From a virus: DNA of 60,934 nt. Made by a program: the position numbers and the translations under genes. Every line of letters starts with the position of its first letter. Positions within the stretch are counted from its first letter, which is position 1. Location of the stretch: positions 1-60,934 of the IMG/VR virus record IMGVR_UViG_3300020385_000001; one strand, 5' to 3'. Positions 1 to 60,934 of the stretch are shown piece by piece. Under the pieces are notes generated by a model. The model saw only the letters and a program-made list of their open reading frames with translations. It made no database searches and was not told where the DNA came from.

Positions 1-77
1 CCCCCTAATCATTTCTTTTTAGAATATATTTCAAGGCCTGATAACGCTGAAATATTTTTTGAAGATGTATTAATGGC
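1..77. repeat. 77-bp terminal direct repeat, left copy (identical to 60858-60934); circular-assembly overlap
   Basis: Read directly: the window starts CCCCCTAATCATTTC...GATGTATTAATGGC and the same 77 nt end the window. The repeat lies inside one continuous reading frame. Confidence 0.95.
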
Positions 78-531
78 GTTAGTTTTTTATGGAATGCCAC
101 TGCTCGCAGAAAATAATAAACCAAGATTATTATATTATTTAAAAAGAAGAGGTTATAGAGGATATTCTATGAATAGACCTGATAAAGTTTATAATAAATT
201 GTCAATAACAGAAAGAGAAATAGGGGGAGTGCCCAACTCCAGTGAAGATATGAAACAAGCTCATGCGGCGGCTATAGAATCATATATTGATGCTCATGTA
301 GGGTTTAACGGCGAAACACACGGAGATTTGTATTTTACACGTACTTTAAATGACTGGTCTAAATTTAATCTTAATAACAGAACAAAACACGATGCGTCTA
401 TAAGTTCTGGTCTAGCTATAATGGCTTGTAATAAAAACAAATATGCTCCGGTTGCTAAAAAAGCATTTCAGCCGGTAAATTTAGGAATAAGAAGATATAA
501 TAATGATGGGGTTACATCAAAAATAATTTAA
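1..531 (+). CDS. terL: Terminase large subunit, C-terminal part (true gene = 59169..60857 joined to 1..531, about 739 aa)
   Basis: Frame 1 is open from base 1 (PPNHFFLEYISRPDNAEIFFEDVLMALVFYG...) and matches the frame that leaves the window open at 60934. Stop at 529-531. Confidence 0.8.
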   Translation, partial: PPNHFFLEYISRPDNAEIFFEDVLMALVFYGMPLLAENNKPRLLYYLKRRGYRGYSMNRPDKVYNKLSITEREIGGVPNSSEDMKQAHAAAIESYIDAHVGFNGETHGDLYFTRTLNDWSKFNLNNRTKHDASISSGLAIMACNKNKYAPVAKKAFQPVNLGIRRYNNDGVTSKII

Positions 532-535
532 ATAC

Positions 536-2950
536 ATGATTAATACTAACTATAACAGTTCATTCCCAGATCAGGTAGTACCTGATTCAGTAAAGAATAG
601 TTATGACTATGGTATCCAGGTAGGGCGGGCTATAGAAAATGAATGGTTCAGGCAAGACATTGGGGGCGATAGGTATTTACAAAACTTTCAAAACTATCAT
701 AAGTTAAGATTGTATGCAAGGGGCGAACAACCTGTTCAAAAATATAAAGACGAATTATCTATAAATGGTGATTTGTCTTATTTAAATTTAGATTGGAAAA
801 TTGTACCTGTTATACCTAAGTTTGTAGACATTGTAGTGAATGGCATGACAGACAAAGGTTATGAAATAAAATCATTTGCTACTGACCCATTTGCTCTTAA
901 AGAAAGAACAGATTTTGCTTTTAATGCAATGCGCGATATAATTAATAAAGAATATATTGAGCAAATGAATGCGGCTACAGGGCAAAATTTCTATGCCTCT
1001 GCGCAGCCTGAAAAGCTTCCCGCATCAAGAGACGAATTAGATCTTTATTTGCAGCTAAATTATAAACAAAGTGTTGAAATTGCTGAAGAAGAAATTATTA
1101 AAAATGTTTTTTCTTTTAATAAATATGATGAAATACAACGTCGGATTGCTTATGATTTAGCCGTTTTAGGTATTGGAATATCTAAAACTAATTTTAATTT
1201 ATCAGAAGGTATTACAGTAGATTATGTAGACCCAGCTAATGTGGTTTATTCTTACACTGAAGATCCAAATTTTGACGATATATATTATGTGGGTGAAGTT
1301 AAAAATTTAAGTTTATCAGAAGTAAAAAGATTATATCCCCAACTTACAAATGAAGACTTAGAAGAAATACAAAAGTATAAAGGGCCTAGCAATTATAGTA
1401 ATTATACAAGAAACTATAAAGGGCAAGATGATAATAATTTAATATCTGTATTATTTTTTGAATATAAAACATACACAAATCAAGTTTTTAAATTAAAAAA
1501 TACTGATCAGGGATTAGAAAAAATATTAGAAAAAGACGACACTTTTAATCCCCCTGAAAATGATAATTTTAGCAAAGTTTCAAGAAGTATAGAAGTATTA
1601 TATACAGGAGCAAAAGTTCTTGGTTTAAATAAACTTCTTGACTGGAGTTTAGCTGAGAATATGACTCGCCCGTCTTCGGATGTAACTAAAGTAAACATGA
1701 ATTACTCTATTTGCGCTCCTAGAATGTATAAAGGAAGAGTCGATTCTCTTGTAAGTAGAATTACAAGTTTTGCGGATATGATTCAGCTTACACATTTAAA
1801 ACTTCAACAGGTATTGTCAAGAGTTGTTCCTGATGGAGTTTATTTAGATATGGATGGCTTAGCAGAAGTTGATTTAGGAAATGGAACTAATTATAATCCA
1901 GCCGAAGCATTAAATATGTATTTTCAAACAGGTAGTATTGTTGGAAGATCATTAACTCAAGATGGTGATTTAAATAGAGGTAAAGTTCCTATACAAGAAC
2001 TTCAGTCTTCTAGCGGAATGGCTAAAATACAGTCATTAATATCTACTTATCAATATTATTTGCAAATGATAAGAGATGTTACGGGATTAAATGAAGCTGT
2101 TGACGGAAGTACTCCTGATAAAAATGCATTGGTTGGCTTACAAAAAATGGCGGCTGCTAATTCGAATGTAGCCACAAGACATATATTAAAAGCTTTAATG
2201 TACATAACTATTAAAATAGCTGAAAATGTAAGTCTTCGCGCTAATGATGCTTTGCAATTTCCATTAACGAAAGATGCGTTACTTAATAGTATTAATACAT
2301 TTAATGTTAATACACTTGAGGAAATGGAAAAAGTAGCGATGCACGATTTTGGTATATTTTTAGAATTGGAACCTGATGAAGAAGAAAAAGCTAAACTTGA
2401 ACAGAACATACAAGTTGCCTTACAATCAGGGGGAATAGATTTGGATGATGCTATTGATGTTAGACAAATATCAAATTTAAAATTAGCTAATCAATTATTA
2501 AAACTTAAAAGAAAAGAAAAAGGAGCTCGAGATCAACAGGCTGCTCAGGCTAATATTCAAGCTCAAGCACAGGCTAACGCGCAAGCTTCTGAAGCAGCAG
2601 CAATGGCTGAAGTACAAAAACAACAGGCTTTAGCAGAAACAAAAGTACAGATTGAAAAAGCTAAATCAGATTTTGAAATTACTAGAATGGAGCAAGAAGC
2701 ATTAATTAAGAAACAATTAATGGCAGAAGAGTTTAGTTATAATATGCAGCTAGCTCAAATACAAGCATCCGCAACAACAAAAAAAGAACAAGAAATAGAA
2801 GATAGGAAAGATAAACGTGTAAAAATACAAGGTACACAACAATCAGAACTTATTGATCAAAGAAAAAATGATTTATTACCTAAAGATTTTGAATCAGCAG
2901 GTAATGATAATTTGAGTGGCTTTGGCTTAGAGCAGTTTGAGCCGAGGTAA
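536..2950 (+). CDS. Portal protein (putative)
   Basis: 804-aa ORF starting 5 nt after terL. Size and position (terL-portal-scaffold-capsid order) fit a portal, and it has a Gln/Ala-rich coiled C-terminal tail. No motif-level proof. Confidence 0.6.
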   Translation: MINTNYNSSFPDQVVPDSVKNSYDYGIQVGRAIENEWFRQDIGGDRYLQNFQNYHKLRLYARGEQPVQKYKDELSINGDLSYLNLDWKIVPVIPKFVDIVVNGMTDKGYEIKSFATDPFALKERTDFAFNAMRDIINKEYIEQMNAATGQNFYASAQPEKLPASRDELDLYLQLNYKQSVEIAEEEIIKNVFSFNKYDEIQRRIAYDLAVLGIGISKTNFNLSEGITVDYVDPANVVYSYTEDPNFDDIYYVGEVKNLSLSEVKRLYPQLTNEDLEEIQKYKGPSNYSNYTRNYKGQDDNNLISVLFFEYKTYTNQVFKLKNTDQGLEKILEKDDTFNPPENDNFSKVSRSIEVLYTGAKVLGLNKLLDWSLAENMTRPSSDVTKVNMNYSICAPRMYKGRVDSLVSRITSFADMIQLTHLKLQQVLSRVVPDGVYLDMDGLAEVDLGNGTNYNPAEALNMYFQTGSIVGRSLTQDGDLNRGKVPIQELQSSSGMAKIQSLISTYQYYLQMIRDVTGLNEAVDGSTPDKNALVGLQKMAAANSNVATRHILKALMYITIKIAENVSLRANDALQFPLTKDALLNSINTFNVNTLEEMEKVAMHDFGIFLELEPDEEEKAKLEQNIQVALQSGGIDLDDAIDVRQISNLKLANQLLKLKRKEKGARDQQAAQANIQAQAQANAQASEAAAMAEVQKQQALAETKVQIEKAKSDFEITRMEQEALIKKQLMAEEFSYNMQLAQIQASATTKKEQEIEDRKDKRVKIQGTQQSELIDQRKNDLLPKDFESAGNDNLSGFGLEQFEPR

Positions 2951-2981
2951 ATTTTATTAATTAATTTTATATTATCATATT

Positions 2982-4205
2982 ATGTCAACAGAAGTAAAAC
3001 AAGAGGGGGATTTTAAAATTAAAAAAAGAACTCCAAGAAAATTAATTGGCAATGAAGATGTTATTAAAGTAGATCTTTCAAAACCAGCTGTAGAATCTAA
3101 AGAAGAAGAATCAAAAGATGCCGTTAAAGAGCAAATCACAGATGAAATTTCTGTACGCAACCAATCCCAAACTAGCGGAGGAGTTCAAAAACAAGACAAG
3201 CAAGAAGCAAATGAAAAATCTTCCAGAAAAAATAATAGCGATGACAAGATAGTTGTTGAATCGCCTATTCAAATTATTGAAGATGAAGAAAATAATTCTG
3301 AAGAGAAGCGAATGGCAGGAAGCGATGAAACTACCAACGCCGCACAAAAACAAAAAGAAGTATTACCGGAAACAAAAGCACAAGAGCTTCCCGAAGGAGT
3401 AGATAAGCTTATAAAGTTTATGGAAGAGACGGGTGGTACTGTTGAAGATTATGCTAGACTTAATGCAGACTATTCCAATGTAGATAATAACACATTGTTA
3501 AGAGAATATTATAAAACAAGCAAACCTCATTTAGATTCAGAAGATGTAAATTTATTATTAGAAGATTTTACATGGGACGAAGAAGTTGATGAGGACAGAG
3601 ACATACGCAAGAAAAAAATTGCATATAAAGAAGAAGTTGCAAAAGCCAAAAACTTTTTAGAGCAAACTAAGAGTAAATATTACGAGGAAATTAAATTAAG
3701 ACCTGGTGTTACTCAAGAGCAACAAAAAGCTACTGACTTTTTTAACCGATACAATGAAGAACAAAAGCGTAATGACGCGGTTCGAGAGGGGTTTATCAAT
3801 ACAACTAAAGATTATTTTTCTAATGATTTCAAAGGTTTTGATTTTAAATTAGGAGAAAAAAAAGTTAGATATGGTATTAAAGATCCTGAATCAACCGCTG
3901 ATAATCAAAAAGATCTTACAGACTTTGTTGGGACGTTCCTAGACAAAAACGGTCAAATGAAAGATCCTGCTGGTTATCATAAAGCAATTTACGCCGCGCG
4001 AAACGCCGATACCATGGCAACACATTTCTACGAGCAAGGCCGTGCCGATGCCATTAAAGAACAAGTTGCTAAAACTAAAAACATAACTACTGAGCCAAGG
4101 CAAACTGCCCCAGGTGATGTATTTGTTAATGGTTTAAAAGTAAAAGCTGTTAGCGGTTTAGATTCTTCAAAACTTAAAATTAGAACAAAAAAATTTAACA
4201 ATTAA
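2982..4205 (+). CDS. Scaffolding protein (putative)
   Basis: 407 aa, very Glu/Lys/Asp-rich with a low-complexity N-terminal half. It sits between the portal and capsid genes. Confidence 0.5.
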   Translation: MSTEVKQEGDFKIKKRTPRKLIGNEDVIKVDLSKPAVESKEEESKDAVKEQITDEISVRNQSQTSGGVQKQDKQEANEKSSRKNNSDDKIVVESPIQIIEDEENNSEEKRMAGSDETTNAAQKQKEVLPETKAQELPEGVDKLIKFMEETGGTVEDYARLNADYSNVDNNTLLREYYKTSKPHLDSEDVNLLLEDFTWDEEVDEDRDIRKKKIAYKEEVAKAKNFLEQTKSKYYEEIKLRPGVTQEQQKATDFFNRYNEEQKRNDAVREGFINTTKDYFSNDFKGFDFKLGEKKVRYGIKDPESTADNQKDLTDFVGTFLDKNGQMKDPAGYHKAIYAARNADTMATHFYEQGRADAIKEQVAKTKNITTEPRQTAPGDVFVNGLKVKAVSGLDSSKLKIRTKKFNN

Positions 4206-4215
4206 AATTTAAAAA

Positions 4216-5679
4216 ATGGCAAATGTATTACCCGAATTTGGGTCAATTAAACCTAGTCAGAAACAACAAGTTCTGTCTACAAATTATCTGCAATTTACAG
4301 ATAAAGCTGGCGATGATTTTTCAGATTTCGCAGCACAATATCTTCCTGAGATCTACGAACAAGAAGTAGAACGATATGGAAACCGAACTCTTTCTGGATT
4401 TCTACGTATGGTAGGAGCAGAAATGCCTATGACTTCAGATCAAGTAATTTGGTCAGAACAAAATAGATTACACATTGCTTATGACAGTGTTTCAAAACTT
4501 GCAAACAACGTTGATCTACAATTTACTCTTAACGCAACTGCTGGAGCTACTTTTGTTGATAACGTAGTATCTGCAAATCAAACAATTGTAGTAATGAATC
4601 CTGCTACAGGTGCTGAAGTAAAAGCTTTAGTTACTGCTAGTGCTGGATCTAACGCTGCTGGAAGTGCTAATGGTACTCTTACTGTTGCTACCTACACGGG
4701 AGCTAATCTTTCTACTGCTCTCGGAAGTGCTGGCGCAGTATTGGGTGGTCTTAAAATATTTGTATATGGTTCTGAATATAGAAAAGGAACTGGCGATGCT
4801 GATATTAGAAGCGTAACTCCATCTTTTACTCAATTTAACAATTCACCAATTATTATTAAAGAAAAATATGTGGTCAACGGATCAGATATGGCTCAAATTG
4901 GTTGGGTTGAAGTTGCTACTGAGGATGGAACATCTGGATACTTATGGTACTTAAAAGCTGAGTCCGAAACTCGTTTGAGATTTGAAGATTATTTAGAAAT
5001 GGCTATGGTTGAAGGTGAGAAAGCTGCTGCAGGTTCTGGGGTTGCTGGTATTGCTGCTGATTATGGTGGGACTGAAGGTCTTTTTGCTGCTATCGAAGCT
5101 AGAGGTAATGTACTAAACAATTTTAGTGCTGCTGCCGGTCTTGGCGAATTTGATAGTATTCTTAAAAATCTTGACACTCAAGGTGCTATTGAAGAAAACA
5201 TGCTTTTCCTTAATAGAAAAACTTCTTTAGATTTTGACGATATGCTAGCTAATATTTCTTCCGGTATTGGAGGAGGTACTGCTTTTGGTTTATTTGAAAA
5301 CTCTGAAGAAATGGCTTTGAATCTTGGTTTCTCAGGATTTAGAAGAGGTTCTTATGACTTTTATAAAACTGACTGGAAATATCTTAATGACGCTTCAACT
5401 AGAGGTGGAGTAGCTGTTTCAGCAATTGATGGAGTTCTTATTCCTGCTGGTACATCAACTGTATACGATCAAATCTTAGGTTCTAATATTCGTAGACCTT
5501 TCTTGCACGTTCGTTACAGAGCTTCACAAACTGAAGATAGAAGAATGAAATCTTGGATCACTGGATCTGCTGGAGGTGCTTATACTTCTGACATTGACTC
5601 TATGGATGTTCACTTTTTGTCTGAAAGATGTTTATGTGTACAAGGTGCTAACAATTTCGTATTGTTTACTGCATCATAA
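4216..5679 (+). CDS. Major capsid protein (putative)
   Basis: 487-aa ORF directly after the scaffold gene, followed by the clearest rho-independent terminator in the genome. Position-based call. Confidence 0.6.
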   Translation: MANVLPEFGSIKPSQKQQVLSTNYLQFTDKAGDDFSDFAAQYLPEIYEQEVERYGNRTLSGFLRMVGAEMPMTSDQVIWSEQNRLHIAYDSVSKLANNVDLQFTLNATAGATFVDNVVSANQTIVVMNPATGAEVKALVTASAGSNAAGSANGTLTVATYTGANLSTALGSAGAVLGGLKIFVYGSEYRKGTGDADIRSVTPSFTQFNNSPIIIKEKYVVNGSDMAQIGWVEVATEDGTSGYLWYLKAESETRLRFEDYLEMAMVEGEKAAAGSGVAGIAADYGGTEGLFAAIEARGNVLNNFSAAAGLGEFDSILKNLDTQGAIEENMLFLNRKTSLDFDDMLANISSGIGGGTAFGLFENSEEMALNLGFSGFRRGSYDFYKTDWKYLNDASTRGGVAVSAIDGVLIPAGTSTVYDQILGSNIRRPFLHVRYRASQTEDRRMKSWITGSAGGAYTSDIDSMDVHFLSERCLCVQGANNFVLFTAS

Positions 5680-5695
5680 TTTACCTGGTATAAAT

Positions 5696-5726
5696 TACCC
5701 TCGTTGTATTAGCGGGGGTAGTTTTT
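5696..5726 (+). terminator. Rho-independent terminator after the capsid gene
   Basis: TACCCTCG / loop TTGTATTAG / CGGGGGTA forms an 8-bp stem with one G-U pair, followed by GTTTTTA. Confidence 0.65.
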
Positions 5727-5755
5727 ACCTTTTAACTATTTAATTTTATTATATC

Positions 5756-6601
5756 ATGGCTAAAAAAGCTACTCAAGCAGTAAAAGATATTGAGGTTGCA
5801 CCTCAAGTAATTGAAACAAAAGAAGCTGCAAAACCTGCGGCTAAAGTATCAACACCTAAAAAACCACAATGGGAAATTAAAGACAGAACATATTTATTAA
5901 ACGGTCTTAAAACTCCATTAACATATACTATATCATCTCGTCACACAAACCGCTATCCTTTATTATGGTTTGATAAAGAAAAAAATGAACAAAGAGAATT
6001 AAGGTATGCAACTAATCAAAATTCACCTTTAGTTGATGAACAATCAGGCGAAGCAACATTAGGTCATATTGTTTTTAGAAATGGCACATTAACCGTAACT
6101 AAAGAAAAACAAAATTTGCAAAAATTATTATCTCTTTATCATCCAATGAAAGGAGTTAAATATACCGAATTTAATCCCGTAGAAGAAGCTGTAGATGATT
6201 TAGAAACTATTGAATATATTATTGAAGCTTTAAATGTAGCAAGAGATATGGATATAGACCAGGCTGAGGCTATTTTAAGAGTTGAGGTTGGCTCTAAGGT
6301 ATCTGACATGAGTTCTAAGGAGATCAAAAGAGATCTTTTAATATTTGCTAAAGAAAACGCTCAACTATTCTTAGAATTAGCTAATGACGAAAATGTACAA
6401 TTAAGAAATGTAGCTATTAACGCTACCGAATTGGGTCTTTTAGATTTATCACAAGATCAAAGAACTTTTGCGTGGGCTAAAACAGGAAGAAAAATAATGA
6501 ACGTTCCTTTTGATGAAAACCCGTACTCAGCTATGGCTGCATTCTTTAAAACAGATGAAGGTATAGAGGTTTACAAATCTATAGAGAAAAAACTTCTATA
6601 A
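5756..6601 (+). CDS. Hypothetical protein, structural module (281 aa)
   Basis: Long ORF in the virion gene block. Lys/Ala/Pro-rich N-terminus. No recognisable motif. Confidence 0.6.
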   Translation: MAKKATQAVKDIEVAPQVIETKEAAKPAAKVSTPKKPQWEIKDRTYLLNGLKTPLTYTISSRHTNRYPLLWFDKEKNEQRELRYATNQNSPLVDEQSGEATLGHIVFRNGTLTVTKEKQNLQKLLSLYHPMKGVKYTEFNPVEEAVDDLETIEYIIEALNVARDMDIDQAEAILRVEVGSKVSDMSSKEIKRDLLIFAKENAQLFLELANDENVQLRNVAINATELGLLDLSQDQRTFAWAKTGRKIMNVPFDENPYSAMAAFFKTDEGIEVYKSIEKKLL

Positions 6602-6624
6602 CGTGTAATATTTATAATATGTAG

Positions 6625-6646
6625 AGCCGTCTTTTGGCGGCTTTAC
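6625..6646 (+). terminator. Weak hairpin / possible terminator
   Basis: AGCCG-TCTTTTGG-CGGCT followed by TTACTATT. The stem is only 5 bp. Confidence 0.3.
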
Positions 6647-6668
6647 TATTATATAACAAAAAATAAAA

Positions 6669-7424
6669 ATGGCAATAAACGTAAATACTGTATATCAAAC
6701 AGTGTTGTCTATTTTAAATAAAGAGCAAAGGGGGTATATGACTCCTGATGAATTTAACAAAGTAGGAACACAAGTTCAACTTGAAATATTTGAAAAATAT
6801 TTTGAAGATTTAAATCAACAGGCTAGAGTTCCTCAAAGCAATTTAAACTACGCTGATAGGCTAGAAAATATAGATGAAAAATTAGCTATATTTAAAACGT
6901 TTGGTAATGCTGCATATAATAACGTTTCCGTTACTCCTACCAATTATTTTACTTTGCCTACTACAGATGCTTATGGAATATCTGTAGAACTATATAGAAT
7001 AGGTGAAGTAACATATAATAATGAAGTTCTTGTGCAAAAATTGCAAAGAAATGATTTTTATACTTCTGAAAAATCAAAACTTACAAAAGCTACTGAAACT
7101 TTCCCTACATATTTATATGAAAATAATTATTTATTTATAAAGCCCGATACAATTCAAAATAATATACAAGTTGAATATGTAAGAAAACCATTAGATGTTA
7201 TTTGGGGATTTACTGTGGGCAATAGAGGACAATATATATATAATTCAACTGCATACAATCCTTCTACTAAAGTTGGTTCTAGAAGTTTTGAATTAGATAT
7301 AAGCGAGCAATCAGAAGTTATTTTAAGAATATTACAATATGCCGGTATTATTATAAGAGATCCTCAAGTAGTTCAAGCAGCGGCACAGCAAGTACAAATG
7401 GATGAAATAAATCAAAAAAGCTAA
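6669..7424 (+). CDS. Hypothetical virion protein (251 aa; possible head-tail adaptor)
   Basis: ORF in the structural block. The function is positional inference only. Confidence 0.5.
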   Translation: MAINVNTVYQTVLSILNKEQRGYMTPDEFNKVGTQVQLEIFEKYFEDLNQQARVPQSNLNYADRLENIDEKLAIFKTFGNAAYNNVSVTPTNYFTLPTTDAYGISVELYRIGEVTYNNEVLVQKLQRNDFYTSEKSKLTKATETFPTYLYENNYLFIKPDTIQNNIQVEYVRKPLDVIWGFTVGNRGQYIYNSTAYNPSTKVGSRSFELDISEQSEVILRILQYAGIIIRDPQVVQAAAQQVQMDEINQKS

Positions 7425-7430
7425 AAAGCT

Positions 7431-8657
7431 ATGGCAAAACCAAATGGAGGATTAATTCAAGAAACTAATGCGCAATATTATGCAGGATCCCAAACTTTTT
7501 TAGCAGACGGTACAATAACAAAATTTACCACTACATTTAATACCGATTTAATTTTTGGAAATTATGATCCAACAAATATGGATTATGCTAAAAATAATTT
7601 TAAACTTTATACCAGTGCTAATGGTTTACCCGGAACTTACGCAGAGTATATTCAAGCATATACTGTAGCTAATAATACTATTACCACTACAGCAACATTG
7701 CCAAATAATAATATATTAGTTGTTCAATTAAAAAATTTAACAGGAGGTAATTATGGAGATGAGAATGCTTTTGGAAACGTTGTTGAAGAAAACTACGGCA
7801 ATTATTCTTATATAAAAGTATCTGAATTAGTTACAAATTTTTTAGTAGGCTATGTTGGGCAAGGAAAAATTATACAGAATGTTAAAAGAAATGACGTAAT
7901 TTTCCATGTTAAAAGGGCGTTACAAGAATTTAGTTATGATACGTTGCCTAGTATAAAATCGCAGGAAGCTACTATACCTCCTAATTTATCAATACCTCTA
8001 CCTCAAGACTATGTTAATTATGTTAAAATGTCTTGGGTAGACCAATTAGGCGTAAAACATATTATATATCCTACAACATTAACATCTAATCCAGATAGTT
8101 TATTGCCACAAGATTGGCAGGGAATACCTGTTCAAGATAATTTTAGTGAAGATTTAGATGCAACTTCTTTAACGGAAGATAGATGGGCTAAAGCTAATGA
8201 TCGTTTAATAAATGGTAATTTAAATTTAAATGAAATAAATAAAGGTATATATCCAGGCTCTTGGTATGGATTTGGTTTTGAAGGAATTTTAGGCGAAAGA
8301 TATGGATTAAATCCTGAAACATCACAAAGAAACGGTTGGTTTACAATGAATCATAGAGAAGGGAAAATATCTTTTTCAAGTAATTTAAGAGATGCTTTGG
8401 TAATATTTGAATATATATCTGATGGGCTTGCGTATGATCAAGATATGAAAGTACCTAAAATGGCAGAAGAAGCTATATATGCTTACGTAAACCATGCTGT
8501 TTTATCTACTAAAGTAAACACTCCCGAATATATAGTTAATAGATATAAAAGAGAAAAAAGTGCTAAACTTCGTAATGCAAAAATTAGATTATCTAATATT
8601 AAATTAGACGAAATAGTTCAAGTAATGCGTAATAAATCTAAATGGATTAAAAGTTAA
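7431..8657 (+). CDS. Hypothetical tail protein (408 aa; possible tail tubular A-like)
   Basis: Its position precedes a very large tail-type ORF, as in T7-like gene order. No motif proof. Confidence 0.4.
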   Translation: MAKPNGGLIQETNAQYYAGSQTFLADGTITKFTTTFNTDLIFGNYDPTNMDYAKNNFKLYTSANGLPGTYAEYIQAYTVANNTITTTATLPNNNILVVQLKNLTGGNYGDENAFGNVVEENYGNYSYIKVSELVTNFLVGYVGQGKIIQNVKRNDVIFHVKRALQEFSYDTLPSIKSQEATIPPNLSIPLPQDYVNYVKMSWVDQLGVKHIIYPTTLTSNPDSLLPQDWQGIPVQDNFSEDLDATSLTEDRWAKANDRLINGNLNLNEINKGIYPGSWYGFGFEGILGERYGLNPETSQRNGWFTMNHREGKISFSSNLRDALVIFEYISDGLAYDQDMKVPKMAEEAIYAYVNHAVLSTKVNTPEYIVNRYKREKSAKLRNAKIRLSNIKLDEIVQVMRNKSKWIKS

Positions 8658-8661
8658 ATAA

Positions 8662-11600
8662 ATGGCAGAAGTAAAAAATGCTTTTATAAAGTCTAAAATG
8701 AATTTAGACTTAGATGCTCGCTTAGTCCCAAACGGAGAATATAGGCAAGGGTTTAATATACAGGTTAGCAAATCAGAAGGTGATGATGTAGGCGCTTTAG
8801 AAAATGTTCTTGGCAATAAGTTATTAGAAAATTTTGATACATTAGCCGGGGTAAGTGGGTTAACGATAATAGGGTCTCACATAAGTGAAATTGACAATTT
8901 AATTTTTTTATTTTTAACTAATTATACAGACCCATCTCCTAACCCGGCCGTTAATCCTACATACAATCCAACCGGTCAAAATTATATATATTCTTATAAT
9001 ACACAAACAGAATTTGCTTATCAATTAGTATCAGGTTCGTTTTTAAATTTTTCTACCACTAACCCTATTTATGGAGTTAACCTATTAGAAGATATTTTAT
9101 TTTTTACGGATAATAGAAATCAGCCAAGAAAATTAAATATAACATTAGCATCTAATAATTCTAATTATTATACAAACGAAGATCAAATATCTGTAGCTAA
9201 ATTTGCGCCGTATGATCCTATAAGACTATATAAAAATTCTACAACTGCAGGCTTATCAGGGTATGAAACAACTATGTATGATGTTGTTTCCCCAGCTCTT
9301 CCAAATACAACCACAGCAAATCCTTATTTACAAAATTCTAATGGTAATCCCGCATATGCCGGTGATGCTAATTTTTTAGAAGATAAATTTATTAGATTTA
9401 GCTATAGATATAGATTTGACGATAACGAATACTCTGTATTTGCTCCATTTACTCAAGCAGCTTTTATACCTAAACAAGATGGATATTTTTTAACAACGGG
9501 AGCAGCCGGAACAACAACAGACGAAGATGCTACTTATAGAAGCACGGTTGTTGATTTTATGGAAAATAAAGTTAATAAAATATTACTACAAATTCCGCTT
9601 CCTGTAACAGGCAATCAGTTATCAACAAACTTTCACATTAAAGAAATAGAAATACTTTACAAAGAAGACAGCGCAATGCCTGTTTACGCTTTAGATACTA
9701 TTACAGATTTTGGCACAGCCGCTACTTTAGAATATACTTACCAAGGGGGCAAGCCTTATAAAACTTTACCAGAAAATGAATTAGTTAGAGTATTTGATAA
9801 AGTTCCAGTAAAAGCTTTAGCACAAGAAGTTTCTGGTAATAGAATTATTTATGGTAATTTTCAAGATAAGCATACTCCACCCAGCGCAATAGATTATAAT
9901 GTTAATGCAAGTAAAAAATTATCATTTAATATTCCCAGCGCTAATACACCTGCAGGCACAACGGCTATAACTGAATATCCCGCAAGCACATTAAAACAAA
10001 ATAGAAATTATCAAGTTGGTGTAGTTTTATCTGATAAATATGGAAGATCTTCTACAGTAATTTTATCTAACAATATATCGCAAGCATCTCAAAATGCCGA
10101 CGGCACTAATTTAAATTTTGATGCGTCAACTATATACCATAATTATAGGACATCTTCAGATGCTACTAATTTACCGGTGGGCACATGGCCGGGAGATTCA
10201 TTAAAAGTATTATTTAATACTCAATTAGATGGAGCTGGGTTTGATAAAAATGGCTCTACTGGTACTCCGGGTTTATATAATGGCACTTCTTCAAGCGCTA
10301 ATTATAATCCATTAGGCTGGTATAGTTATAAAATTGTAGTTAAACAAACAGAGCAAGAATACTATAATGTATATTTACCCGGCATTTTAAATGGGCCCCC
10401 AAATGGAATAACTACAGACGACGCTATTAATGAAGTAGGATTTATTACTTTAATTAATGACAACGTTAACAAAGTTCCTAGAGATCTATCAGAAGTTGGG
10501 CCAGAACAAAAACAGTTTAGAAGTTCTGTTGAATTATTTGGAAGAGTATCACCTGACTATGTATTAAATACTAATCCGTCATACAACACTCAATTTTATC
10601 CTGAAACATCTCAGAGTTTGCCTTTACCAAATACTGTTATTACAATAGCGGAAGAAGATGATTTATTTGGCATAGCGGCTGGGGCGAGTATACCTAATAT
10701 TTATGATACTTTATCAAATCCTTTAATTGGTAGAATATCTCAAATTAATTCTAATGCAATAGGCGCTTCTGGCTCAGCCACAACTCCTTATAATTTTAAA
10801 TTGGGTGTTTTTGAAACAAGCCCAGTAGAAAGTTTATTACAAATTTATTATGAAACATCTACAACAGGGTTAATTTCAGAATTAAATCAAGCTATTCTTA
10901 CCGGAAATCCTAACGAAGCAACAGGCTTATCTAGCTTTACATCTAATTTTACAGAAGCAAAAGGTAATGGGGATACTATTGTTTCTCAATTTGGTGTACT
11001 TACAGCTGCGGGTGGAGACACTCCTCAGCCTGTAAATTTAACTTTAATAAGTGTTATTAATGAGGATGGGACAAATGTTACTTCTCAATTTGAATTAGCA
11101 CCAGATCCCGGCAGCAGCACAACTTTATATGATTTAAAAGTTGCTTCAGGAGCATATTTTGCTTATTTAGCCGATGGGCCTAAAGTTTATACATTTACTT
11201 TTAAAGATTTAAGCGGCTCCGGGGGATCTCCGACTGCAACTTTAACATTAGGAAATGTCACCCCTAGTTTTGTATTTACTTCAGGGGGAGCGGCTCCAAC
11301 TACTATATCAGAAAGCGTTGGCACTAAAATTATAAATGCTAATAATTCTATTTTTTCTGCTGTTAATGGTAGCGCAGATACAAGTACTGCAGACGGAAAT
11401 AGTGTTCCTATTAATAAAAGAGAATTAGTATACTCATTAGTTTCCAATGCTTACCCCGATATATTTGCTATTGATCCTGTTTCAGGACAGATTAATGTAA
11501 GTAATAATTCTGACCCTACCGGTTCTTACTCTTTAATAATTCAAGTTCAAGATCCTGGACCTGACTCTAATAATAAAACATCTTTTACAGTAAATCTTGT

Positions 11601-13068
11601 ATTTGGCCAGGCGGTTGTAAACCCTGGATTTGGAGCAAATTTATTTTTTAATGCTAATAATTATTTAGATTCGCCAGGCGGCTCGTCTTTAGCTCTTTAT
11701 TGGACAAGTAACGCTACTAATGCTGTTGCAACTGGCCCCGCTTCTGGCTCAGGATCTAATTATTTTGATAGAACAATTGGGGGTGCACAAGGAAGTGATG
11801 GTAATACTTTAGTGTTACCCACAACACTAGCAGATGCAAGCAATTCTTATACAACGCAAGCAACAACTTTTAGAAATAGTTCTAACGGAGCAGTTAATTA
11901 TAAAAACACAAATTATAATGTTTTAGGAACATCAAACCAATCCGATGGCGGGCTAACAGCAGGCACGGGATACTTATATTTTGATGTAACAATGGAAAAT
12001 ATCCAGTATCAAAATTATTTAGAAAACTCAAATAATAATAGATTTCCTTTTGCATTATTTCCTATAATACTACAATATAGAGCCACTGGAGCCGGAGATA
12101 ACCAATGGGTTGATGCTACAGATATAGAAGGGAAAATTATATCTTTTGGGGGTGTAACTAAAAATATATATGATTATTATAATCAATCTTTCCCAATAAG
12201 CAGCAATCAAGAATTTTCTTTTGAAGGAATGTTAGAGTATAAAAATTCAGCAATAGGGGCATTTAATAGTAATAGAGTAAATAGTCCTATCAATACTAAC
12301 AATGCTGTTTCAGGGCAATGCATGGCTGTGGAGACTCAAGCTATGAATAACACTAATCAAAGTGAGTTGGCTACTATTGCGCAAAGAGCAGTAGCTTTTG
12401 GGGGCGCTGCTACAATAAATAGCGGTGGAACCAATATTAAAGCATATTCTTCCGTGTCAGATAAATTTGGGGATTATAGGTTTATAGTGCGATACCCTTA
12501 CGGAAGCGATACAGCTGATTCTAGTATTATAACCACTCCTGGAAATTGGAATGGAACACCCGCGCAATTACCTTCAGCAAGTTTTTATGACGCTTCTATG
12601 TTTAGCTACACTATAAAGTGGGGCGACTTTTATTATCCGGCTGCTAACGGGGAAACATTTTTTGAATATGAATTTTCTTCTGTTGGATATAATACTGCTC
12701 AAGAAGCGAGTAATAATGGGCAGTTTACGGGAGGCATAAGCTTGTTTGCTAGAGAATTTTTACCAAGATATATAACTCAGCTATATACTAATGAAGCTTT
12801 AACAACGACCTGGGCACCTTCTAATTGGTCAGAAAGTGCAGGGTGGTATGCTTTTAGATTAGTAAGTAATTCAAATTCTTCAGCCGCATATGGAACAGAT
12901 ACAGCAAGCCCTTTTCCTATAGGCAACAACACAATTAATAAATCAGGCATTGAGACTAATGATAGAATATGGGTAGCATTTATTGAAAATAGTGGAATAA
13001 AAAGAAAAGGATTGGCTTTCCCTTCAAGCACTGTTTCATTTGGAGGTTATACAGATTCAGAATTTTAA
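8662..13068 (+). CDS. Large tail structural protein (1468 aa; possible tail tube/nozzle)
   Basis: Uninterrupted 4.4-kb ORF with the Asn/Ser/Thr/Gly-rich composition typical of tail proteins. Position-based. Confidence 0.5.
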   Translation: MAEVKNAFIKSKMNLDLDARLVPNGEYRQGFNIQVSKSEGDDVGALENVLGNKLLENFDTLAGVSGLTIIGSHISEIDNLIFLFLTNYTDPSPNPAVNPTYNPTGQNYIYSYNTQTEFAYQLVSGSFLNFSTTNPIYGVNLLEDILFFTDNRNQPRKLNITLASNNSNYYTNEDQISVAKFAPYDPIRLYKNSTTAGLSGYETTMYDVVSPALPNTTTANPYLQNSNGNPAYAGDANFLEDKFIRFSYRYRFDDNEYSVFAPFTQAAFIPKQDGYFLTTGAAGTTTDEDATYRSTVVDFMENKVNKILLQIPLPVTGNQLSTNFHIKEIEILYKEDSAMPVYALDTITDFGTAATLEYTYQGGKPYKTLPENELVRVFDKVPVKALAQEVSGNRIIYGNFQDKHTPPSAIDYNVNASKKLSFNIPSANTPAGTTAITEYPASTLKQNRNYQVGVVLSDKYGRSSTVILSNNISQASQNADGTNLNFDASTIYHNYRTSSDATNLPVGTWPGDSLKVLFNTQLDGAGFDKNGSTGTPGLYNGTSSSANYNPLGWYSYKIVVKQTEQEYYNVYLPGILNGPPNGITTDDAINEVGFITLINDNVNKVPRDLSEVGPEQKQFRSSVELFGRVSPDYVLNTNPSYNTQFYPETSQSLPLPNTVITIAEEDDLFGIAAGASIPNIYDTLSNPLIGRISQINSNAIGASGSATTPYNFKLGVFETSPVESLLQIYYETSTTGLISELNQAILTGNPNEATGLSSFTSNFTEAKGNGDTIVSQFGVLTAAGGDTPQPVNLTLISVINEDGTNVTSQFELAPDPGSSTTLYDLKVASGAYFAYLADGPKVYTFTFKDLSGSGGSPTATLTLGNVTPSFVFTSGGAAPTTISESVGTKIINANNSIFSAVNGSADTSTADGNSVPINKRELVYSLVSNAYPDIFAIDPVSGQINVSNNSDPTGSYSLIIQVQDPGPDSNNKTSFTVNLVFGQAVVNPGFGANLFFNANNYLDSPGGSSLALYWTSNATNAVATGPASGSGSNYFDRTIGGAQGSDGNTLVLPTTLADASNSYTTQATTFRNSSNGAVNYKNTNYNVLGTSNQSDGGLTAGTGYLYFDVTMENIQYQNYLENSNNNRFPFALFPIILQYRATGAGDNQWVDATDIEGKIISFGGVTKNIYDYYNQSFPISSNQEFSFEGMLEYKNSAIGAFNSNRVNSPINTNNAVSGQCMAVETQAMNNTNQSELATIAQRAVAFGGAATINSGGTNIKAYSSVSDKFGDYRFIVRYPYGSDTADSSIITTPGNWNGTPAQLPSASFYDASMFSYTIKWGDFYYPAANGETFFEYEFSSVGYNTAQEASNNGQFTGGISLFAREFLPRYITQLYTNEALTTTWAPSNWSESAGWYAFRLVSNSNSSAAYGTDTASPFPIGNNTINKSGIETNDRIWVAFIENSGIKRKGLAFPSSTVSFGGYTDSEF

Positions 13069-13102
13069 GTAATTTATATATTAAATTAGTAATAATAATT
13101 AA

Positions 13103-14623
13103 ATGGGAGCAATAGTAGAAGTTAAATATTTTAATAGTTTTTTGCTAAAAAAAGCCACCAAAGCTGACAATACGCCAGTTTGGAATGGTTCTTTTGGCAT
13201 ACCCGGCTATGCCCCTGGAGATAGTTTAGTTCAACCTCCTTCAGTTCCTAATGCTACAAAAAATTGGGTTATTGAAGAATCAAGAATAAGAGGCGGGTAT
13301 AATAATGATAGTGTCACATACGGGCCCAGAGCCTATTTAGTTGAAGAAGAACCTTTAGCTAGATTTAGAACAAATGCTCTTATATATTCAGGAATATTTA
13401 ATTCAAGAACAGGTATTAATGATAGTAATGTATTTAGCGTAGGCGAAGATATTACACGCAGCTTAAATCCAGCTAATGGTACCATACAAAAATTATATTC
13501 GCAAGACTATTATCTAACAATATTTCAAGAAGCAAAAGTAAGTAGAGCGCCTATAAATAAAAATATTATATATTCTGCAGAAGGTAACCCAACAGTCACA
13601 ACTAGCAACATGGTAATTGGTGAGCCGCAAGCATATAATGGTAATTTTGGCATTAGCAGAAATCCTGAAAGTCACGCTGTATATGGCTTTAGACAATACT
13701 TTACTGATAAAGATAGAAATGCTGTTTTAAGATTATCCAATGATGGATTAACAGAAATACAGCGCTATGGCATGTATGACTTTTTTAGAGATAAGCTAAG
13801 CGCTTTAGATAGCCCGCTAGGAACTAAAGGGAAAGCAATGGGGGCTTGGGACATACATACTAAACAATATGTATTGTCCTTACAGCCTGCTCAAAATTAT
13901 ACTATTAATGCATCCGGCGAAAATGCTGATATTAATTATTATACATTATCGTTTGATGAATCAGTAAATGGATGGACTAGTTTTTATGACTATAAGCCAG
14001 GTATGGGTGCTAGTGTAAAAAACTTTTATTATACTTTTCCTGCAGCAAGCTATAGCAATAACGTAAAAGGATTATATCGTCATAATGTAGAAAGCGTAAA
14101 TAGAGGTATTTTTTATGGCACAGAATATAAATCAAAAATTAAATTTATTTTTAATCCTAACGTAAGCGTTTCAAAAGTTTTTAAAACAATTAATTATGAG
14201 GGTAGCAATGGTTGGCAAGTAGATAGTTTTGTTTCAGATAGAACTGGAATAGGTTCTGTAAATACTTTGCCCTTTGAAACTACAGAATTAGGTCAAATAT
14301 ATAGTCAGTCAAATACATTAGATACTACTGCTTTTGTATATAGTTATAATGAAGGCGCATATGATAATTTTGGAAATGAATACCCCGCAGCATTAGTGCC
14401 TCCTATAAACAGAGCTGGTTTTAATAGAAAAGAAAATAAATATATGACTAATTTGGTTAATAATAGCTCACCTGCGTCTGAAGAAATACGCTTTGGAAAT
14501 CAAATAACAGGTATTAAAGGCTATTTTGCAACAGTTACTTTATCAACTGATAACGTTACAGATTTAGGCGGTATGAAAGAAATATTTGCTGTATCTTCGG
14601 AATACGCAGGATCAAGCTATTAA
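13103..14623 (+). CDS. Hypothetical tail/virion protein (506 aa)
   Basis: ORF in the structural block. No recognisable motif. Confidence 0.5.
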   Translation: MGAIVEVKYFNSFLLKKATKADNTPVWNGSFGIPGYAPGDSLVQPPSVPNATKNWVIEESRIRGGYNNDSVTYGPRAYLVEEEPLARFRTNALIYSGIFNSRTGINDSNVFSVGEDITRSLNPANGTIQKLYSQDYYLTIFQEAKVSRAPINKNIIYSAEGNPTVTTSNMVIGEPQAYNGNFGISRNPESHAVYGFRQYFTDKDRNAVLRLSNDGLTEIQRYGMYDFFRDKLSALDSPLGTKGKAMGAWDIHTKQYVLSLQPAQNYTINASGENADINYYTLSFDESVNGWTSFYDYKPGMGASVKNFYYTFPAASYSNNVKGLYRHNVESVNRGIFYGTEYKSKIKFIFNPNVSVSKVFKTINYEGSNGWQVDSFVSDRTGIGSVNTLPFETTELGQIYSQSNTLDTTAFVYSYNEGAYDNFGNEYPAALVPPINRAGFNRKENKYMTNLVNNSSPASEEIRFGNQITGIKGYFATVTLSTDNVTDLGGMKEIFAVSSEYAGSSY

Positions 14624-14628
14624 ATTAT

Positions 14629-15015
14629 ATGAAATTAATAAAAACTAAAAACGATAATATTATAATGCACAACAACGGAGGCATTGTTGATTGTGAAGAT
14701 ATTATACCGGTTACTCATGAATTCGCTGATCAAATATATTTAAGAAAAATGGTTATGCAAAAAAATCAAATAGTAGTCGGGGCAGAGCATAAGCATGAAC
14801 ATGTGTGGTTTTTATTATCAGGTAAAGTATTAATTAAAGAAAGTGATGAAACAATTATTCACGAAGCACCTTGTTATACAATTTCAAAACCAGGTGCTAA
14901 AAGAACAATTATAGCATTAGAAGAATCTATTTTTATGAACATACATAAGAATCCAGATAACACTAAAGATATTAAAGAATTAGAAAATCAAATAGTAAAC
15001 TTATGGCATTTATAG
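14629..15015 (+). CDS. Small cupin-like protein (128 aa)
   Basis: GAEHKHEHVWFLLSGKV followed by ...SKPGAKRTIIALEESIFMNIH resembles the two-motif cupin pattern (His cluster, then a second beta-motif). This is a weak call. Confidence 0.35.
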   Translation: MKLIKTKNDNIIMHNNGGIVDCEDIIPVTHEFADQIYLRKMVMQKNQIVVGAEHKHEHVWFLLSGKVLIKESDETIIHEAPCYTISKPGAKRTIIALEESIFMNIHKNPDNTKDIKELENQIVNLWHL

Positions 15016-15890
15016 TAGGATCAGTGCTTATTGGAGCAGGTGCTGGGCTGTTAGGAACTTTCGGGACGGCAGCAATAGCATCAAACCAACAAAAACAAGC
15101 AGCAAAAGGAGCTAGGCGCGAAGCGACAAGACTTCAGGGCGATATTACTCGTTTAGAGGAAAAGCGTAATAGAGAAAATCCTATAATAAATCCATATGCT
15201 GGGGCAGAGGATTTATCTGATATGATACAGGACTTATCTGGCATGCTAAGTAATCCTTTTGAAAATTTAGGCGTTGCTACTAAAGCAGCAGAAATACAAA
15301 TGGAGCAAACTGATATTGCTTTAGCTAATACTTTAGATTTATTAGCTGCAACAGGCGCAAGTGCGGGAGGAGCTACCGCGTTAGCACAAGCCGCCGCAAA
15401 AAGCAAACAAGGTGTTGCCGCTAATATAGAGGCGCAAGAAGCACAAAATGAAAAACTTAGGGCGCAAGGAGAAGCACAACTTAATCAACAAAAAATGGCT
15501 GAAGCTACCAGAGTGCAAAGTGCTTTATTTGGTGAAGCTACACGACAACAGCAAATAGAAGCAGAAGGCGAGTTATTTATGTATAAAGAAAGAGACAATA
15601 GACTTCTTGAACAACTTGATCGAAAGCAAGCTCAACTAACCGGCCAACAACAAGTTCAAGCTCAAAGAAGCGCAGACGCGGCTTCTATAATGGGCGCAGG
15701 CATTAAAGCGGGCGGACAAATTATTGGATCTACAGTTAGTTCGTTAGCGGGAAATACAACAAAAGGTAATTCTAACAATTTTAATGCGGATCAAGCTTAT
15801 TTAAACAGCATAACAAATCAAGCTTATATTGATGCTGAACAAATGGATTTGGAAGAACTGCAGCAAGATATTTTAAATTTTGAAGAATAA
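15003..15890 (+). CDS. Internal virion protein (putative), N-terminal TM helix, Gln/Ala-rich coiled coil
   Basis: MAFIVGSVLIGAGAGLLGTFGTAAIA is a hydrophobic N-terminus. The position before the giant protein resembles the T7 gp14/15/16 order. Confidence 0.45.
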   Translation: MAFIVGSVLIGAGAGLLGTFGTAAIASNQQKQAAKGARREATRLQGDITRLEEKRNRENPIINPYAGAEDLSDMIQDLSGMLSNPFENLGVATKAAEIQMEQTDIALANTLDLLAATGASAGGATALAQAAAKSKQGVAANIEAQEAQNEKLRAQGEAQLNQQKMAEATRVQSALFGEATRQQQIEAEGELFMYKERDNRLLEQLDRKQAQLTGQQQVQAQRSADAASIMGAGIKAGGQIIGSTVSSLAGNTTKGNSNNFNADQAYLNSITNQAYIDAEQMDLEELQQDILNFEE

Positions 15891-15892
15891 TA

Positions 15893-17338
15893 ATGGCAAG
15901 TACATATAGAAGTCCAGAAACGGTAGTAGTATCAGAAGCAGCACAAATAGTAGATGCTATAGATAGTCTTAGCAGCACGTTTTTAAAAACGGCGGGTAAT
16001 ATAAAAGCAATTAAAGACAAAAAAGTAAAACAAGCTCAGGAGTTTAATCAAAGGCTTATAAAAGATATTAGTATTGATCCTACCTCTTTTTATAAAGCTT
16101 TAGGCGAAAGCAATGCCAATAGAGCGCTTTTTGATCAAGTAAATAATTTAATGGATGAAAATGCTAAATTACAATTAGACATTGAAGCCGGCTTGTATTC
16201 TCAATCAGACTACAGAGGCTTAATGGCTAGTAAAAATAAAACTATTGCGGAACTTTCTCAATTAGTTGGTTTAGCTGAAAGCGAAAAAACATCATCAGCC
16301 TCATGGGTAGAAAACGCTGAAGACCGAGTTAATAACTTAACTAATCAGGGTGGCGATTCTTTAGTGGGTAATACAGAATATATAAATGCAAAAAATATTT
16401 TTTCTAAAATGAGCAAAGGCTCTGTAGAAAGAGTTTTTAAAGATAATGTAATGTATTATGAAATTCAAGGAGAAGGTTTAGATAAGCCTTATGAGGTTCC
16501 CGCAGCTGGATTCTTATCTAAACAATTATTTAAAGTACCTAATTTTGATAAAGAATATAAAAATATGTTAATTCAAAAAGGTATACTTACATCTACCGGC
16601 GCTAAAACAGAATATTTTAAAAATATGAGTGCAGCTGAGTTTGAGCGAGATATTAGCGAAATTATTGATGCAAAAGTTTTGGGTGCAATAAAAGATAGAA
16701 GGGTAGCTAATAGCATGTTCATTGAAATATTCGGCGGCGAAGGTGATCCTTTTAAACAATACGGTGGTGGTGATGAAAAGCACATTGCGGGGAGCACTAT
16801 AAGTAATGCAGACGCTCAACGACTTAGAGAAGCTATGTTTAAGTATGCAATGAATATTACGCCTAAATGGGAAGCTAAGGCACCTAAAGAATTAACTCCT
16901 ACTCAAATTAAAGACTTTAAAAAACAAAAAGATTTTAATAATGCTGTTAAATCTTGGGAGGATAAATTTATAAGAACAATGGGGGAATTTGAATCGGCGT
17001 TCAATCCTGAAGGCAAGGTAATGACGGGGAAATTAAATATTTTTAATGACGTTATAGATGAAGATGGCAAACCGGCTCAAGAATTACGCCCAGAGTTTAT
17101 AAGAGCTCTTTCATTTCTTGATGGCATAACCGTTAAAAACACAAACCAGAACGAAGCAAGAATTTCGGGCGGGGGATTAAAAGATGATTTTACAGTTATT
17201 CAAGGACAACCAATAAGTATTTTTGTTGAAAATTTGCATAGAAACATTTTTGGTCAAAATAAAAGCTTATATGATCCAGAAAGTGCTGAGAAATTTGCTT
17301 ATCAATTCAAACCTGTTTTACCCTCAAAAGATGAATAA
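15893..17338 (+). CDS. Internal virion protein (putative, 481 aa)
   Basis: Position-based call. No motif. Confidence 0.4.
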   Translation: MASTYRSPETVVVSEAAQIVDAIDSLSSTFLKTAGNIKAIKDKKVKQAQEFNQRLIKDISIDPTSFYKALGESNANRALFDQVNNLMDENAKLQLDIEAGLYSQSDYRGLMASKNKTIAELSQLVGLAESEKTSSASWVENAEDRVNNLTNQGGDSLVGNTEYINAKNIFSKMSKGSVERVFKDNVMYYEIQGEGLDKPYEVPAAGFLSKQLFKVPNFDKEYKNMLIQKGILTSTGAKTEYFKNMSAAEFERDISEIIDAKVLGAIKDRRVANSMFIEIFGGEGDPFKQYGGGDEKHIAGSTISNADAQRLREAMFKYAMNITPKWEAKAPKELTPTQIKDFKKQKDFNNAVKSWEDKFIRTMGEFESAFNPEGKVMTGKLNIFNDVIDEDGKPAQELRPEFIRALSFLDGITVKNTNQNEARISGGGLKDDFTVIQGQPISIFVENLHRNIFGQNKSLYDPESAEKFAYQFKPVLPSKDE

Positions 17339-17347
17339 ATTTTAATT

Positions 17348-20300
17348 ATGTATAAATATAAAGATTACAACTATTCTTTAGAAGAAGTTCAAGATGCTGC
17401 AGATAAAGAAAAATTATCTATAGACGAATATATTAAAGAATTTAATATAGAGAAAACCGATCCCGATCCCGATGAAGAGGGAAAGGAAATCCCTTCACAG
17501 GAGACAGTGGATGCAACTGTGGAGGTAGACGGTACGGCATCCAAATCGGAAAATGGTTCTTCGGACTATACTCAAATTGACCCCACTGAAACAGAATTTA
17601 AAGAAATTACAATTTTTGAAAAAACCAACAAAGATAAAGAGGGTAATACTAGTTCTTTTATTGTAAAAAATCAACCAAAAGAAATTTTAACTGATTTAGG
17701 TAAAAAAAATATTAATGAAAATTATGAAACAGCTTTACAGGATTGGTCTGAATTAACCGCTAATGATCCTCAGGATAAGTCAATAGATTTATACAAAGAA
17801 AAAGCTATATATATTCAAAATGATTTAATAAAAAATAATAAATATTTAAATTTAACAAATAAACAAATATTAAATCAAGTTGATAAATTTTTAAATGCTA
17901 AAGGAAGTGTCCGGGATCAAATAGTAGAAGAGTATAATTTAAATGATCCTAATACAACTGCTGAAACTTTAGAAGAAGCAAACAAAGCTTATAATGATCA
18001 AAGAACCCAAGCAGCAATTCTTTTAGCTGAAAATAATTCTAAATACCAAGCTGTATTAAATGGTATAAAAAATAAAGTTTCCACATCCGTTGGAGGCGAA
18101 TTAAAAGAATTTGAAAAACAAAAACAAAGATCCGAAGTAGAGTTTAAAATTCCTTTTACTGATAAAGTCTTTTCTAAAGGTATAAGCGATAATTCTATTG
18201 TTGAGGGGCTACAAAAAACTTTTTTAAATTTTACTCAATCTTTATATGGAATTGAGTTAATGAGTGCCGATAAAAGTTTTGGCGCTACTGAAAGAGCTAC
18301 TAAAGCCATAACAGCGCTTGAAGAAAAAATAAAAAATAAAGAAATTCGTTTAGATGATAAGGTTGATAGAGACACAAAAATAACCATGCAGGGACGGATT
18401 AAAGATCCTAATATAACCGTTAAAAATGCATTAAAATTTTTAAACTCTTTTTTAGAAGAACGAAAAGAAGAGCAATTTGAAACTATAACCGATATTCAAA
18501 ATATTAATAAAGATTTAAGCTCTTTTACACAAAATAAAATATGGGAAGATGATGGTAGTATAGATCTTACTTTAAAAGAATTAGGGGGGATTGCCGGAGA
18601 ACAATTACCTCAAATTGGATTAGCTTTAGTAGCTGGTGGGATAGGTGTTATGGCGCAAGAAATTGGTGGTAATTATATAACAAATTTAAATTCTATAGCT
18701 CGAAAAAAATTTAATATACCTGAAAATCAAGAACCTACTCCTGAACAATTGATAGATATTATTAATAGTGGCGAAGATCAAGCGGGGGTTGCGTTAGCTA
18801 CTGGGGCAGTTGCGGGGTATTTAGAAAAATTGAGTGCAGGTAAATTACTTAAAGTAGATCTTAAAAAACCTATAGGAGCTATAGTAAGGGGGGAGTTTAA
18901 AACAGCAGCAAAATCTTTATTTAATTCTGGCAAAGCCGTTACTAATGCAACTTTAACAGAAACATTGACAGAAGGATTACAAACGGGGTTAAGTCAATTA
19001 GGAGAATCTGTCGTTACCGATGAAAATAAATTTGATTATAAGGAATTAAGAGAAGCAAGTAGCCAAGGCTTTTTAATGGGCGGTGGATTAACTTCTTTTA
19101 AAATTGGAGTACAACAGACTGCAGTTGAACTTAAACAAACAGCTATGCAGATTGCTGGTGCATTGGGGTCTGAAGGAAGCTATGGGCAATTAGAAAAATC
19201 TTTTAAAGCTTTAGAAACTAAAATAAAATCTGACGGAAGGCTAAGTGAAAATAGTAAAAACAATAGAATAAAAGCTTTAGGGCAAGTTCGAAATACTTTA
19301 AATTCTATTCCTAAAGGATATTCCGCTAATCAAAGAGAAAAAAGTTTAAATTTATTAATTAGAAAACAAGATTTAAACGAACAATTTAAAAATGTAGATT
19401 CCAACTTAATACCTGAAGCGGTAAAAGACCAAATAGAATCAATTGATAATCAATTATCAAGCATAGCAGAATCTGCTTTTATTACCAGAACGGTTGACAT
19501 GGCTATGGAAGAAGGGTTAGGGGATAATATTAAAGTTGCTAATACTAGCGCCCAAGCCGATAAAATAGCAGCAGAAAATAATATGTCTTTAGTTGATTCT
19601 AAGGGAGAAAGAGCAGAAGGCGCTGTTAAAGGCGATGGGTCTACCGTTATAATAGATTTAGAACAGGCCAAAAAAGTAAAAGCATTTAATGTAGCAGGAC
19701 ATGAACTTTTGCATAGAGTTTTATTTAAAACTTTATATAAAGAAGTAGATGGAAAATTAGTGGGTAGTAACGTTGCTAGATCTTTAGGGTTAGAATTAGA
19801 TAAACAATTAAATAAAATAAATCCTGATATACTTAAAAATGAATATTTAAAACAAAGATTTAAATCTTACCAAGACCAAGGTAAATCTATGCAGGCAGAA
19901 GAAAAATTAACAATTTTATCTGATGCTTTGAGATTAGGTGCTGTTAAATTAGAAAACACTGCAATAGAAAAATTTAATGGTTATTTTAGAAGATTGTTTC
20001 AAAATTTAGGATGGAAACAAATTAAATTTAAAGATGGTGAATCTGTAGTAAATTTTATACAAGATTATAATAAATCTTTAGATAAAGGAAGTTTTGGCAA
20101 AGCAATAAAAAAGGGTGCGACAGAAGGTTTTGAAGTTGTTCGAGGAAAAGATGGTATTAAAAATTTAAAAGATGATTACGAAAATATAATTAAAGAATCA
20201 AGATCCGAAAAAGCATCTAATAAAGTTCAAGAGCTATATGAACAAAAAGGTGTTAATGCAGCTGTAGAAATAATAGAACAGTTTAAACCTATAACTAATA

Positions 20301-23300
20301 AAATAGTAGAGCAACGTAAAAATGCGCCTGGTTTTGATAGACAATTACTTACTGATGAAATTGAAACAGGTGCTGGTGGTATACTTGATTTAATACAAGC
20401 ATATGATCCCGCATCTAATGTTCCTTTAGCCGCTTATATTAATAAGTTTCTACCCGTAAGAGCTATCACAGCATCTCGCAGAATATTAGAAGAAGAATTT
20501 GCGGGAGATATTGCAGAAGCACCACAAGTAGCTGCTGAAGCTGCGCCTGAAACAGAGGTTGAAGTTACTGAAACAAAACCTACAGAAAGATTAATTGAAA
20601 CTAAAAATAAATTTCTTTCACCTGAAGGCAGAACAGGTTTTGAAGAAAATGTAGCTAGTAGAATAGACGAGCTTACTCCAGATGAATTTACATTTAAAAA
20701 ATTACCAAATTGGGGTAAAGAAAACTTAGCTAAAGAACTTAATATACCAATTAAAAAGTTTGAAGGATCTTCTAATTTTACTCAAGCGGAGCTAGGAAGA
20801 CTTCTTACTTGGATTGAAACAAACGTAAGTGACATTAGAAGAGCTCTACCGGGCGCTGCAGTATTAGAGGGTGCATCAGTACCTGAAAGCTTAATAGGCA
20901 CAGCCACAGGAGTTCCTAATAATTTATTAAAGAACATTAACTTATACGAAAGATTAGCAAGAGGTACAAAAGACGCAGGGTTAGTTCCTTATAGAAAATT
21001 AAAAGGTATTGATAATAGTTCAATACTTAAAGCGGTAGGTATAATAGACGGTAGGCAAACGGCTGGGCCTAGAGATAAAGCCGCTCAAACGGCTAAAGGT
21101 ATTTTTAACATGATGGCTAAAGTCATGACTAACCAAGAAATACGCAAACAGCTTCAAGCAAAGCCAAGGCCAGATATTACAACAAAAGAAACTGAATCCG
21201 CTAGAGCAGGTGGTATTGAAAGTAGATTATTATTTTCTTTATCTACACCCGCTAAAAAATTATTAAACAAATTTAAAATAGAAGATAAATATAATGGTTT
21301 AGATACTAAAACAGGGATTGATTTATTTATTAAAGATATTGAAAAATATTTAATACCTTATTTTAGCAAAGAAGACTTTAAAGTTTTAAATAAATCTATA
21401 TTAAATTTTAAAACAGAATTTTTTAATCCTAAAGAAGAAAATGTTTCGGCTATAGAACTTCAAAAGTATTTAACAGCTAAACTTGATGCATTAAAACCTA
21501 AATTTAGAGGTATGGCTACTGTTGGAAGAACGCCATATAATAATCCATATAGCTTTGGAAAGACACCACAAGATGTTAAATCTAGATTAAAAAACAACGG
21601 AAAATGGGTAAAAGACTTTAATACTAAACAAAGGGGGGTGTTTAATAAAATGATATTAGACATGAACAAAGCATATAAGGAAACAGACGGGGCTATCGCA
21701 TTACCTTTAGTATATTTATTAGAAAATGGACAAAATGAAAGAAGCAATCCTTTCCCTATGGGTGCTGCTGTATTAGGTTTTTATCCAAATGCGGAATCAT
21801 ACACTTATAAAAACAAAAAAGGTAAAGAAATAACCGGATATTATTTATATGAACATTCTTTTCCTGTGACTCAAGCTAGTAGGTTAATTTTAGAAGGAAT
21901 ATTTTCTAAAAATAAAATTACTTTTAATAATAATTTAAAAAGAGTACAGGATAATTTTTATGTATTAGCATTAACAAAAGAAGATGATGTTAAAATACAA
22001 AAATATGCTAAAGAAAATGAAGGGAACTTAACTAAAGCCTTACCGGAAAATGAAAGATGGTGGGATAGATATGAAAAAGCCGGTATAGATTTAACTAAAT
22101 ATACTAGTTATATTGAGGGATTTGATACGGTACAGGATATTATAAATGCAGCTAAAGCTGAACAACAAGAGCCTAAAGTATTGCCTTTATATAATATTTT
22201 AGGACAATCAAAAATAAAAGCTTCTAAAAGTAATAATAATAAATTACCAAAATCACAACAATTACCATCTTCTTATAATAAAAATAATTTAGTATTAGAT
22301 AAAATGCAAGAGCTTGATAACGAAGCTAACGAAGCTAGAATTAAGTTTAGCAAATCTCAAGATTTAAATGAAGATTTTAATAATATTATTGAAGCTAAAA
22401 CAGGAATTGCAACATATAAAAGGTTCTCACCGGCTAAAGCAGAAGTAAGAGGAGCAAGTAAAGGTAAATTTAATTTCTTTATTCCGCCAAGTGCTGAAGA
22501 CTTTACAGGCTTATTATATAAAACATTGGCTAAAGGTAAAGTAGGTGATACTCAAATGCAATGGTATAAAGATAATTTATTAGATCCTTATGCTAGAGCA
22601 ATGAATGATGTGTCCTCTGCTCGTGTAGCAATGTTTGAAGATTATAAAAAACTAAAAGAAGACCTTAAGGTTATTCCTAAGAATCTTAAAAAGAAAAGTG
22701 TTGATGAATATACCAAAGAGCAGGCTGTAAGAATTTATATATGGAATGAGCAGGGTAATAAAATACCTGGTTTGTTTAAAACGGATCAAAAACAATTAGT
22801 TGATTATGTAAATAACGACCCTGAGCTTAAAGTATTTGCAGACCAGCTTATTGCTATGCAAAAAAATGATGATTATTCTGGCCCTAAAGAAGGCTGGCTT
22901 ACGGGTAGCATTACAACAGATCTATTAGAAAGTGTTAATTCTATAAAAAGAAAAAAATATTTAGAGCAATGGCAAAATAACGTGGACGAAATATTTTCAG
23001 AAGTTAATATGAATAAACTTGAGGCTGCATTTGGAAAGCCTTATAGAAAAGCTTTAGAAAATATTCTGCAAAGAATGAAAACTGGTAGAAATAAGCCATT
23101 TAGGACTGATACATTAGCAGGTAGAGTTACTGACTGGTTAAATAATTCTGTTGGTGCAATTATGTTTTTTAACACAAGGTCAGCTGTATTGCAAACAATA
23201 TCATCAATTAACTTTGTTAACTGGAGCGATAATAATATTTATCAAGCTGGTAAAGCTTTTGCTAATCAACCACAATATTGGAAAGACTTTAAATTTTTGT

Positions 23301-24355
23301 TTAATTCTGACTTTTTAAAAGAAAGACGAGGCGGTTCAAGATTTAATGTTGCAGAGTCTGATATAGCAGATGCCGCTAAAAAAGGTGGGGCTAGAGGAGT
23401 TATAAGTAAAATACTTCAAGCTGGATTTTTACCTACGCAAGCAGCTGATAGTTTTGCCATTGCATCAGGGGGCGCTACTTTTTATAGGAATAGGGTTAAA
23501 TCTTATATTAAAGAAGGCTTGACAGAGACTGAGGCGCAGGAGAAAGCATTTTTAGACTTTAGAGAAATAGCCGAAGAATCACAACAATCATCAAGACCTG
23601 ATAGAATTAGTGCCCAACAAGCGGGCGCATTAGGGCGCGTTGTGTTAGCTTTTGCAAACACACCAGCGCAATATGCTAGATTAACTAAAAAAGCCGCTAG
23701 TGATCTTATAAACAGACGTGGTGACGCTAAAACAAACTTTTCTAAGCTACTATATTATGGATTTGTACAAAATTTAATATTTAACATGTTACAAAAAGCA
23801 ACATTTTTACTTGCTTTTGGAGATGAAGACGAAGATGAAAAGAAAAAACAAAAAGCATATTTAAGTACTATAAACGGCATGGCTGACGGATTGCTTAGGG
23901 GCATGGGTATACAAGGTGCTGCAATTTCTACCATAAAAAATGTTTTAATAAAAATTAGCGAAGATGCCACGGATCCTGTTTCAGATGTATTAGATTTTTC
24001 CCCTCCAATATCATCAAAATATGATAAGCTACAAAGGGCTTATAGAATTTACAAATGGAATAAAGAAGAAATAAAAGAAAAAGGATTTAGTTTAGATAGT
24101 CCCGCATATGAGGCTGCAGCAAATATTATATCAGCAACTGTTAATGTGCCTTTAGATAGAGTTGTAAAAAAGGTTAATAATGTAGTTGATGCAACTCAAG
24201 AAAACATAACACCCCTTGAAAGAGCAATGCTTGCTGCCGGATGGAGCGAATGGGAATTAGGAATACAAAAACCTAAACCTAAAAAGAAAAAGAAAACTAG
24301 AAGTTCTGGAAGAGGAACTAGCAGAAGTAATAGTAGATCATCAAATAGAAGATAA
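17348..24355 (+). CDS. Giant internal-virion / ejection protein (2335 aa) with a zincin HExxH motif and a poly-basic tail
   Basis: 7-kb uninterrupted ORF. HELLH lies at 19700-19714 (aa 785-789). The C-terminus is KPKPKKKKKTRSSGRGTSRSNSRSSNRR. Its position is equivalent to T7 gp16. Confidence 0.55.
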   Translation: MYKYKDYNYSLEEVQDAADKEKLSIDEYIKEFNIEKTDPDPDEEGKEIPSQETVDATVEVDGTASKSENGSSDYTQIDPTETEFKEITIFEKTNKDKEGNTSSFIVKNQPKEILTDLGKKNINENYETALQDWSELTANDPQDKSIDLYKEKAIYIQNDLIKNNKYLNLTNKQILNQVDKFLNAKGSVRDQIVEEYNLNDPNTTAETLEEANKAYNDQRTQAAILLAENNSKYQAVLNGIKNKVSTSVGGELKEFEKQKQRSEVEFKIPFTDKVFSKGISDNSIVEGLQKTFLNFTQSLYGIELMSADKSFGATERATKAITALEEKIKNKEIRLDDKVDRDTKITMQGRIKDPNITVKNALKFLNSFLEERKEEQFETITDIQNINKDLSSFTQNKIWEDDGSIDLTLKELGGIAGEQLPQIGLALVAGGIGVMAQEIGGNYITNLNSIARKKFNIPENQEPTPEQLIDIINSGEDQAGVALATGAVAGYLEKLSAGKLLKVDLKKPIGAIVRGEFKTAAKSLFNSGKAVTNATLTETLTEGLQTGLSQLGESVVTDENKFDYKELREASSQGFLMGGGLTSFKIGVQQTAVELKQTAMQIAGALGSEGSYGQLEKSFKALETKIKSDGRLSENSKNNRIKALGQVRNTLNSIPKGYSANQREKSLNLLIRKQDLNEQFKNVDSNLIPEAVKDQIESIDNQLSSIAESAFITRTVDMAMEEGLGDNIKVANTSAQADKIAAENNMSLVDSKGERAEGAVKGDGSTVIIDLEQAKKVKAFNVAGHELLHRVLFKTLYKEVDGKLVGSNVARSLGLELDKQLNKINPDILKNEYLKQRFKSYQDQGKSMQAEEKLTILSDALRLGAVKLENTAIEKFNGYFRRLFQNLGWKQIKFKDGESVVNFIQDYNKSLDKGSFGKAIKKGATEGFEVVRGKDGIKNLKDDYENIIKESRSEKASNKVQELYEQKGVNAAVEIIEQFKPITNKIVEQRKNAPGFDRQLLTDEIETGAGGILDLIQAYDPASNVPLAAYINKFLPVRAITASRRILEEEFAGDIAEAPQVAAEAAPETEVEVTETKPTERLIETKNKFLSPEGRTGFEENVASRIDELTPDEFTFKKLPNWGKENLAKELNIPIKKFEGSSNFTQAELGRLLTWIETNVSDIRRALPGAAVLEGASVPESLIGTATGVPNNLLKNINLYERLARGTKDAGLVPYRKLKGIDNSSILKAVGIIDGRQTAGPRDKAAQTAKGIFNMMAKVMTNQEIRKQLQAKPRPDITTKETESARAGGIESRLLFSLSTPAKKLLNKFKIEDKYNGLDTKTGIDLFIKDIEKYLIPYFSKEDFKVLNKSILNFKTEFFNPKEENVSAIELQKYLTAKLDALKPKFRGMATVGRTPYNNPYSFGKTPQDVKSRLKNNGKWVKDFNTKQRGVFNKMILDMNKAYKETDGAIALPLVYLLENGQNERSNPFPMGAAVLGFYPNAESYTYKNKKGKEITGYYLYEHSFPVTQASRLILEGIFSKNKITFNNNLKRVQDNFYVLALTKEDDVKIQKYAKENEGNLTKALPENERWWDRYEKAGIDLTKYTSYIEGFDTVQDIINAAKAEQQEPKVLPLYNILGQSKIKASKSNNNKLPKSQQLPSSYNKNNLVLDKMQELDNEANEARIKFSKSQDLNEDFNNIIEAKTGIATYKRFSPAKAEVRGASKGKFNFFIPPSAEDFTGLLYKTLAKGKVGDTQMQWYKDNLLDPYARAMNDVSSARVAMFEDYKKLKEDLKVIPKNLKKKSVDEYTKEQAVRIYIWNEQGNKIPGLFKTDQKQLVDYVNNDPELKVFADQLIAMQKNDDYSGPKEGWLTGSITTDLLESVNSIKRKKYLEQWQNNVDEIFSEVNMNKLEAAFGKPYRKALENILQRMKTGRNKPFRTDTLAGRVTDWLNNSVGAIMFFNTRSAVLQTISSINFVNWSDNNIYQAGKAFANQPQYWKDFKFLFNSDFLKERRGGSRFNVAESDIADAAKKGGARGVISKILQAGFLPTQAADSFAIASGGATFYRNRVKSYIKEGLTETEAQEKAFLDFREIAEESQQSSRPDRISAQQAGALGRVVLAFANTPAQYARLTKKAASDLINRRGDAKTNFSKLLYYGFVQNLIFNMLQKATFLLAFGDEDEDEKKKQKAYLSTINGMADGLLRGMGIQGAAISTIKNVLIKISEDATDPVSDVLDFSPPISSKYDKLQRAYRIYKWNKEEIKEKGFSLDSPAYEAAANIISATVNVPLDRVVKKVNNVVDATQENITPLERAMLAAGWSEWELGIQKPKPKKKKKTRSSGRGTSRSNSRSSNRR

Positions 24356-24356
24356 T

Positions 24357-24509
24357 ATGAATTCACCATTGTATGCAAAAATTAGCGGGCCTTGCAAAGC
24401 CGCAGCAAAAAGAAAATTTAAAGTATGGCCATCTGCTTATGCTTCGGGTTGGGGCGTAAGATGTACGAGCGCCGGGGGCCCAGGTAAAATGGGTAAAAAG
24501 AAAAAATAA
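24357..24509 (+). CDS. Small basic protein (50 aa), below the ORF-track cutoff
   Basis: Manual translation gives MNSPLYAKISGPCKAAAKRKFKVWPSAYASGWGVRCTSAGGPGKMGKKKK. The ATG starts 1 nt after the giant gene's stop, and the stop overlaps the next ATG (TAATG). Confidence 0.55.
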   Translation: MNSPLYAKISGPCKAAAKRKFKVWPSAYASGWGVRCTSAGGPGKMGKKKK

Positions 24510-25063
24510 TGAACTTATTTGAAAATTTTGATGTTACTGATTTAACATTTAGAAAACCACCTGCAAATGATTCTTTAACAACATTTAAAGAATTGCAAGA
24601 ATTAAATAATTTAAAATTAGATAAAGATTTTGTAGTTCAAAAAGATAATATTATTGATAATTTTGAAAAAATTAATTCTGCAGCAGGTGTAAATTTTCCT
24701 AAAAATGAAATTAATAAACTTCAAAACGATTCAAGTAAAGTAATTAAAGATTTAAAAAATTATTTTAATAGACCTAGACCTAAAGAATTAGCCAATACCT
24801 TAGGGGTAAGCATGGAAAATGTAGATCTTAAATCCATGAAAACACCTTCATATCCTTCAGGACATTCAGCACAATCTAAATTAATAGCTAAAGTATTAGG
24901 AGATAAATATCCTCAATTAAAACAAGAATATAATAAAGAAGCAGAAAATATTTCAAATAGTAGAAATGTAGGCAGAGCACACTATAAATCAGATAGTAAG
25001 TTTGGTCAAGAAGTAGGCGAAAGAATGTACGAATATTTAAAAAATAATAAATATGCCATTTGA
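24509..25063 (+). CDS. PAP2-superfamily phosphatase (class A acid-phosphatase-like), no obvious TM or signal peptide
   Basis: All three PAP2 motifs are present with correct spacing: K-NYFNRP-RP (KX6RP), PSGH, SR-NVGRA-H-YKS-D (SRX5HX3D). Confidence 0.8.
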   Translation: MNLFENFDVTDLTFRKPPANDSLTTFKELQELNNLKLDKDFVVQKDNIIDNFEKINSAAGVNFPKNEINKLQNDSSKVIKDLKNYFNRPRPKELANTLGVSMENVDLKSMKTPSYPSGHSAQSKLIAKVLGDKYPQLKQEYNKEAENISNSRNVGRAHYKSDSKFGQEVGERMYEYLKNNKYAI

Positions 25064-25331
25064 ACAAAACAATTCACCGTTTTTAAAACAAAAAGGCGGA
25101 GGTACTACAAAAGCCTGTTTACCTCTTGCTAAGATAAGAAGCATGAGCAAAGCTGAAAAAGGTAAAGTTGTACGCGCTAAAAGAAAAGCAGGTAAAGCTG
25201 GCAAATATAAAAGAGATTCTAAAACTAATGTTAAAGGTGCAAGTACAAAAGGCGGTACGCTCCGTGATTGGTTTGAAAAAGAAGATTGGAGACAAGTAGC
25301 TAATCCAAGTAAAAAATGTGGTGAAAAATGA
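25053..25331 (+). CDS. Small Lys-rich protein (92 aa)
   Basis: MPFEQNNSPFLKQKGGG...KRKAGKAGKYKR...DWFEKEDWRQV..KKCGEK. It overlaps both neighbours (11 nt and 4 nt). Confidence 0.6.
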   Translation: MPFEQNNSPFLKQKGGGTTKACLPLAKIRSMSKAEKGKVVRAKRKAGKAGKYKRDSKTNVKGASTKGGTLRDWFEKEDWRQVANPSKKCGEK

Positions 25332-25678
25332 AATATTTTAAAGACAAGGAAGACTTTAAAGGCAACATGGATAAAATGGATCCTAAGCTGTTAACCATGC
25401 TTGATGAGCTTCGTGAAGAATACGGCCAACCTATTATTCTTAATTCCTCATATAGGTCTGCTTCTCATCCTGTAGAAATTGTAAAAAGCAAACCAGGCGA
25501 GCACACATATGGTGCTGCTGTAGATATTAAATGCGCTGGCGGTGAAAATACATTTAATTTAGTAAGTGCAGCTATTAAAGTTGGATTCAGACGCATAGGA
25601 ATATCGCGTAAAAGTAATTTTGTACACGTTGGAATTGGTTATCCTAACGCTCCCGAAACAACTATTTGGACATATTAA
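25328..25678 (+). CDS. Zinc peptidase M15 family, putative endolysin
   Basis: SSYRS, GEHTYGAAVD (H-x6-D) and NFVHVG match the VanY/M15 zinc-ligand pattern. Confidence 0.65.
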   Translation: MKYFKDKEDFKGNMDKMDPKLLTMLDELREEYGQPIILNSSYRSASHPVEIVKSKPGEHTYGAAVDIKCAGGENTFNLVSAAIKVGFRRIGISRKSNFVHVGIGYPNAPETTIWTY

Positions 25679-27417
25679 CCGTCACAACTTAAACAATCAG
25701 GATCCATAGCGGCTGCAGCTATATCGCCTCTTAATACAGATTCTGTTCTAGTATAATATAAAGTTTTAATTCCTCTTTTCCAAGCTTCAATATGAACTTG
25801 ATTTAGCCATCGTGGTGATGCTTCCGATGGAAATGCTAAATTTAAACTTACCGACTGATCAACATAATCTTGTCTTATTCCAGCTTGTCTAATTAATTCT
25901 AATTGATTTATTTCTTTGAATGTTTTAAATACATTCTTTACTGATTCTCCTTCTTCTTGGTTAAGTCTTCCTCCGTGATCGTAATACCATCCGTCAAGTT
26001 GTTTAATTCCTTGAACGGATCCACCATCTTCCAAAATTTTATCCCAAGTTTCTTTAGTGTCGATTCCAACTTTTCTTAATACTTTTTTAAGTTCTTTATT
26101 TTTACGTATAAATGTACCTTTTGCAGATTGTTCTGTAAATACATTAGCAGCCCAAGGTTCAATTCCCGGCGATACATTACCTGCTAATTTACTATTAGAT
26201 ACCGTAGGCGCAATAGCCCTAAGGTGAGTATTCCTAAAACCGGTACCTACACACCACAAAGGCTCGCCGTATGTTTCAGCTAATGCTCTTGATGCTCTTT
26301 CAGTCTCAATTTTTATTTTTGAAAAAATTTCTCGCGTTTTGAATTGCGCTAATAAACTTTCGAAACCAATTCCGTTTTTCTGTAACAGGCTGTGCCACCC
26401 AAGGACACCAAGTCCAAGAGCCCTTCCTTTTTCCGCACTGCGTACAGAGTTCTCGAATCCCTTCATATTCTTTGCCTTCTGGATAAATTCTTCTAGCACA
26501 CCGTCCAGGAACCATGTGGCGTCGTATATCAGATTGGTATTCTTCCATTCATCATATTTATCTAAGTTAACTGAAGATAAGCAACAAACAAAGCTATGGC
26601 TTTCATCCGTATGCAATACTATTTCGCTACAGATATTAGTCATATGTACTTTTAAACTGTTCTTTTTGTATGCTTCTGGATTATTTTTATTTGTGTTTCC
26701 CTTAAAAAGAATATAAGGTTCGCCAGTAGCTTTACGCTTTTGAAGGAGTTTGGACCATTTCCTCCGTGCTTCTTTATCTCCCGCTTCAAGTCTTCGCATA
26801 AACTTGTCACCGACCACAGCACACTGGTGGAGGTTGAGTGATTGTCTATTGACATCTCCTTTAGGTTCTCGGATTTCAACCCATTCATCAAAATCGGGAT
26901 GTTCAATATTGATATTAACTGAAGCAGCTCCTCGTCTGACAGATCCTTGATTAGTGGCAAGTATTGTTGAATCGTATATCTTGCAAAACGGCACCACTCC
27001 ATCACTTGTTCCATTGTTTGTTATTCTAGCCCCGGCAGGACGAATCATATTAATTCCGATACCAACACCCCCGCCGTGTTTTGCTAGTAACATCATTTCT
27101 AAATTTTTAGTACCAATATCATGAACGCTATCCGCTACATCAATACCAAAGCAACTAATAGGTAATCCGCGATCTGAGCCAGTATTAGATAGTACAGGTG
27201 AAGCCAAACACAGCCAGCCTTTCCATATATAATCAAAAAACTTTTCGGCTAGTTCTGGTTTGTATAAACGTTTTGCTATAGTTTTAGCAACCCGTTCGTA
27301 TGCGTCTTTAGGAGATTCTCCATTAATCAAGTAGCCACCTGTAATTGTTTTTTTGTAAACATCGGTTTCTCCCCAAACAGGATAATCTTCACCTCTTTTC
27401 CAATCGCTATTCCACAT
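25675..27417 (-). CDS. nrdA: Ribonucleotide reductase class I alpha subunit (short form, no ATP-cone)
   Basis: The active-site loop NICSEI, ISCFG, and the C-terminal CLSCDG redox pair are present. The beta-subunit gene lies upstream on the same strand. Confidence 0.85.
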   Translation of the reverse strand: MWNSDWKRGEDYPVWGETDVYKKTITGGYLINGESPKDAYERVAKTIAKRLYKPELAEKFFDYIWKGWLCLASPVLSNTGSDRGLPISCFGIDVADSVHDIGTKNLEMMLLAKHGGGVGIGINMIRPAGARITNNGTSDGVVPFCKIYDSTILATNQGSVRRGAASVNINIEHPDFDEWVEIREPKGDVNRQSLNLHQCAVVGDKFMRRLEAGDKEARRKWSKLLQKRKATGEPYILFKGNTNKNNPEAYKKNSLKVHMTNICSEIVLHTDESHSFVCCLSSVNLDKYDEWKNTNLIYDATWFLDGVLEEFIQKAKNMKGFENSVRSAEKGRALGLGVLGWHSLLQKNGIGFESLLAQFKTREIFSKIKIETERASRALAETYGEPLWCVGTGFRNTHLRAIAPTVSNSKLAGNVSPGIEPWAANVFTEQSAKGTFIRKNKELKKVLRKVGIDTKETWDKILEDGGSVQGIKQLDGWYYDHGGRLNQEEGESVKNVFKTFKEINQLELIRQAGIRQDYVDQSVSLNLAFPSEASPRWLNQVHIEAWKRGIKTLYYTRTESVLRGDIAAAAMDPDCLSCDG

Positions 27418-27628
27418 TTAAATCTAATTTTTTTTCTTCTTTAGGTTTTTCTACAACTTCAGTCTTTAATTTTTCTAAAGCTTCATCATAACCATCCATA
27501 AGTTTTACTAGTTCTAATGTGCCTACACTTAATTCTCTAAGGTGTGCTATTTCATTTAATACTTGCTGTGTAACACGCTTAAGAGCCTCAACGCTTCTTT
27601 GCATGTCTACTAATTTACTTTCTTTCAT
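27407..27628 (-). CDS. Hypothetical coiled-coil protein (73 aa)
   Basis: ORF between nrdB and nrdA with overlapping start/stop coupling. Confidence 0.5.
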   Translation of the reverse strand: MKESKLVDMQRSVEALKRVTQQVLNEIAHLRELSVGTLELVKLMDGYDEALEKLKTEVVEKPKEEKKLDLNVE

Positions 27629-27879
27629 ATATTATATAAATAAATTAAATAACCAATAGTTACATTTAAATTAACTATCACTAAGTTCCATTGTTTTGCC
27701 ACAAATACTTGGGGTAAAGATAATATACCCCCGGTTATATAGGTAACAGCTCCAATATTATCAGGTAATAAATAAGGCGAAATCATTATAAAAGCAGCAC
27801 CCATATAACCTAATCTATTAGATAATCTTTCTAATGGTGTTAATTTTCTTTCTTTTACTAATGCTTTTAGCTTTACCAT
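27625..27879 (-). CDS. Small integral membrane protein (84 aa, 2-3 TM)
   Basis: Hydrophobic stretches LGYMGAAFIMISPYLL, AVTYITGGILSLPQVFV and LVIVNLNVTIGYLIYLY. Confidence 0.5.
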   Translation of the reverse strand: MVKLKALVKERKLTPLERLSNRLGYMGAAFIMISPYLLPDNIGAVTYITGGILSLPQVFVAKQWNLVIVNLNVTIGYLIYLYNI

Positions 27880-28841
27880 ATATCTTCAAAATCTTCTCCT
27901 TCGTTAGCTTTTGAGTAATCAGTTGGACGAACAGCAAAAAAATCAGTATGAGTATGCCCCCCGGTAAGATGGTAGAACCAGTCAAGACTGCTTGCTGCTT
28001 TTTTGTCAAATTTAAAGTGTTCCCCACTGTACGCGTATCCAAGTTCGTGTAACTTTTCATTAAGTCTTTTTCTAATAAATTGTTTGAGATCGTTGGCTTT
28101 AAGGTTTTCAATGTCCCCAAGCTCGAACATTTTATCAATATATTTTTCTTCTGCATCTAATATTGTTTTAGCTGCATCAAATATTTCAGGTTTACATTTA
28201 TTTAGCAGCTTAGGATCTTCTTCACACATATGCCTAAATAATTGGCACCCCATTTTACTATGTAACGATTCATCTCTTACTGACCACTTCATTTGTTGGC
28301 CAATACCTTTTAATAAATTTCTTAATTGAAAAGAATATAATACAGCAAAAGCAGAATAAAGACTAACTCCTTCAGCAAAAGCAGAAAAAATAGCCAGGGA
28401 CTTTGCGATACCAACCAACTCATTTCCTTCATAAGCGACGAGGTTGTCAAATCTTTCCATAGTTGCTTCATCCTGTAAAAAAGCTTCAAAATTTTCAAGA
28501 CCAAGTGTTTCATTCAAATAACTATATGCTACTGCGTGTATTGTTTCTTGGCTACCAAACATCATAGCCATTTGTTGTATTTCGTGTTTAGGAAACCACG
28601 CTACAACTTTTTGTGTCCAATAATCTGATACCGCACACTCTGTTTGGGCAAAACCTAATAGTATATTTCCTACTAAATTTTTTTCTTCTACAGTAAGTTT
28701 TTCATTCCAATCTTTTACATCGCCCGACATGGGTATTTCTGTATGTAACCAAAATGCCTGCGCTTGTTTTAGCCAACCTTCTGTGTAATATTCTGGAAAT
28801 TCAAAAGGTTTATAAGGTACTCTTAAATCAAATAATCCCAT
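27873..28841 (-). CDS. nrdB: Ribonucleotide reductase class I beta subunit
   Basis: Di-iron ligand motifs are present: SQETIHAVAYSY (ExxH), FAEGVSLY, VRDESLH (ExxH). Confidence 0.85.
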   Translation of the reverse strand: MGLFDLRVPYKPFEFPEYYTEGWLKQAQAFWLHTEIPMSGDVKDWNEKLTVEEKNLVGNILLGFAQTECAVSDYWTQKVVAWFPKHEIQQMAMMFGSQETIHAVAYSYLNETLGLENFEAFLQDEATMERFDNLVAYEGNELVGIAKSLAIFSAFAEGVSLYSAFAVLYSFQLRNLLKGIGQQMKWSVRDESLHSKMGCQLFRHMCEEDPKLLNKCKPEIFDAAKTILDAEEKYIDKMFELGDIENLKANDLKQFIRKRLNEKLHELGYAYSGEHFKFDKKAASSLDWFYHLTGGHTHTDFFAVRPTDYSKANEGEDFEDIW

Positions 28842-28844
28842 TTA

Positions 28845-29006
28845 TTATTTATCTACTATTAAACAAATATCTACGAACGGTAAATATACAACATGCTCAT
28901 TATAATTTTCATTAATATATGATCTTATTCCTAACAATATACCAGGATACAAACCAATACTTAATTCCCAGCCTTTACCTTCCTTGTCCTCTATATTTTT
29001 TGGCAT
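28845..29006 (-). CDS. Small hypothetical protein (53 aa; internal start of the 89-aa track ORF)
   Basis: MPKNIEDKEGKGWELSIGLYPGILLGIR... The upstream part of the track ORF overlaps a more protein-like frame. Confidence 0.35.
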   Translation of the reverse strand: MPKNIEDKEGKGWELSIGLYPGILLGIRSYINENYNEHVVYLPFVDICLIVDK

Positions 29007-29109
29007 AATTTTTACTTTTTTTAAGTTTAGACGTTTTGCTTTTTGCGTGCACATTTGGACGCTTAACTTTATTTTTTTTGGTGTAATTATTAGATATAAC
29101 TTTAGCCAT
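28975..29109 (-). CDS. Very basic 44-aa peptide, below cutoff
   Basis: Manual translation gives MAKVISNNYTKKNKVKRPNVHAKSKTSKLKKSKNYAKKYRGQGR. It overlaps both neighbours. Confidence 0.3.
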   Translation of the reverse strand: MAKVISNNYTKKNKVKRPNVHAKSKTSKLKKSKNYAKKYRGQGR

Positions 29110-29275
29110 AACATTTTATATTGTGTGTTTCTTGTATTTCAACTAATTCTTTATATAAAAGTCTTCCTCTTGTTTCTATACTCCATTTTATAAACTTATC
29201 TACTTGCCTGTCTGCATATTTAATGCGAGCTACTTTTTTAGCTTTTCTAGGATCAATTCTACCGTTCTGTCGCAT
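29102..29275 (-). CDS. Small hypothetical protein (57 aa), below cutoff
   Basis: Manual translation gives MRQNGRIDPRKAKKVARIKYADRQVDKFIKWSIETRGRLLYKELVEIQETHNIKCYG. It starts inside the 3' end of the resolvase gene. Confidence 0.35.
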   Translation of the reverse strand: MRQNGRIDPRKAKKVARIKYADRQVDKFIKWSIETRGRLLYKELVEIQETHNIKCYG

Positions 29276-29694
29276 TCTTTTTGATTCTGTGGTTTATATA
29301 GTGTATAATTAGGGAATTGGTTCATTACAAGTTGCTTAAATAGCTTCCAGCGCATTGGGAATGATTCATTAGCCCTGCCCTTTGTTTCAATTATAAAATT
29401 GTCTCCTATAAAATCTGGAGTATATTTAATTGGAAGTATTCTTTTGCAGCCTCGGTTTTTATAATCACCTTTGCCATTTGATTGTCTTTCATATACTTCG
29501 TTTTCAAAATGAAACCCATTTAATAAAACAAAAGTTTCCCCTTCATATTTTGATCGTATTTTAGCTTTTTTTAAAGCCATATACATATATCTTTCTAAGC
29601 CTGATGCAAAGTTAATATTATCGTACGATACTTTTTTAGAAACAACTGGACCACGTTTTCTTTTTTTATATGGTCGTCGTTTAATCATCACCAA
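29230..29694 (-). CDS. T7 endonuclease I-like Holliday-junction resolvase
   Basis: FASGLE...(KYEGE)...YTPDFIGDNFIIETKG parallels T7 gp3 FRSGLE...YTPDFLLPNGIFVETKG (catalytic E, D, E-x-K). Confidence 0.7.
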   Translation of the reverse strand: MVMIKRRPYKKRKRGPVVSKKVSYDNINFASGLERYMYMALKKAKIRSKYEGETFVLLNGFHFENEVYERQSNGKGDYKNRGCKRILPIKYTPDFIGDNFIIETKGRANESFPMRWKLFKQLVMNQFPNYTLYKPQNQKECDRTVELILEKLKK

Positions 29695-29941
29695 ATGTTT
29701 TATTTATATTTTTTAACATTACTTCTTGAAGTTCTTCAGTGGTGTTTTCTTTAAGCTTTTGAAGATATAATACAGCATCCATTAATTCTTCTTGCAAGTG
29801 ATTCATCCAAATAAACATATCAGATGGATCTTTATCAAGTGTTATTTTATATTTTTCAAAGCCTACATCAGATCTATCTACAAATTTATCTACTACTCGC
29901 TCTACTACTGGATCTCTAAATTTTATTTCTTTCTTATTCAT
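29681..29941 (-). CDS. Small MazG-like NTP pyrophosphohydrolase-fold protein (86 aa)
   Basis: The ...GFEKY...W.NHLQEELMDAVLYLQKL pattern is typical of short all-alpha NTP-PPases. Confidence 0.5.
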   Translation of the reverse strand: MNKKEIKFRDPVVERVVDKFVDRSDVGFEKYKITLDKDPSDMFIWMNHLQEELMDAVLYLQKLKENTTEELQEVMLKNINKTFGDD

Positions 29942-30710
29942 CTTTTACAAATGTTCCGTTAATCATTCTACCAGTTCTACTAGATATTTCATCATAAGCA
30001 GACTGAATACAAGTTTCAATATCGGTACCGACAAGATGGGCAAGATTAGTAAGAACAACAATGCTATCACCAATAGCATCAATAATATCTTCTTTATTAT
30101 TTTTAAGTAAGGCTTGTGATAATTCTCCAGATTCTTCATATAATTTAATTAGCTGTGTTTTAGTATCTCCTTTTTCATACAAACCTCTTTCTTCAGCCCA
30201 ACTTCTAATATTGTTAAATATTTCAATTGTTTCAACAATAGGCGTAAGATTGTTTTCAGGATTTAAAAAAGCTTCATAATAAGCTTTGTTATAAATATAA
30301 CTGCGCTTGTCATTGTACATAGATTTTTTGCAGTTTAATAAAATCCAATTAATAGTTTCAGGATCTAATTTAAATTCTCCATGCGAAGTTTCCCAAGAAA
30401 AATCTAAATGATCTCTAAGCCAATTATTAAGCTGTAGCTTAGGAACTGGAAATGTTGTGGTTTGTTCGGTAACGTTTATTTTCATTTTATTTAATTTTTG
30501 ATTACATAAATCTTTATACTTTTGCCTGTCAACTTTATAACCATAAGACTTTTGAAGTTCTATTTCCCGGTCAGATATATAATTTATATCATCACTAGAA
30601 TCAAGAACTTCATATTCATCTAACTGATAACCCTGGACAGCCGTTACACGCTTATTAAGATTACGTGTAACCCCTATTTTTTTACCCGGTACGTGATAAA
30701 TAAAATACAT
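29934..30710 (-). CDS. MazG-type NTP pyrophosphohydrolase with N-terminal GIY-YIG-like segment
   Basis: The C-terminus has LYEESGELSQAL...DAIGDSIVVLTNLA (EExGE / DxxGD MazG metal motifs). The N-terminus YFIYHVPGKKIGVTRNLNKRV...REIELQ resembles GIY-YIG. Confidence 0.6.
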   Translation of the reverse strand: MYFIYHVPGKKIGVTRNLNKRVTAVQGYQLDEYEVLDSSDDINYISDREIELQKSYGYKVDRQKYKDLCNQKLNKMKINVTEQTTTFPVPKLQLNNWLRDHLDFSWETSHGEFKLDPETINWILLNCKKSMYNDKRSYIYNKAYYEAFLNPENNLTPIVETIEIFNNIRSWAEERGLYEKGDTKTQLIKLYEESGELSQALLKNNKEDIIDAIGDSIVVLTNLAHLVGTDIETCIQSAYDEISSRTGRMINGTFVKDE

Positions 30711-30713
30711 ATT

Positions 30714-31526
30714 TTATGTTGCTAAAGGTGCTTTTATAACTGTTGCAGGATTGTAATCTATTAAAGTAATGTCTTCATGCTCAGGTATATCAACCTTGTG
30801 TGTTAAAGATAACCCTTTTTTTAATTTTACAGTAGGCAATTTACTATCAGCCCTATTTAAATATTGTGTAGCTTGTTTAATATGATTACTATATAAATGA
30901 CAATCTCCTAAAAAACAAACAAGTTCTCCCAACTCATAGCCTGAACCTTTAGCTAACATAAGTAATAATAAGCCATACATTGCTAAATCATAAGGTAAAC
31001 CTAAAAATACATCTACTGATCTTTGTGACCAAGCTAAACTTAATTTATTATCATTTATATATACTTGAAAGCCATAATGACAAGGAGGAAGTGCCATATC
31101 ATCCAATTCAACGGGATTCCATAAGCTTGCCATAATGCGCCGCGAGCTCGGGTTTTGTTTAATTTGCTCGAGAATATACTTAAGCTGGTCAACACCATTA
31201 AAGTTGCGAAGCTGCTCGCCATAAACAGGACCAAGAGTGTTATCAGTCCTACCTGATTTTGTATAATTATCATCCCAATAAGAAATGCCGTGATGGCGTA
31301 AGTAATACATGTCAGTACGACCCTGTAGTATCCATAATAATTCCGTAATTGCATGATTAAAATATATTTTTTTAGCGGTTAATAATGGGAATCCATGAGC
31401 CATATCATGAGTAAGCATCCGTCCAAAGATAGCCTGTGTTCCTGTGTTAGTTCGATCTTCTTTAGGTAATCCTTCGTAGAGTATATCTGATAATAATCTT
31501 CTGTATTCATTTTGTACGTTTTTCAT
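30714..31526 (-). CDS. Thymidylate-synthase-family enzyme with Asp at the dUMP-specifying Asn: predicted dCMP methyltransferase/hydroxymethylase
   Basis: Gapless match to the ThyA active-site blocks DRTNTGT, GPVYG, SSRRI, PPCH, QRSVDVFLGLPYDLAMY, DCHLYSNH and KAPLAT. Asp180 (GAT, complement of 30987-30989) replaces E. coli Asn177. Confidence 0.65.
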   Translation of the reverse strand: MKNVQNEYRRLLSDILYEGLPKEDRTNTGTQAIFGRMLTHDMAHGFPLLTAKKIYFNHAITELLWILQGRTDMYYLRHHGISYWDDNYTKSGRTDNTLGPVYGEQLRNFNGVDQLKYILEQIKQNPSSRRIMASLWNPVELDDMALPPCHYGFQVYINDNKLSLAWSQRSVDVFLGLPYDLAMYGLLLLMLAKGSGYELGELVCFLGDCHLYSNHIKQATQYLNRADSKLPTVKLKKGLSLTHKVDIPEHEDITLIDYNPATVIKAPLAT

Positions 31527-31800
31527 AATAATATTTTCTTGCTTTTTTTATTGCCGGCCATATTCCTTTATCATCATAAGATATAGGTGAAATATGTGCC
31601 TTCTCACCTTTTTTATACAACCCTAATCTAACTTCTACATACCAAGAATCTGGGAATAATCCCTTTGTAGCAGGTTTAGGAGATATACGATAATTATTAT
31701 TAATACAATAATTAAAATGCAATTGTTCCTCATTATTTAAATTTTCATGATACTTATTTAACCCTTTATAATTTTTAGGTTTTTTTAACCCACTTCCCAT
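31507..31800 (-). CDS. Hypothetical protein (97 aa)
   Basis: ORF overlapping both neighbours in an operon-like arrangement. Confidence 0.5.
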   Translation of the reverse strand: MGSGLKKPKNYKGLNKYHENLNNEEQLHFNYCINNNYRISPKPATKGLFPDSWYVEVRLGLYKKGEKAHISPISYDDKGIWPAIKKARKYYYEKRTK

Positions 31801-33509
31801 GGCATTTCTTCTAAATGATTTGTTTCAGGATATATAGGTATAAAACAACCTGATTTATATTCCCATCTAAAATGTGCTTCTGCACCATTTTCGCCTAAGT
31901 TTTGGAATTTAACTTTGAGCACTTTGGCTTTAACAGTTTTATTATCATAATCGCGGTGAATGAGTAAACCATGATAAGATGCATCATACCACTCGCCACC
32001 GCCTTTAATATTATACATAGTTGGTTCTTCAATTTTGCCATCTTTATCTTTATACATTTTAGTAGGGTGAGCTACAACTATAACTAATACATCATATTTT
32101 TTAGCAAATATTTCAATCTTAGTAAGGTATTCCATTGTATACCTATTTACATCTTCTGTCTTGCAATTTACGTCCCTTATTTTATTAAATGGATCAATAA
32201 CTAAACATTTAATTCCTTTTCTTTTAACAAGTTCAGCTCCTTTCTTTAAAACTGATTCTAAAGTATAGCGCTCCATATCTATAAAAAAGAAATTTTCATT
32301 AACATGCTTAGCTATTGATTGCCATTTTGCTCCACCAATGTCGGACTTTTGTGGCATGTCTTGCCACACTTTTCGCATTAGTTTGTGAGCATGTAAAAAT
32401 GTTGGTGCATTTTCAGGTGATGCAAAAGCTGTTTTCCATTGATAATTTTGATTATATCCTACGACCATTTGGTCAACAAAATCAGACTTACCAGAAGAAG
32501 GTATACCAGTAACAGTAATAAACTGGCCGGTATACGTTGAAAATATTTCATCAAAATTTTGTAAACCAACTTGATAGCCTTTTTTAAATCCATTTTTAAC
32601 AAAATCTGTAATTTCTCCTTCAATGTCATTGAACGTCGTGACGTTTTCGAGCGGTACGGCCTTCGCCTTTTGTACAAGCTTTGATAATCTTTCAGTTCCA
32701 TATTTTAATAAATATTCGTTAGCGTCTTTGCAATCATCGAAGTCTATAATAAAACAAACCTCTGCACCAAGACGTCTAATTAATTCTTGTTGCAAGGCTT
32801 GTCCTGCTTCGTCTTTATCAACTGCTAAAATTATTTTTTCTTTATCATCAAAATAATCTATACAGTTATCTAAGTAATCTAAATTATTATTATTTATTGT
32901 AGCGCCGTTTGGGACAGAGACCACGTTTCGTATTCCAGCTTCATGAAAAGATAAAACATCCATCTCGCCTTCCACAATAATACAGCTGTTATACCCAACA
33001 ATGCTGTTAATATTATAAAATACTTTTTCGGCTCCTTTAAATAATTTAAAGTTTTTTCTACCATCTCTATATTTTATGTTAATTAAATCATTACCAATAA
33101 AATAATTAAATTTAATAGTATTTTCTTCTTTACCTGTTTGTGGCATCCATTCAGGGCCTTCAGATATTTTTAAATTTTGTAACGTATTTTTATTAATACC
33201 ACGCAGTTTAAACCAATCTTCAACCTTAGTGTTTTTAACAGGAGAAATATTTTCATTTACTGGTCGCACAAATTCCTTTGTGCTATCACCTTTTCTTTTA
33301 TAAGTATGTAACTGAAATGTAGTATTGCAGTTGTGACAAGTACCAAGCCCGGTTTGCCAATCATACGATGCACACTTTAATTTTTGTTTAGATGACTTTC
33401 TATCAGATGAACACAGGGGACAAATCCCCTGCGTCTTTCCTTCTTCAAGATCATATTGGTTGAAGCTTTCTATTGCGTAACCATTTATTTCTTGAGTATT
33501 TATTTGCAT
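31785..33509 (-). CDS. Bifunctional primase-helicase (T7 gp4-like)
   Basis: Cys4 zinc finger CPLCSS...CHNCN; TOPRIM motifs VEGEMDVLS and AVDKDEAGQ; Walker A GIPSSGKS; Walker B CLVIDPF. Confidence 0.8.
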   Translation of the reverse strand: MQINTQEINGYAIESFNQYDLEEGKTQGICPLCSSDRKSSKQKLKCASYDWQTGLGTCHNCNTTFQLHTYKRKGDSTKEFVRPVNENISPVKNTKVEDWFKLRGINKNTLQNLKISEGPEWMPQTGKEENTIKFNYFIGNDLINIKYRDGRKNFKLFKGAEKVFYNINSIVGYNSCIIVEGEMDVLSFHEAGIRNVVSVPNGATINNNNLDYLDNCIDYFDDKEKIILAVDKDEAGQALQQELIRRLGAEVCFIIDFDDCKDANEYLLKYGTERLSKLVQKAKAVPLENVTTFNDIEGEITDFVKNGFKKGYQVGLQNFDEIFSTYTGQFITVTGIPSSGKSDFVDQMVVGYNQNYQWKTAFASPENAPTFLHAHKLMRKVWQDMPQKSDIGGAKWQSIAKHVNENFFFIDMERYTLESVLKKGAELVKRKGIKCLVIDPFNKIRDVNCKTEDVNRYTMEYLTKIEIFAKKYDVLVIVVAHPTKMYKDKDGKIEEPTMYNIKGGGEWYDASYHGLLIHRDYDNKTVKAKVLKVKFQNLGENGAEAHFRWEYKSGCFIPIYPETNHLEEMPWEVG

Positions 33510-33611
33510 TTAATTTTCGTCTTTTAGTACTGGTTCATTGTTTTCATCGTAATGAACATAAATCCATTTATCTTCGATCACGTCATAGTATTTATTAAAA
33601 CGGTAAATCAT
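33510..33611 (-). CDS. Tiny ORF (33 aa), below cutoff
   Basis: Manual translation gives MIYRFNKYYDVIEDKWIYVHYDENNEPVLKDEN. Its stop abuts the primase ATG and its start lies inside the SSB gene's 3' end. Confidence 0.3.
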   Translation of the reverse strand: MIYRFNKYYDVIEDKWIYVHYDENNEPVLKDEN

Positions 33612-33909
33612 CTGCTACAGGTTGAGGTTTAGGGGCTACAGGCGCCGACTGTATATTATCTCTGGGCGCAGGCTCTACATTTTGTCCATTAGTCCAAACA
33701 ACATTTATATTGCCTAAGTAAACTTTAGGTTCTTTACTTTCGCGTTGTTCTTTTGTTTGTTGAACAGTAAGTGATCCTTGTTGACCAAATTGATCAATAT
33801 CATCATTAATAGTAATTGTTACAGGTAAGTATTTTCCTTTCTTACCTTCAATAATTTTGTCCTTTGGGACTTTTGATAAATTAATACTTGTGTTTAAAAT
33901 AGTTGCCAT
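33595..33909 (-). CDS. ssDNA-binding-like protein with bacterial SSB-type acidic tip
   Basis: The C-terminus ...PQPVADDLPF mimics the SSB tail (DDDIPF-type). It sits in the recombination/replication module. Confidence 0.55.
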   Translation of the reverse strand: MATILNTSINLSKVPKDKIIEGKKGKYLPVTITINDDIDQFGQQGSLTVQQTKEQRESKEPKVYLGNINVVWTNGQNVEPAPRDNIQSAPVAPKPQPVADDLPF

Positions 33910-33919
33910 ATAATAAAAT

Positions 33920-34651
33920 TTAAAGTGTTTCGTTTATAAAATATTGGTTAGGGTCAAAGTTAGGTGTATTATAATGTAAATCAAACATTTCGCATGCTTT
34001 TATTACTTTATCTTCTCCTCTTTGTAAAAACTTTTCAGAACAATCACACAATTTAATTTTATGTGTGTTTTTATCCATAGCTATAAATACCATTTCAAAT
34101 CCAAAAAGTTTATTGTAAATGTAAGCCTGGCTGTCATAATTAAATTTAGAAGCACTGAATCTAAAATTGTCAAGATTTGTTGTAGTTTTTAAATCAATGA
34201 CTAAATGCTCATCATAATTAATTATATCAGCCTTAGCTTTCCATTTAACATCATTTATTATACCCATAGCAGGCTCTTCATAAATCATATTAGAGCCTGT
34301 AATTAAGCTTTCTATAAATTTGTTTTTAAGAAGTTTTTCAGTCATTGCTTCAACCATATCTGCTTCTTCTTGTAATAAACACATCTCACCATCTGATATT
34401 TCTTTATAGTGTTTTGTATTTCTACTAGAGCTTTCTATAATTCTAAACGATTTGACTTTTTCAGGTTCAAGTATAATAGTATGAAAATATCCACCTATAA
34501 GCATAGCAGGCGTTTTTGCTATGGGTTTATACAAATTTTCGGGCTCGCTTAACAGAGTTTTAATATTTGAATTGCTTAAATATTGTTGGCCAAACTTACC
34601 GTAGTAATGTTCATCCTCCCTGAGCTTATCTATTATCTCTTTATGATTCAT
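33920..34651 (-). CDS. PD-(D/E)XK exonuclease (RecB/Cas4-like, recombination exonuclease)
   Basis: ...ADIINYDEHLVIDLKTT... and ...DSQAYIY match the D...(D/E)xK plus QxxxY motifs. It lies adjacent to Erf. Confidence 0.65.
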   Translation of the reverse strand: MNHKEIIDKLREDEHYYGKFGQQYLSNSNIKTLLSEPENLYKPIAKTPAMLIGGYFHTIILEPEKVKSFRIIESSSRNTKHYKEISDGEMCLLQEEADMVEAMTEKLLKNKFIESLITGSNMIYEEPAMGIINDVKWKAKADIINYDEHLVIDLKTTTNLDNFRFSASKFNYDSQAYIYNKLFGFEMVFIAMDKNTHKIKLCDCSEKFLQRGEDKVIKACEMFDLHYNTPNFDPNQYFINETL

Positions 34652-35152
34652 TTAAAGTGTGCTTAATTCTTGTTCTAATTCAGGTGTAAGCTTATATTTT
34701 TTTTTAATTTTTTCTAATGATCCACCTTTTTTCAAATATTCTTTTGCTTCTGGAACCCAATTGTTATTTGAGTTTGTAGTAGCATCAGCGTCAGCAGTAT
34801 CATCAATTAAAAATAAATTACCTAAAGCATATTTTTTAGCATAAGAGCTGGCTGTGCCATATCGCTGGGGCATTGCTTGCCCTTTAAACATAACATCAAC
34901 GCCTACTACCGCAGTTGCTGAAAGCTCATTTAGATTATCTCTAATGGTTGCTGTTGATTGAATTACTGAAGGATCACTTGATATAAGTTCTTCTGTTGTA
35001 GTTACGGTTACATCTAGCTCTAGTAAGAACGGTTTTAAAGCTTCTAAGATGTCTTCGGCAGATCTATAATAATAATTACCGAATTTGTTGAAGCGACTTT
35101 TTTTTGCTTTCAACTTGGTTTGAATGGTTGCTAATTTTTGTGTCAATTCCAT
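34652..35152 (-). CDS. Erf-family single-strand annealing protein
   Basis: The N-terminal pattern ...KFGNYYYRSAEDILEALKPFLLELDV... is typical of ERF. The genomic context is exonuclease plus SSB. Confidence 0.6.
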   Translation of the reverse strand: MELTQKLATIQTKLKAKKSRFNKFGNYYYRSAEDILEALKPFLLELDVTVTTTEELISSDPSVIQSTATIRDNLNELSATAVVGVDVMFKGQAMPQRYGTASSYAKKYALGNLFLIDDTADADATTNSNNNWVPEAKEYLKKGGSLEKIKKKYKLTPELEQELSTL

Positions 35153-35191
35153 AAAAAAAATTAGATTGGTTAATAATATAATTACGCATCT

Positions 35192-35208
35192 CGTGTATTA
35201 TTTACACG
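35192..35208 (-). promoter_or_regulatory. Perfect palindrome CGTGTA-TTATT-TACACG between the sigma and erf genes (hairpin or operator)
   Basis: Read directly. A 6-bp stem with a 5-nt loop lies 16 nt downstream of the sigma gene's stop. No U-tract follows. Confidence 0.3.
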
Positions 35209-35224
35209 GAATCTCCTATTTAAC

Positions 35225-35977
35225 TTACAGATAATCAAGCACTTGCGAGCTATCTACGTTGTCAATTAGTTTTTGTATCGCTGCCTTTTTTATTTCAGAT
35301 ATCCTTACGTAAGAGCTAGGCCCTTCAATACCTATAATCTTTGCAATATCATTGGCAGAATGCTTATCACAATCTAATCCGTAAGATAAGCGTAAAACTT
35401 CATACTCTTTTGGATTAAGATTCTTTTTTAATATACTTTTTAAATACATATTAAGCATACCTAAATTATATGGTTCAGATCTATCAGGCACTTGATCAAA
35501 ATAACTTTCTTCATTATCAGCCTGTTCATCTATACTTAAAAATATACTATTAAAAAATATTTCAACTATTTTTTTATCTTGGGGGTTTTGGCGCATTTCA
35601 TTTAATCTATGCTCTGGAATCCGTATATGTCCTCTTGTTATATCAATTGATCTTCTAATTGCACCTTTAATTCTTTTAGAAAGAAATGATTTAATTGTTT
35701 TTTCAGGGTCTTCTGATTCAACTATTTTGCTCATTTCTATTTTATCAACCGCTGCTATAAGACCTTTACTGCCTTCTTGTATAAGGTCAGTTATATCTAA
35801 TATGCCTGATGCTTGTTGTGTGGTTGCAAATTTATGTGCCATATTTTCTACAAGTGGTAAAAACTTTATGATCAGCTCATCTCTAGTGTAAAGATCATAC
35901 GTTCGTTTATTTTCTGGCATACTGTTTTGTAAATCAGTTTTATACCGAATGTAATTCTTTACATTATATTTTTTCAT
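35225..35977 (-). CDS. Sigma-70 family RNA polymerase sigma factor
   Basis: Region 2 is DLIQEGSKGLIAAVDKIE. The region 4 HTH is EYEVLRLSYGLD...SANDIAKIIGI...VRISEIKKAAIQKL. Confidence 0.8.
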   Translation of the reverse strand: MKKYNVKNYIRYKTDLQNSMPENKRTYDLYTRDELIIKFLPLVENMAHKFATTQQASGILDITDLIQEGSKGLIAAVDKIEMSKIVESEDPEKTIKSFLSKRIKGAIRRSIDITRGHIRIPEHRLNEMRQNPQDKKIVEIFFNSIFLSIDEQADNEESYFDQVPDRSEPYNLGMLNMYLKSILKKNLNPKEYEVLRLSYGLDCDKHSANDIAKIIGIEGPSSYVRISEIKKAAIQKLIDNVDSSQVLDYL

Positions 35978-35981
35978 GTGC

Positions 35982-36596
35982 TTATATCATAGAGTTCAAT
36001 AAATTTTTTTCGGTTTTTAATTGGTTATCGAGGTTTCTGTACACGGTCCGGGTTGAACAGCCAAGCATCCGCGCGATGGTTTGAACTGTTATGCATTCAT
36101 GCATATCGTGTATAGCATTCATGCATTCATATATATTTTCTTTTGTTGCAATCTTAGATCTACCTATTAGCTTACCTACGATGCTCAACTTCTCTGATTT
36201 GGTTAGTCCAGTAATATCATTGAATATTATTTTACGCAATTTATTTTTTGGTGGTCGTTCCAAATCTAATTTATAAATGTCATTAATAATACTCATTAAT
36301 ATATCATCAGATATTTCAAAGGTAATAAAATTATTTGGTTTATATGTAATATGTTTACATAAACTTTTAAATCCTTGTTCTGATAAGGTAGGATTTAAAT
36401 ATGTTAATACAAGCAAATGCCATTTTAATGATCTATATGTATTGATCTTAGCTTTACTTCGGAATAGTTCATAGCACTGGTGTGTACCTTCTTTATAAAA
36501 TCTACCCCATTGAAATACTTCAGAAGGTTCATCTGTAACTGGACCTCTCCGATATATTATTCTGTTATTATTTAAGTAGTCCATTCTGCGTGACAT
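35982..36596 (-). CDS. DNA-binding protein with C-terminal HTH (putative transcription regulator)
   Basis: The C-terminus ITVQTIARMLGCSTRTVYRNL is a Hin/resolvase-type HTH. The N-terminal 150 aa are not recognised. Confidence 0.5.
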   Translation of the reverse strand: MSRRMDYLNNNRIIYRRGPVTDEPSEVFQWGRFYKEGTHQCYELFRSKAKINTYRSLKWHLLVLTYLNPTLSEQGFKSLCKHITYKPNNFITFEISDDILMSIINDIYKLDLERPPKNKLRKIIFNDITGLTKSEKLSIVGKLIGRSKIATKENIYECMNAIHDMHECITVQTIARMLGCSTRTVYRNLDNQLKTEKNLLNSMI

Positions 36597-36636
36597 TAGC
36601 CTGCTACTCGTTATATATTAATTACCTTATGTCGCA
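36590..36636 (-). promoter_or_regulatory. Bipartite ~47-nt element, copy X (gene-strand orientation, overlaps the ATG of the HTH gene)
   Basis: The minus strand reads TGCGACATAAGGTAATTAATATATAACGAGTAGCAGGCTAATGTCAC. It shares TGCGACA..AGGTA.TTA and CAGGCTA..GTC.C with copies at 40375 and 41803. Confidence 0.6.
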
Positions 36637-36855
36637 TCACATTTCTAAAAGTTTTAGCCTTTGGCTATACTTCTTAATAAGATCAGCTTTATGTTTTAAT
36701 TTTTCTACCGGCATAATACCACTTCGGTTATAAGATAAAACATCTTCGATTATATCTTGTCTAAGCATATAAATGTTATTCCATATATAATCTTTATGAT
36801 CTTTTGTTCGGCTAACCCAGATTACAATTTGTTTATTACCTATTTTAATTTTCAT
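36637..36855 (-). CDS. Hypothetical early protein (72 aa)
   Basis: Track ORF with start/stop overlap to its neighbours. Confidence 0.55.
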   Translation of the reverse strand: MKIKIGNKQIVIWVSRTKDHKDYIWNNIYMLRQDIIEDVLSYNRSGIMPVEKLKHKADLIKKYSQRLKLLEM

Positions 36856-37070
36856 AATATATTATCTATTTTGCGTTGTATATGTTCAAGCCTTCGCTTA
36901 ATTATACTTGCCCGCTCATACTGCTCATTCTCTTCACATTGTTCAAGTAATTCACTTAAGCGGCTATGTTCATCCAGCAATATTAAGAAATTATTTCCTT
37001 CACCGGTAATTTTTTTATATAATTTATCTGCAATCATTTTAGCAATTGCTTCTGCTTCGCGCTCAGTCAT
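36852..37070 (-). CDS. Hypothetical early protein (72 aa)
   Basis: Track ORF with ATGA-type overlaps. Confidence 0.55.
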   Translation of the reverse strand: MTEREAEAIAKMIADKLYKKITGEGNNFLILLDEHSRLSELLEQCEENEQYERASIIKRRLEHIQRKIDNIL

Positions 37071-37293
37071 CAGTTGTTTCTATAATTTTATATATGTAAT
37101 TCAACACATTAAGCTCTATCTTAGCACCTTCGACGAGACTTATCATTTCGTCATGCGTAATGCTGCCTCTATACTTGCCACTTTTAAGTTCTCGACGTAA
37201 GTCTTCAAGGTGAATACCTGCGTGCAATACTTTGGCATATATTTTATTGTTTGCTCGTTCTTTAATTGTCATTACTAAATTGTTTATCATCAA
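37063..37293 (-). CDS. Hypothetical early protein (76 aa)
   Basis: Track ORF in an operon-like overlap. Confidence 0.55.
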   Translation of the reverse strand: MMINNLVMTIKERANNKIYAKVLHAGIHLEDLRRELKSGKYRGSITHDEMISLVEGAKIELNVLNYIYKIIETTDD

Positions 37294-37744
37294 CTATATT
37301 ATCAAGTTTATTACGTAAAACATTTGTAAATTTGTGGCCCATCGATTCCATTTTATCTAAACATCCACGCGTAAAATTATACATTTGTTTATTTTGTAAT
37401 AGTTTGACTCTGTATTTTTCTTTATAAAATCTATCTGGATCAAGACGTTTTACTTGCATTTTCATTTTAGTATCCATATGCTTCTGCAGTTTTAAATATT
37501 TTCGGTGGTAATCTTTTTCCCACAAAGGATTGATTACATTCTCGAATAGTTTAAGGCCGTGAATAACTGTTGCATGATCTTTATCCACAGCGTTGCCTAT
37601 CTTAACTAATGATTCACCTGAATAATCTTGAGCTAATTTATAATAGATTGCTCTAGGGTATACCACATCGCGTCTGCGTGTGCGTTCTTGTATTTTTTTA
37701 TTAAATGCGTTGTTTACTATGTTTCTAATAGCTATCGAGTTCAT
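37262..37744 (-). CDS. DnaA domain-IV-like DNA-binding protein (no AAA+ domain)
   Basis: RTRRRDVVYPRAIYYKLAQDYSGESLVKIGNAVDKDHATVIHGLKLFE parallels E. coli DnaA [49 protein letters not shown]. Confidence 0.7.
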   Translation of the reverse strand: MNSIAIRNIVNNAFNKKIQERTRRRDVVYPRAIYYKLAQDYSGESLVKIGNAVDKDHATVIHGLKLFENVINPLWEKDYHRKYLKLQKHMDTKMKMQVKRLDPDRFYKEKYRVKLLQNKQMYNFTRGCLDKMESMGHKFTNVLRNKLDNIVDDKQFSNDN

Positions 37745-37856
37745 TACTTTTTATTTTTCCACGGGGGTTAATAATTGGTTGTTTCCATCTGTATCCTAAT
37801 ATGGGGTGCATCATGTAATCATACACATCCCAGATCATTTGTTCTTTATCTTTCAT
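37725..37856 (-). CDS. Tiny ORF (43 aa), below cutoff
   Basis: Manual translation gives MKDKEQMIWDVYDYMMHPILGYRWKQPIINPRGKIKSNELDSY. It has a TAATG overlap with the upstream gene. Confidence 0.3.
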   Translation of the reverse strand: MKDKEQMIWDVYDYMMHPILGYRWKQPIINPRGKIKSNELDSY

Positions 37857-38053
37857 TATACTACTTCTAAATTAAGTTCGCGTGCTACATAGTTAATATG
37901 CTTAGATGTTGTTGGGCTTGATGTCATACCATATACATTCCATTTGAGCTTGTATAATTTACCATTTTTAATTTCAGCAACGTGTGTATCATATGAGTAT
38001 ATGTCATTGTTTATTTGTTTAAGGTTTTGTTTGTATCTGTTAAAGGTTTTCAT
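37856..38053 (-). CDS. Hypothetical early protein (65 aa)
   Basis: Track ORF. Confidence 0.55.
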   Translation of the reverse strand: MKTFNRYKQNLKQINNDIYSYDTHVAEIKNGKLYKLKWNVYGMTSSPTTSKHINYVARELNLEVV

Positions 38054-38271
38054 AGTCTAATAAAGTTTAATGGTTTAATATATTTGTTAATGAATTTGCC
38101 AATTGATTCAGCATTGCGCATACCTTCGAACATGAATGGTTCAACACTTTTGTAGAGGTATTCTCGGTTGTTGGTGAATGTAAGCTTGAGCTCACTGGTT
38201 TCGTAGTTGTACTCTGCAAGTTTAATGGCTGCAGAATTTACATTGATTCGTTCTTTAATTAATTTTTTCAT
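38050..38271 (-). CDS. KTSC-domain protein
   Basis: SAAIKLAEYNYETSELKLTFTNNREYLYKSVEPFMFEGMRNAESIGKFINKYIK fits the KTSC pattern (S..I....Y......L.V.F..G..Y.Y..V....Y..L..A.S.G.Y....I). Confidence 0.6.
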   Translation of the reverse strand: MKKLIKERINVNSAAIKLAEYNYETSELKLTFTNNREYLYKSVEPFMFEGMRNAESIGKFINKYIKPLNFIRL

Positions 38272-38485
38272 TGTTATTTAATTTTATTATATTATCAAGT
38301 GTCTTACGTGTTAGTTCTGCAGATGGTATTCCATCCACAATATCTGTTGTTACATCTTTAGGATAATGCTTTAATATGTTTTCAATTATTCCGTCTAGCA
38401 CATGATCATCAAGCTCGTTGTTGAGTGTGTAGTGATCTGTCTTGTTTTTGTATGTGATTGATAGCTTACTCAGTCCCATCGTCAT
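38255..38485 (-). CDS. Hypothetical early protein (76 aa)
   Basis: Track ORF. Its 3' end carries motif copy G. Confidence 0.55.
   Translation of the reverse strand: MTMGLSKLSITYKNKTDHYTLNNELDDHVLDGIIENILKHYPKDVTTDIVDGIPSAELTRKTLDNIIKLNNNEKIN
38287..38322 (-). promoter_or_regulatory. 36-nt early motif, copy G (most degenerate)
   Basis: The minus strand reads CTGCAGAACTAACACG-N10-GATAATATAA. The ATG of the KTSC gene lies 15 nt downstream. Confidence 0.5.
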
Positions 38486-38795
38486 CTATATTTTCACTTA
38501 GCCATCTTTCAATTTCAGACTCGTCTATGTATTCATCTACATCATCCATAAGGATTCTAGCCTCAGGAATATCTTCAGCAACTTGTACTATGCGCTCCAT
38601 GATGGTATCAAAATCAGGTTGATAATAGTATACATCATTTTCCCAGCTAAGACAGCCAGGGTCTTCGGTTAAGATATAAACGTTATATCCGTCTGCTGTC
38701 ATGTACTCAGTTAATTGTAAATCATTATCACAATAGTTGTCAAAGTTTGTAATGGTTACATTTAGGTGTTTTTCTAGTCTTTCTAATGGTGTCAT
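38466..38795 (-). CDS. Highly acidic early protein (109 aa, about 30 Asp/Glu vs 5 Arg/Lys)
   Basis: Track ORF. Composition was counted by hand. Confidence 0.6.
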   Translation of the reverse strand: MTPLERLEKHLNVTITNFDNYCDNDLQLTEYMTADGYNVYILTEDPGCLSWENDVYYYQPDFDTIMERIVQVAEDIPEARILMDDVDEYIDESEIERWLSENIDDDGTE

Positions 38796-38806
38796 AATTT
38801 TTGGTT

Positions 38807-38953
38807 TTAAAGTTGTTGGTTTAATATATAATTTAATACTTGTTTAGTTGTTCCAGTCATGCTTTGCTCAACATTATTTTGGTCTTGAAACGAAAGTTTA
38901 TAGAACTTAGGTTTGTGTATTTCAAACTCGGTGTTAAATTTATTTCCTGCCAT
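38807..38953 (-). CDS. Small early protein (48 aa), below cutoff
   Basis: Manual translation gives MAGNKFNTEFEIHKPKFYKLSFQDQNNVEQSMTGTTKQVLNYILNQQL. It has the same 17-nt leader TTAAAACCAAAAATTATG as the next gene. Confidence 0.45.
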   Translation of the reverse strand: MAGNKFNTEFEIHKPKFYKLSFQDQNNVEQSMTGTTKQVLNYILNQQL

Positions 38954-39083
38954 AATTTTTGGTTTTAAGGTTTATAATATTGTACGGAGGAGGAGGAACA
39001 TTACCCTCGCTTCATCTCGAGATTCTATCTGCCCGTCGGCAATCCCCCGTAGCTGATTACACATATATGCATGTGTATAGCAT

Positions 39084-39299
39084 TTAGTCTTCGACCTGTT
39101 CAGGTGCTTTATATTTGTTATCAATGTAGTCAATCAATCTTACCGTGAAGTATTCGATTAAGTCATTGCCTTCAAAGCCATCATCAAGTAATGGTTTAAG
39201 CTTTTCAATGTTGTAGTCAAACGCCCAGTCGTCAACTAAACCTCTCATGCGTTCGTGCTTTCTTCTAAGTTCTAAATAGTTTTCTAGTTTGTTACTCAT
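39084..39299 (-). CDS. Acidic early protein (71 aa)
   Basis: Track ORF, preceded by motif copy F. Confidence 0.6.
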   Translation of the reverse strand: MSNKLENYLELRRKHERMRGLVDDWAFDYNIEKLKPLLDDGFEGNDLIEYFTVRLIDYIDNKYKAPEQVED

Positions 39300-39321
39300 A
39301 ATTATTATTTTTTAGATTCAT

Positions 39322-39357
39322 ATATATTATCAATAGCCTTGCGTATTTATTCTGTAA
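39322..39357 (-). promoter_or_regulatory. 36-nt early motif, copy F
   Basis: The minus strand reads TTACAGAATAAATACG-N10-GATAATATAT, with an ATG 22 nt downstream. Confidence 0.6.
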
Positions 39358-39499
39358 GCCCGTGAGCTATCTTAAGTAATTCAACCGTGCTTTCGTGTTC
39401 GGCTTCAACACGCCATGCATTCTTCTCCTTTACTTCTAATCTCCAGTTGTTCATATTGAATCCACCTCGTATCTGCCAATCTTGTATGTTTCTTTTCAT
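39347..39499 (-). CDS. Small early protein (50 aa), below cutoff
   Basis: Manual translation gives MKRNIQDWQIRGGFNMNNWRLEVKEKNAWRVEAEHESTVELLKIAHGLTE. Its stop lies inside motif F. Confidence 0.45.
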   Translation of the reverse strand: MKRNIQDWQIRGGFNMNNWRLEVKEKNAWRVEAEHESTVELLKIAHGLTE

Positions 39500-39642
39500 C
39501 CTATATATTCTAATAAGTTTTTAATCTTCTTTAAATTCTTGTGTGCAATTTGTGCATTCATAAAGTGTGCATAGTCTGGGCCAAGTTCAACCAGGTCATC
39601 GACCGTTTGGCGTAGCTCGTAGAGTTTGTCTTTTGTTTTCAT
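39496..39642 (-). CDS. Small early protein (48 aa), below cutoff
   Basis: Manual translation gives MKTKDKLYELRQTVDDLVELGPDYAHFMNAQIAHKNLKKIKNLLEYIG. It has ATGA overlaps at both ends. Confidence 0.45.
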   Translation of the reverse strand: MKTKDKLYELRQTVDDLVELGPDYAHFMNAQIAHKNLKKIKNLLEYIG

Positions 39643-39824
39643 AATTGATTTACTATTTTAGTTTTTAATTCATTTATAAATTCTATATATCTATCACCTG
39701 ATAAATGTTCAGTATACTCGTTGCCATCTGTTTGCCATGCAATTGCTTCTTGTATGTATTCAGTAACAATTGGTGTAATCTCATCGGCTAAATGTTCTAA
39801 TGCTTTTTGTTTTATATCATTCAT
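39639..39824 (-). CDS. Hypothetical early protein (61 aa)
   Basis: Track ORF. Confidence 0.55.
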   Translation of the reverse strand: MNDIKQKALEHLADEITPIVTEYIQEAIAWQTDGNEYTEHLSGDRYIEFINELKTKIVNQL

Positions 39825-39825
39825 A

Positions 39826-39972
39826 TTATTTATTTTTTAAATATATATTATAATCTTCTTTTACTTTATCTAATACTCTGCTTAAATCTTGGGGGTCATA
39901 ATCAAAGGTTGAAACTTTCATCCAGTGTGCAATGGATTCTAAGGATTCAATTGCTTGTTCTTTATTTGTCAT
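39826..39972 (-). CDS. Small early protein (48 aa), below cutoff
   Basis: Manual translation gives MTNKEQAIESLESIAHWMKVSTFDYDPQDLSRVLDKVKEDYNIYLKNK. Confidence 0.45.
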   Translation of the reverse strand: MTNKEQAIESLESIAHWMKVSTFDYDPQDLSRVLDKVKEDYNIYLKNK

Positions 39973-39983
39973 ATTGTTTTAGT

Positions 39984-40244
39984 TTATGTTCCGCTATAAC
40001 CCCAGGCCCCAGCTTCGCTGTTTAAATATTCATCTTGCATTGCATCTACTTTTGCTTTAGCATCATACTTAGATGCATGATCTTTAATTGCATGTATAGC
40101 ATCTGATATATCATCAAAGTTGATGTGTGTATGTGCTGACGGTCTTTTGAGTATTACCGTTGCACCCATTGAACTGATCTTATTTCCCATATAATCATAT
40201 GTACCAGTCTTAAAGTCATACATTTTATTTGATAAATTTTTCAT
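39984..40244 (-). CDS. Hypothetical early protein (86 aa)
   Basis: Track ORF. Confidence 0.55.
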   Translation of the reverse strand: MKNLSNKMYDFKTGTYDYMGNKISSMGATVILKRPSAHTHINFDDISDAIHAIKDHASKYDAKAKVDAMQDEYLNSEAGAWGYSGT

Positions 40245-40328
40245 TTGTAAAGGTGTTAAATTATTTGTATATATTTTTTTTGTTGGTGTTTTAATGCATA
40301 ATCAGTGTACACATATATAATTATTTAT

Positions 40329-40364
40329 AATTATTATCGGGTTGATTACGTATTTATTTTGTAA
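40329..40364 (-). promoter_or_regulatory. 36-nt early motif, copy H
   Basis: The minus strand reads TTACAAAATAAATACG-N10-GATAATAATT, with an ATG 84 nt downstream. Confidence 0.5.
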
Positions 40365-40374
40365 CGTTTCTCAG

Positions 40375-40420
40375 TGCGACATAAGGTACTTAATATAGAT
40401 TAATAACAGGCTATTGTCAC
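40375..40420 (+). promoter_or_regulatory. Bipartite ~47-nt element, copy Y (antisense to the early genes)
   Basis: The plus strand reads TGCGACATAAGGTACTTAATATAGATTAATAACAGGCTATTGTCAC. Confidence 0.55.
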
Positions 40421-40524
40421 ACTTCTTCAAATTCACAATTCTCTTTACAATCTCCACATCTTTCACTATCGATGTCTCCGAGCCATGGACTTGCACCGCA
40501 GCAGTTTGATACTAATTCAGTCAT
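40417..40524 (-). CDS. Cys-rich miniprotein (35 aa), below cutoff
   Basis: Manual translation gives MTELVSNCCGASPWLGDIDSERCGDCKENCEFEEV (5 Cys). It is preceded by motif copy A at 13 nt. Confidence 0.45.
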   Translation of the reverse strand: MTELVSNCCGASPWLGDIDSERCGDCKENCEFEEV

Positions 40525-40537
40525 AATTTTTATTTTA

Positions 40538-40573
40538 TTATATTATCAGTTAGTTAACGTATTATTTTTGTAA
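40538..40573 (-). promoter_or_regulatory. 36-nt early motif, copy A
   Basis: The minus strand reads TTACAAAAATAATACG-N10-GATAATATAA. Confidence 0.6.
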
Positions 40574-40765
40574 GGTTTCTTTCATGTCATCAAGTTCTGC
40601 TATGTCTTGAGTAATTAAGAATGATAGTTCCCTGTCATCGTTTTCCATTATGTATTCTATTAGATCCAGTCTATCTGTAATATCATCTTGACTTTCATCA
40701 TTATAAATTTGTATTAAAGTATTGTACACTTCATCTCTGTCATAGTAACTGTTAATGTATTCCAT
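40562..40765 (-). CDS. Highly acidic early protein (67 aa)
   Basis: Track ORF. Its stop codon lies inside motif A. Confidence 0.6.
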   Translation of the reverse strand: MEYINSYYDRDEVYNTLIQIYNDESQDDITDRLDLIEYIMENDDRELSFLITQDIAELDDMKETLQK

Positions 40766-40785
40766 AGTTTTATATTTTAAGTTTA

Positions 40786-40821
40786 TTATATTATCAAATT
40801 AAGAACGTGTTATTTCTGTAA
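40786..40821 (-). promoter_or_regulatory. 36-nt early motif, copy B
   Basis: The minus strand reads TTACAGAAATAACACG-N10-GATAATATAA, with an ATG 20 nt downstream. Confidence 0.6.
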
Positions 40822-40856
40822 ATCCGCTTCACTTCGGTCGACGAAGGAGGTGAGGT

Positions 40857-41009
40857 TCAGCCCAGCTTGCTGAGACGCCAGTCAATCTTTGTAAGTATGT
40901 TACTGACATGTATTTCGAATTTGTCTTTATCGTTCGGAACATCGTCTCCGTTTAGAAGATCGTACATTGCATACCTCATCAAGTTCAATTCGTTCTTTGT
41001 GAATTTCAT
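40857..41009 (-). CDS. Small early protein (50 aa), below cutoff
   Basis: Manual translation gives MKFTKNELNLMRYAMYDLLNGDDVPNDKDKFEIHVSNILTKIDWRLSKLG. A GC-rich hairpin (about 40827-40856) follows. Confidence 0.45.
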   Translation of the reverse strand: MKFTKNELNLMRYAMYDLLNGDDVPNDKDKFEIHVSNILTKIDWRLSKLG

Positions 41010-41010
41010 A

Positions 41011-41145
41011 TTATATGTTTTTAATTATATTTATTTGTTCTTCGATTTCTTTTATTCTTTCTTTATTATCATTAGAGTTTTCTCTGGAGTCAACTACTTG
41101 TTCGAGTAGAGTTTCGAGTGCGAGTATTATTAAGTATTTATTCAT
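41011..41145 (-). CDS. Small early protein (44 aa), below cutoff
   Basis: Manual translation gives MNKYLIILALETLLEQVVDSRENSNDNKERIKEIEEQINIIKNI. Confidence 0.4.
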   Translation of the reverse strand: MNKYLIILALETLLEQVVDSRENSNDNKERIKEIEEQINIIKNI

Positions 41146-41158
41146 ATTATATATTTTA

Positions 41159-41194
41159 TTATATTATCAAATGTATTACGTATTTATTCTGTAC
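41159..41194 (-). promoter_or_regulatory. 36-nt early motif, copy C
   Basis: The minus strand reads GTACAGAATAAATACG-N10-GATAATATAA, with an ATG 13 nt downstream. Confidence 0.6.
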
Positions 41195-41342
41195 ACTCTC
41201 GAACTTCTTTTATATTGTCTAAGCCCCATTCTGCAGCTGCATATTTAGTTGCTTCCATTATGCTATTTGCTTTTACATAACTTTTAAAGTGTGTTGCTAC
41301 TCCTCTTTTAAGCCAAGTGGCTTCTTTAATTACTTCGTACAT
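41187..41342 (-). CDS. Small early protein (51 aa), below cutoff
   Basis: Manual translation gives MYEVIKEATWLKRGVATHFKSYVKANSIMEATKYAAAEWGLDNIKEVRECTE. Its stop lies inside motif C. Confidence 0.45.
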
Positions 41343-41367
41343 ATCTTTTATATTTTATTAATTACAT

Positions 41368-41403
41368 TTATATTATCAAATTAGTTGCGTATTAACTTTG
41401 TAA
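41368..41403 (-). promoter_or_regulatory. 36-nt early motif, copy D
   Basis: The minus strand reads TTACAAAGTTAATACG-N10-GATAATATAA, with an ATG 25 nt downstream. Confidence 0.6.
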
Positions 41404-41550
41404 ACGTTTTTTTAATTCATAAATAATATCTACCATTAGGTCGCCATGCTTATCATGGTCACATTCGCCATGTGTTTCGATTAGGTGGTCTACCACGATG
41501 CCATGAATCGCATCGAATGATTGAGTACTTAGTTCTTTTAATGTCATCAT
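41392..41550 (-). CDS. Small early protein (52 aa), below cutoff; first gene of the minus arm
   Basis: Manual translation gives MMTLKELSTQSFDAIHGIVVDHLIETHGECDHDKHGDLMVDIIYELKKRLQS. Its stop lies inside motif D. Confidence 0.45.
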   Translation of the reverse strand: MMTLKELSTQSFDAIHGIVVDHLIETHGECDHDKHGDLMVDIIYELKKRLQS

Positions 41551-41573
41551 ATTTATTATTTTATTAATTACAT

Positions 41574-41609
41574 TTATATTATCAAATGGACAACGTATTA
41601 TTTTTGCAA
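41574..41609 (-). promoter_or_regulatory. 36-nt early motif, copy E (outermost)
   Basis: The minus strand reads TTGCAAAAATAATACG-N10-GATAATATAA, with an ATG 23 nt downstream. Confidence 0.6.
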
Positions 41610-41639
41610 ACGGTCCGGATAGTTTCTACCAGGAAAAAG

Positions 41640-41700
41640 TCAATACTTACGTGCAAATTCTGTAAAAAGCTGAAACCTACGTGATTTTTCTGTAAAAGCT
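41640..41700 (-). repeat. Two tandem ~30-nt units, each carrying only the upstream half-box (TTACAGAA...CACG)
   Basis: The minus strand reads GCTTTTACAGAAAAATCACGTAGGTTTCA then GCTTTTTACAGAATTTGCACGTAAGTATTGA. The half-boxes lie at 41679-41697 and 41649-41667. Confidence 0.6.
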
Positions 41701-41802
41701 TGGGGGGCTGGGGTAAACAAAAACGATTTCCGTAACGTGCTGACAATCATATACATATGCGCAACACAATTATTCCCAATATCTAACAAGTTTTTTCAGC
41801 AG

Positions 41803-41850
41803 TGCGACAATAGGTAATTATAAATACTTAAGTAACAGGCTAACGTCGCA
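41803..41850 (+). promoter_or_regulatory. Bipartite ~47-nt element, copy Z (heads the plus-strand arm)
   Basis: The plus strand reads TGCGACAATAGGTAATTATAAATACTTAAGTAACAGGCTAACGTCGCA. The ends TGCGAC/GTCGCA are inverted repeats. Confidence 0.55.
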
Positions 41851-41919
41851 TACAATGTAAATATTGTAAGTTGTGTGTAACTTATGCGATTATAAAAGAA
41901 TAGGTAATTCAATCTAATT

Positions 41920-42120
41920 ATGAAAAAGAACGAGGTTCTAGTTAAGTCCAATGGGCTGAGGAATGAATTGAAGGAAATACGTAAGAGTATTGACAAACTA
42001 ACGGACGCGCTTATTGAAATACATATCGCACAAACAAACCAACATGAAATTAATAGGAAGTATTGTACTTGTAGCTCTGATGATGAGTTGCTCGGCAACA
42101 AGACAAGTAAGAATAAATGA
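41920..42120 (+). CDS. Hypothetical protein (66 aa); overlaps the next ORF, so reality is uncertain
   Basis: Track ORF. The first 45 aa are coiled-coil-like and the tail overlaps the lipoprotein ORF by 77 nt. Confidence 0.35.
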   Translation: MKKNEVLVKSNGLRNELKEIRKSIDKLTDALIEIHIAQTNQHEINRKYCTCSSDDELLGNKTSKNK

Positions 42121-42232
42121 ATTCAAAGAGCTAACTAAAGATATGCGGATTGAAACCGCGGATGAAACTAGAATGGCTCAGGTTTTATATTTAAGAATGG
42201 TAAATAAACGAAATTATTATGGGAATAGGTAG
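42044..42232 (+). CDS. Small putative lipoprotein (62 aa from an internal ATG of the 72-aa track ORF)
   Basis: MKLIGSIVLVALMMSCSATRQ is a signal-peptide-like h-region followed by Cys (lipobox-like LMMSC). Confidence 0.45.
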   Translation: MKLIGSIVLVALMMSCSATRQVRINEFKELTKDMRIETADETRMAQVLYLRMVNKRNYYGNR

Positions 42233-42527
42233 AAACAGTTTTAAAGCTGCTAAAGAAAAAGCAAAACAAGCTGGTAAAAAAATTAGAGATGCAAAACCGC
42301 AGCAATTTATGTCAAAATCTTTTTCAAGAATTCCTGCTAAAGGGGTTAATGAAATAAAACCCGCTGGAATAAACGAATCTCCGGCTAATGGTAATGCATT
42401 TACAGGGGCTATGGCAAAAACAGGTGGTAATTACGCAGAAGCTAAGAAACTATTAGGTGATTCACCTGCCGCTTACGGTACTGGTTCTCCATTTAAGCTA
42501 ATGAAGAGTAAGATCTTTAAGAAATAA
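42219..42527 (+). CDS. Small Lys-rich protein (102 aa)
   Basis: Track ORF with a basic N-terminus. The C-terminus is ...GSPFKLMKSKIFKK. Confidence 0.55.
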   Translation: MGIGRNSFKAAKEKAKQAGKKIRDAKPQQFMSKSFSRIPAKGVNEIKPAGINESPANGNAFTGAMAKTGGNYAEAKKLLGDSPAAYGTGSPFKLMKSKIFKK

Positions 42528-42531
42528 GGTA

Positions 42532-42768
42532 ATGCCCCAAAAATTATCGGCTAAAGCCAAGGCAAAAAAGGCTCAAAGAGACAAACAATACGCTATGACG
42601 CCCCGTAGAAGGGCTATGAAAGCGGAAAATCAACGCCTTCGGCGTAAATATCTTAAAAAGGGCTTCAGTTTAGCCGGTTTAGACTACGATCACGAAGATA
42701 AAAAGTTTGAATCGATAAAAAGAAACCGGGGTAACGACGGAAACGGCACAAAAACAGAAAAAACTTAA
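42532..42768 (+). CDS. Small very basic protein (78 aa)
   Basis: MPQKLSAKAKAKKAQRDKQYAMTPRRRAMKAENQRLRRKYLKKG...DYDHEDKKF... Confidence 0.55.
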   Translation: MPQKLSAKAKAKKAQRDKQYAMTPRRRAMKAENQRLRRKYLKKGFSLAGLDYDHEDKKFESIKRNRGNDGNGTKTEKT

Positions 42769-42770
42769 CA

Positions 42771-43862
42771 ATGGCAGTAATATATTCATATCCTAAAGCA
42801 ACACCGACCTCGGCAGATCTACTTATAGGTACATTGACATCGGATGCAAGCGGAGAAAACCCAACAAAGACCTTTAGCATACAAGATATTATTAATTTAG
42901 TACCTGCGGCTGGAACGGGTGGTACCGTAACCTCGGTTGGGCTTACAACAAATACCAATGCTAGTGGTACAAGCAATCCATTTTTTAATATAACAGGCTC
43001 TCCAGTCAATGGTGCCGGGGATATTAACATAGATTTAAATACAACGGGTACCCCATCTAATTCAACATTCTTAAACGGTAATGGTGAATGGGCCGAACCA
43101 GTTGGCACGGGTACTCAAACGGTATACGCTTTGGGATCTAGTGCAAATGCGGGTAACGTAGATGTAGTATTAACTGCAACGGGTACCTCTATTACTACAA
43201 GTACTATAAAGCTTTTGCCATCGGGGCCTATAACATTGTCAAATGTAATATCTTCGGGCACTCTTTCAGAACTAACTATTGGCAGCACAGCCGTAGCAGG
43301 AGTTACAGCAGCAACAGCAGCGGGAACAACAACTGCTGCATCTTTTATAGAAATTGGTGGTACAACACAAAATCCTACTATAGCTCTTACTGCTTCGGGT
43401 CTAGGATCACCGGCCGCAAACTATTCACTAAGAGGGGATGGTACTTGGGGCTTACTTACTAGTGGGGGCACAATGAGTTCTTGGAACTTAAACGCCGACA
43501 ACAATACACCACAACAAATAGACAATGCGGAAACCGCTAAGATAGTAGGTGGCACAGGTATTTCTACCTCGGTAGCTGACAATGGAGGTGTTGCTGAAGT
43601 AACAATAGCTTTAGCTGCTAATACCCCAAATAGTATAGCAGGCGTAAATCCTTCTACATACGATAACAGCGGCGAATCTATTAGTATAAGTAATACAGGT
43701 AATGCTTATAGCATACAACCAAAAAATCAAGTTGTAAGTGGCCCGACCCCAACTGTTTCTGGAACTCCCCCAGATGTAATTAAAAGAATTGTTTCTTTAA
43801 CACAAGCTCAATATACAGCGCTAAATCCAAAAGACGCTAACACACTTTACGTAGTAGTATAA
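42771..43862 (+). CDS. Tail fibre protein 1 (363 aa)
   Basis: The N-terminus MAVIYSYPKATPTSADLLIGT...TKTFSIQDI is shared with fibre 3. The C-terminus LTQAQYTALNPKDANTLYVVV is a common fibre-end motif. The body is Thr/Gly/Ser-rich. Confidence 0.65.
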   Translation: MAVIYSYPKATPTSADLLIGTLTSDASGENPTKTFSIQDIINLVPAAGTGGTVTSVGLTTNTNASGTSNPFFNITGSPVNGAGDINIDLNTTGTPSNSTFLNGNGEWAEPVGTGTQTVYALGSSANAGNVDVVLTATGTSITTSTIKLLPSGPITLSNVISSGTLSELTIGSTAVAGVTAATAAGTTTAASFIEIGGTTQNPTIALTASGLGSPAANYSLRGDGTWGLLTSGGTMSSWNLNADNNTPQQIDNAETAKIVGGTGISTSVADNGGVAEVTIALAANTPNSIAGVNPSTYDNSGESISISNTGNAYSIQPKNQVVSGPTPTVSGTPPDVIKRIVSLTQAQYTALNPKDANTLYVVV

Positions 43863-43863
43863 T

Positions 43864-45087
43864 ATGCCAATATATTTAGGAAGTACAGAAGTTCTCGCAA
43901 CTGTTGCAGATCCTGATAAAGGGATTTATTTAGGGGATCAAAAAATATGTTCAACATTTTTAGGTTCATCTCAAACATTAGATAATTGTACTTATACCCC
44001 CGTTGTCGTAACTTTAAATGTTAATACAGGACAAATAACCGGAAGCGGGTATACAGTTGGAGGAGCTAACACGGGATCATCTCAAAGTGGTCAAGCTGGT
44101 GTAGATACTTATAGTTTTACAACTACAATACAAGCAGATAGTGGGTGGTCTTTTACCTCAGGCCCTACTATTTCACCAAATCCTAATACTGGAACTTTTC
44201 CATCGTCAAACACAACAGTAACAACAAGTATAAGCGGTACTGTAGAACAAGACGCTGTTCCTTCTTCAAGAATTAATTATTCAGCAAGCACCTCATTAGC
44301 TGGTGCTTCGGCTGGCATTGATGACCCCAGCGCCGGCTATAGAGATGGAACACCTGGGCAATCGGATGGAAACATTACTGTTTCTTTCAGCGGGTCTAGT
44401 GATTACACTTATGATGACTTAGAGGTTGCTGGAGTTTTTTTTAGTTATGGGTCTAGCGCTACATTTAGTCCAGGGACCACCTTCCCAGCGGATGGTACCA
44501 GCACACCATCAAGCTGGAGTGTAACAGGAACCGCTACCCCTGTACAATATACTTATACTTATAATATTTCTGCAGGAACAGTGTCAAATGGTGCTTCAAC
44601 CTCATATTCTGTTTCTGGCGGAACTTTAACCGATAGCAGCGATCCTCGCACAGGTTCATTAGGTGCTAATACCTCCGCAACAGTTACGGTAGAAGGAATT
44701 ATAGGTACATCAATTTCTGCATCAATATCTGCTTCAGCTAATAGCGGATATATACTTTATTCATCACCTACATCGGACAGTAGCTCTACAACAATAACTT
44801 CAGGCGGAGGAAGTGCTTCTATTAGTATAAATGCCGAAGCTAATTTAATTTACAATGATATTTATGCAACGGGCCCCTATACCACATATTATGACGCTAA
44901 TAATTGTTTACAAAACAATGTAAACTGCCAAAGCGGGCTTAGTGTTTGGTATGCGGGAGGTTCTTCTGGGGTATTAGGCTCATCTCCTTATTTTACAAGC
45001 TGGTCAGCAGCCTCAGGTCCCTCAGGAGCTTTACCGAATGGCTACTACATAGATGAAGATGCAAGTCCTCGAACAATATTTTCTTAA
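43864..45087 (+). CDS. Tail fibre/spike-associated protein 2 (407 aa), Ser/Thr/Gly-rich
   Basis: Assigned from its position between two fibre genes and its composition. No specific motif. Confidence 0.45.
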   Translation: MPIYLGSTEVLATVADPDKGIYLGDQKICSTFLGSSQTLDNCTYTPVVVTLNVNTGQITGSGYTVGGANTGSSQSGQAGVDTYSFTTTIQADSGWSFTSGPTISPNPNTGTFPSSNTTVTTSISGTVEQDAVPSSRINYSASTSLAGASAGIDDPSAGYRDGTPGQSDGNITVSFSGSSDYTYDDLEVAGVFFSYGSSATFSPGTTFPADGTSTPSSWSVTGTATPVQYTYTYNISAGTVSNGASTSYSVSGGTLTDSSDPRTGSLGANTSATVTVEGIIGTSISASISASANSGYILYSSPTSDSSSTTITSGGGSASISINAEANLIYNDIYATGPYTTYYDANNCLQNNVNCQSGLSVWYAGGSSGVLGSSPYFTSWSAASGPSGALPNGYYIDEDASPRTIFS

Positions 45088-45111
45088 TTAGAATATACAA
45101 AAAATAAAACA

Positions 45112-47781
45112 ATGGCAATAATTAATAGCTATCCTTTAGCTACACCAAAATTAACGGATTTAGTTCTAGGTACTTCAACTAGTAGTACGGGGCAAACCTC
45201 TACTAAGAGCTTTACCATACAAAGTATCAAAGATACCACGGCTGCGGTTAAAACAATAGTAACAGCTACACCTGACACTCTTGCTATTACAGGAACAACT
45301 AATGTTACTATTAATACAATTACCGCAGCGGTAACAAACGGTGGAAACAGTTTAGCTACAGGGAATGATATATATGATTTTGTAGTCGGTAAAATTACCG
45401 GTACTGCAAATACCGTACCTATATGGACAGATACAACAACATTAGGTGATTCATTAATTAGCCAGGCTAATAATTCCGTTATTATAAACGGCTCTGGAAC
45501 TGATGGAAGAATACAACTTAATTGTTCTAATGGTAATCACGGTGTTGGAATACAAAGTCCACCACATTCCGCTGGGGCTACATATGACTGGATATTGCCT
45601 CAAAGTGCCGGAACAGCTGGGCAAGTGTTAACATCAGGGGGCGGTGCTACAGATCAGCTAACATGGTCAACAAACGGTAATGTTGGCGGTACTGGTACAG
45701 CTAATAAATTATCTAAATGGACAAATGCTAATACACTAGCTGATTCTAATGTAGAAGATACGGGTAGTTTAGTAACTATATCAAGTGCTGCTAAAGTAAC
45801 GGGTAATTTAGAACTTGATGCAGATTTACTTGATGTTAATGGAGGTACAGGTACAGCCGGCCAATTGTTATCATCACTAGGAACAGGTAATGGTATTGAT
45901 TGGGTTGATGCGCCTGTAACAGGTGTTGTAACAGTAACCAGTGCAGACACAGATGTTATTACAGTAGGAGGCACATCCACTAACCCAACTATAGATGCTA
46001 ACACGGGGACTGTTTCTTCAAGCTCTGATAACTTAGCTACGGGTAAAGAAATACAAGCCGCTATTGATTTAACTGTTTTAACGGTAGCTACGGGTAATTC
46101 TGATACAATAACAATAGGTGGTACTGCAACAAATCCTACGGTTGCTGCAAACACCGCATCCGGAGTGGGGGCTAACCTGGATAACTTAGCTACTGGCGGT
46201 CAAATACAAGCGGCTATTGATGCAGCGCTAGCGGGAGCAGTTACATTTAAAGGAACTTTTAACGCAAGTACTGGTGCAATAACAGGCGGAGGTAATCTTA
46301 CTTCTGGGGGTTCCCGAGTTGCGGTTGCAGTAGGTGATATGTATGTTGTAAGTGTTGGAGGTAATTTTTATGGTAACTCATCTACACCATTAAACGTAGG
46401 CGACGAGGTAATTGCTGTATCTGCCGCAGTTGCCGGAGCATCAGTAGAGGGAGATTGGAATGCGGTCCCTTCAGCGGGCGGCGGTATAACCGGCGGGGGC
46501 ACAACTAATAAAGTTCCATTATGGACAGGTACAACTGTTTTAGGAGATTCTGCAATTGCACAAAGTGGTACTAATATAGGAATAGGGACAACTAGTCCTG
46601 CTGAAAAATTAACTGTATCTGGAAATGTAAACTTTACTGGAAAACTTGCAGTTGGCTTATCAGCCGCCCATTCTTCTATTGCGTTCTATAATCAAAACGA
46701 TGCTTATTTTAATGGCGCTGTAACTATTGATGATACTTTTACACAATCTGGCGGTGGCGCTTCTACTTTTTCAGGCAACGTAGGAATAGGGACTACTAGT
46801 CCTGATGCTAAGTTAGACATTCAAGGCGATGGTGCAGATTTTTTCTTACAGTCAGCCGACTTTAAACTAGCAAGAATACAACCAAGAGGTACTGGAGCAA
46901 ATTTAGATAAAGGATTGTTTTCTTTGTTTAATGGTAGCACAGAAAGTTTTAGGCTTGATACAGAAGGAAATTCTTGGTTAAACGGGGGTAATGTGAGCAT
47001 AGGGCATACAAGCCCCACCGCTCCCCTTGATGTTCGCAGGTCAGACGCTAGTGGTAGAGTAGCTGAATTTCACAATAATGGTGGCTATGGTATTAATATT
47101 GATGTGGAGGCGGACGGAGGTGTTAATACTATTGGCTCAGCAACTAACCAAGCGTTAGCCTTTGTAACAAATGGGGGCTCAAATGAAAAAATGCGCATTG
47201 CCTCTGATGGCAACGTAGGAATAGGCGAGGATAACCCAAACAGTGATTTACATATTACTGACAGCTTTCCAAGAATCACTTTGCAAGATTCTGACGGTAC
47301 GAATCAAATGGGCTTTTTAGATTTTAGCAATGGCCAGCTAGGTATTAATTCGCGGGACGGAACATCTTATGGCGAAATAAGATTTTATAGATTTAACGGC
47401 ACTGCTACTGAAGAAAGTATGCGTATAAGTTCTTCTGGCCAAGTTAAGTTTAACAATTATACAGCGCCAGGCTCATTTACTGGCACTGCAGCTGCTAATC
47501 TAGCTGTTGATAGTAGTGGTAACATTATAACAGAGGCTGCCAGCGGCGGTGGTGGTGGTGGAACTAAAACTGTATCTACTGTAGCTTCAGTTGCAGCTGG
47601 CGTATCAACTCATGCTTTGGGAGTTACTGTTACTACAACCCCTTTGGTTAATTATGTTGATTTATATATATCTGGTGTTTATCAAAGTAAAACTTCTTAT
47701 ACTGTAAGTGGTAGCACATTAACTTTAACGGGGGCAACATTCCCAACTGGTGCATTAATTGAAACAGTAACAACTACATAA
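45112..47781 (+). CDS. Tail fibre protein 3 (889 aa) with internal repeats
   Basis: The N-terminus is MAIINSYPLATPKLTDLVLGT...TKSFTIQSI. It has tandem ~45-aa repeats (I.(V/I)GGT.TNPT..ANT...DNLATG..IQAAID) and 4 copies of GN(V)(G/S)IG.(T/D)(S/N)P...L. Confidence 0.7.
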   Translation: MAIINSYPLATPKLTDLVLGTSTSSTGQTSTKSFTIQSIKDTTAAVKTIVTATPDTLAITGTTNVTINTITAAVTNGGNSLATGNDIYDFVVGKITGTANTVPIWTDTTTLGDSLISQANNSVIINGSGTDGRIQLNCSNGNHGVGIQSPPHSAGATYDWILPQSAGTAGQVLTSGGGATDQLTWSTNGNVGGTGTANKLSKWTNANTLADSNVEDTGSLVTISSAAKVTGNLELDADLLDVNGGTGTAGQLLSSLGTGNGIDWVDAPVTGVVTVTSADTDVITVGGTSTNPTIDANTGTVSSSSDNLATGKEIQAAIDLTVLTVATGNSDTITIGGTATNPTVAANTASGVGANLDNLATGGQIQAAIDAALAGAVTFKGTFNASTGAITGGGNLTSGGSRVAVAVGDMYVVSVGGNFYGNSSTPLNVGDEVIAVSAAVAGASVEGDWNAVPSAGGGITGGGTTNKVPLWTGTTVLGDSAIAQSGTNIGIGTTSPAEKLTVSGNVNFTGKLAVGLSAAHSSIAFYNQNDAYFNGAVTIDDTFTQSGGGASTFSGNVGIGTTSPDAKLDIQGDGADFFLQSADFKLARIQPRGTGANLDKGLFSLFNGSTESFRLDTEGNSWLNGGNVSIGHTSPTAPLDVRRSDASGRVAEFHNNGGYGINIDVEADGGVNTIGSATNQALAFVTNGGSNEKMRIASDGNVGIGEDNPNSDLHITDSFPRITLQDSDGTNQMGFLDFSNGQLGINSRDGTSYGEIRFYRFNGTATEESMRISSSGQVKFNNYTAPGSFTGTAAANLAVDSSGNIITEAASGGGGGGTKTVSTVASVAAGVSTHALGVTVTTTPLVNYVDLYISGVYQSKTSYTVSGSTLTLTGATFPTGALIETVTTT

Positions 47782-47784
47782 TAC

Positions 47785-48828
47785 ATGGCAATAACTAAAG
47801 TAAGAGCTTCTGGTATAGACCTTAGTGGCAATACAACTTTTTTAGCTTTGCCAAAAGGAACTACCGCTCAAAGACCTTCTTCTCCAGTATCTGGAATGAT
47901 TCGCGAAAATACAACTCTAAACCAATTAGAGTTTTACAATGGCACAGACTGGCGTGTAATGAAACAAGCTGTGCCAGATATAGAATACCTTGTATTAGCC
48001 GGGGGCGGTGGAGGCGGTGGCTGGGGTGGCGGCGGCGGAGCCGGCGGATTACTTACTAGTTCATTTGTGCCTGTATCGGGAACAACTTATACAGTAGCTA
48101 TTGGAACTGGCGGAACTGCAGGCGGATATAGCAGCAGTTATTATTCTGGAGGACAGGGTAATAATTCATCTATTTCAGGATCAGGTCTAACAACTATAAC
48201 CGCTATAGGCGGTGGGGGTGGCGGACGATATGATGCTAATGCAGGTGACGGTTGGCCTGGAGGCTCGGGTGGGGGGGCATCTTCAAGACATCCAAGTTAT
48301 AGCGGAGGAATCGGTGGCGCGGGAACATCAGGCCAAGGAAACGATGGCGGAGCCACTGCCTCCAGTGGAAGTTTTTATCCAGCAGGCGGCGGCGGCGGTG
48401 GGGCAGGAGCTGCGGGTGCCGGCGGAAGTGGCAATCAAGGAGGCACAGGAGGAATCGGAATACAATCTAATATTACAGGTAGTAATAAATATTATGCTGG
48501 AGGTGGTGCAGGAATAACTACTCAATCTAATACTGTATCAGCCGGAGGCAATGGCGGTGGAGGAGCGGGATCTCGGTATAATACAGCGTCTGGATCGATG
48601 AGTGAAATTGTTGCTATTTCTGGCACAAACGGATTAGGTGGTGGAGGCGGCGGTGCAAGTTATCCTAGTAGTGCGGGCGCTGGTGGAAATGGAACCGTAA
48701 TAATTAAATTACCTACTTCTTTTACAATAAGCGTTACAGGATCACCAACATTAAATCCCGATGGAGCAGTGTCTGGATTTAATATTTATGAATTTGGTAC
48801 AGGGGGTGGAACATTTACAATAAGCTAA
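47785..48828 (+). CDS. Glycine-rich tail fibre/adhesin paralog A (347 aa)
   Basis: MAITKV...LPKGTTAQRPSSPVSGMIRENTTLNQLEFYNGTDW, then YLVLAGGGGGGG... Gly-rich body, ending GGNGTVIIKLP. Confidence 0.65.
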   Translation: MAITKVRASGIDLSGNTTFLALPKGTTAQRPSSPVSGMIRENTTLNQLEFYNGTDWRVMKQAVPDIEYLVLAGGGGGGGWGGGGGAGGLLTSSFVPVSGTTYTVAIGTGGTAGGYSSSYYSGGQGNNSSISGSGLTTITAIGGGGGGRYDANAGDGWPGGSGGGASSRHPSYSGGIGGAGTSGQGNDGGATASSGSFYPAGGGGGGAGAAGAGGSGNQGGTGGIGIQSNITGSNKYYAGGGAGITTQSNTVSAGGNGGGGAGSRYNTASGSMSEIVAISGTNGLGGGGGGASYPSSAGAGGNGTVIIKLPTSFTISVTGSPTLNPDGAVSGFNIYEFGTGGGTFTIS

Positions 48829-51218
48829 TGGCAATAACAAAAGTAATAAATGATTTAATTGATTTAAATCAAACAGGAGATTATAGCGGAATTAGATTAC
48901 CGGAAGGCACAACAGCAGATAGAACAGAAACTTTTACAGCAGATTATTTAGTTGTAGCCGGCGGTGGAGGTACAGGCACAGATAGTCCTGGCGGTGGCGG
49001 CGGTGGAGGTTTGCGTACTTCTTATAATAATTCAACAACTACTACAAACACTTTAAGTTTCCCATCTGGAAAAACGGCAATAGCTACATATATGCTAGAT
49101 GGAAATGCTACAGACGTTTCTGGTAATTATAATGGGGCAGAAAGTTCTATAACTTACAATACAGGACAATACGGCGGAGCTGCAGTGTTTAATGGTAGTA
49201 GTAGTACTATATCTATACCAAATCTTAAATCCGTACTAAATAATAATTTCAGTGTTTCCTTTTGGTGGAAACCAGAGCTTATGAATACATTTCAAGTTCC
49301 TATAGGAGGGCTTTATGATGAAGCTGGAGGAGCTGCTTATGGATGGATGGTTTATCAGGGTAGTGATAATAAAATGTATTTATACTGGATTATTTCTATA
49401 TCACCTAATACATCAAATGCTTTTAGTAATAATACAGTTTTAACTCAAGGTAGCTGGTATCACATTGTAGCAACCAAATCTTCAACAGGTGCTGCTCTAT
49501 ATGTAAATAAAGCTGATGCGGCAAGTAGCCCAAGTGCAGGAAGTGTGTGGAATATAGAATATACCACCAACCCTAATTTTTATTTTGGAAAAAGAAATGT
49601 TTCTAATAGTTATGCTAATGGAGTATTAGACCAAGTAAGATTATATAATACTATATTAACTCAAACTAATGTAGATGATCTTTATAACAATGAAGTACAA
49701 GCAAATTCCGGAGGGGGAACCCCAGCTGAATCAAGTTTAACATTAGAAGCGGGTACTTCTTATGGTATAACTGTAGGAGATGGAGGAACAAAAGCAGCGG
49801 GTAGTAATTCAGTTTTTTCTAATATAACTTCTGATGGAGGTGGGGCCGGTGGAGGATCAGGCTCAAGCGCAGGATATAATGGCGGTAATGGAGGGTCCGG
49901 TGGAGGGGCTTCAGGTGGTAATTATTCATTACCCGGCGGAAATGGTACTACTGCACAGGGATATGCTGGTGGTGGATCAGGATCGCAGGCCGGCACTGGA
50001 TACCCAGGTGGTGGAGGTGGGGGTGCCTCTGCTAAAGGGCAAACACTTGCAACTTCATCGGATAATGGTGGTACAGGGGGTGATGGAGTTATTACTAATA
50101 TTTTAAATTCTACAAATGCTGCTTCATCTTATGTAGGAGAAGTTTCTGGTTCAAATGTTTATTATTCTGGGGGTGGAGGCGGATCTACCTATACTACAAC
50201 ATTAGGTGCGGGAGGGCTTGGTGGAGGTGCTGATGGTCAAAAATATATAGATGCCCAGACTACAAATAATGGTACTACAAACACAGGTGGTGGAGGTGGA
50301 GCTCAAAATTCTACAGGTGGTTCGGGTGTAGTAATACTTCGTTATCCTACAGCCAATGTAACTAGCTTTACAACTTCAGGTACTTTAATAACCCCTTCTG
50401 CAACAGACACAGTAGCAAATACAGCTTACCCGGTGGCTAATGAAGCATATTATAAATTAGATGGTAATGTAAACGAAGCAACTGGTACACATACTGCAAC
50501 TGCTCATAATATTACTTATTCGAATGGTGGGGTTTATAATCAAGCAGCCGTTTTTGATGGGGGTGCATATATAGACAGCGGATATACAGCTGTATCAAGT
50601 ACAAGCGCATCTATTTCTTTTTGGGTTAATATAAGAGCTTATACAGTTTATGGAGGATTTGTTGGAGACAGCACAGGCCAATCAGCAGCATCTCGGTTTT
50701 TTATAGGACAAGGTGCTGGAACAGCAGGAAATTTATGGGTTAGTATAGGAAACGGAAGCTCTTCATGGTATGATGAGACTACTGTAAGTTTAACTAGTTA
50801 CGGTCTTAATAAATGGTTTCATGTAGTAGGAACGGTAAATGGCACAACAGTAAAAATATATATAAACGGAAGTTTAGTGCATACTTATACAAGTAGCGTA
50901 AGTTATGCAGGAGCTGGCACTTTTCCTTATTATTTTGGCGGTTGGGGTAACGCTTTACGTTTAGATGGACTTATGGACCAAATTAGATTTTATAGTACTG
51001 AATTAAGTCAGGCTTATGTAACAGACCTTTATAATGAACATTATAAAACTTTATATACTGAAGGCAGTGATACTGTATTAGTATTTAATAGAGGTACAGG
51101 AACAATAAATTTTACAGGAACAGGTCCAATCCCACCTTCTGGGGCTATAAGATATAATACAACAACAAAAACAATAGAATTTTACAATGGAGCATGGGTT
51201 GAGACTGCTACCTCATAA
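48828..51218 (+). CDS. Glycine-rich tail fibre/adhesin paralog B with two LamG-like lectin domains (796 aa)
   Basis: MAITKV...LPEGTTADR...DYLVVAGGGG. There are two LamG-type modules (YMLDGNATDVSGN...LDQVRLYNTILT and YYKLDGNVNEATG...MDQIRFYSTELS). The C-terminus is IRYNTTTKTIEFYNGAW. Confidence 0.7.
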   Translation: MAITKVINDLIDLNQTGDYSGIRLPEGTTADRTETFTADYLVVAGGGGTGTDSPGGGGGGGLRTSYNNSTTTTNTLSFPSGKTAIATYMLDGNATDVSGNYNGAESSITYNTGQYGGAAVFNGSSSTISIPNLKSVLNNNFSVSFWWKPELMNTFQVPIGGLYDEAGGAAYGWMVYQGSDNKMYLYWIISISPNTSNAFSNNTVLTQGSWYHIVATKSSTGAALYVNKADAASSPSAGSVWNIEYTTNPNFYFGKRNVSNSYANGVLDQVRLYNTILTQTNVDDLYNNEVQANSGGGTPAESSLTLEAGTSYGITVGDGGTKAAGSNSVFSNITSDGGGAGGGSGSSAGYNGGNGGSGGGASGGNYSLPGGNGTTAQGYAGGGSGSQAGTGYPGGGGGGASAKGQTLATSSDNGGTGGDGVITNILNSTNAASSYVGEVSGSNVYYSGGGGGSTYTTTLGAGGLGGGADGQKYIDAQTTNNGTTNTGGGGGAQNSTGGSGVVILRYPTANVTSFTTSGTLITPSATDTVANTAYPVANEAYYKLDGNVNEATGTHTATAHNITYSNGGVYNQAAVFDGGAYIDSGYTAVSSTSASISFWVNIRAYTVYGGFVGDSTGQSAASRFFIGQGAGTAGNLWVSIGNGSSSWYDETTVSLTSYGLNKWFHVVGTVNGTTVKIYINGSLVHTYTSSVSYAGAGTFPYYFGGWGNALRLDGLMDQIRFYSTELSQAYVTDLYNEHYKTLYTEGSDTVLVFNRGTGTINFTGTGPIPPSGAIRYNTTTKTIEFYNGAWVETATS

Positions 51219-51228
51219 AAAATATTAA

Positions 51229-52365
51229 ATGGCAAATACTATAATTAACACACCAGAATTATTAGATTTTGGTTCATCCACTGGAGCAACAATTTTACCT
51301 AAAGGAGCATCTAGCGAGCGCCCCCCTTCTGCAAATATCGCAGGCATTGATTATTTAGTAGTAGCTGGTGGAGGTGGTGGTGGAACTGGTGTTACTGCTT
51401 CCACAATTGGCACAGGAGGTGGCGGTGGCGCTGGAGGTTTGCGTACATCGTATGGTTCAACTTCCGGAGGTGGATCGTCTGCGGAATCAAGCTTAGATTT
51501 ATTAGTAGCAACTAATTACACTGTTACAGTAGGTACCGGAGGGAATGGCGGTACTGCAGGTTCTAGCGGTGCAACTAATGGACAAGATTCAGTTTTTAGC
51601 TCAATTACTTCTGTAGGCGGGGGTGCCGCTGGTAGTTATAGAAATCCTACAAGTTCAAGTTATTACGCACAAGTAGGCGGATCGGGTGGAGGGTCAACCT
51701 ATCGTGGCGCGTCCGGTACTACCGGTGCCGATGGAACAGCAAATCAAGGATACAAGGGAGGTAATGATTTAGGCAACGGAGGAGCGTCTGCATATGGTGC
51801 CGGTGGTGGTGGTGGTGCATCTGCCGTGGGTGTAAACGGAAATGGAACCGCCCCTGGGGGCGGGGGCAATGGTCTAGCGGTAGCTATAACTGGTTCTTCT
51901 GTAACATACGCTGGAGGCGGTGGTGCAGGAGGAGTCCAAGGATATACTCAAGCTGTTGGCGGAGCAGGCGGAGGTGGCGCTGGTGGCGTTGGAAATGGAA
52001 ATGCTGGAACTGCTGGGACTGCAAACACCGGCGGTGGCGGCGGGGGTGGTGGTAAAACGTCTGCTTCTGGAACATTGCCAGGCAGCGGGGGTGTTGGGGG
52101 CTCTGGTATAGTTATTTTAAGATATGCTAGCACAATAACAATTACAGTCGGGTCTGGATTAACTACGGGCGTATTAAACGCAACTGTTTCAGGAAGCACT
52201 GATAAGTATACTACTTTTACTTCTGGTACTGGCACTATAACATTTGCAAATTCTTATTCTGGTCCTTTTGCTACAGAAGGAGATTTTAGATTTAATACTA
52301 GCACTAATAAAACAGAATTTTATAATGGGACTAGCTGGAAACAAATAATTGATGAACCAGCTTAA
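51229..52365 (+). CDS. Glycine-rich tail fibre/adhesin paralog C (378 aa)
   Basis: ...LPKGASSERPPSA..DYLVVAGGGGGG...GGSGIVILRYA...FRFNTSTNKTEFYNGTSW. Confidence 0.65.
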   Translation: MANTIINTPELLDFGSSTGATILPKGASSERPPSANIAGIDYLVVAGGGGGGTGVTASTIGTGGGGGAGGLRTSYGSTSGGGSSAESSLDLLVATNYTVTVGTGGNGGTAGSSGATNGQDSVFSSITSVGGGAAGSYRNPTSSSYYAQVGGSGGGSTYRGASGTTGADGTANQGYKGGNDLGNGGASAYGAGGGGGASAVGVNGNGTAPGGGGNGLAVAITGSSVTYAGGGGAGGVQGYTQAVGGAGGGGAGGVGNGNAGTAGTANTGGGGGGGGKTSASGTLPGSGGVGGSGIVILRYASTITITVGSGLTTGVLNATVSGSTDKYTTFTSGTGTITFANSYSGPFATEGDFRFNTSTNKTEFYNGTSWKQIIDEPA

Positions 52366-52380
52366 AATTAAAATAAAAAA

Positions 52381-52842
52381 ATGAAATTACCAAGAAACGG
52401 CATAGCCCGAGAAATAAGGCATTATATTGGGAGTTTATTTGTATTCTTATTAATCATAGGAATAGTGGTATGGCTTGTAATGTTCCCAGTATTAGAAACA
52501 AACAAAGAGGTTGTAATGATGCTTATTGGAACTATAAGTGCATCCATAGGTGTTGTTATTAGTACAATTACAGGCGCCAAGCCTGATGATGTAAATGCAT
52601 TAAAAGGTGATGTAGAAAAAAAGCAATTACAAATAGATTATTTAACTAAAGCAAAAGATGATTTAGAATCTATGGTTATCAATCTTCAAAAAGAAATGTT
52701 GAAAAACCAAGATGACGTAATGGACAAGATTATATTAAAAGCAGCATTAGATTATGATGACAGAGCCGGAGCGCATAAGCAACTATCGTTGCAAAAAAAA
52801 TGTATATGCGGCGAAGACAGTTGTTCTTGTAAAGGTGAGTAA
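52381..52842 (+). CDS. Membrane protein (153 aa): 2 TM, coiled coil, Cys-rich tail
   Basis: IGSLFVFLLIIGIVVWLVMFPVL and VVMMLIGTISASIGVVISTITG are hydrophobic stretches. The C-terminus is KKCICGEDSCSCKGE. Confidence 0.55.
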   Translation: MKLPRNGIAREIRHYIGSLFVFLLIIGIVVWLVMFPVLETNKEVVMMLIGTISASIGVVISTITGAKPDDVNALKGDVEKKQLQIDYLTKAKDDLESMVINLQKEMLKNQDDVMDKIILKAALDYDDRAGAHKQLSLQKKCICGEDSCSCKGE

Positions 52843-52891
52843 TTACAAGTAATAATAAACTATAAACCTAACTAATTTTAAACCAACACCA

Positions 52892-53173
52892 ATGACACTA
52901 TTTTACCAGACTCAATCGTGGTCTAGTCAATCACAAGTATCCGAAGAAACCAAGAAAATTTGGAAGCGTTATTCAAAGAAAAAAAATTGGCGAATAACTC
53001 AACTTCCAAACGGCTATTACCAAGCTGAATGGATTGATTTCAACGAAAACTGGAACGGAATCACAAGGCGTGAAACAATTGAAGGAGCTGAAAAAGCAAT
53101 TGAATCTTCAATTGAACATTACACTAAAAAATTAAAACTTTCTGAAGGTCCAGTTGTTGTAAAAACCTTTTAA
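52892..53173 (+). CDS. Hypothetical protein (93 aa)
   Basis: Track ORF. Confidence 0.5.
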   Translation: MTLFYQTQSWSSQSQVSEETKKIWKRYSKKKNWRITQLPNGYYQAEWIDFNENWNGITRRETIEGAEKAIESSIEHYTKKLKLSEGPVVVKTF

Positions 53174-53204
53174 ATAAAATACTTAAATTAAATCTAATTA
53201 AATC

Positions 53205-54758
53205 ATGTCAGACGCAATTGTCAAAAACCTCAGCTTTGGTAACGAAGCTAAGAATAAACTATTTGAAGGTATAAACAAACTCACGAAAGCCGTTAGTTCC
53301 ACACTCGGCGCTAGCGGTAAACGTGTGATATTAGAAGATGGCGCAGGAAAACCCGTTATTACTAAAGACGGTGTTACTGTAGCAGATTCAATTGTATTAT
53401 TAGACCCTATTGAAAATATGGGTGCTACGCTTTTAAAGGAAGCTGCTAGGAAAACTGTAAGAGAAGCTGGCGACGGAACGACAACGGCTACAGTGCTAGC
53501 GCACTCAATTTTAAATGAAGCATACCCACAGTTAAAAGAATTAGGGGGCAGAAGTTTAAAAGAGGGTATTGATAGCGCTGTACAAAAAGTTGTAAAATAT
53601 TTGGAAAAAACCTCTGTAGAAGTTACAGGCGACATGATTGACCAAGTAGCTAGTATATCTACCAATAATGATATAAAGCTTGGTACAACTATTGCAAATG
53701 CATTTAGATCAGTAGATGAGACTGGTGTAGTTATGATGGAAACAACAGAGCTATCCGAAACTACATCTGAATTAATTGACGGATTACAATACGAGAAGGG
53801 ACTAACAAATTCACACTTTATTACTAAGCAAGATTCAAAAGTTGCTGAGCTAGATAATCCTTATGTGCTATTAATTGAATCTCCTGTTGAAAACATACGT
53901 AAAATACAATCTGTATTAGAATACATTATAAAGAAAAGTAAGCCTTTGCTTGTTATAGCTGATTTAGATCCTAAAGTTATATCTACATTAGCAATGAATA
54001 AAATAAAAGGTAATGTAAAGATTAATGTTATTAATGCACCTACTTATGGAGTAGCTAAAAAAGATATGCTAACTGACTTAGCACTATTAACCGGGGCTAC
54101 AATTATAAATGAAGATTTAGGTGATGATATGGATTTAATACAACCAGAACATTTAGGTAAATGCTTAAAGTCTGTTACTAATGATACAGAAACTATTATA
54201 AAAGTTGAAAACATCACTGATGAAGTATCAGAAGTAATTAATAAAATTAAAAAAGACTTATCTGGTAAAAACAATGCCGCTGAAACTATACGACTTGAAA
54301 AAAGATTAGCTAGATTATCAGCTAAGATTGCTACAGTTAAAGTTGGTGCAGATTCAGATATTGAATTAAAAGAAAAAGCAGATAGAGTAGAAGATGCTAT
54401 TTGCGCTACTAAAGCTGCGATTAAAGAAGGTATTGTACCGGGTGGTGGTGTAGCGTTACTAAATGCATCAACACAAATTAAGCCGAACAATAAAGCAGAA
54501 GAAATATTATTAGAGGCTATTAAGGCTCCCTATATTACAATATTACAAAATGCAAATTTTGACATTGTAGAATTTAATAAAAAAGGTTGGGGGCTAGATG
54601 TTATTACTGGCAAAAGTAAAAATATGACTAAGTCAGGAATAATTGATCCGTTACTTGTTACTAAGACTGCATTAAAGAATGCGGCTTCCGTGGCAACTAC
54701 TATATTATCTACAGATTGTATAATTAATAATTTACGTATTAATGAAGGCAATAGGTAG
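53205..54758 (+). CDS. groL: Chaperonin GroEL homolog (517 aa, no GGM tail)
   Basis: Collinear with E. coli GroEL from the N-terminus (FGNEAKNKLFEGINKLTKAV..TLG..G..V). It also has ITKDGVTVA, AGDGTTTATVLA, VPGGGVALL and IDPLLVTKTALKNAASVA. Confidence 0.9.
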   Translation: MSDAIVKNLSFGNEAKNKLFEGINKLTKAVSSTLGASGKRVILEDGAGKPVITKDGVTVADSIVLLDPIENMGATLLKEAARKTVREAGDGTTTATVLAHSILNEAYPQLKELGGRSLKEGIDSAVQKVVKYLEKTSVEVTGDMIDQVASISTNNDIKLGTTIANAFRSVDETGVVMMETTELSETTSELIDGLQYEKGLTNSHFITKQDSKVAELDNPYVLLIESPVENIRKIQSVLEYIIKKSKPLLVIADLDPKVISTLAMNKIKGNVKINVINAPTYGVAKKDMLTDLALLTGATIINEDLGDDMDLIQPEHLGKCLKSVTNDTETIIKVENITDEVSEVINKIKKDLSGKNNAAETIRLEKRLARLSAKIATVKVGADSDIELKEKADRVEDAICATKAAIKEGIVPGGGVALLNASTQIKPNNKAEEILLEAIKAPYITILQNANFDIVEFNKKGWGLDVITGKSKNMTKSGIIDPLLVTKTALKNAASVATTILSTDCIINNLRINEGNR

Positions 54759-55002
54759 AAACTTAATAATTAAAAAAGAAAAGCAAGGTACTTCTGAAAC
54801 TAAAGGAGGGTTATTGTTAACTGAAAATCAAAGAGAAGATTTAAGATACAACAAAGCTAAAGTAATATCTATAGGTTCTGAAGTTATTGGAGTTGAAGAA
54901 AACGACAATATTTATTATGACAAACATGCAGGTCATGGGGTTGAGATAGATAAAGAAGTTTTTCAAGTAATTAAACTTCAAGACGTTGTAATCGTTTTAT
55001 GA
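54742..55002 (+). CDS. groS: Co-chaperonin GroES/Cpn10 homolog (86 aa)
   Basis: IGRNLIIKKEKQGTSETKGGLLL (mobile-loop region) ...AKVISIGSEV...VFQVIKLQDVVIVL follows the Cpn10 pattern. It overlaps groL by 17 nt. Confidence 0.7.
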   Translation: MKAIGRNLIIKKEKQGTSETKGGLLLTENQREDLRYNKAKVISIGSEVIGVEENDNIYYDKHAGHGVEIDKEVFQVIKLQDVVIVL

Positions 55003-55445
55003 AAAGATTAGAAGCAAGAGATTTAAAAGATCTTAACTTGCTTAAGCATTATAGAATTATAAGAAAGTGGGCCGCTAAAAATAACGGCATGACTGATGCA
55101 GATTTAGAGCTTTTAATATATTTAGATTGTGTTGATTTATTTACTAAAATAGATTTTAAAATGGGTGCTTATTCATATAGCTGGAATAATAGGAGATGGA
55201 ATACGCTATTAAAAGAAGGCTGGATAACTGTGTGGCGTAAAAGAAACCACACAACTCAAAAGTATAATATATACAAAACATCATTTAAATGCAAGCAACT
55301 TATAAATCGTATATATAAAATAATGTTAGGTGAGGAAGATATTCCTATAAGCGAACGCAGAAATGTAATAATGAAAGGCGAAACTTATACAAATAAAGTT
55401 TTAAAAGTTTCAATAAATAATATTAATAAAGACAAGTATAGATAA
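54999..55445 (+). CDS. Hypothetical protein (148 aa), possible winged-helix DNA-binding fold
   Basis: Track ORF. Trp/Lys/Arg-rich, with a weak wHTH-like pattern (LELLIYLD...LLKEGWITVWRK). Confidence 0.35.
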   Translation: MKRLEARDLKDLNLLKHYRIIRKWAAKNNGMTDADLELLIYLDCVDLFTKIDFKMGAYSYSWNNRRWNTLLKEGWITVWRKRNHTTQKYNIYKTSFKCKQLINRIYKIMLGEEDIPISERRNVIMKGETYTNKVLKVSINNINKDKYR

Positions 55446-55447
55446 TT

Positions 55448-55657
55448 ATGGACAAAAGTAAAGCAATTATTTCAAACCCTATTCTTAAGGGGCAAGTAGG
55501 GGAATCTCATGTTTGGGATGGTCCTTTAAGTACAGCGGGATTTCCAATGGATGGCGGTTCTAGTTCAGGTATTACGGGTATGCAAGTTAAAAAAGCACCA
55601 ACATTTTATAAAGCAGGCCCTATTACACAAATTGCCAAAGCCGCTAGAGGAGAATAG
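55448..55657 (+). CDS. Hypothetical protein (69 aa)
   Basis: Track ORF. Confidence 0.5.
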   Translation: MDKSKAIISNPILKGQVGESHVWDGPLSTAGFPMDGGSSSGITGMQVKKAPTFYKAGPITQIAKAARGE

Positions 55658-55674
55658 CAATGGATATCGGGCAT

Positions 55675-55806
55675 ATGAAGTTACTAGCTATCAATGGATC
55701 AGTTGGTGTAGTGACTATGATGGAAATAGAAGTATGGCTTAAAATAATACTTTTAGTAGTAACCATAGGCTATACTTTAGTAAAATGGTTTAAACTCATA
55801 AAATAA
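55675..55806 (+). CDS. Small single-TM protein (43 aa), below cutoff
   Basis: Manual translation gives MKLLAINGSVGVVTMMEIEVWLKIILLVVTIGYTLVKWFKLIK. It has a TAATG overlap with the next gene. Confidence 0.4.
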   Translation: MKLLAINGSVGVVTMMEIEVWLKIILLVVTIGYTLVKWFKLIK

Positions 55807-56120
55807 TGGCATATATACAGAACTCTTCACCTTTTTTAAAGAAAGGAGATGCTCCTTCTAGGAAAAAATCTAAGGGATATTATAATAAAGCAAATAAAAC
55901 CGGCACTGGGGCTGCAGCAGGTGGGGGTATGTCAGAAAAAGGTGTTAAAAAATATAGAAAAGATAACCCAGGCTCAAAGCTAAAAACAGCTGTAACTACA
56001 CCACCCTCTAAATTAAAAAAAGGTAGTAAAGCTGCAAAACGTAGAAAATCTTTTTGCGCTCGATCTAAAGGCTGGAAAAGCGAAAGAGGCAGAGCTGCGA
56101 GAAGAAGATGGAATTGCTAA
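55806..56120 (+). CDS. Small Lys/Arg-rich protein (104 aa)
   Basis: MAYIQNSSPFLKKGD...KRRKSFCARSKGWKSERGRAARRRWNC. The N-terminal motif is shared with 25053..25331. Confidence 0.6.
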   Translation: MAYIQNSSPFLKKGDAPSRKKSKGYYNKANKTGTGAAAGGGMSEKGVKKYRKDNPGSKLKTAVTTPPSKLKKGSKAAKRRKSFCARSKGWKSERGRAARRRWNC

Positions 56121-56166
56121 TAATTAAACAACAACACTAACAACAACAAACCAAAACACAGAAATT

Positions 56167-56631
56167 ATGAACAAAGCAGAAAAGTATGACATGAAAAAAG
56201 CATACGATAAAGATCTTACAAAATCAGCAAGATTTAATTATTTAAAGAACGCTATGCATGATAAAAAAGGCATGTCTATGAAAGACGAAGGCATGATGAT
56301 GAAAGACGAAGGCATGATGATGGGTCAAGTTAAAAAAGGATCTATGGCAATGAGCCGAGCAGGTCATGTTGGAAGCTACACAGGTAACAATATGAAACTT
56401 ACTGCAGCTGCAATGATGGGAGAATCTGTAGGACAAGAAAGAAAAAATCTTTTAACAGACATGCCAATTGACACAAGAGGGGCCTCTATGAAAATGTCTC
56501 CAATGGATCGACAAAAATACGGCGGTAATAAAGGAGATGAAAGTATGTCAGATAGAGACTATAGCTCTCCTGCCGGAATGTATGGCGGAAAAAAAGGTGA
56601 CATGAGCAAATCTAGAAGAGATTATAAATAA
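56167..56631 (+). CDS. Methionine-rich protein (154 aa, 23 Met by hand count)
   Basis: ...GMSMKDEGMMMKDEGMMMGQVKKGSMAMS... The C-terminus has repeats YGG(N/K)KGD..MS..RDY. Confidence 0.6.
   Translation: MNKAEKYDMKKAYDKDLTKSARFNYLKNAMHDKKGMSMKDEGMMMKDEGMMMGQVKKGSMAMSRAGHVGSYTGNNMKLTAAAMMGESVGQERKNLLTDMPIDTRGASMKMSPMDRQKYGGNKGDESMSDRDYSSPAGMYGGKKGDMSKSRRDYK
56278..56319 (+). repeat. Exact 2 x 21-bp tandem duplication inside the Met-rich gene
   Basis: ATGAAAGACGAAGGCATGATG occurs at 56278-56298 and again at 56299-56319. Confidence 0.9.
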
Positions 56632-56695
56632 AACAGATAGGACTGTATAAACCTAGCAAAACATAAACATAAACAATAACATAAACAACAACAAA

Positions 56696-57004
56696 ATGGC
56701 AAGATTTATTTCTATCAAAGTCGTTGGAGGCGCGGATGCTTTCGAAGACGGACAACACTTAATTAACACAGATACAATTGTTTCTGTAACAACTGGAGAT
56801 GCTGCTGGTGCAAATGAAGGAACTAAAACAACAATTCATACTGTTGCCCCAACATTAGACACGGTTACTTTAACTCATTCAACAGAAACAACTCCCTCTG
56901 TAAGAGATGCAATTAATGCCGCTCTTACTGCTAATCCAGGTGGTGTAAAATCAACTGTTGGATTACCTACTGGAATTACTGTAACTGAATTTCTAGTTGT
57001 ATAA
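56696..57004 (+). CDS. Hypothetical protein (102 aa), Thr/Ala/Gly-rich
   Basis: Track ORF with a long A/C-rich leader. Confidence 0.5.
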   Translation: MARFISIKVVGGADAFEDGQHLINTDTIVSVTTGDAAGANEGTKTTIHTVAPTLDTVTLTHSTETTPSVRDAINAALTANPGGVKSTVGLPTGITVTEFLVV

Positions 57005-57159
57005 TGAGCAAATCTAAAGGACTTGGTGATTCAATTGAAAAAGTTACTAAAGTTACTGGAATTAAAAGTGTAGTAGATAGAGTCGCAGAGGGTTTAAATA
57101 TCCCCTGCGGCTGTTCTGCTCGCAAAGATAAATTAAATAAAATGTTTCCTTATAAATAA
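57004..57159 (+). CDS. Small conserved-looking protein (51 aa), below cutoff
   Basis: Manual translation gives MSKSKGLGDSIEKVTKVTGIKSVVDRVAEGLNIPCGCSARKDKLNKMFPYK. It has TAATG overlaps at both ends. Confidence 0.5.
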   Translation: MSKSKGLGDSIEKVTKVTGIKSVVDRVAEGLNIPCGCSARKDKLNKMFPYK

Positions 57160-57467
57160 TGGCTTTCAAACTTAATACACCTCCGTATAATTTAGACAAT
57201 ACACCTATATATAATGTAGATTTAGGCGATGATGTATTAGGCAAAGCTAATAATAACGGAACTATATTAATAAATAAAAATTTAGATCCATCTAAAACTA
57301 AAAAAGTTGTTGATCATGAAATGGTTCATATTGATCAATTTAAAAGAGGTGATTTAGATTATGATGATAATAATGTTTACTGGAAAGGTAAAACATATTC
57401 TAGAAGTCAAATGCAGGAAGGCGCTAAAAATCTTCCCTGGGAAAAAGAAGCTTACAACAAAGCTTAA
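57159..57467 (+). CDS. Minimal zincin-like metallopeptidase (102 aa)
   Basis: HEMVH lies at 57315-57329, preceded by G.ANNNGTILIN. This resembles minimal HExxH domains of the DUF4157 type, from memory. Confidence 0.45.
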   Translation: MAFKLNTPPYNLDNTPIYNVDLGDDVLGKANNNGTILINKNLDPSKTKKVVDHEMVHIDQFKRGDLDYDDNNVYWKGKTYSRSQMQEGAKNLPWEKEAYNKA

Positions 57468-57470
57468 ATT

Positions 57471-57851
57471 ATGTTAAAATTATTATTAGGCCTACTAAAA
57501 GGTGGCGATGGCAGAAAGTCAGTAGCCGGTAACTTAGCGTGGGAAATAAGAGAAGCAATTAAGGGTAAAGAATTAGACCCTAATGAAATAATAGAATTGC
57601 AAACTAAAATAAATGAAATTGAAGCCGGGCATAGAACAGTATTTGTTGCGGGCTGGCGACCATTTATAGGATGGGTTTGTGGAGTAGCATTAGCATATAA
57701 CTTCGTAATAAGAGATTTATTTATTTGGATAACAAAAACAACCGACGCTCCTCCGGCATTACAAATGGAGCATTTAATGACAGTCTTATTAGGAATGCTT
57801 GGTCTTGGTGGATTAAGAACCTTTGAGAAAATAAAAGATAAAGTAAAATAA
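57471..57851 (+). CDS. Holin (3-TM, GTA-holin-like family)
   Basis: VFVAGWRPFIGWVCGVALAYNFVIR...APPALQMEHLMTVLLGMLGLGGLRTFEKIK matches my recollection of the 3TM holin family pattern (GWRP..GW.C...LAY.F....LLG.LGLGG.RT.EK). Confidence 0.55.
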   Translation: MLKLLLGLLKGGDGRKSVAGNLAWEIREAIKGKELDPNEIIELQTKINEIEAGHRTVFVAGWRPFIGWVCGVALAYNFVIRDLFIWITKTTDAPPALQMEHLMTVLLGMLGLGGLRTFEKIKDKVK

Positions 57852-57870
57852 TTTAATTAAATTTAATCAA

Positions 57871-58128
57871 ATGAGTACAAAAGAAAAAAAAGTAACAGAA
57901 AAGCAACTAGCTAAAATTAAAGAGCAACAAGTAACAATGAATAATAAGTTGAGAGACATTGGGCTTGTTGAAAACCAAAAGCATGTATTATTACATGAAT
58001 ATGCAGGGATCGAGCAAGATATGGAAACTTACAAAAAAGAATTAGAAAAAGAGTATGGTGCCATTAGTATTGATCTTGAAACAGGTGTTTATAAAGAAAT
58101 AGAAAACACTGAAGAAAATAAAAAGTAA
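57871..58128 (+). CDS. Hypothetical coiled-coil protein (85 aa)
   Basis: Track ORF. Confidence 0.5.
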   Translation: MSTKEKKVTEKQLAKIKEQQVTMNNKLRDIGLVENQKHVLLHEYAGIEQDMETYKKELEKEYGAISIDLETGVYKEIENTEENKK

Positions 58129-58129
58129 A

Positions 58130-58360
58130 ATGAGTAGTGTTATAAGAAAGATCAGCATCGGTTCTGATTATAAAAATGATGCTATGCATTACTCCGTAGG
58201 TCAAGAGGTGTACGGGGGACACAAAATAGCTTATATCATATTCGAAGATACTGATAGTTCTTATAATATTTTTATAAAAAAGAATAATGAGGTATTACCT
58301 TGGAAAAAATTTAATTCTAATATGGCAATTTCTGTTGAATATAATTTAGAATATGAATAG
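58130..58360 (+). CDS. Hypothetical protein (76 aa)
   Basis: Track ORF. Confidence 0.5.
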   Translation: MSSVIRKISIGSDYKNDAMHYSVGQEVYGGHKIAYIIFEDTDSSYNIFIKKNNEVLPWKKFNSNMAISVEYNLEYE

Positions 58361-58958
58361 TATCTACGATTTTATCGTTGAGCCTATTGGGCAAAGATAT
58401 AACAATACAACTAAAGTACATAACAAAAATTTAATATTAAATTCTAATATAGAATCATTTAAGTTTATAAATAAACTTGCCAAAGTTATATCTACACCAA
58501 AAGCTTATAATACCGTTATAAAAGAAGGTGATGAAATCATAATTCATCATAATGTTTTTAGAAGATACTATGATATAAAAGGTAAAGAAAAAAATAGCAG
58601 TAAATACTTTAAAAATAATCTTTACTTTTGTCAGCCAGATCAAGTGTATCTTTACAAAAAAAGCAATAAATGGCATTCATTTATGGATAGATGTTTTGTT
58701 AAGCCTCTTTTAAATAATAACCCTACAAGCTTAGAAAAAGAGCAAAAGCATATTGGTATATTAAAGTATGGCAATAGCTCGTTAAAAGCGCTCGAAATTA
58801 ACCCAGGGGATGTCGTAGGGTTTACTCCTAATAGCGAATGGGAGTTTATAATAAATGATGAAAGATTGTATTGTATGAAATCTAATGATATTGTTATTAA
58901 GTATGAACGTAAAGAAAACCAAACTGAGTATAATCCAAGCTGGGCAAAAAGCAGTTGA
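58353..58958 (+). CDS. Hypothetical protein (201 aa)
   Basis: Track ORF. A vague Cpn10-like beta pattern at the N-terminus was not judged sufficient for a call. Confidence 0.5.
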   Translation: MNSIYDFIVEPIGQRYNNTTKVHNKNLILNSNIESFKFINKLAKVISTPKAYNTVIKEGDEIIIHHNVFRRYYDIKGKEKNSSKYFKNNLYFCQPDQVYLYKKSNKWHSFMDRCFVKPLLNNNPTSLEKEQKHIGILKYGNSSLKALEINPGDVVGFTPNSEWEFIINDERLYCMKSNDIVIKYERKENQTEYNPSWAKSS

Positions 58959-59169
58959 GGAATTAATTAAAGTAGCTAAAGAAGCTATTGTAGATTCAGA
59001 AGATGATATATCAGCAGATAGATTAAAAAATGCAGCAGCAACAAAAAAGTTAGCAATATTTGATGCATTTGAAATACTTACTAGAATAGAAACTGAAGAA
59101 AAATTATTAGAAGATAAGTCTAGTAATCAAAAAACTTTTGGAGGTTTTGCCGAAACAAGATCTAAATAA
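58885..59169 (+). CDS. Hypothetical protein immediately upstream of terL (possible small terminase subunit; likely starts at the ATG at 58903)
   Basis: Position only. The stop overlaps the terL ATG (TAATG). Confidence 0.3.
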   Translation: MILLLSMNVKKTKLSIIQAGQKAVEELIKVAKEAIVDSEDDISADRLKNAAATKKLAIFDAFEILTRIETEEKLLEDKSSNQKTFGGFAETRSK

Positions 59170-60934
59170 TGTATAAGCAAACATTATATTCGATTATATC
59201 CGATTATGTAAAGCCTAATATATTAAAGAAAAAAAATAAACAAAAAAGCTGGGGATACGGATACAACAAAGAGCATGACTTAGTAATTATAAGTAAAACA
59301 GGTGAGCTTGGCGAAGTATATGATATTCAAGGCTTAAAAATAGGTCTACCATTAATACATAAATGCTTTAAAAGATCAAATAAAAAAGCTGAGCAGTTTT
59401 GGCAAAAGTTTAATTATCCTAAAGAGCTGAGTAAAATAAAAAGCGTTTTTGACTGGAATAATTATCCAGACAATTTTAAAGAACAATGGTACGATTATAT
59501 AGATAATGAATTTAAATATAGAGAAGAAGGCTTTGCGTTTTATAATAACGGCAATGAAGCTTACATTACTGGTACTCATTACATGTACTTGCAATGGACT
59601 AAAATTGACGTTGGGGCCGCTGAATTTAGGGAATCAAATAGATTATTCTACATTTTCTGGGAAGCATGCAAGGCAGATAGTAGATGTTACGGAATATGCT
59701 ATCTCAAAAACAGACGGTCTGGCTTTAGCTTCATGGCATCGAACGAAACTGTCAACCAAGCTACAATATCAAGCGACGCAAGATTTGGAATTTTATCAAA
59801 AACTGGGGCTGATGCCAAAAAAATGTTTACAGATAAAGTCGTTCCAATATCAACCAATTATCCTTTCTTCTTCAAGCCCGTTCAAGACGGTATGGATCGC
59901 CCCAAAACAGAGCTTGCTTACCGAGTGCCCGCCTCCAAACTAACTCGGCGCAAGATAGAAGTAGGCGAACAATTAGCGGATATTGATGGGCTTGATACTA
60001 CAATCGACTGGAAAAATACAGGCGATAACTCATATGATGGAGAAAAGCTAAAGCTTTTAGTTCACGATGAATCTGGTAAGTGGGAAAGACCAGATAATAT
60101 AATTAATAACTGGAGAGTAACAAAAACAACATTAAGGCTAGGAAGTAGAATAGTAGGCAAATGTATGATGGGTTCTACATCTAATGCTTTAGATAAAGGA
60201 GGCGAAAACTTCAAAAAATTATATGAAGGATCAGACGTTACAAAAAGAAACCGCAATGGACAGACTAGCTCAGGATTATATTCTTTGTTCATACCTATGG
60301 AATGGAATTACGAAGGATTCATTGATATGTTTGGATTACCTGTATTTGATACACCGGAAAAACCAGTCGAAAGTATTGACGGTACTCAAATAGAAACAGG
60401 TGTAATTGATTATTGGATGAACGAAGTTGATGGATTAAAAAAAGATCAAGACGCTTTAAACGAATTTTATAGACAATTTCCCCGAACTACACAGCATGCA
60501 TTTAGAGATGAAACAAAACAATCTTTATTTAATCTAACTAAGATTTATGAACAGATTGATTATATTGAGGAAACAAAATACACAGGTCTTATAACACAGG
60601 GTAATTTTCAATGGCGAGGAGGAATTAAAGATTCATTAGTTGAATTTCAGCCTAATAATAATGGGAGATTTTTTATTTCATGGATACCTCCTCAAAATAT
60701 GCAAAATCGATCTATATCTAAAGGTAATTTAAGATACCCGGCTAATGAACACTGTGGCGCTTTTGGCTGTGATAGTTATGATATATCAGGCACAGTAGAT
60801 GGGCGCGGATCAAAAGGATCTTTACACGGGCTCACTAAATTTACTATGGAAGACATACCCCCTAATCATTTCTTTTTAGAATATATTTCAAGGCCTGATA
60901 ACGCTGAAATATTTTTTGAAGATGTATTAATGGC
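59169..60934 (+). CDS. terL: Terminase large subunit, N-terminal part (open at the window end; continues at base 1 after removing the 77-bp overlap)
   Basis: Manual translation from the ATG at 59169 is stop-free to 60934. It shows ...YLKNRRSGFSFM (Walker A-like), KLLVHDESGKW (Walker B), GSTSN... The ORF is missing from the track because it has no stop in the window. Confidence 0.8.
   Translation, partial: MYKQTLYSIISDYVKPNILKKKNKQKSWGYGYNKEHDLVIISKTGELGEVYDIQGLKIGLPLIHKCFKRSNKKAEQFWQKFNYPKELSKIKSVFDWNNYPDNFKEQWYDYIDNEFKYREEGFAFYNNGNEAYITGTHYMYLQWTKIDVGAAEFRESNRLFYIFWEACKADSRCYGICYLKNRRSGFSFMASNETVNQATISSDARFGILSKTGADAKKMFTDKVVPISTNYPFFFKPVQDGMDRPKTELAYRVPASKLTRRKIEVGEQLADIDGLDTTIDWKNTGDNSYDGEKLKLLVHDESGKWERPDNIINNWRVTKTTLRLGSRIVGKCMMGSTSNALDKGGENFKKLYEGSDVTKRNRNGQTSSGLYSLFIPMEWNYEGFIDMFGLPVFDTPEKPVESIDGTQIETGVIDYWMNEVDGLKKDQDALNEFYRQFPRTTQHAFRDETKQSLFNLTKIYEQIDYIEETKYTGLITQGNFQWRGGIKDSLVEFQPNNNGRFFISWIPPQNMQNRSISKGNLRYPANEHCGAFGCDSYDISGTVDGRGSKGSLHGLTKFTMEDIPPNHFFLEYISRPDNAEIFFEDVLM
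60858..60934. repeat. 77-bp terminal direct repeat, right copy
   Basis: Identical to bases 1-77. Confidence 0.95.

Follow-up and report, generated by a model that had tools for sequence, protein, structure and literature searches.

A phage ThyA homolog with aspartate at the base-reading position, a predicted 5-methyl-dCMP synthase

The rule that exchange of Asn177 for aspartate (N177D) redirects thymidylate synthase (TS) towards dCMP is already known, as is the link between Asp177 and cytosine-modified viromes, and several metagenomic Asp-type TS have been validated as 5-methyl-dCMP (5mdCMP) synthases (position numbers are those of E. coli ThyA unless a residue is assigned to another protein). 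N177D confers dCMP specificity, and the laboratory mutants are dCMP methylases according to Hardy & Nalivaika 1992 and Liu & Santi 1992, as these studies are cited in PMC8670742; as catalysts, the N177D/N229D mutants are themselves poor. Among phages, Xanthomonas phage Xp12 has DNA fully substituted with 5-methylcytosine (5mC), and its deoxycytidylate methyltransferase (MT664984, QNN97214.1) is a TS homolog with Asp177 that makes 5mdCMP. In the MetaGPA viromes, Asp177 TS were tied statistically to cytosine-modified contigs (eLife 2021, PMC8670742), and the residue at position 147 ranked second in telling modified from unmodified virome contigs apart (PMC8670742). When seven metagenomic Asp-type TS were tested, five of them, and also the Xp12 TS, made 5mdC in vivo, while the other two gave no 5mdC (bioRxiv 10.1101/2024.12.05.627091). 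Domains of the PRA-PH/MazG type rank among the leading co-localised domains of virome contigs with modified cytosine (bioRxiv 10.1101/2024.12.05.627091).

Other members of the superfamily share the aspartate. T4 gp42 has Asp at the specificity position as well as the catalytic cysteine, and its products are 5-hydroxymethyl-dCMP (5hm-dCMP) and THF. RB69 gp48 and DLP3 gp80 are TS homologs with Asp177 that act on dCMP.

The DNA analysed here (the window; 60,934 nt, IMG/VR record IMGVR_UViG_3300020385_000001) is a complete phage genome of about 60.9 kb with a GC content of 34.2%. It encodes a ThyA homolog with aspartate at the Asn177 position, hereafter ThyA-D.

Family, fold and active-site residues of ThyA-D

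ThyA-D (30714-31526, minus strand) is a full-length TS-fold member of the ThyA superfamily, PF00303. The first-pass annotation had proposed a 270-aa ThyA homolog at this place, and the ORF is real: the Pfam profile Thymidylat_synt (PF00303) matches with E=3.1e-85 and 286 bits (cut-off 24.3) over residues 7-269, covering profile positions 2-265 of 266, and for NCBIfam TIGR03284 the score is 266 bits (cut-off 108). The protein is 42-44% identical to bacterial TS, and its top PDB sequence match is 6auj (E=4e-71). The AF2 model is of high confidence (pLDDT 92.9) and in Foldseek searches superimposes on E. coli, Elizabethkingia and mammalian TS with TM scores of 0.87-0.93 and an rmsd of about 2 Å; the solved TS that it resembles include PDB 1njc, the L. 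casei N229D mutant with dCMP. In the databases, members of the ThyA-D clade are annotated as thymidylate synthase.

The motifs DRTNTGT, GPVYG, SSRRI, PPCH, QRSVD and DCHLYSNH and the KAPLAT C-terminus are all present, as the first-pass annotation had listed them. Its claim of a gap-free alignment to E. coli ThyA stands for the active-site blocks but not for the whole protein, which has indels at about residues 89-96 and 109-110.

Position 177 lies within one of the ungapped blocks. In the HMMER alignment, the ThyA-D block QRSVDVFLGLPYDLAMY pairs column for column, with maximum posterior, with QRSADVFLGVPFNIASY of solved TS, and Asp180 therefore falls on the Asn177 column. MAFFT L-INS-i, run on ThyA-D together with E. 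coli ThyA, Xp12 TS, T4 gp42 and RB69 gp48, again places Asp180 there, so that the residue corresponds to Asn177 of E. coli, Asn229 of L. casei and Asp179 of T4 gp42. A check of the codon confirmed GAT at 30987-30989 (minus strand). The assignment made in the first-pass annotation thus withstood both alignments. ThyA-D lacks the Asn177 of canonical dUMP-specific TS (EC 2.1.1.45) and has the Asp177 of dCMP-directed TS homologs.

We then mapped the conservation of this residue. Aspartate occupies position 177 in 119 of the 120 closest ThyA-D homologs (60-96% identity, marine metagenomes), and Asp180 is invariant across a 41-sequence alignment (A3). The 150 nearest 50%-cluster representatives, by comparison, have Asn at this position in 134 cases. 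At five loci the Asp180 codon is GAT, while the flanking codons differ synonymously. Because of the near-fixation among homologs, the invariance in A3 and the constancy of GAT amid synonymous change, conservation of Asp180 in the ThyA-D clade, as judged from these alignments, exceeds chance. The idea that an Asn-to-Asp specificity switch makes ThyA-D a predicted dCMP-directed C5 transferase is supported.

The remainder of the active site is that of a reductive TS with the folate-side C-terminus retained, as had been proposed. The catalytic and folate-binding residues are canonical (R21, E58, W80, Y94, R126, R127, L143, C146, H147, Q165, R166, S167, D169, H207, Y209 and the IKAPLAT tail). Catalytic Cys149 (Cys146 in E. 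coli; codon TGT, 31080-31082, minus strand) is followed by His150 (His147), and the phosphate-binding arginines are R25, R129, R130 and R169, corresponding to R21, R126', R127' and R166 of the E. coli enzyme. All six of these residues, as well as Asp172 (E. coli D169), are invariant in A3. Leu146 (E. coli Leu143; 31089-31091, minus strand) is likewise invariant in A3 and is leucine also in 15 of the 15 tabulated clade members. The C-terminal tail IKAPLAT (30717-30737, minus strand) aligns with I258-I264 of E. coli ThyA (IKAPVAI). The folate-pocket residue Trp83 is replaced by Asn or Asp in the ThyA-D clade. This exchange was considered as a further marker of specificity but dropped, since Asn/Asp83 also occurs in Asn177 representatives.

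The closest mechanistic analogues are the E. coli ThyA N177D and L. casei N229D (PDB 1njc) mutants, which share with ThyA-D a canonical scaffold and a retained tail, with only the base-reading Asn changed to Asp. ThyA-D resembles a version of these mutants that arose in nature and became fixed in evolution. It differs from them in being phage-borne and not engineered, in its moderate identity to bacterial TS and in the Asn/Asp that replaces Trp83. ThyA-D probably originated from a canonical ThyA, of Bacteroidota-like ancestry, that was altered by the Asn177-to-Asp switch.

The likeness to the Xp12 TS is more distant. The two proteins are 28% identical and fall into separate clusters of a crude NJ tree, and the Xp12 enzyme has Asn143, Pro147 and Leu165 and no KAPVAI-type tail, ThyA-D differing at each of these points. 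By sequence comparison, ThyA-D thus lies outside the Xp12-type dCMP methyltransferase clade, and its own clade is distinct from the Xp12 enzyme.

Neighbouring genes and genome context

ThyA-D is part of a same-strand nucleotide-metabolism block. The gene that begins 3 bp past its stop codon (29934-30710, minus strand) encodes a 258-aa protein in which a T5orf172-like domain at the N-terminus is joined to a MazG-like NTP pyrophosphohydrolase domain at the C-terminus (about residues 160-258). The fusion is matched by phrog_1992 (E=2e-34), phrog_715 (E=8e-31) and PDB 1vmg (E=4e-5), while Pfam MazG scores 22.1 bits, just at its cut-off of 22, and PRA-PH is likewise at threshold. Its orthologs bear T5orf172 and PRA-PH annotation, the motifs EESGEL and DAIGD are invariant, and the synteny with ThyA-D is kept at three further loci (L004-L006). 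We regard the fusion as a candidate dCTP pyrophosphatase that may supply dCMP and clear dCTP. In T4, gp42 is teamed with the dCTPase gp56, and the MazG-like neighbour might play that part here.

The first-pass annotation had placed two MazG-type proteins downstream of ThyA-D, of which only the fusion could be retained. The other, an 86-aa conserved helical ORF with an invariant NHLQEELMDA (29681-29941, minus strand), matches only PHROGs of unknown function, and no MazG match turned up for it in Pfam, PDB or PHROGs; hhalign with the MazG fusion yields a probability of 0.4%, and the AF2 model has a low pLDDT of 65. A second MazG at this ORF is thus not supported.

The RNR genes lie downstream on the same strand, as had been noted: nrdB (27873-28841, minus strand; PF00268) encodes the small and nrdA (25675-27417, minus strand; PF00317 and PF02867) the large subunit of a class I ribonucleotide reductase, and their synteny is conserved in L004-L006. 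Xp12 also encodes a class I RNR. On the other side of ThyA-D, a conserved 97-aa ORF (31507-31800, minus strand) overlaps its start by 20 nt; it has orthologs in L004-L006 and no family match in the Pfam and PHROGs scans. Beyond it lies a Toprim/DnaB-type primase-helicase (31785-33509, minus strand), identified by domain annotation and by tblastn to phage primase-helicases, which is the sole replisome enzyme recognised in the genome.

To survey the rest of the pathway, we combined precomputed Pfam annotation with Pfam/PHROG scans of some 50 ORFs, motif regexes and tblastn searches, the tblastn queries being ThyX, the RB69 kinase and three Xp12 proteins (deaminase, DHFR and HAD hydrolase). Across the complete genome, no DNA polymerase, dNMP kinase, dCMP/dCTP deaminase, DHFR, glycosyltransferase or second TS was found, which extends to the whole genome the earlier observation that a dNMP kinase, a glycosyltransferase and a DNA polymerase are missing. 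ThyA-D is the only TS-like gene, ThyX and a second ThyA being absent. Neither the HAE...PCxxC deaminase motif (regex) nor a homolog of the Xp12 deaminase (tblastn) occurs in the genome, and no NDP-sugar genes were found in it. Xp12, in contrast, has a dCMP-deaminase-family gene and DHFR beside its TS, and the window lacks both, along with a DNA polymerase. The MetaGPA TS resemble ThyA-D in coming from uncultured phage contigs, coastal seawater included, in having Asp177 and in often adjoining PRA-PH/MazG-type genes; those sets were, however, chosen for an adjacent deaminase, often with PolA, and the window has neither. Avoidance of palindromes and restriction sites, taken as an indirect sign of base modification, is only mild in the genome (z no lower than -3.8), the lowest values being those of CTAG, CATG and GGCC.

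The phage is related to phages of marine Flavobacteriia. A megablast search with the window DNA gave zero matches; by portal or primase, the nearest phages are the Flavobacterium elemo phages and Cellulophaga phi10:1, none of which has a TS at the syntenic place. A freshwater relative, MW202828.1, carries ThyX in place of ThyA-D. No close cultured relative with ThyA-D was found, all 4085 of the 4085 TS-matching phage records being below 60% identity, and the best matches among these records (44% identity) are ordinary thymidylate synthases by annotation. The exact ThyA-D protein recurs in the assembly collection, where 54 blocks contain it; in 34 of these the contigs are 50-200 kb long. The lone genome-contig match that could indicate a host is a 7.8-kb contig in an Acidimicrobiaceae MAG, which is probably a mis-binned viral contig.

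Predicted product and alternative explanations

Within the superfamily, methyl products are associated with a hydrophobic residue 143 and hydroxymethyl products with Asp/Glu (PMC6400193, PMC13326640), a link that is stated only as one that 'appears to correlate'. The C-terminal tail seals the folate site in reductive TS (PMC6400193), and D169N is the mark of 5-hydroxy-dCMP synthases (PMC13326640). ThyA-D has the hydrophobic residue (Leu146) and the folate-sealing tail that are expected of a 5mdCMP synthase. It has neither the Asp/Glu three residues before the catalytic cysteine nor the missing tail of T4-type hydroxymethylases, and Asp172 takes the place of the Asn169 of 5-hydroxy-dCMP synthases. 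Leu146, Asp172 and the retained tail favour 5-methyl-dCMP as the predicted product over 5-hydroxymethyl- and 5-hydroxy-dCMP. The first-pass view that a methylase is at least as likely as a hydroxymethylase is strengthened by these three features. His147, Tyr94 and Glu58, all retained in ThyA-D, likewise point to reductive methylation of dCMP. Xp12 TS, a proven methylase, has Asn143 and no tail.

Taken together, ThyA-D is probably, though by no means surely, a folate-dependent reductive dCMP C5-methyltransferase (5-methyl-dCMP synthase) that would underlie 5mC in the phage DNA. In such a mechanism, Cys149 would attack C6 of dCMP, and Asp180 would read and protonate cytosine at its N3/N4 face, whereas the Asn of canonical TS reads uracil at O4/N3. 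C5 would receive the methylene group of CH2-THF. Since Leu146 and the retained tail are predicted to seal the active site, hydride from THF would then reduce the exocyclic methylene to give 5-methyl-dCMP and DHF, and not a water-trapped hydroxymethyl product. At the level of the pathway, RNR would make deoxynucleotides, and the adjacent MazG-like pyrophosphatase would convert dCTP to dCMP, both feeding ThyA-D and emptying the competing dCTP pool. Host kinases would raise 5mdCMP to 5mdCTP, and its incorporation would fall to the host replisome, which the phage primase-helicase would recruit. The virion DNA would thus carry 5-methylcytosine for much or all of its cytosine, as a protection against restriction.

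Several observations stand against the dCMP methylase. The genome is without every other enzyme that is usual in characterised 5mC/5hmC phages, and in published assays a promiscuous phage kinase had to be co-expressed before non-canonical dNMPs entered E. coli DNA efficiently (bioRxiv 10.1101/2024.12.05.627091, PMC13326640). Furthermore, ThyA-D keeps His147, where Xp12 has Pro and T4 Thr, and the modified MetaGPA contigs tend away from His at this position. On the same side stand the two of seven tested Asp-type TS that gave no 5mdC, and the Asn143 and missing tail of the proven Xp12 methylase.

One alternative leaves the chemistry unchanged and alters the fate of the product: ThyA-D would make 5-methyl-dCMP, but a host dCMP/dCTP deaminase would turn it into dTMP/dTTP, so that no 5mC reaches the DNA. 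Combined with a MazG-like dCTPase, this would shift the pools from C to T and provide a dUMP-independent route to thymidylate or a device for pool manipulation. Xp12-type phages do deaminate part of their 5mdCTP to dTTP and so bypass a conventional TS (bioRxiv 10.1101/2024.12.05.627091), and the present genome is AT-rich, has no conventional TS and encodes neither a kinase nor a polymerase dedicated to a modified nucleotide. Nevertheless, we judge this explanation unlikely. The known 5mC-selective deaminases are phage-encoded and adjoin the TS (bioRxiv 10.1101/2024.12.05.627091), whereas this genome encodes no deaminase, and a two-step detour seems costly because hosts already make dTMP from dUMP and the freshwater relative simply carries ThyX. 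It is also quite unlikely that ThyA-D has remained an ordinary dUMP TS, mainly or in a dual role, which tolerates Asp180 and boosts dTMP alongside RNR. Position 177 aside, ThyA-D reads like a textbook ThyA in its identity to bacterial TS and in its full set of catalytic residues, His147 included; its relatives are annotated accordingly, and of the seven Asp-type TS tested elsewhere two gave no 5mdC. However, Asp is fixed in all but one of the closest homologs, although one transition (GAT to AAT) would give Asn and the codons around it have changed. Moreover, the N177D or N229D exchange alone makes a dCMP methylase of E. coli or L. casei TS, respectively, and strongly lowers activity on dUMP, as far as these mutants are described in PMC8670742, and the statistical association of Asp177 with cytosine-modified contigs (PMC8670742) points the same way.

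A different product is harder to reconcile with the active site. A dCMP hydroxymethylase like T4 gp42, leading to 5-hydroxymethylcytosine DNA that is possibly further decorated, has in its favour the shared Asp at position 177 and the fact that the use of TS homologs is best known from 5hmC phages. We consider this very unlikely: gp42 has Asp145 at the position equivalent to 143, Thr after the cysteine and no tail, whereas ThyA-D has Leu three residues before the catalytic Cys and retains the folate-sealing tail, and in T4 dCH the D145N exchange already abolishes 5hm-dCMP formation (PMC6400193). No glycosyltransferase or other tailoring enzyme was found in the genome to decorate such a base. 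Similar arguments speak against a flavin-using 5-hydroxy-dCMP synthase like RB69 gp48 or DLP3 gp80, a reading to which we give almost no credence. Asp177 is common to these enzymes and ThyA-D, but they combine D169N with Glu143, a flavin cofactor and the lack of a tail, while in the ThyA-D clade Asp172 is invariant and position 143 is Leu; the NDP-sugar and glycosyltransferase genes looked for in this genome are absent as well.

Implications for marine phages

If ThyA-D is indeed a dCMP methylase acting in the phage, a wider proposal follows, which we put forward tentatively and regard as possible but doubtful. Podophages of an abundant marine Flavobacteriia-type lineage may put 5-methylcytosine in the place of cytosine by means of a minimal two-gene module, a canonical-type ThyA with N177D and a T5orf172-MazG dCTPase, together with host kinases and the host replisome, and with a switch that arose independently of the Xp12-type one. 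Host kinases and replisome would have to make the modified DNA, since no phage kinase, deaminase, DHFR or DNA polymerase was found in the genome. Cytosine replacement would then take many fewer phage genes than Xp12 or T4 devote to it.

ThyA-D would be the natural, selected version of the N177D mutant, and for that reason it could prove a better-behaved dCMP methylase with which to make 5mdCTP or 5mC DNA. If our reading is true, a recurrent and widely assembled marine phage lineage would have 5mC-substituted DNA. This would bear on restriction evasion in the ecology of Flavobacteriia and their phages, and also on methylation calls and library biases in marine viromics.

The Asn-to-Asp substitution in ThyA-D

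The open reading frame (ORF) at 30714-31526 (-), which the first-pass annotation had assigned to a ThyA homolog, is real and encodes a 270-aa thymidylate synthase (TS) homolog, ThyA-D, on which Pfam, NCBIfam and an AlphaFold2 model agree. The protein has a full-length match to Pfam Thymidylat_synt (E=3.1e-85, 286 bits) and scores above the cut-off of NCBIfam TIGR03284. Its identity to solved bacterial TSs is 42-44%, and the best match among them is TS from the Flavobacteriales species Elizabethkingia anophelis (6auj, E=4e-71). The model, for which 41 clade members were aligned, has high confidence (pLDDT 92.9), and its superposition on TS of E. coli, Elizabethkingia and mammals gives TM 0.87-0.93. 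Its structural matches include PDB 1njc, the L. casei N229D-dCMP complex.

HMMER alignments pair QRSVDVFLGLPYDLAMY of ThyA-D with QRSADVFLGVPFNIASY of solved TSs without gaps and at maximal posterior. When ThyA-D is aligned by MAFFT L-INS-i to E. coli ThyA, Xp12 TS, T4 gp42 and RB69 gp48, Asp180 falls in the column of E. coli Asn177, which is occupied by Asp in the latter three, all dCMP-using phage enzymes. Both alignments uphold the substitution proposed earlier, and the Asp180 codon, GAT, is found at 30987-30989 as then reported. Asp occupies position 177 in 119 of the 120 closest homologs (60-96% identity, from marine and Tara metagenomes; Tyr in one) and is invariant in the 41-sequence alignment. 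The codon is GAT in five loci, though the surrounding Leu and Ala codons vary synonymously. Judged by this conservation, Asp is no sporadic change in the clade.

Among the nearest 150 representatives of a library clustered at 50% identity, 134 have Asn177 and 15 have Asp. In a crude neighbour-joining tree, the ThyA-D clade is monophyletic, nested among Asn-type ThyA and apart from the cluster containing the Xp12 enzyme, and the remaining Asp-type representatives are scattered. This pattern suggests that the switch arose independently several times, for which the tree is too rough to serve as proof.

Diagnostic residues and predicted chemistry

At position 177 (E. coli numbering), Asn specifies dUMP and Asp specifies dCMP; the single mutants E. 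coli N177D and L. casei N229D are dCMP methylases, and Asp177 is statistically tied to cytosine-modified virome contigs (PMC8670742). At position 143, Leu keeps water out and accompanies a methyl product, whereas Asp or Glu activates the substrate water and accompanies a hydroxymethyl product (PMC6400193, PMC13326640); T4 dCMP hydroxymethylase (dCH) D145N makes no 5hm-dCMP (PMC6400193). Position 169 is Asp in folate-dependent enzymes and Asn in flavin-dependent 5-hydroxy-dCMP synthases (PMC13326640), and the C-terminal tail of TS (I258, A260, V262, A263) closes the folate site for reductive methylation (PMC6400193).

ThyA-D has Leu146 at position 143 and Asp172 at position 169, and ends in the tail IKAPLAT, whereas T4 dCH lacks the TS tail (PMC6400193). 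It also keeps R21, E58, W80, Y94, R126/127, C146, H147, Q165-S167, H207 and Y209 (E. coli numbering), and the diagnostic and catalytic residue set is likewise kept clade-wide. By the published rules, ThyA-D is predicted to be a reductive dCMP methyltransferase yielding 5-methyl-dCMP and DHF, and not an enzyme that hydroxymethylates or hydroxylates its substrate. The sole other folate-pocket difference from E. coli concerns Trp83, which is Asn at residue 87 of ThyA-D and Asn or Asp across the clade. Since some Asn177-type representatives vary alike, we rejected this change as a marker of dCMP use and attach no meaning to it.

The proven methylase of Xp12 has Asn143, Pro147 and Leu165 and lacks the tail, whereas ThyA-D has Leu, His and Gln at these positions and a tail; Leu143 and the tail thus look sufficient as methylase criteria, yet are not necessary. 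At position 147, where ThyA-D still has His, virome contigs with and without modification differ (PMC8670742). Two of seven Asp-type TSs assayed by others gave no 5mdC (bioRxiv 10.1101/2024.12.05.627091).

Gene neighbourhood and the proposed route into DNA

Relatives with a ThyA-D of just 65-82% identity share the gene order primase-helicase, 97-aa ORF, ThyA-D, 258-aa ORF, 86-aa ORF, DUF1064 nuclease-like ORF, NrdB and NrdA. Two MazG genes had been proposed here, of which the 258-aa ORF (29934-30710 (-)) stands. It encodes a T5orf172-like N-domain fused to a MazG-like NTP pyrophosphohydrolase, with matches to phrog_1992 (E=2e-34), phrog_715 (E=8e-31), Pfam MazG and PRA-PH (at threshold) and PDB 1vmg (E=4e-5), and its acidic motifs are invariant. 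This unusual architecture lies beside ThyA-D in each of the four related loci inspected. Since, on virome contigs with modified cytosine, PRA-PH-type domains rank among the top five neighbours of TS and deaminase genes (bioRxiv 10.1101/2024.12.05.627091), the protein is a plausible candidate dCTPase, which would supply dCMP to the methylase and clear competing dCTP. The other proposed MazG, an 86-aa helical ORF (29681-29941 (-)) with an invariant NHLQEELMDA, is conserved in the ThyA-D/MazG/RNR block and matches only PHROGs without known function (phrog_17558, E=1e-10); we rejected it because none of the searches supports MazG. The 97-aa ORF (31507-31800 (-)), conserved in relatives (89-97 aa) and with no family match found, shares 20 nt with the start of ThyA-D and could be translationally coupled to it.

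A search of the whole genome for a DNA polymerase, dNMP kinase, cytidine/dCMP deaminase, DHFR, glycosyltransferase, ThyX or further ThyA gave nothing; it combined the precomputed Pfam annotation, motif searches, scans of ~50 ORFs against Pfam and PHROGs, and tblastn with Xp12 and RB69 enzymes as queries. In this the genome differs from Xp12, where a deaminase-family gene and DHFR adjoin the TS, and from modified virome contigs of others, which often carry PolA (bioRxiv 10.1101/2024.12.05.627091). Given these absences, the steps from 5mdCMP to DNA must be performed by host enzymes or unrecognised small ORFs; no part of the model is weaker than this route or, at the same time, more interesting.

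We consider it rather probable that a dCMP methyltransferase, a MazG-like dCTPase and RNR together lead to 5mC-containing phage DNA: ThyA-D would convert dCMP to 5-methyl-dCMP in concert with the other two, and host kinases and the host replisome would carry the product into DNA. Deamination of the product toward dTTP, or a reshaping of pools for an AT-rich genome, is an unlikely alternative, and no encoded deaminase was found for the former. Slightly less probable still is an ordinary or dual-specificity TS: the clade has Asp strictly fixed, and this, like the behaviour of the N177D and N229D mutants, contradicts it. The residues that define a hydroxymethylase or a 5-hydroxylase differ from those of ThyA-D, making the former improbable and the latter very improbable. 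Palindromes, an indirect indicator of modification, are only mildly depleted in the genome (z no lower than -3.8), which carries no information.

The phage, its relatives and the place of ThyA-D

A 77-bp exact direct repeat (1-77 and 60858-60934) identifies the window as a phage genome that is complete, was assembled as a circle and measures about 60.86 kb. Its GC content is 34.2%; contigs of 60,976 bp with an identical ThyA-D recur in several ENA samples. Since its portal and structural proteins are 44-51% identical to those of podophages of Flavobacterium, Cellulophaga, Maribacter and Tenacibaculum, the host is probably a marine member of the Flavobacteriia. The genome also encodes a GroEL-type chaperonin (53205-54758 (+); phrog_5725, E=4e-131) and a 201-aa GroES-like co-chaperonin (58353-58958 (+); phrog_13932, E=5e-25). 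A giant 2335-aa ORF (17348-24355 (+); 2210-2357 aa in related contigs), for which no Pfam or PHROG match was found, adjoins lysis-like genes (Peptidase_M15_3, PAP2) and may encode an ejected or virion-associated protein. Three successive ORFs of 347, 796 and 378 aa (47785-52365 (+)) match the same part of phrog_2295 (about positions 595-887) and look like paralogous tail-fibre or receptor-binding modules. The 250-aa ORF at 35225-35977 (-), upstream of the replication and nucleotide genes, may encode a sigma-like transcription factor, as its ortholog in a related locus (L005) has a weak Sigma70_r4 match. No large-terminase ORF is listed at the window ends (about 59.9-60.9 kb and 73-531); since the terminase of the freshwater relative MW202828.1 lies directly upstream of the portal, the gene probably spans the window boundary, with the 152-aa ORF at 73-531 as its candidate C-terminal part.

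MW202828.1 belongs to the same phage group (portal 51% identical, 60.85 kb, a groEL/groES pair) and carries flavin-dependent ThyX (28958-29632) in place of ThyA-D, so that the two genomes are a naturally contrasting pair in which to compare the effects of the switch. Since, in addition, the cultured elemo and phi10:1 phages have no TS at the corresponding place, ThyA-D is a lineage-specific acquisition and not the group's standard thymidylate supply. A 7.8-kb contig (CAXHFF010000034.1) with a 77%-identical ThyA-D has been binned with an 'uncultured Acidimicrobiaceae' MAG, and mis-binning of a viral contig is the most likely reason.

The specificity switch and natural phage dCMP methylases (Xp12, PaMx74) are already published (PMC8670742, PMC13326640, bioRxiv 10.1101/2024.12.05.627091), as are the statistical association between Asp177 and modified DNA in viromes, a coastal sample among them (PMC8670742), and the in vivo validation of metagenomic Asp-type TSs (bioRxiv 10.1101/2024.12.05.627091). 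The novelty is therefore modest. What is new is a large, well-conserved marine clade, of which the 50,697 deposited phage genomes contain no member at ≥60% identity. ThyA-D belongs to the canonical ThyA type, keeps His147 and the full tail, is only 28% identical to the Xp12 enzyme and is encoded in a small genome without accessory enzymes. A more novel possibility is that an abundant lineage of marine phages replaces cytosine with 5mC by means of a minimal module that depends on the host.

Follow-up and report, generated by a model that had tools for sequence, protein, structure and literature searches.

A family-wide, promoter-like motif array in the early arm of a marine flavobacterial phage and a phage sigma factor as its candidate reader

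Introduction

The early arm of a phage of about 61 kb, whose host group is the marine flavobacteria, carries on a single strand nine copies of a rigid 36-nt motif, which are strongly supported, by sequence comparison across the phage family, as promoters of one phage-specific class. On balance, these promoters are probably read by a sigma factor that the phage itself encodes. The DNA analysed, referred to here as the window, is a complete phage genome of 60,934 bp. A sequence-only reading of it had described eight copies of the motif as a possible dense promoter array, had named three candidate readers (host RNA polymerase with a phage-specific upstream element, the phage sigma factor, or a neighbouring helix-turn-helix, HTH, protein) and had called for a check of conservation in relatives. 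The array proved real and stronger than claimed, with nine copies rather than eight, and the conservation is extensive.

Geometry and background of the array

A scan with the originally described pattern, allowing at most three mismatches, returned seven minus-strand copies against none expected from 100 shuffles. The copy at 40329-40364 has a degenerate second box that nonetheless retains GATAAT, and an additional, ninth copy at 37294-37329 reads TTACAAATGTTTTACG-N10-GATAATATAG. With a 60-nt weight matrix built mainly from sites in relatives, the nine full-length copies, all on the minus strand (Table 1), score 17.7-45.3 bits; the next best score elsewhere in the genome, on either strand, is 0.8, and the highest among 50 shuffles is 6.7. 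The rigid spacing reported earlier was borne out, the layout of 16 + 10 + 10 nt being exact in all nine copies. Box 1 contains two TAC(A/G)A half-sites 11 nt, or about one helical turn, apart. In the window and in all seven relatives examined, the array occupies the head of the early arm and precedes the sigma gene by 0.7-5.6 kb.

The distances from box 2 to the following ATG also agree with the first description (13-25 nt in seven copies and 84 nt for that at 40329), and the distance is 3 nt in the ninth. The proposal of nearly leaderless transcripts holds only for this last copy, most of the other predicted leaders being 11-23 nt long. That the motif is superimposed on coding sequence was likewise confirmed: box 1 contains the stop codon of the preceding ORF in the copies ending at 41403, 41194, 40573 and 39357, and those ending at 38322 and 37329 lie entirely within coding sequence.

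Table 1. Motif copies and associated elements in the window, with predicted transcription starts.
Element	Coordinates	Strand	Predicted start	Leader (nt)	ATG	Score (bits)	Remarks
Class A copy 1	41574..41609	-	G 41571	21	41550	38.7	TTGCAAAAATAATACG-N10-GATAATATAA; 52-aa ORF downstream
Class A copy 2	41368..41403	-	41365	23	41342	45.3	Box 1 contains stop codon of ORF 41392-41550
Class A copy 3	41159..41194	-	41156	11	41145		Box 1 contains stop codon of ORF 41184-41342
Class A copy 4	40786..40821	-	40783	18	40765		
Class A copy 5	40538..40573	-	40535	11	40524		Box 1 contains stop codon of ORF 40562-40765; small Cys-rich ORF downstream
Class A copy 6	40329..40364	-	40326	82	40244	32.6	Degenerate box 2 tail (GATAATAATT)
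Class A copy 7	39322..39357	-	39319	20	39299		Box 1 contains stop codon of ORF 39347-39499
Class A copy 8	38287..38322	-	38284	13	38271		Entirely within ORF 38255-38485
Class A copy 9	37294..37329	-	G 37291		37290	17.7	In 3' end of DnaA-domain-IV-like gene; near-leaderless mRNA predicted
Tandem pair of box-1-only half-sites	41650-41665 + 41680-41695	-					TTACAGAAAAATCACG, TTACAGAATTTGCACG; without GATAAT
Phage sigma-70-family factor	35225..35977	-					250 aa; proposed motif reader
HTH protein	35982..36596	-					204 aa; probable binder of class B element
Class B palindromic element	36597..36650	-					Overlaps HTH start codon; outside the array; further copies at 41797-41850 and 40372-40425

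A probable promoter class shared by the phage family

Sequence comparison shows the motif to be a trait of the phage family, shared by hundreds of uncultured relatives, with 346 unique sites in 86 viral contigs, confined to a single strand in 85 of these 86. Each base of GATAAT is conserved at 99-100%, a purine occupies the seventh base downstream in 99% of sites, and T occupies the position just before it in 75%. The first ORF-opening ATG lies exactly 7 nt after GATAAT at 51 sites, against one site at -1 and one at +1, and this pile-up at the seventh base therefore marks it, indirectly, as the start of leaderless mRNAs; among the remaining leaders, lengths peak at 18-22 nt. With matrix position 46 taken as +1, positions G34 A35 T36 A37 A38 fall at -12 to -8, and the conserved blocks become TTACAR at -38 to -33, AAYACG(A) at -28 to -22 and GATAAT at -12 to -7, the sequence from -12 to -5 being GATAATAT. 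General features of sigma-70-type promoters are all present, namely a conserved A-11 and T-7 and a purine start about 7 nt downstream. The promoter interpretation offered earlier is thus much strengthened by strand specificity, placement before genes across 86 contigs, an invariant -10-like hexamer and the 51-site ATG peak.

These same properties (single-strand orientation, the invariant hexamer, the seventh-base purine and the ATG peak) make it highly improbable that the motif has no promoter role and instead provides operator sites for one of two proteins, HTH or DnaA-domain-IV-like, or recombination boundaries between small gene cassettes, even if it overlaps gene ends (187 of the 346 family sites include the stop codon of an upstream ORF), separates units of one to three genes, and has box 1 also occurring alone. 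A role in cassette shuffling could coexist with promoter function. A likelier target for the HTH protein is the class B element, which overlaps the start codon of the HTH gene, and the protein probably binds this palindrome rather than the class A motif. Its gene lies directly upstream of the sigma gene in six of seven relatives examined, and its confidently modelled structure has no fold match in the PDB.

Least probable of all the readings considered is transcription from these sites by an RNA polymerase of the phage's own, whether virion-packaged, as in N4 and crAss-like phages, or single-subunit, as in T7. The long and rigid motif does recall single-subunit polymerase promoters in length, and a 2335-aa ORF (17348-24355) has no family assignment; against this, the protein has neither a polymerase family match nor a DxDGD motif, and the bipartite, sigma-type layout places a TATAAT-like hexamer at the usual spacing from the start site. 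Hairpins of the N4 type are absent, all nine copies folding more weakly than their shuffles (z +0.2 to +1.3), and the motif matches no Rfam family.

The phage sigma factor and the host polymerase

Among the three readers proposed at the outset, the phage sigma factor fits best. It combines a FliA/WhiG-like region 2 with a FliA/SigK-like region 4, matches the NCBIfam models FliA_WhiG, SigBFG and RpoD, and has as its best solved relative Aquifex FliA (1rp3, E 4e-7), with which it shares RIKGAI in region 2.4 and R.S..K..A in region 4.2. It scores 23 bits against the FliA model TIGR02479, so far under the family cut-off of 189.6 that it does not qualify as a FliA-family member. A search for homologs in cultured phages found none. 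A homolog, at 50-96% identity, is encoded by all 17 motif-bearing relatives at least 90% complete, which hold 3-22 motif copies each and none of a reversed control pattern. The structural relatives MW202828.1, Elemo phage and Panino lack the sigma and have no motif copies. The co-occurrence anticipated for a phage-sigma regulon was thus found (17 of 17 with sigma, and three sigma-less phages without the motif), a pattern that amounts to a single lineage-level association rather than independent events, all motif-bearing phages forming one clade.

We propose that host core RNA polymerase carrying this sigma would read the class A promoters, with the FliA-like region 2 recognizing the sigma-28-type core GATAA and region 4 the TTACAA block, and that the unusual main sigma of the host, preferring TAnnTTTG, would largely pass over them. 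Transcription would begin at the purine 7 nt after GATAAT, predicted in the window at nine positions from 41571 to 37291, and would yield mRNAs that are leaderless or have short A-rich leaders devoid of Shine-Dalgarno sequences, encoding the tiny early genes. The sigma gene lies downstream of the array on the same strand, so the sigma would raise its own production through positive feedback, which would need an initial trickle of host-driven transcription. Neither the AAYACG(A) block nor the two box-1-only half-sites have a counterpart in known sigma-28 promoters, and another factor may bind them; the half-site pair, just upstream of copy 1, is retained in the closest relative. Reading by its own sigma would equip the phage with a transcription channel orthogonal to that of its host.

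Some observations count against reading by the phage sigma. To our knowledge, sigma factors of known phages drive middle or late genes and not the first ones, and the position of the array upstream of the sigma gene speaks against this reading, as do the sub-cut-off FliA score and the lack of conservation, in the motif, of the sigma-28 extended -10 GC and -35 TAAA. No convincing host-type promoter able to start sigma synthesis was found. A rival possibility, which we judge unlikely, is that the sites act as early promoters for the polymerase and main sigma-A of the host, perhaps aided by an activator on box 1, the phage sigma being reserved for later genes. Such a location, at the start of the early arm and ahead of both tiny genes and the sigma gene, is one where early promoters are typically found and would fit the usual cascade of SPO1, phiEco32 and T4. 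The two copies of box 1 standing alone point to a DNA-binding protein of separate identity, every sigma-70-family -10 element has A-11 and T-7 in common with the motif, and the long late arm could use one or two sigma-dependent promoters that would be invisible as a repeat. Yet a phage-made activator would meet the same start-up problem as the sigma, the -33 TTTG element is missing from the motif, and the invariant G-12 and A-8/A-6 conflict with the flavobacterial box T-12 A-11 nn T-8 T-7 T-6 G-5 (PMC9723704). Sigma-less Elemo, which infects a Flavobacterium, has no copy of the motif and uses canonical boxes, with four TTG-N17-21-TAnnTTTG promoters on the coding strand of its early arm versus none in that of the window. 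The earlier statement that the early arm has no canonical Bacteroidota -33/-7 promoter was upheld by a scan, which gave 11 matches in the whole genome and none at early gene starts.

Motif copies in flavobacterial chromosomes

Motif copies with all three blocks intact also occur in chromosomes, before accessory genes in Flavobacteriia lacking any homolog of the phage sigma. They too count against the phage-sigma reading, their simplest explanation being a host factor. The array might derive from a rare host regulon, governed by a host factor such as an atypical ECF sigma or a stress-activated regulator, whose promoter the phage clade copied for its early genes. In its favour, 12 Flavobacteriia genomes, picked for having a motif match, contain 1-4 chromosomal copies each versus 0-1 of the reversed control; these copies are correctly oriented, 15-45 nt from the gene starts that they precede, and group around a conserved ORFan cluster; orthologous promoters keep the three blocks invariant as the spacers vary; and a divergent ECF sigma adjoins the site at one locus. 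This ECF neighbour is, however, not conserved at other loci, and ECF -10 elements are of the CGT type rather than GATAAT. Furthermore, an even sample of 151 Flavobacteriaceae genomes contains the host cluster only 3 times, and strict-pattern chromosomal matches total about 30 across 185,579 species genomes, a rarity that does not indicate a broadly available host factor. We consider this origin decidedly improbable.

The patchily distributed chromosomal cluster encodes a 459-aa membrane ORFan, a trypsin-like/MORN protein, and TPR and TerB-like proteins beginning MGLFDFLK. A speculative and rather doubtful idea is that these are host genes wired to the phage sigma, kept off until a phage from this very abundant clade produces it and then deployed in an infection-triggered response, as a defence system or as a satellite-like parasite of the phage programme.

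Comparison with known promoter and sigma systems

In SPO1 (gp28 and gp33/34), phiEco32 (gp36) and T4 (gp55), a sigma redirects host core polymerase to phage-only promoters, unread by the main sigma of the host, whose genes are middle or late ones located downstream of the gene for the sigma; the present array, by comparison, precedes both the sigma gene and the smallest early genes. The SPO1 host-takeover module, the T4 early promoters and T7 A1-A3 are arrays of strong, highly similar promoters, less varied than those of the host, that match the consensus of the host main sigma. The window resembles these arrays in having one strong, uniform promoter per one to three tiny early genes but departs from them in its mismatch to the host-type Bacteroidota TTTG/TAnnTTTG consensus. 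As in T4 MotA- and PhoB-type promoters, an upstream box replaces the -35 element about 10 nt upstream of a good -10, and box 1, whose two TAC(A/G)A half-sites are separated by one helical turn, also stands alone; unlike in those systems, no activator was found, and the sole conserved HTH protein has its own palindromic target.

With Bacteroidota sigma-A promoters the motif has in common the host phylum, A-rich leaders free of Shine-Dalgarno sequences, A-11 and T-7, but it replaces T-12, T-8, T-6 and G-5 and lacks the -33 TTTG. Flavobacterium psychrophilum has only sigma-A, sigma-54 and seven ECF sigmas, its sigma-A box is TAnnTTTG at -12 to -5, and its six mapped promoter classes include none similar to GATAAT (PMC9723704). 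An ECF-type promoter, with an AAC-type -35 and a CGT-type -10 some 16-17 nt apart, was considered and rejected: the motif has a single CG, at -24/-23, which precedes GATAAT by 9 nt, and there is no -10 CGT.

The closest comparison is with sigma-28 (FliA/SigD/WhiG) promoters, of consensus TAAA-N15-GCCGATAA and register (-15)GCCGATAA(-8) and (-36)TCTAAAG(-30) (PMC12784957). The motif differs from these in having no extended -10 GC at -15/-14 (matrix positions 31-33 are weakly conserved and a/t-rich, with 33 mixed), in its TTACAA -35 block and in the additional, invariant AAYACG(A) block of the spacer; its A-34 A-33 A-32 C-31, within TTACAAAC, overlaps in register with the sigma-28 TAAA at about -34 to -31 and differs from it in sequence. 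The systems differ as well, the hosts here being without flagella or FliA (a search of 12 Flavobacteriia genomes gave no FliA scoring above the family cut-off) and the phage sigma lying far under that cut-off. The likeness nevertheless extends to the candidate reader, a sigma of about 250 aa with FliA-like region 2.4 (RIKGAI) and 4.2 helices, and to the promoter itself, whose core G-12 A-11 T-10 A-9 A-8 is identical and in the same register and whose -35 block, at about -38 to -32, overlaps that of sigma-28 at -36 to -30. The 20-nt gap between TTACAA and GATAAT, first described as non-canonical, thus corresponds to a sigma-28-type register, with GATAA at -12 to -8.

A three-block promoter class in the early arm

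We hold with high confidence that the 36-nt element repeated on the minus strand of the early arm, termed here class A (a 16-nt box 1, ten variable nucleotides, and a box 2 with GATAAT), is real and constitutes a class of promoters. Eight copies had been counted in the sequence-only reading; seven minus-strand matches were recovered at three mismatches or fewer (none expected by chance), the eighth on that list retains GATAAT although its tail is degenerate, and a ninth that had been overlooked is added here (see the table). The overlaps of copies with stop codons and coding sequence were as that reading had described them. With a weight matrix built mainly from relatives, scores were 17.7-45.3 bits at the nine sites, 0.8 at the best other position of the window and 6.7 at most in 50 shuffles. 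Box 1 also occurs alone, twice, directly upstream of the first full copy. Two further features were seen in the window: a C-rich run between the class B palindrome (described below) and the first class A site, which is found again in distant relatives (L256-L258), within their non-coding strand-switch region, and an antisense lookalike of box 2 and its leader, with no box 1 upstream, in the interval that separates the portal gene from the structural gene following it.

The loose pattern TTACA-N8-ACG-N10-GATAAT, scanned in viral contigs, matched at least 119 contig stretches, many with three to eight copies, and an iterative matrix scan of those matches listed 346 unique sites at 86 loci, 85 of which carry their sites on a single strand. 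The family logo, tTACAAa.taAATACGA-N9-GATAATAtaaatRtaa followed by an A-rich stretch, contains three near-invariant blocks, TACA, AATACGA and GATAATA. Seven relatives have early arms laid out like that of the window, each class A site standing 45-60 nt before the next small ORF, and the array being followed by HTH, sigma, ERF and PDDEXK genes; the HTH gene directly precedes sigma in six of them, three small ORFs intervene in the seventh, and some have one extra class A site after the ERF/PDDEXK genes. Many short contigs of the clade (L134-L230) have been binned into metagenome-assembled genomes (MAGs) or single-cell genomes labelled Chloroflexota, Aliivibrio, Arcobacter, Gammaproteobacteria, Clostridium, Woesearchaeota and, in one single-cell genome, Prochlorococcus; the phage sigma and HTH genes were seen on several, and these mislabelled contigs are binning contaminants.

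Features of the window and class A loci in chromosomal contigs
Feature	Position (strand) or loci	Remark
Ninth class A copy	37294-37329 (-)	
Box 1 alone, two copies	41650-41695	
C-rich run	41700-41730 (-)	ccccagcccccc
Start-stop pair ATGTAA	41571-41576, 41365-41370 (-)	within GATAATATAAATGTAA; logo positions 44-49
Class B palindrome	36597-36650 (-), 40372-40425 (+), 41797-41850 (+)	window; also relatives L255-L261
Host-type promoter	33955-33984 (-)	TTGATTTACATTATAATACACCTAACTTTG; 45 nt before ORF 33595-33909
Box 2 and leader lookalike	2948-2982 (-)	TAATATGATAATATAAAATTAATTAATAAAAT
2335-aa ORF	17348-24355 (+)	
GGN-rich direct repeats	47545-52065 (+)	families D1, D7, D9
Chromosomal class A, three blocks intact	L183, L266-L269, L165/L176, L184, L189/L209	before accessory genes; without phage sigma

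Genome layout and probable host

The complete virus record (60,934 bp, 34% G+C, terminal repeat of 77 bp) is arranged as two divergent arms, a long plus-strand arm of structural genes and a minus-strand arm running from about 41.6 kb to 25.7 kb, which opens with tiny ORFs and proceeds through the DnaA-domain-IV-like, HTH and sigma genes to ERF and PDDEXK recombination genes, a primase-helicase, a thymidylate-synthase homolog and ribonucleotide reductase. The host is very probably a member of the Flavobacteriia, judging from a portal protein with 44-51% identity to those of podoviruses infecting Flavobacterium, Cellulophaga, Maribacter and Tenacibaculum, and from the A-rich sequence, lacking a Shine-Dalgarno motif, ahead of the start codons. 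No DNA-level similarity to cultured phages was found for the window. GGN-rich direct repeats lie within glycine-rich fibre-like paralogs.

Predicted transcription start

Among the matches listed, 99% have a purine as the seventh base beyond GATAAT, and in 75% a T stands directly before that base. When the first ORF-opening ATG after each class A site was recorded, it fell exactly at that purine in 51 of the listed sites, at -1 in one and at +1 in one, with a second, broad peak at 18-22 nt. Since a leaderless mRNA must begin with AUG, such a spike is expected if transcription starts at that base, and it would be hard to explain otherwise. The predicted register places GATAAT at -12 to -7, AATACGA at -28 to -22 and TTACAA at -38 to -33, and the predicted leaders in the window measure, in array order, 21, 23, 11, 18, 11, 82, 20, 13 and 1 nt, for predicted minus-strand starts at 41571, 41365, 41156, 40783, 40535, 40326, 39319, 38284 and 37291. 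Exactly leaderless genes account for about 15% of the class A sites listed, as against 5.5% in F. psychrophilum. At many sites ATGTAA, a start-stop pair, straddles the predicted start; its G, conserved at about half of all sites, would be +1.

A hairpin or RNA element is ruled out by the weak folding of the motif, all nine window copies being weaker than their own shuffles, and by the lack of any matching Rfam family. A generic E. coli-type promoter scan gave no enrichment (43 found, 41.7 expected), and reading box 1 in antisense as TAnnTTTG suits the TTACAA copies only, those with TTACAG not fitting. Contig ends were rejected as a proxy for RNA 5' ends, these being metagenomic DNA contigs whose ends do not lie at the predicted starts. 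The part of the F. psychrophilum start-site table that was examined holds no class A-type start.

The phage sigma as candidate reader

The best-supported reading, favoured with moderate confidence, is that class A is read by the phage's own FliA-like sigma. The flavobacterial sigma-A box is TAnnTTTG at -12 to -5, and F. psychrophilum has no sigmas beyond sigma-A, sigma-54 and seven ECF factors, with none of its six mapped promoter classes resembling GATAAT (PMC9723704). Class A (G-12 A-11 T-10 A-9 A-8 T-7 A-6) has only A-11 and T-7 in common with that box, and on this comparison host sigma-A would not fit as its reader. The register of sigma-28, (-15)GCCGATAA(-8) and (-36)TCTAAAG(-30) (PMC12784957), has a GATAA core identical to that of class A and placed at the same positions, and its -35 block overlaps that of class A; the 20-nt gap that had been regarded as non-canonical is accounted for by this register. 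The phage sigma itself, a sigma-70 family protein of 250 aa, has Aquifex FliA as its nearest solved relative (E 4e-7), the two having RIKGAI in common in region 2.4 and the recognition helix of region 4.2 being FliA-like; in NCBIfam its region 2 matches FliA/WhiG, SigB/F/G and RpoD.

The distribution of sigma and motif points the same way. All 17 near-complete motif-bearing relatives encode sigma and carry 3-22 class A copies each; three structural relatives without sigma have none. One of the sigma-less relatives, the Elemo phage, infects a Flavobacterium and has the same two-arm layout, and the coding strand of its early arm bears four canonical TTG-N-TAnnTTTG promoters, whereas that of the window bears none; Elemo is thus predicted to rely on host promoters instead. 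A tblastn search of 50,697 phage records with the sigma returned a single, irrelevant match, a bacterial-like fragment of 58% GC with a primase and a sigma gene. The clade offers too few independent lineages to ask whether sigma residues covary with the base at -13.

A first point against this reading is that in every genome examined the array stands upstream of the sigma gene, whose strand it shares; sigma, if it reads class A, would then drive a positive loop needing a primer. No convincing host-type promoter able to prime the loop was found, the strand-switch region offering only near-matches at chance frequency. In the window a single canonical host-type promoter lies close to a gene start. 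In three relatives this position is taken by a class A site, and the upstream half of the window promoter, TTTACATTATAATACAC, is similar to box 1; the promoter may be a hybrid or decayed class A site.

A phage RNA polymerase is an unlikely reader of class A. Sequence comparison of the 2335-aa ORF, rich in lysine and glutamate, with PHROG, Pfam and PDB gave no match, and the RNA-polymerase catalytic motif DxDGD is absent from it; presumably it encodes an internal protein of the virion or an ejection protein.

The class B palindrome and the HTH protein

The HTH protein had also been put forward as a binder of the array. A second element, class B (approximately GTGACAnTAGCC-N20-GGCTAnTGTCAC), is palindromic and conserved in relatives; in all seven of these it lies directly before the HTH gene, whose start codon falls within its right arm, and a second copy stands in the strand-switch region of all four relatives checked. 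This placement suggests that class B is probably the operator for the HTH protein, which argues against that protein reading the asymmetric class A. Clustered at 90% identity, HTH-family sequences from metagenomes, Tara Oceans included, fall into at least 7,949 clusters. A confident AlphaFold model of the protein (pLDDT 85) matched no PDB fold, all E-values exceeding 1; the idea of a hidden second sigma was rejected, there being no fold match to a sigma or to anything else in the PDB.

Class A copies in host chromosomes

A second point against the phage sigma as reader is that class A also occurs outside phages. Across 185,579 species genomes a strict 18-base class A pattern matched 102 stretches. 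The majority belong to phage contigs wrongly placed in MAGs, as their sigma and HTH genes reveal, but about 30 are solitary sites on large contigs of Flavobacteriia, correctly oriented and 15-45 nt before genes. Twelve such genomes have 1-4 sites each (reversed control, 0-1), with no phage-sigma homolog and no FliA above the family cut-off; a cultured carrier is Flavobacterium sp. W22_SRS_FP1 (record NZ_JBGQOE010000044.1). The sites cluster around a conserved group of ORFan genes (a 459-aa membrane protein, a trypsin-like/MORN protein, and TPR and TerB-like proteins with MGLFDFLK at their start), found in 3 of 151 evenly sampled Flavobacteriaceae genomes and hence accessory. In orthologous chromosomal promoters the three blocks are fixed and the spacers vary. 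Compared with known defence families, the host genes gave domain-level matches only, to a protease and to weak candidate models; compared with phage early genes, one weak match of 38 aa.

Either a host factor reads class A, or these host genes respond to the phage sigma. Host polymerase, acting with or without an activator, ranks after the phage sigma as reader of class A and is a rather unlikely candidate; still less probable, and ranked next, is that class A is the promoter of a rare host regulon copied by the phage. An ECF sigma adjoins one host site only and is not conserved at the other loci, which speaks against it as the host reader. RNA-guided transcription by dCas12f with an ECF sigma (PMC13472631) was rejected, no such gene lying nearby and the motif being organized in blocks with a normal -10.

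Significance and comparison with known systems

Class A is a promoter with base-precise predicted starts and a candidate cognate sigma, defined from sequence alone in an uncultured and very abundant clade, and its high share of exactly leaderless genes provides a further testable feature. If the pairing is true, it would be the first phage sigma/promoter pair described for Bacteroidota, and would supply a ready-made orthogonal expression switch in a phylum short of genetic tools. The main sigma of Bacteroidota has an unusual promoter code and, to our knowledge, transcription takeover by their phages is almost unstudied once the crAss-like group, which encodes a polymerase of its own, is set aside. 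Systems in which a phage sigma has private promoters are already known; the present one differs from them in its Bacteroidota host, its three-block promoter, the array ahead of the sigma gene, and the copies in host chromosomes.

What the first reader, a model, noticed from the sequence alone, without database searches (positions are those of the whole stretch)
53205..55002. A 61-kb phage encodes a complete chaperonin pair, GroEL plus GroES
ORF 53205..54758 is an unmistakable GroEL (ITKDGVTVA, AGDGTTTATVLA, VPGGGVALL, IDPLLVTKTALKNAASVA). It is 517 aa and lacks the C-terminal GGM repeats. The next ORF overlaps it by 17 nt and has the Cpn10 pattern, including an ETKGGLLL mobile-loop-like segment. 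Established knowledge: T4 encodes only the co-chaperonin (gp31) and borrows host GroEL. The characterised phage GroELs, such as Pseudomonas phage EL gp146, come from jumbo phages and work without a co-chaperonin. A GroEL+GroES operon in a mid-sized podovirus-like genome, sitting between the fibre genes and the packaging genes, is unusual. It suggests a folding client, such as the 487-aa capsid protein or the large fibre proteins, that the host system handles poorly.
Basis: partly seen in the sequence, partly recalled or inferred. Interest (0 to 1): 0.65.

Follow-up and report, generated by a model that had tools for sequence, protein, structure and literature searches.

The report
Marine phage GroEL plus GroES operon
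This complete 61-kb marine phage does carry its own protein-folding machine (a GroEL cage and a matching GroES lid), but such pairs are already documented in related phages of marine Flavobacteriaceae and in ocean viromes, so it is a sound but ordinary example.

Summary
Observation confirmed. ORF 53205-54758 is a full-length group I chaperonin. ORF 54742-55002 is a Cpn10 by profile and by predicted fold, and overlaps it by 17 nt. The ATP-site residues are intact and invariant in 80 relatives. All 80 related viral contigs keep GroEL>GroES with a 4-23 nt overlap. The two genes co-diverge (r 0.87) under purifying selection (dN/dS about 0.12).

The pair looks co-adapted. The GroES loop is fixed as TKGG-L-L/F/I-L, and its roof hairpin is 9 residues shorter than in E. 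coli. The GroEL apical groove carries clade-fixed changes, there is no GGM tail, and the E. coli inter-ring contact residues are not kept.

The novelty claim does not hold. Marine et al. 2017 described this 'GroEL>GroES' virioplankton clade. Nishimura et al. 2017 reported complete marine genomes with GroEL. Cultured 60-77 kb podophages (Elemovirus, Cellulophaga phi38:1 and phi40:1, Maribacter Panino) are annotated with both genes.

The capsid protein as client is plausible but untested.

One side-lead: a 201-aa gene next to the large terminase gene (TerL) looks like a tandem, Cpn20-like double Cpn10.

The parts
53205..54758 (+). Phage GroEL (group I chaperonin, 517 aa, 55.6 kDa). The ATP site is intact. 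There is no GGM tail, the apical groove is altered, and the E. coli-type inter-ring contacts are not kept.
   Evidence: Profile matches. Residue mapping. C-terminal tails.
54742..55002 (+). Phage GroES (Cpn10, 86 aa). The mobile loop reads ETKGGLLL. The roof hairpin is 9 residues shorter than in E. coli and 4 shorter than in Flavobacteriaceae GroES.
   Evidence: Profile and structure matches. hhalign. Alignment.
54742..54758 (+). 17-nt overlap between the end of groEL and the start of groES. This suggests translational coupling.
   Evidence: The overlap is 17, 20 or 23 nt in 79 of 80 related loci and 4 nt in the remaining one.
54999..55445 (+). Conserved downstream ORF (148 aa, pI 9.9) that overlaps the groES stop by 4 nt. 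Its function is unknown. It may correspond to the conserved downstream ORF noted by Marine et al.
   Evidence: Present in 80 of 80 loci at 63-100% identity. PHROG 17028 matches at 2.5e-9. The only structural hint is a weak MarR/TcaR wing match, E 0.028.
52892..53173 (+). Conserved upstream ORF (93 aa) of unknown function.
   Evidence: Found in 65 of the 80 loci; of the 15 without it, 11 have less than 400 bp upstream of groEL and 2 about 1.3 kb; two long-flank loci (L045, 6.0 kb; L028, 2.3 kb) lack it. Identity is 49-99%. No family match.
58353..58958 (+). Long Cpn10-like protein (201 aa, pI 9.2) upstream of TerL, with a 94-aa ORF between them. The C-terminal half is a Cpn10 homolog with a shortened loop. 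The N-terminal half is modelled as a second Cpn10-like barrel that keeps a GG-xx-hydrophobic-triplet segment.
   Evidence: PHROG 13932 matches at 4.7e-25. Foldseek's top PDB hit is the Chlamydomonas Cpn20 chain 7ekq_R. BFVD hits. hhalign gives 97.6% for the C-terminal half. Synteny. Co-occurrence.
4216..5679 (+). Capsid-like virion structural protein (487 aa, 52.3 kDa). It is the candidate client; this is inference only.
   Evidence: PHROG 13704 matches at 1.3e-92. Among deposited phage records, homologs occur only in Flavobacteriaceae phages and MW202828. Size.
59169..60934 (+). Large terminase (TerL). It continues across the record junction into 1-531. It marks the packaging module next to the long Cpn10-like gene.
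   Evidence: PHROG 6681 matches at 2e-130. The record ends overlap by 77 nt, and both pieces match Panino TerL.

Best explanation
The phage encodes its own group I chaperonin machine. GroEL subunits form a heptameric ring or rings that capture non-native protein on the apical groove. ATP binding then lets the phage's own GroES heptamer dock through its TKGG-LLL mobile loop and enclose the client, and hydrolysis through the conserved Asp (E. coli D398) resets the cycle.

The two genes are one translationally coupled, co-inherited and co-adapted unit inside the late or structural arm. They most likely serve virion morphogenesis.

The chamber lacks the GGM tails at its floor and has a shortened roof hairpin at its top. 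This parallels the way T4 gp31 enlarges the cage for its 56-kDa capsid protein. The 52-kDa capsid-like protein is therefore the leading candidate client.

Shown: identity, integrity, conservation, coupling and co-divergence of the two genes.
Inferred: ring assembly, the pairing of this GroES with this GroEL, the enlarged cavity, and the client.
For: ATP-site residues:
- T30, L31, G32, K51, D52, D87-T91, I150, S151, D398, G415, G416, I493 and D495 match E. coli.
- The motifs are invariant in 80 of 80 clade sequences.

Synteny and selection:
- 80 of 80 related IMG/VR loci keep GroEL>GroES with a 4-23 nt overlap.
- Pairwise distances of the two proteins correlate with r 0.87, and 0 of 999 Mantel permutations reach that value.
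- dN/dS is 0.124 for GroEL and 0.113 for GroES.

Signs of co-adaptation:
- In GroES, T20, G22, G23, L24 and L26 are invariant.
- In the apical groove Y199L, S201N, Y203H, L234Q, V263A and V264M are fixed or nearly fixed in the clade. The same positions are 74-80 of 80 conserved in cellular GroELs, except L234 at 67 of 80.

Cavity features:
- The GroES roof hairpin is shortened.
- No GGM tail occurs in any of 80 clade members.

Context:
- Every neighbouring gene from the fibres to terminase, portal and capsid lies on the same strand.
- Among deposited phage records, the capsid family occurs only in Flavobacteriaceae phages and MW202828. All those with at least 36% identity that I checked also carry GroEL and GroES.
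- GroEL protein of the related phage phi38:1 was detected in infected cells (PMC13288928).
Against:
- The residues that hold E. coli's two rings together are not conserved. R452, S463, V464 and A109 are variable in the clade, and there are deletions at about 428-436 and 466-471. The classical two-ring cycle therefore cannot be assumed.
- GroES falls below all NCBIfam equivalog cut-offs, and GroEL falls below TIGR02348.
- L234Q removes one hydrophobic contact in the groove.
- Nothing ties the capsid protein to the chaperonin beyond size, gene neighbourhood and analogy.
- Phi18:3, whose capsid homolog is distant, has no GroEL.
Confidence: 0.85

Rival explanations
1. The pair is a general takeover or independence module. 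It replaces or supplements the host GroEL/ES for many phage and host proteins during infection, rather than serving one special client such as the capsid protein.
For: Marine et al. raise this possibility. The phage also carries other large, unusual late proteins, of 796, 889, 1468 and 2335 aa. GroEL also occurs in unrelated phages with different capsids, including a 43-kb siphovirus.
Against: The gene sits in the late or structural arm. The roof-shortened, tail-less cage points to a size-limited client. The very large proteins cannot be enclosed.
Confidence: 0.3
2. The two proteins do not work together. GroES retargets the host GroEL as T4 gp31 does, while the phage GroEL works without a lid like Pseudomonas phage EL gp146.
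For: Phi18:3 has a GroES and the long Cpn10-like gene but no GroEL, so co-chaperonins in this lineage can act on the host GroEL. Lid-free phage chaperonins are known (PDB 6tmt family).
Against: The genes overlap in 80 of 80 loci and co-diverge. The apical groove and the mobile loop both carry clade-fixed changes. The window's GroEL is far from EL gp146 (107 bits, against 330-370 bits to bacterial GroELs).
Confidence: 0.1
3. The phage GroEL is a single-ring or mitochondrial-type chaperonin, in which rings associate only transiently. It cycles with its GroES without E. coli-type negative inter-ring allostery.
For: All four positions changed in the single-ring GroEL mutant SR1 (R452, E461, S463, V464; established knowledge) are affected. 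R452, S463 and V464 are replaced and variable within the clade, and E461 is kept as E or D in 13 of 19. A109 is also replaced. Deletions flank both contact sites. In 80 cellular GroELs these positions are strongly conserved.
Against: The case rests on sequence only. A different inter-ring interface could have evolved. The alignment in this loop region is uncertain: searches place the gap differently.
Confidence: 0.3
4. The genes are a decaying or recently captured host fragment, or bacterial contamination of the contig.
For: None beyond the bacterial ancestry of the family.
Against: The record is a complete phage genome with overlapping ends. dN/dS is about 0.12. The clade is monophyletic on a long stem and only 37-41% identical to any cellular GroEL. 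The gene order is reversed relative to 69 of 75 cellular loci that have a detectable GroES.
Confidence: 0.01

Closest known systems
Virioplankton 'GroEL>GroES-1/-2' clades (Marine et al. 2017, ISME J, PMC5649160)
   Same: The gene order is reversed and the GroES lacks the roof hairpin. A conserved ORF lies immediately downstream, the structural genes resemble those of Cellulophaga podoviruses, and the sources are marine viromes.
   Different: I could not align their sequences directly, so membership is inferred from shared features. They guessed genomes above 70 kb. This one and its relatives are complete at about 59-66 kb.
Elemovirus (Flavobacterium phages vB_FspP_elemo, about 60 kb) and MW202828
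   Same: They have the same genome size, the same GroEL>GroES order, a shortened GroES roof, a long Cpn10-like gene upstream of TerL, and a related capsid (44.6-49.9% identity). In the tree they group with the window clade (SH-aLRT 91, with a long-branch caveat).
   Different: Identity is only 40% and 35% for GroEL and 28-35% for GroES. Elemovirus keeps R452 and has GDSTTC instead of GDGTTT. The downstream 148-aa ORF is not found in the annotated neighbourhoods.
Cellulophaga phages phi38:1 and phi40:1 (Pervagoviridae, 72.5 kb) and Maribacter phage Panino (77 kb)
   Same: They are flavobacterial podophages with GroEL, GroES, a long Cpn10-like gene upstream of TerL and a homologous capsid. The phi38:1 GroEL was detected as protein in infected cells.
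   Different: Their order is the canonical Cpn10, a short ORF, then GroEL. GroEL identity is about 37%.
E. coli GroEL/GroES, and T4 gp31 acting with the host GroEL
   Same: The ATPase site, the domain layout, the Cpn10 fold and the G-plus-hydrophobic-triplet mobile loop are shared. Like gp31, the lid lacks a full roof hairpin.
   Different: Identity to E. coli GroEL is 38%. There is no GGM tail, the inter-ring residues are not kept, and six apical groove positions are changed. T4 carries no GroEL.
Jumbo-phage chaperonins that work without a co-chaperonin (EL gp146, OBP gp246, AR9 type)
   Same: They are phage-encoded members of the Cpn60 family.
   Different: They are only 22-28% identical and lie on very long branches. 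No co-chaperonin gene lies next to GroEL in the loci I fetched. The window's protein is much closer to bacterial GroELs.
Chloroplast Cpn20 (tandem Cpn10), as a comparator for the 201-aa side gene
   Same: It has two Cpn10-like domains in one chain. The Chlamydomonas Cpn20 chain 7ekq_R is the top Foldseek hit over 205 columns. The C-terminal half matches Cpn10 by profile at 97.6%.
   Different: The model is low-confidence (pLDDT 63). The N-terminal half is not detectable as Cpn10 by sequence against the bacterial profile, and the C-terminal domain lacks the loop motif. The protein is basic (pI 9.2) and sits where a small terminase subunit is usually found.

Membership tests
Group I chaperonin Cpn60/GroEL | Full-length match to the family profile above the curated cut-off | tested here: met
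   Pfam PF00118 scores 204.3 bits against 34.3. NF009487 scores 459.5 against 352, and NF000592 scores 456.3 against 397.
Group I chaperonin Cpn60/GroEL | NCBIfam equivalog score for a canonical bacterial GroEL (TIGR02348) | tested here: not met
   It scores 451.6 bits against a cut-off of 582.1. It is a divergent member, not a housekeeping-type GroEL.
Group I chaperonin Cpn60/GroEL | Nucleotide-binding and hydrolysis residues (GDGTTT, D52, D87, D398, GGG 414-416, D495) | tested here: met
   All are identical to E. coli. The motifs are invariant in 80 of 80 clade members. The single change, P33A, is fixed in the clade.
Group I chaperonin Cpn60/GroEL | Hydrophobic apical groove (helices H and I) that binds substrate and the GroES loop | tested here: inconclusive
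   F204, L237 and L259(I) are kept. Y199L, Y203H, L234Q, V263A and V264M are changed and fixed in the clade. The groove is still largely hydrophobic but is re-tuned.
Group I chaperonin Cpn60/GroEL | Back-to-back double heptameric rings held by the R452/E461/S463/V464 and A109 contacts | tested here: not met
   The contact residues are replaced and variable, with adjacent deletions. The oligomeric state itself cannot be tested with these tools.
Group I chaperonin Cpn60/GroEL | C-terminal GGM repeats (typical, not universal) | tested here: not met
   Absent in 80 of 80 clade members. 65 of 80 cellular GroELs end G/M-rich.
Cpn10/GroES co-chaperonin | Profile match above the Pfam gathering score | tested here: met
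   PF00166 scores 46.1 bits against 21.1. hhalign against a bacterial GroES profile gives 97.4%. It is below all NCBIfam GroES cut-offs.
Cpn10/GroES co-chaperonin | GroES beta-barrel fold | tested here: met
   The AlphaFold2 model has pLDDT 84.3. The top 35 Foldseek PDB hits are all Cpn10, GroES or gp31.
Cpn10/GroES co-chaperonin | Mobile loop with a conserved Gly followed by a hydrophobic tripeptide | tested here: met
   The loop reads ETKGGLLL. G22, G23, L24 and L26 are invariant in 38 sequences. The model is disordered there, with pLDDT 56-66.
Cpn10/GroES co-chaperonin | Roof beta-hairpin | tested here: not met
   There is a 9-residue gap relative to E. coli and 4 relative to Flavobacteriaceae GroES. 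T4 gp31 shows the same loss (established knowledge; Marine et al.).
Cpn10/GroES co-chaperonin | Heptamer that binds GroEL in the presence of nucleotide | not testable with these tools
   This needs biochemistry or EM.
Virioplankton GroEL>GroES clade (Marine et al. 2017) | GroEL upstream of GroES, a GroES without the roof hairpin, a conserved downstream ORF, and Cellulophaga-podovirus-like structural genes | tested here: met
   Direct sequence comparison with their GenBank entries or the Oxic3_1 fosmid was not possible.
Lid-independent phage chaperonins (EL gp146 type) | No co-chaperonin gene, and a highly divergent Cpn60 (20-28% identity to GroEL) | tested here: not met
   An adjacent Cpn10 gene is present. 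The match to EL gp146 scores 107 bits, against 330-370 bits to bacterial GroELs.

The most novel reading that the evidence does not exclude
The phage carries a three-part chaperonin system rather than a pair. The parts are a GroEL that has lost the E. coli-type ring-ring contacts (single-ring or mitochondrial-style cycle), a roof-shortened GroES, and a Cpn20-like tandem double-Cpn10 protein encoded upstream of the large terminase. The tandem protein would supply a second lid or a mixed lid, for example three tandem chains plus one GroES giving seven domains, as in chloroplast Cpn10/Cpn20 lids. This would be the first heteromeric co-chaperonin described in a virus. The tandem gene occurs in Elemovirus, MW202828, Pervagoviridae, Panino and even the GroEL-less phi18:3. 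That distribution suggests co-chaperonins came first in this lineage and GroEL was added later.
Probability: 0.15. Interest if true: 0.65.

Novelty: already known. Interest (0 to 1): 0.3.

Why it matters
The case shows that self-contained folding machines are a standard, strongly conserved feature of an abundant lineage of marine Flavobacteriaceae podophages of about 60 kb. They are not a jumbo-phage oddity. This corrects the published guess that such phages exceed 70 kb.

No phage GroEL/GroES pair that I found in the literature searched here has been characterised biochemically. The clade's fixed groove and loop changes, missing tail, short roof and lost inter-ring contacts therefore give concrete, testable predictions about cage size and ring cycling. 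Cultured relatives (Elemovirus, phi38:1) make those tests feasible.

Tried and rejected
- A megablast of the region against deposited phages found no match.
- Promoter and terminator scans around the operon found no more sites than shuffled sequence gives.
- No tRNA genes were found.
- BLASTP of GroES against the 201-aa protein showed nothing. The shallow hhalign gave only 58%. A deeper alignment was needed.
- A profile search of the PDB with the 201-aa family found nothing significant.
- The 94-aa ORF between the 201-aa gene and TerL is not a detached N-terminus of TerL (E 0.2).
- Nesting inside the sampled Bacteroidota is not what the tree shows (Bacteroidota are monophyletic at 98). However, an AU test does not reject the phage clade plus Bacteroidota as one group (p 0.595). 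An ancient Bacteroidota-lineage origin therefore stays open.
The cellular sample is therefore a subset, not the nearest neighbours.
- A 2182-aa 'member' listed in the GroEL cluster is an unrelated giant virion protein, not a fusion.
- Earlier notes on this genome held nothing about the chaperonin.
Full report
**Observation**

ORF 53205-54758 (+, 517 aa):
- It matches Pfam Cpn60_TCP1 end to end (204 bits, cut-off 34.3).
- It matches PHROG 5725 'chaperonin groEL' (4e-131).
- It passes two NCBIfam GroEL subfamily models above their cut-offs, but falls below the equivalog TIGR02348 (451.6 against 582.1).
- Against solved structures it scores 330-370 bits to bacterial GroELs and only 107 bits to Pseudomonas phage EL gp146.

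ORF 54742-55002 (+, 86 aa) overlaps it by 17 nt:
- It passes Pfam Cpn10 (46.1 bits against 21.1) and PHROG 3188.
- A profile of 38 relatives finds only Cpn10 and Cpn20 chains in the PDB.
- hhalign against 62 bacterial GroES gives 97.4% probability.
- An AlphaFold2 model (pLDDT 84.3) has 35 consecutive top Foldseek hits that are all Cpn10, GroES or T4 gp31.

**Context**

- The window is a complete virus record of 60,934 bp. Its ends overlap by 77 nt, and the large terminase gene (TerL) crosses the junction.
- It encodes portal, a capsid-like structural protein, TerL, ribonucleotide reductase and primase-helicase, and a holin. It has no tRNAs.
- The chaperonin genes lie in the long plus-strand late arm, after three fibre-like genes and before lysis, packaging and head genes.
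- Among deposited phage records, homologs of the capsid-like protein and of the 201-aa gene occur only in phages of Flavobacteriaceae (Flavobacterium, Cellulophaga, Maribacter) and in the uncultured MW202828. The host is therefore probably a marine member of that family. This is an inference.

**Integrity and conservation**

- Mapped on E. coli GroEL, every nucleotide-site residue checked is identical (T30, L31, G32, K51, D52, D87-T91, I150, S151, D398, G415, G416, I493, D495). The motifs are invariant in 80 clade members.
- A protein search returned a very large marine metagenome family. Its members are 69-96% identical and 515-525 aa long (one truncated entry of 483 aa), and its longest contigs cluster at 59-63 kb.
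- In all 80 related IMG/VR loci, GroEL is followed by GroES with a 17, 20 or 23 nt overlap (4 nt in one locus), and then by a conserved 146-153 aa ORF.
- Pairwise distances of the two proteins correlate (r 0.87; 0 of 999 Mantel permutations as high).
- Both genes are under purifying selection (median dN/dS 0.124 and 0.113).

The pair is thus a single, co-inherited, functional unit.

**Distinctive anatomy**

- The GroES mobile loop is fixed as T-K-G-G-L-(L/F/I/E)-L.
- Its roof hairpin is 9 residues shorter than in E. coli and 4 shorter than in Flavobacteriaceae GroES. Elemovirus and MW202828 share this feature.
- None of 80 clade GroELs has a GGM tail.
- In the apical groove, Y199L, S201N, Y203H, L234Q, V263A and V264M are fixed or nearly fixed. 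The same positions are almost invariant in 80 cellular GroELs. This is what co-adaptation of groove and loop would look like.
- The inter-ring contacts R452, S463, V464 and A109 are replaced and variable, and deletions flank both contact sites. The exact gap placement differs between two alignments. This allows, but does not show, a single-ring or mitochondrial-type cycle.

**Origin**

- Sampled cellular GroELs from many phyla are all 37-41% identical.
- In a 110-sequence tree the window clade is monophyletic (100) on a long stem. It lies outside the monophyletic Bacteroidota (98).
- It groups weakly with Elemovirus and MW202828 (91, with a long-branch warning).
- An AU test does not reject clade plus Bacteroidota as one group (p 0.595).
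- The capture is therefore old, and a Bacteroidota-lineage source remains possible.
- The gene order is reversed relative to 69 of 75 cellular loci with a detectable GroES. The six exceptions are all Planctomycetota.

**Prior knowledge**

- Marine et al. 2017 described 'GroEL>GroES-1/-2' virioplankton clades. These have a roof-less GroES, a conserved downstream ORF and Cellulophaga-podovirus-like structural genes. The authors proposed the capsid as client by analogy with T4.
- Nishimura et al. 2017 reported 36 complete marine genomes of the phi38:1-related group with GroEL.
- Elemovirus, MW202828, phi40:1 and Panino are annotated with both genes.
- A 43-kb siphovirus carries GroEL alone.
- The phi38:1 GroEL has been detected as protein in infected cells.

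**Mechanism**

The best reading (0.85) is a working phage chaperonin with its own lid, acting late in infection. The roof-shortened, tail-less chamber and the 52.3-kDa capsid-like protein fit the T4 gp31/gp23 logic. The client is inference only; I put it at roughly even odds against a broader clientele.

**Side finding**

- ORF 58353-58958 (201 aa, pI 9.2) matches PHROG 13932 'co-chaperonin GroES'.
- Its homologs lie directly upstream of TerL in Elemovirus, Panino and phi38:1. In the window a 94-aa ORF lies between it and TerL.
- With a 93-sequence alignment, its C-terminal half matches the bacterial Cpn10 profile at 97.6% (E 4.5e-12) but has a loop about 7 residues shorter.
- Its N-terminal half aligns weakly (50%) to the phage GroES, over a G-G-x-x-hydrophobic-triplet segment.
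- A low-confidence model (pLDDT 63) has the tandem Cpn20 of Chlamydomonas as its best PDB hit, followed by about 30 GroES chains. Its viral hits include 'chaperonin cpn10' of phage phi18:3.
- The family has 807 representative clusters.
- It co-occurs with GroEL and GroES in this podophage lineage. It is also present, together with a GroES, in phi18:3, which has no GroEL.
- It may be a second or mixed lid, or a protein with a Cpn10-type fold doing packaging work at the usual position of the small terminase subunit. Both remain open.

Noticed in passing
window 58353-58958 (+): A third chaperonin-related gene: a 201-aa basic protein upstream of TerL (in the window a 94-aa ORF lies between them). 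It looks like a tandem double Cpn10, similar to chloroplast Cpn20. Public annotation calls it only 'co-chaperonin GroES' or 'chaperonin cpn10'. The family has 807 clusters.
   Followed up: yes
L176 record (Cellulophaga phage phi18:3, KC821620.1): This related 71-kb podophage has a GroES (41.5 bits) and a long Cpn10-like ORF (220 aa) but no GroEL. In this lineage the co-chaperonins can therefore exist without a phage GroEL and presumably act on the host's.
   Followed up: partly
window 54999-55445 (+): A basic 148-aa ORF overlaps the groES stop by 4 nt and is conserved in 80 of 80 relatives. The only hint to its function is a weak match to the wing of the MarR-family regulator TcaR (E 0.028). 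It could be a DNA-binding regulator riding in the operon.
   Followed up: partly
window 1-77 and 60858-60934: The record's two ends are identical over 77 nt, which is an assembly overlap or a terminal repeat. The large terminase gene runs across this junction (59169-60934 and then 1-531).
   Followed up: yes
cluster of P0001: A 446-aa member of the 90% GroEL cluster is deposited as 'molecular chaperone GroEL [Candidatus Bathyarchaeota archaeon]' (RLI50014.1, on a 3990-bp contig). This is most likely a phage contig mis-binned into an archaeal MAG.
   Followed up: no
L092, L101, L103, L106, L155, L158 (Planctomycetota genomes): All six cellular loci in which a GroES gene follows GroEL, instead of preceding it, are from Planctomycetota. 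This probably reflects tandem groESL copies.
   Followed up: no
L170 (MW202497.1, 42.9-kb siphovirus): A genome of only 43 kb carries a GroEL with no detectable Cpn10 anywhere in the record. The gene sits between glycosyltransferase genes.
   Followed up: no
L002 record (MW202828.1) 31749-32345: The homolog of the long Cpn10-like gene in MW202828 is read through two in-frame TGA codons by the six-frame search. This could be a frameshifted call, a pseudogene or recoding.
   Followed up: no
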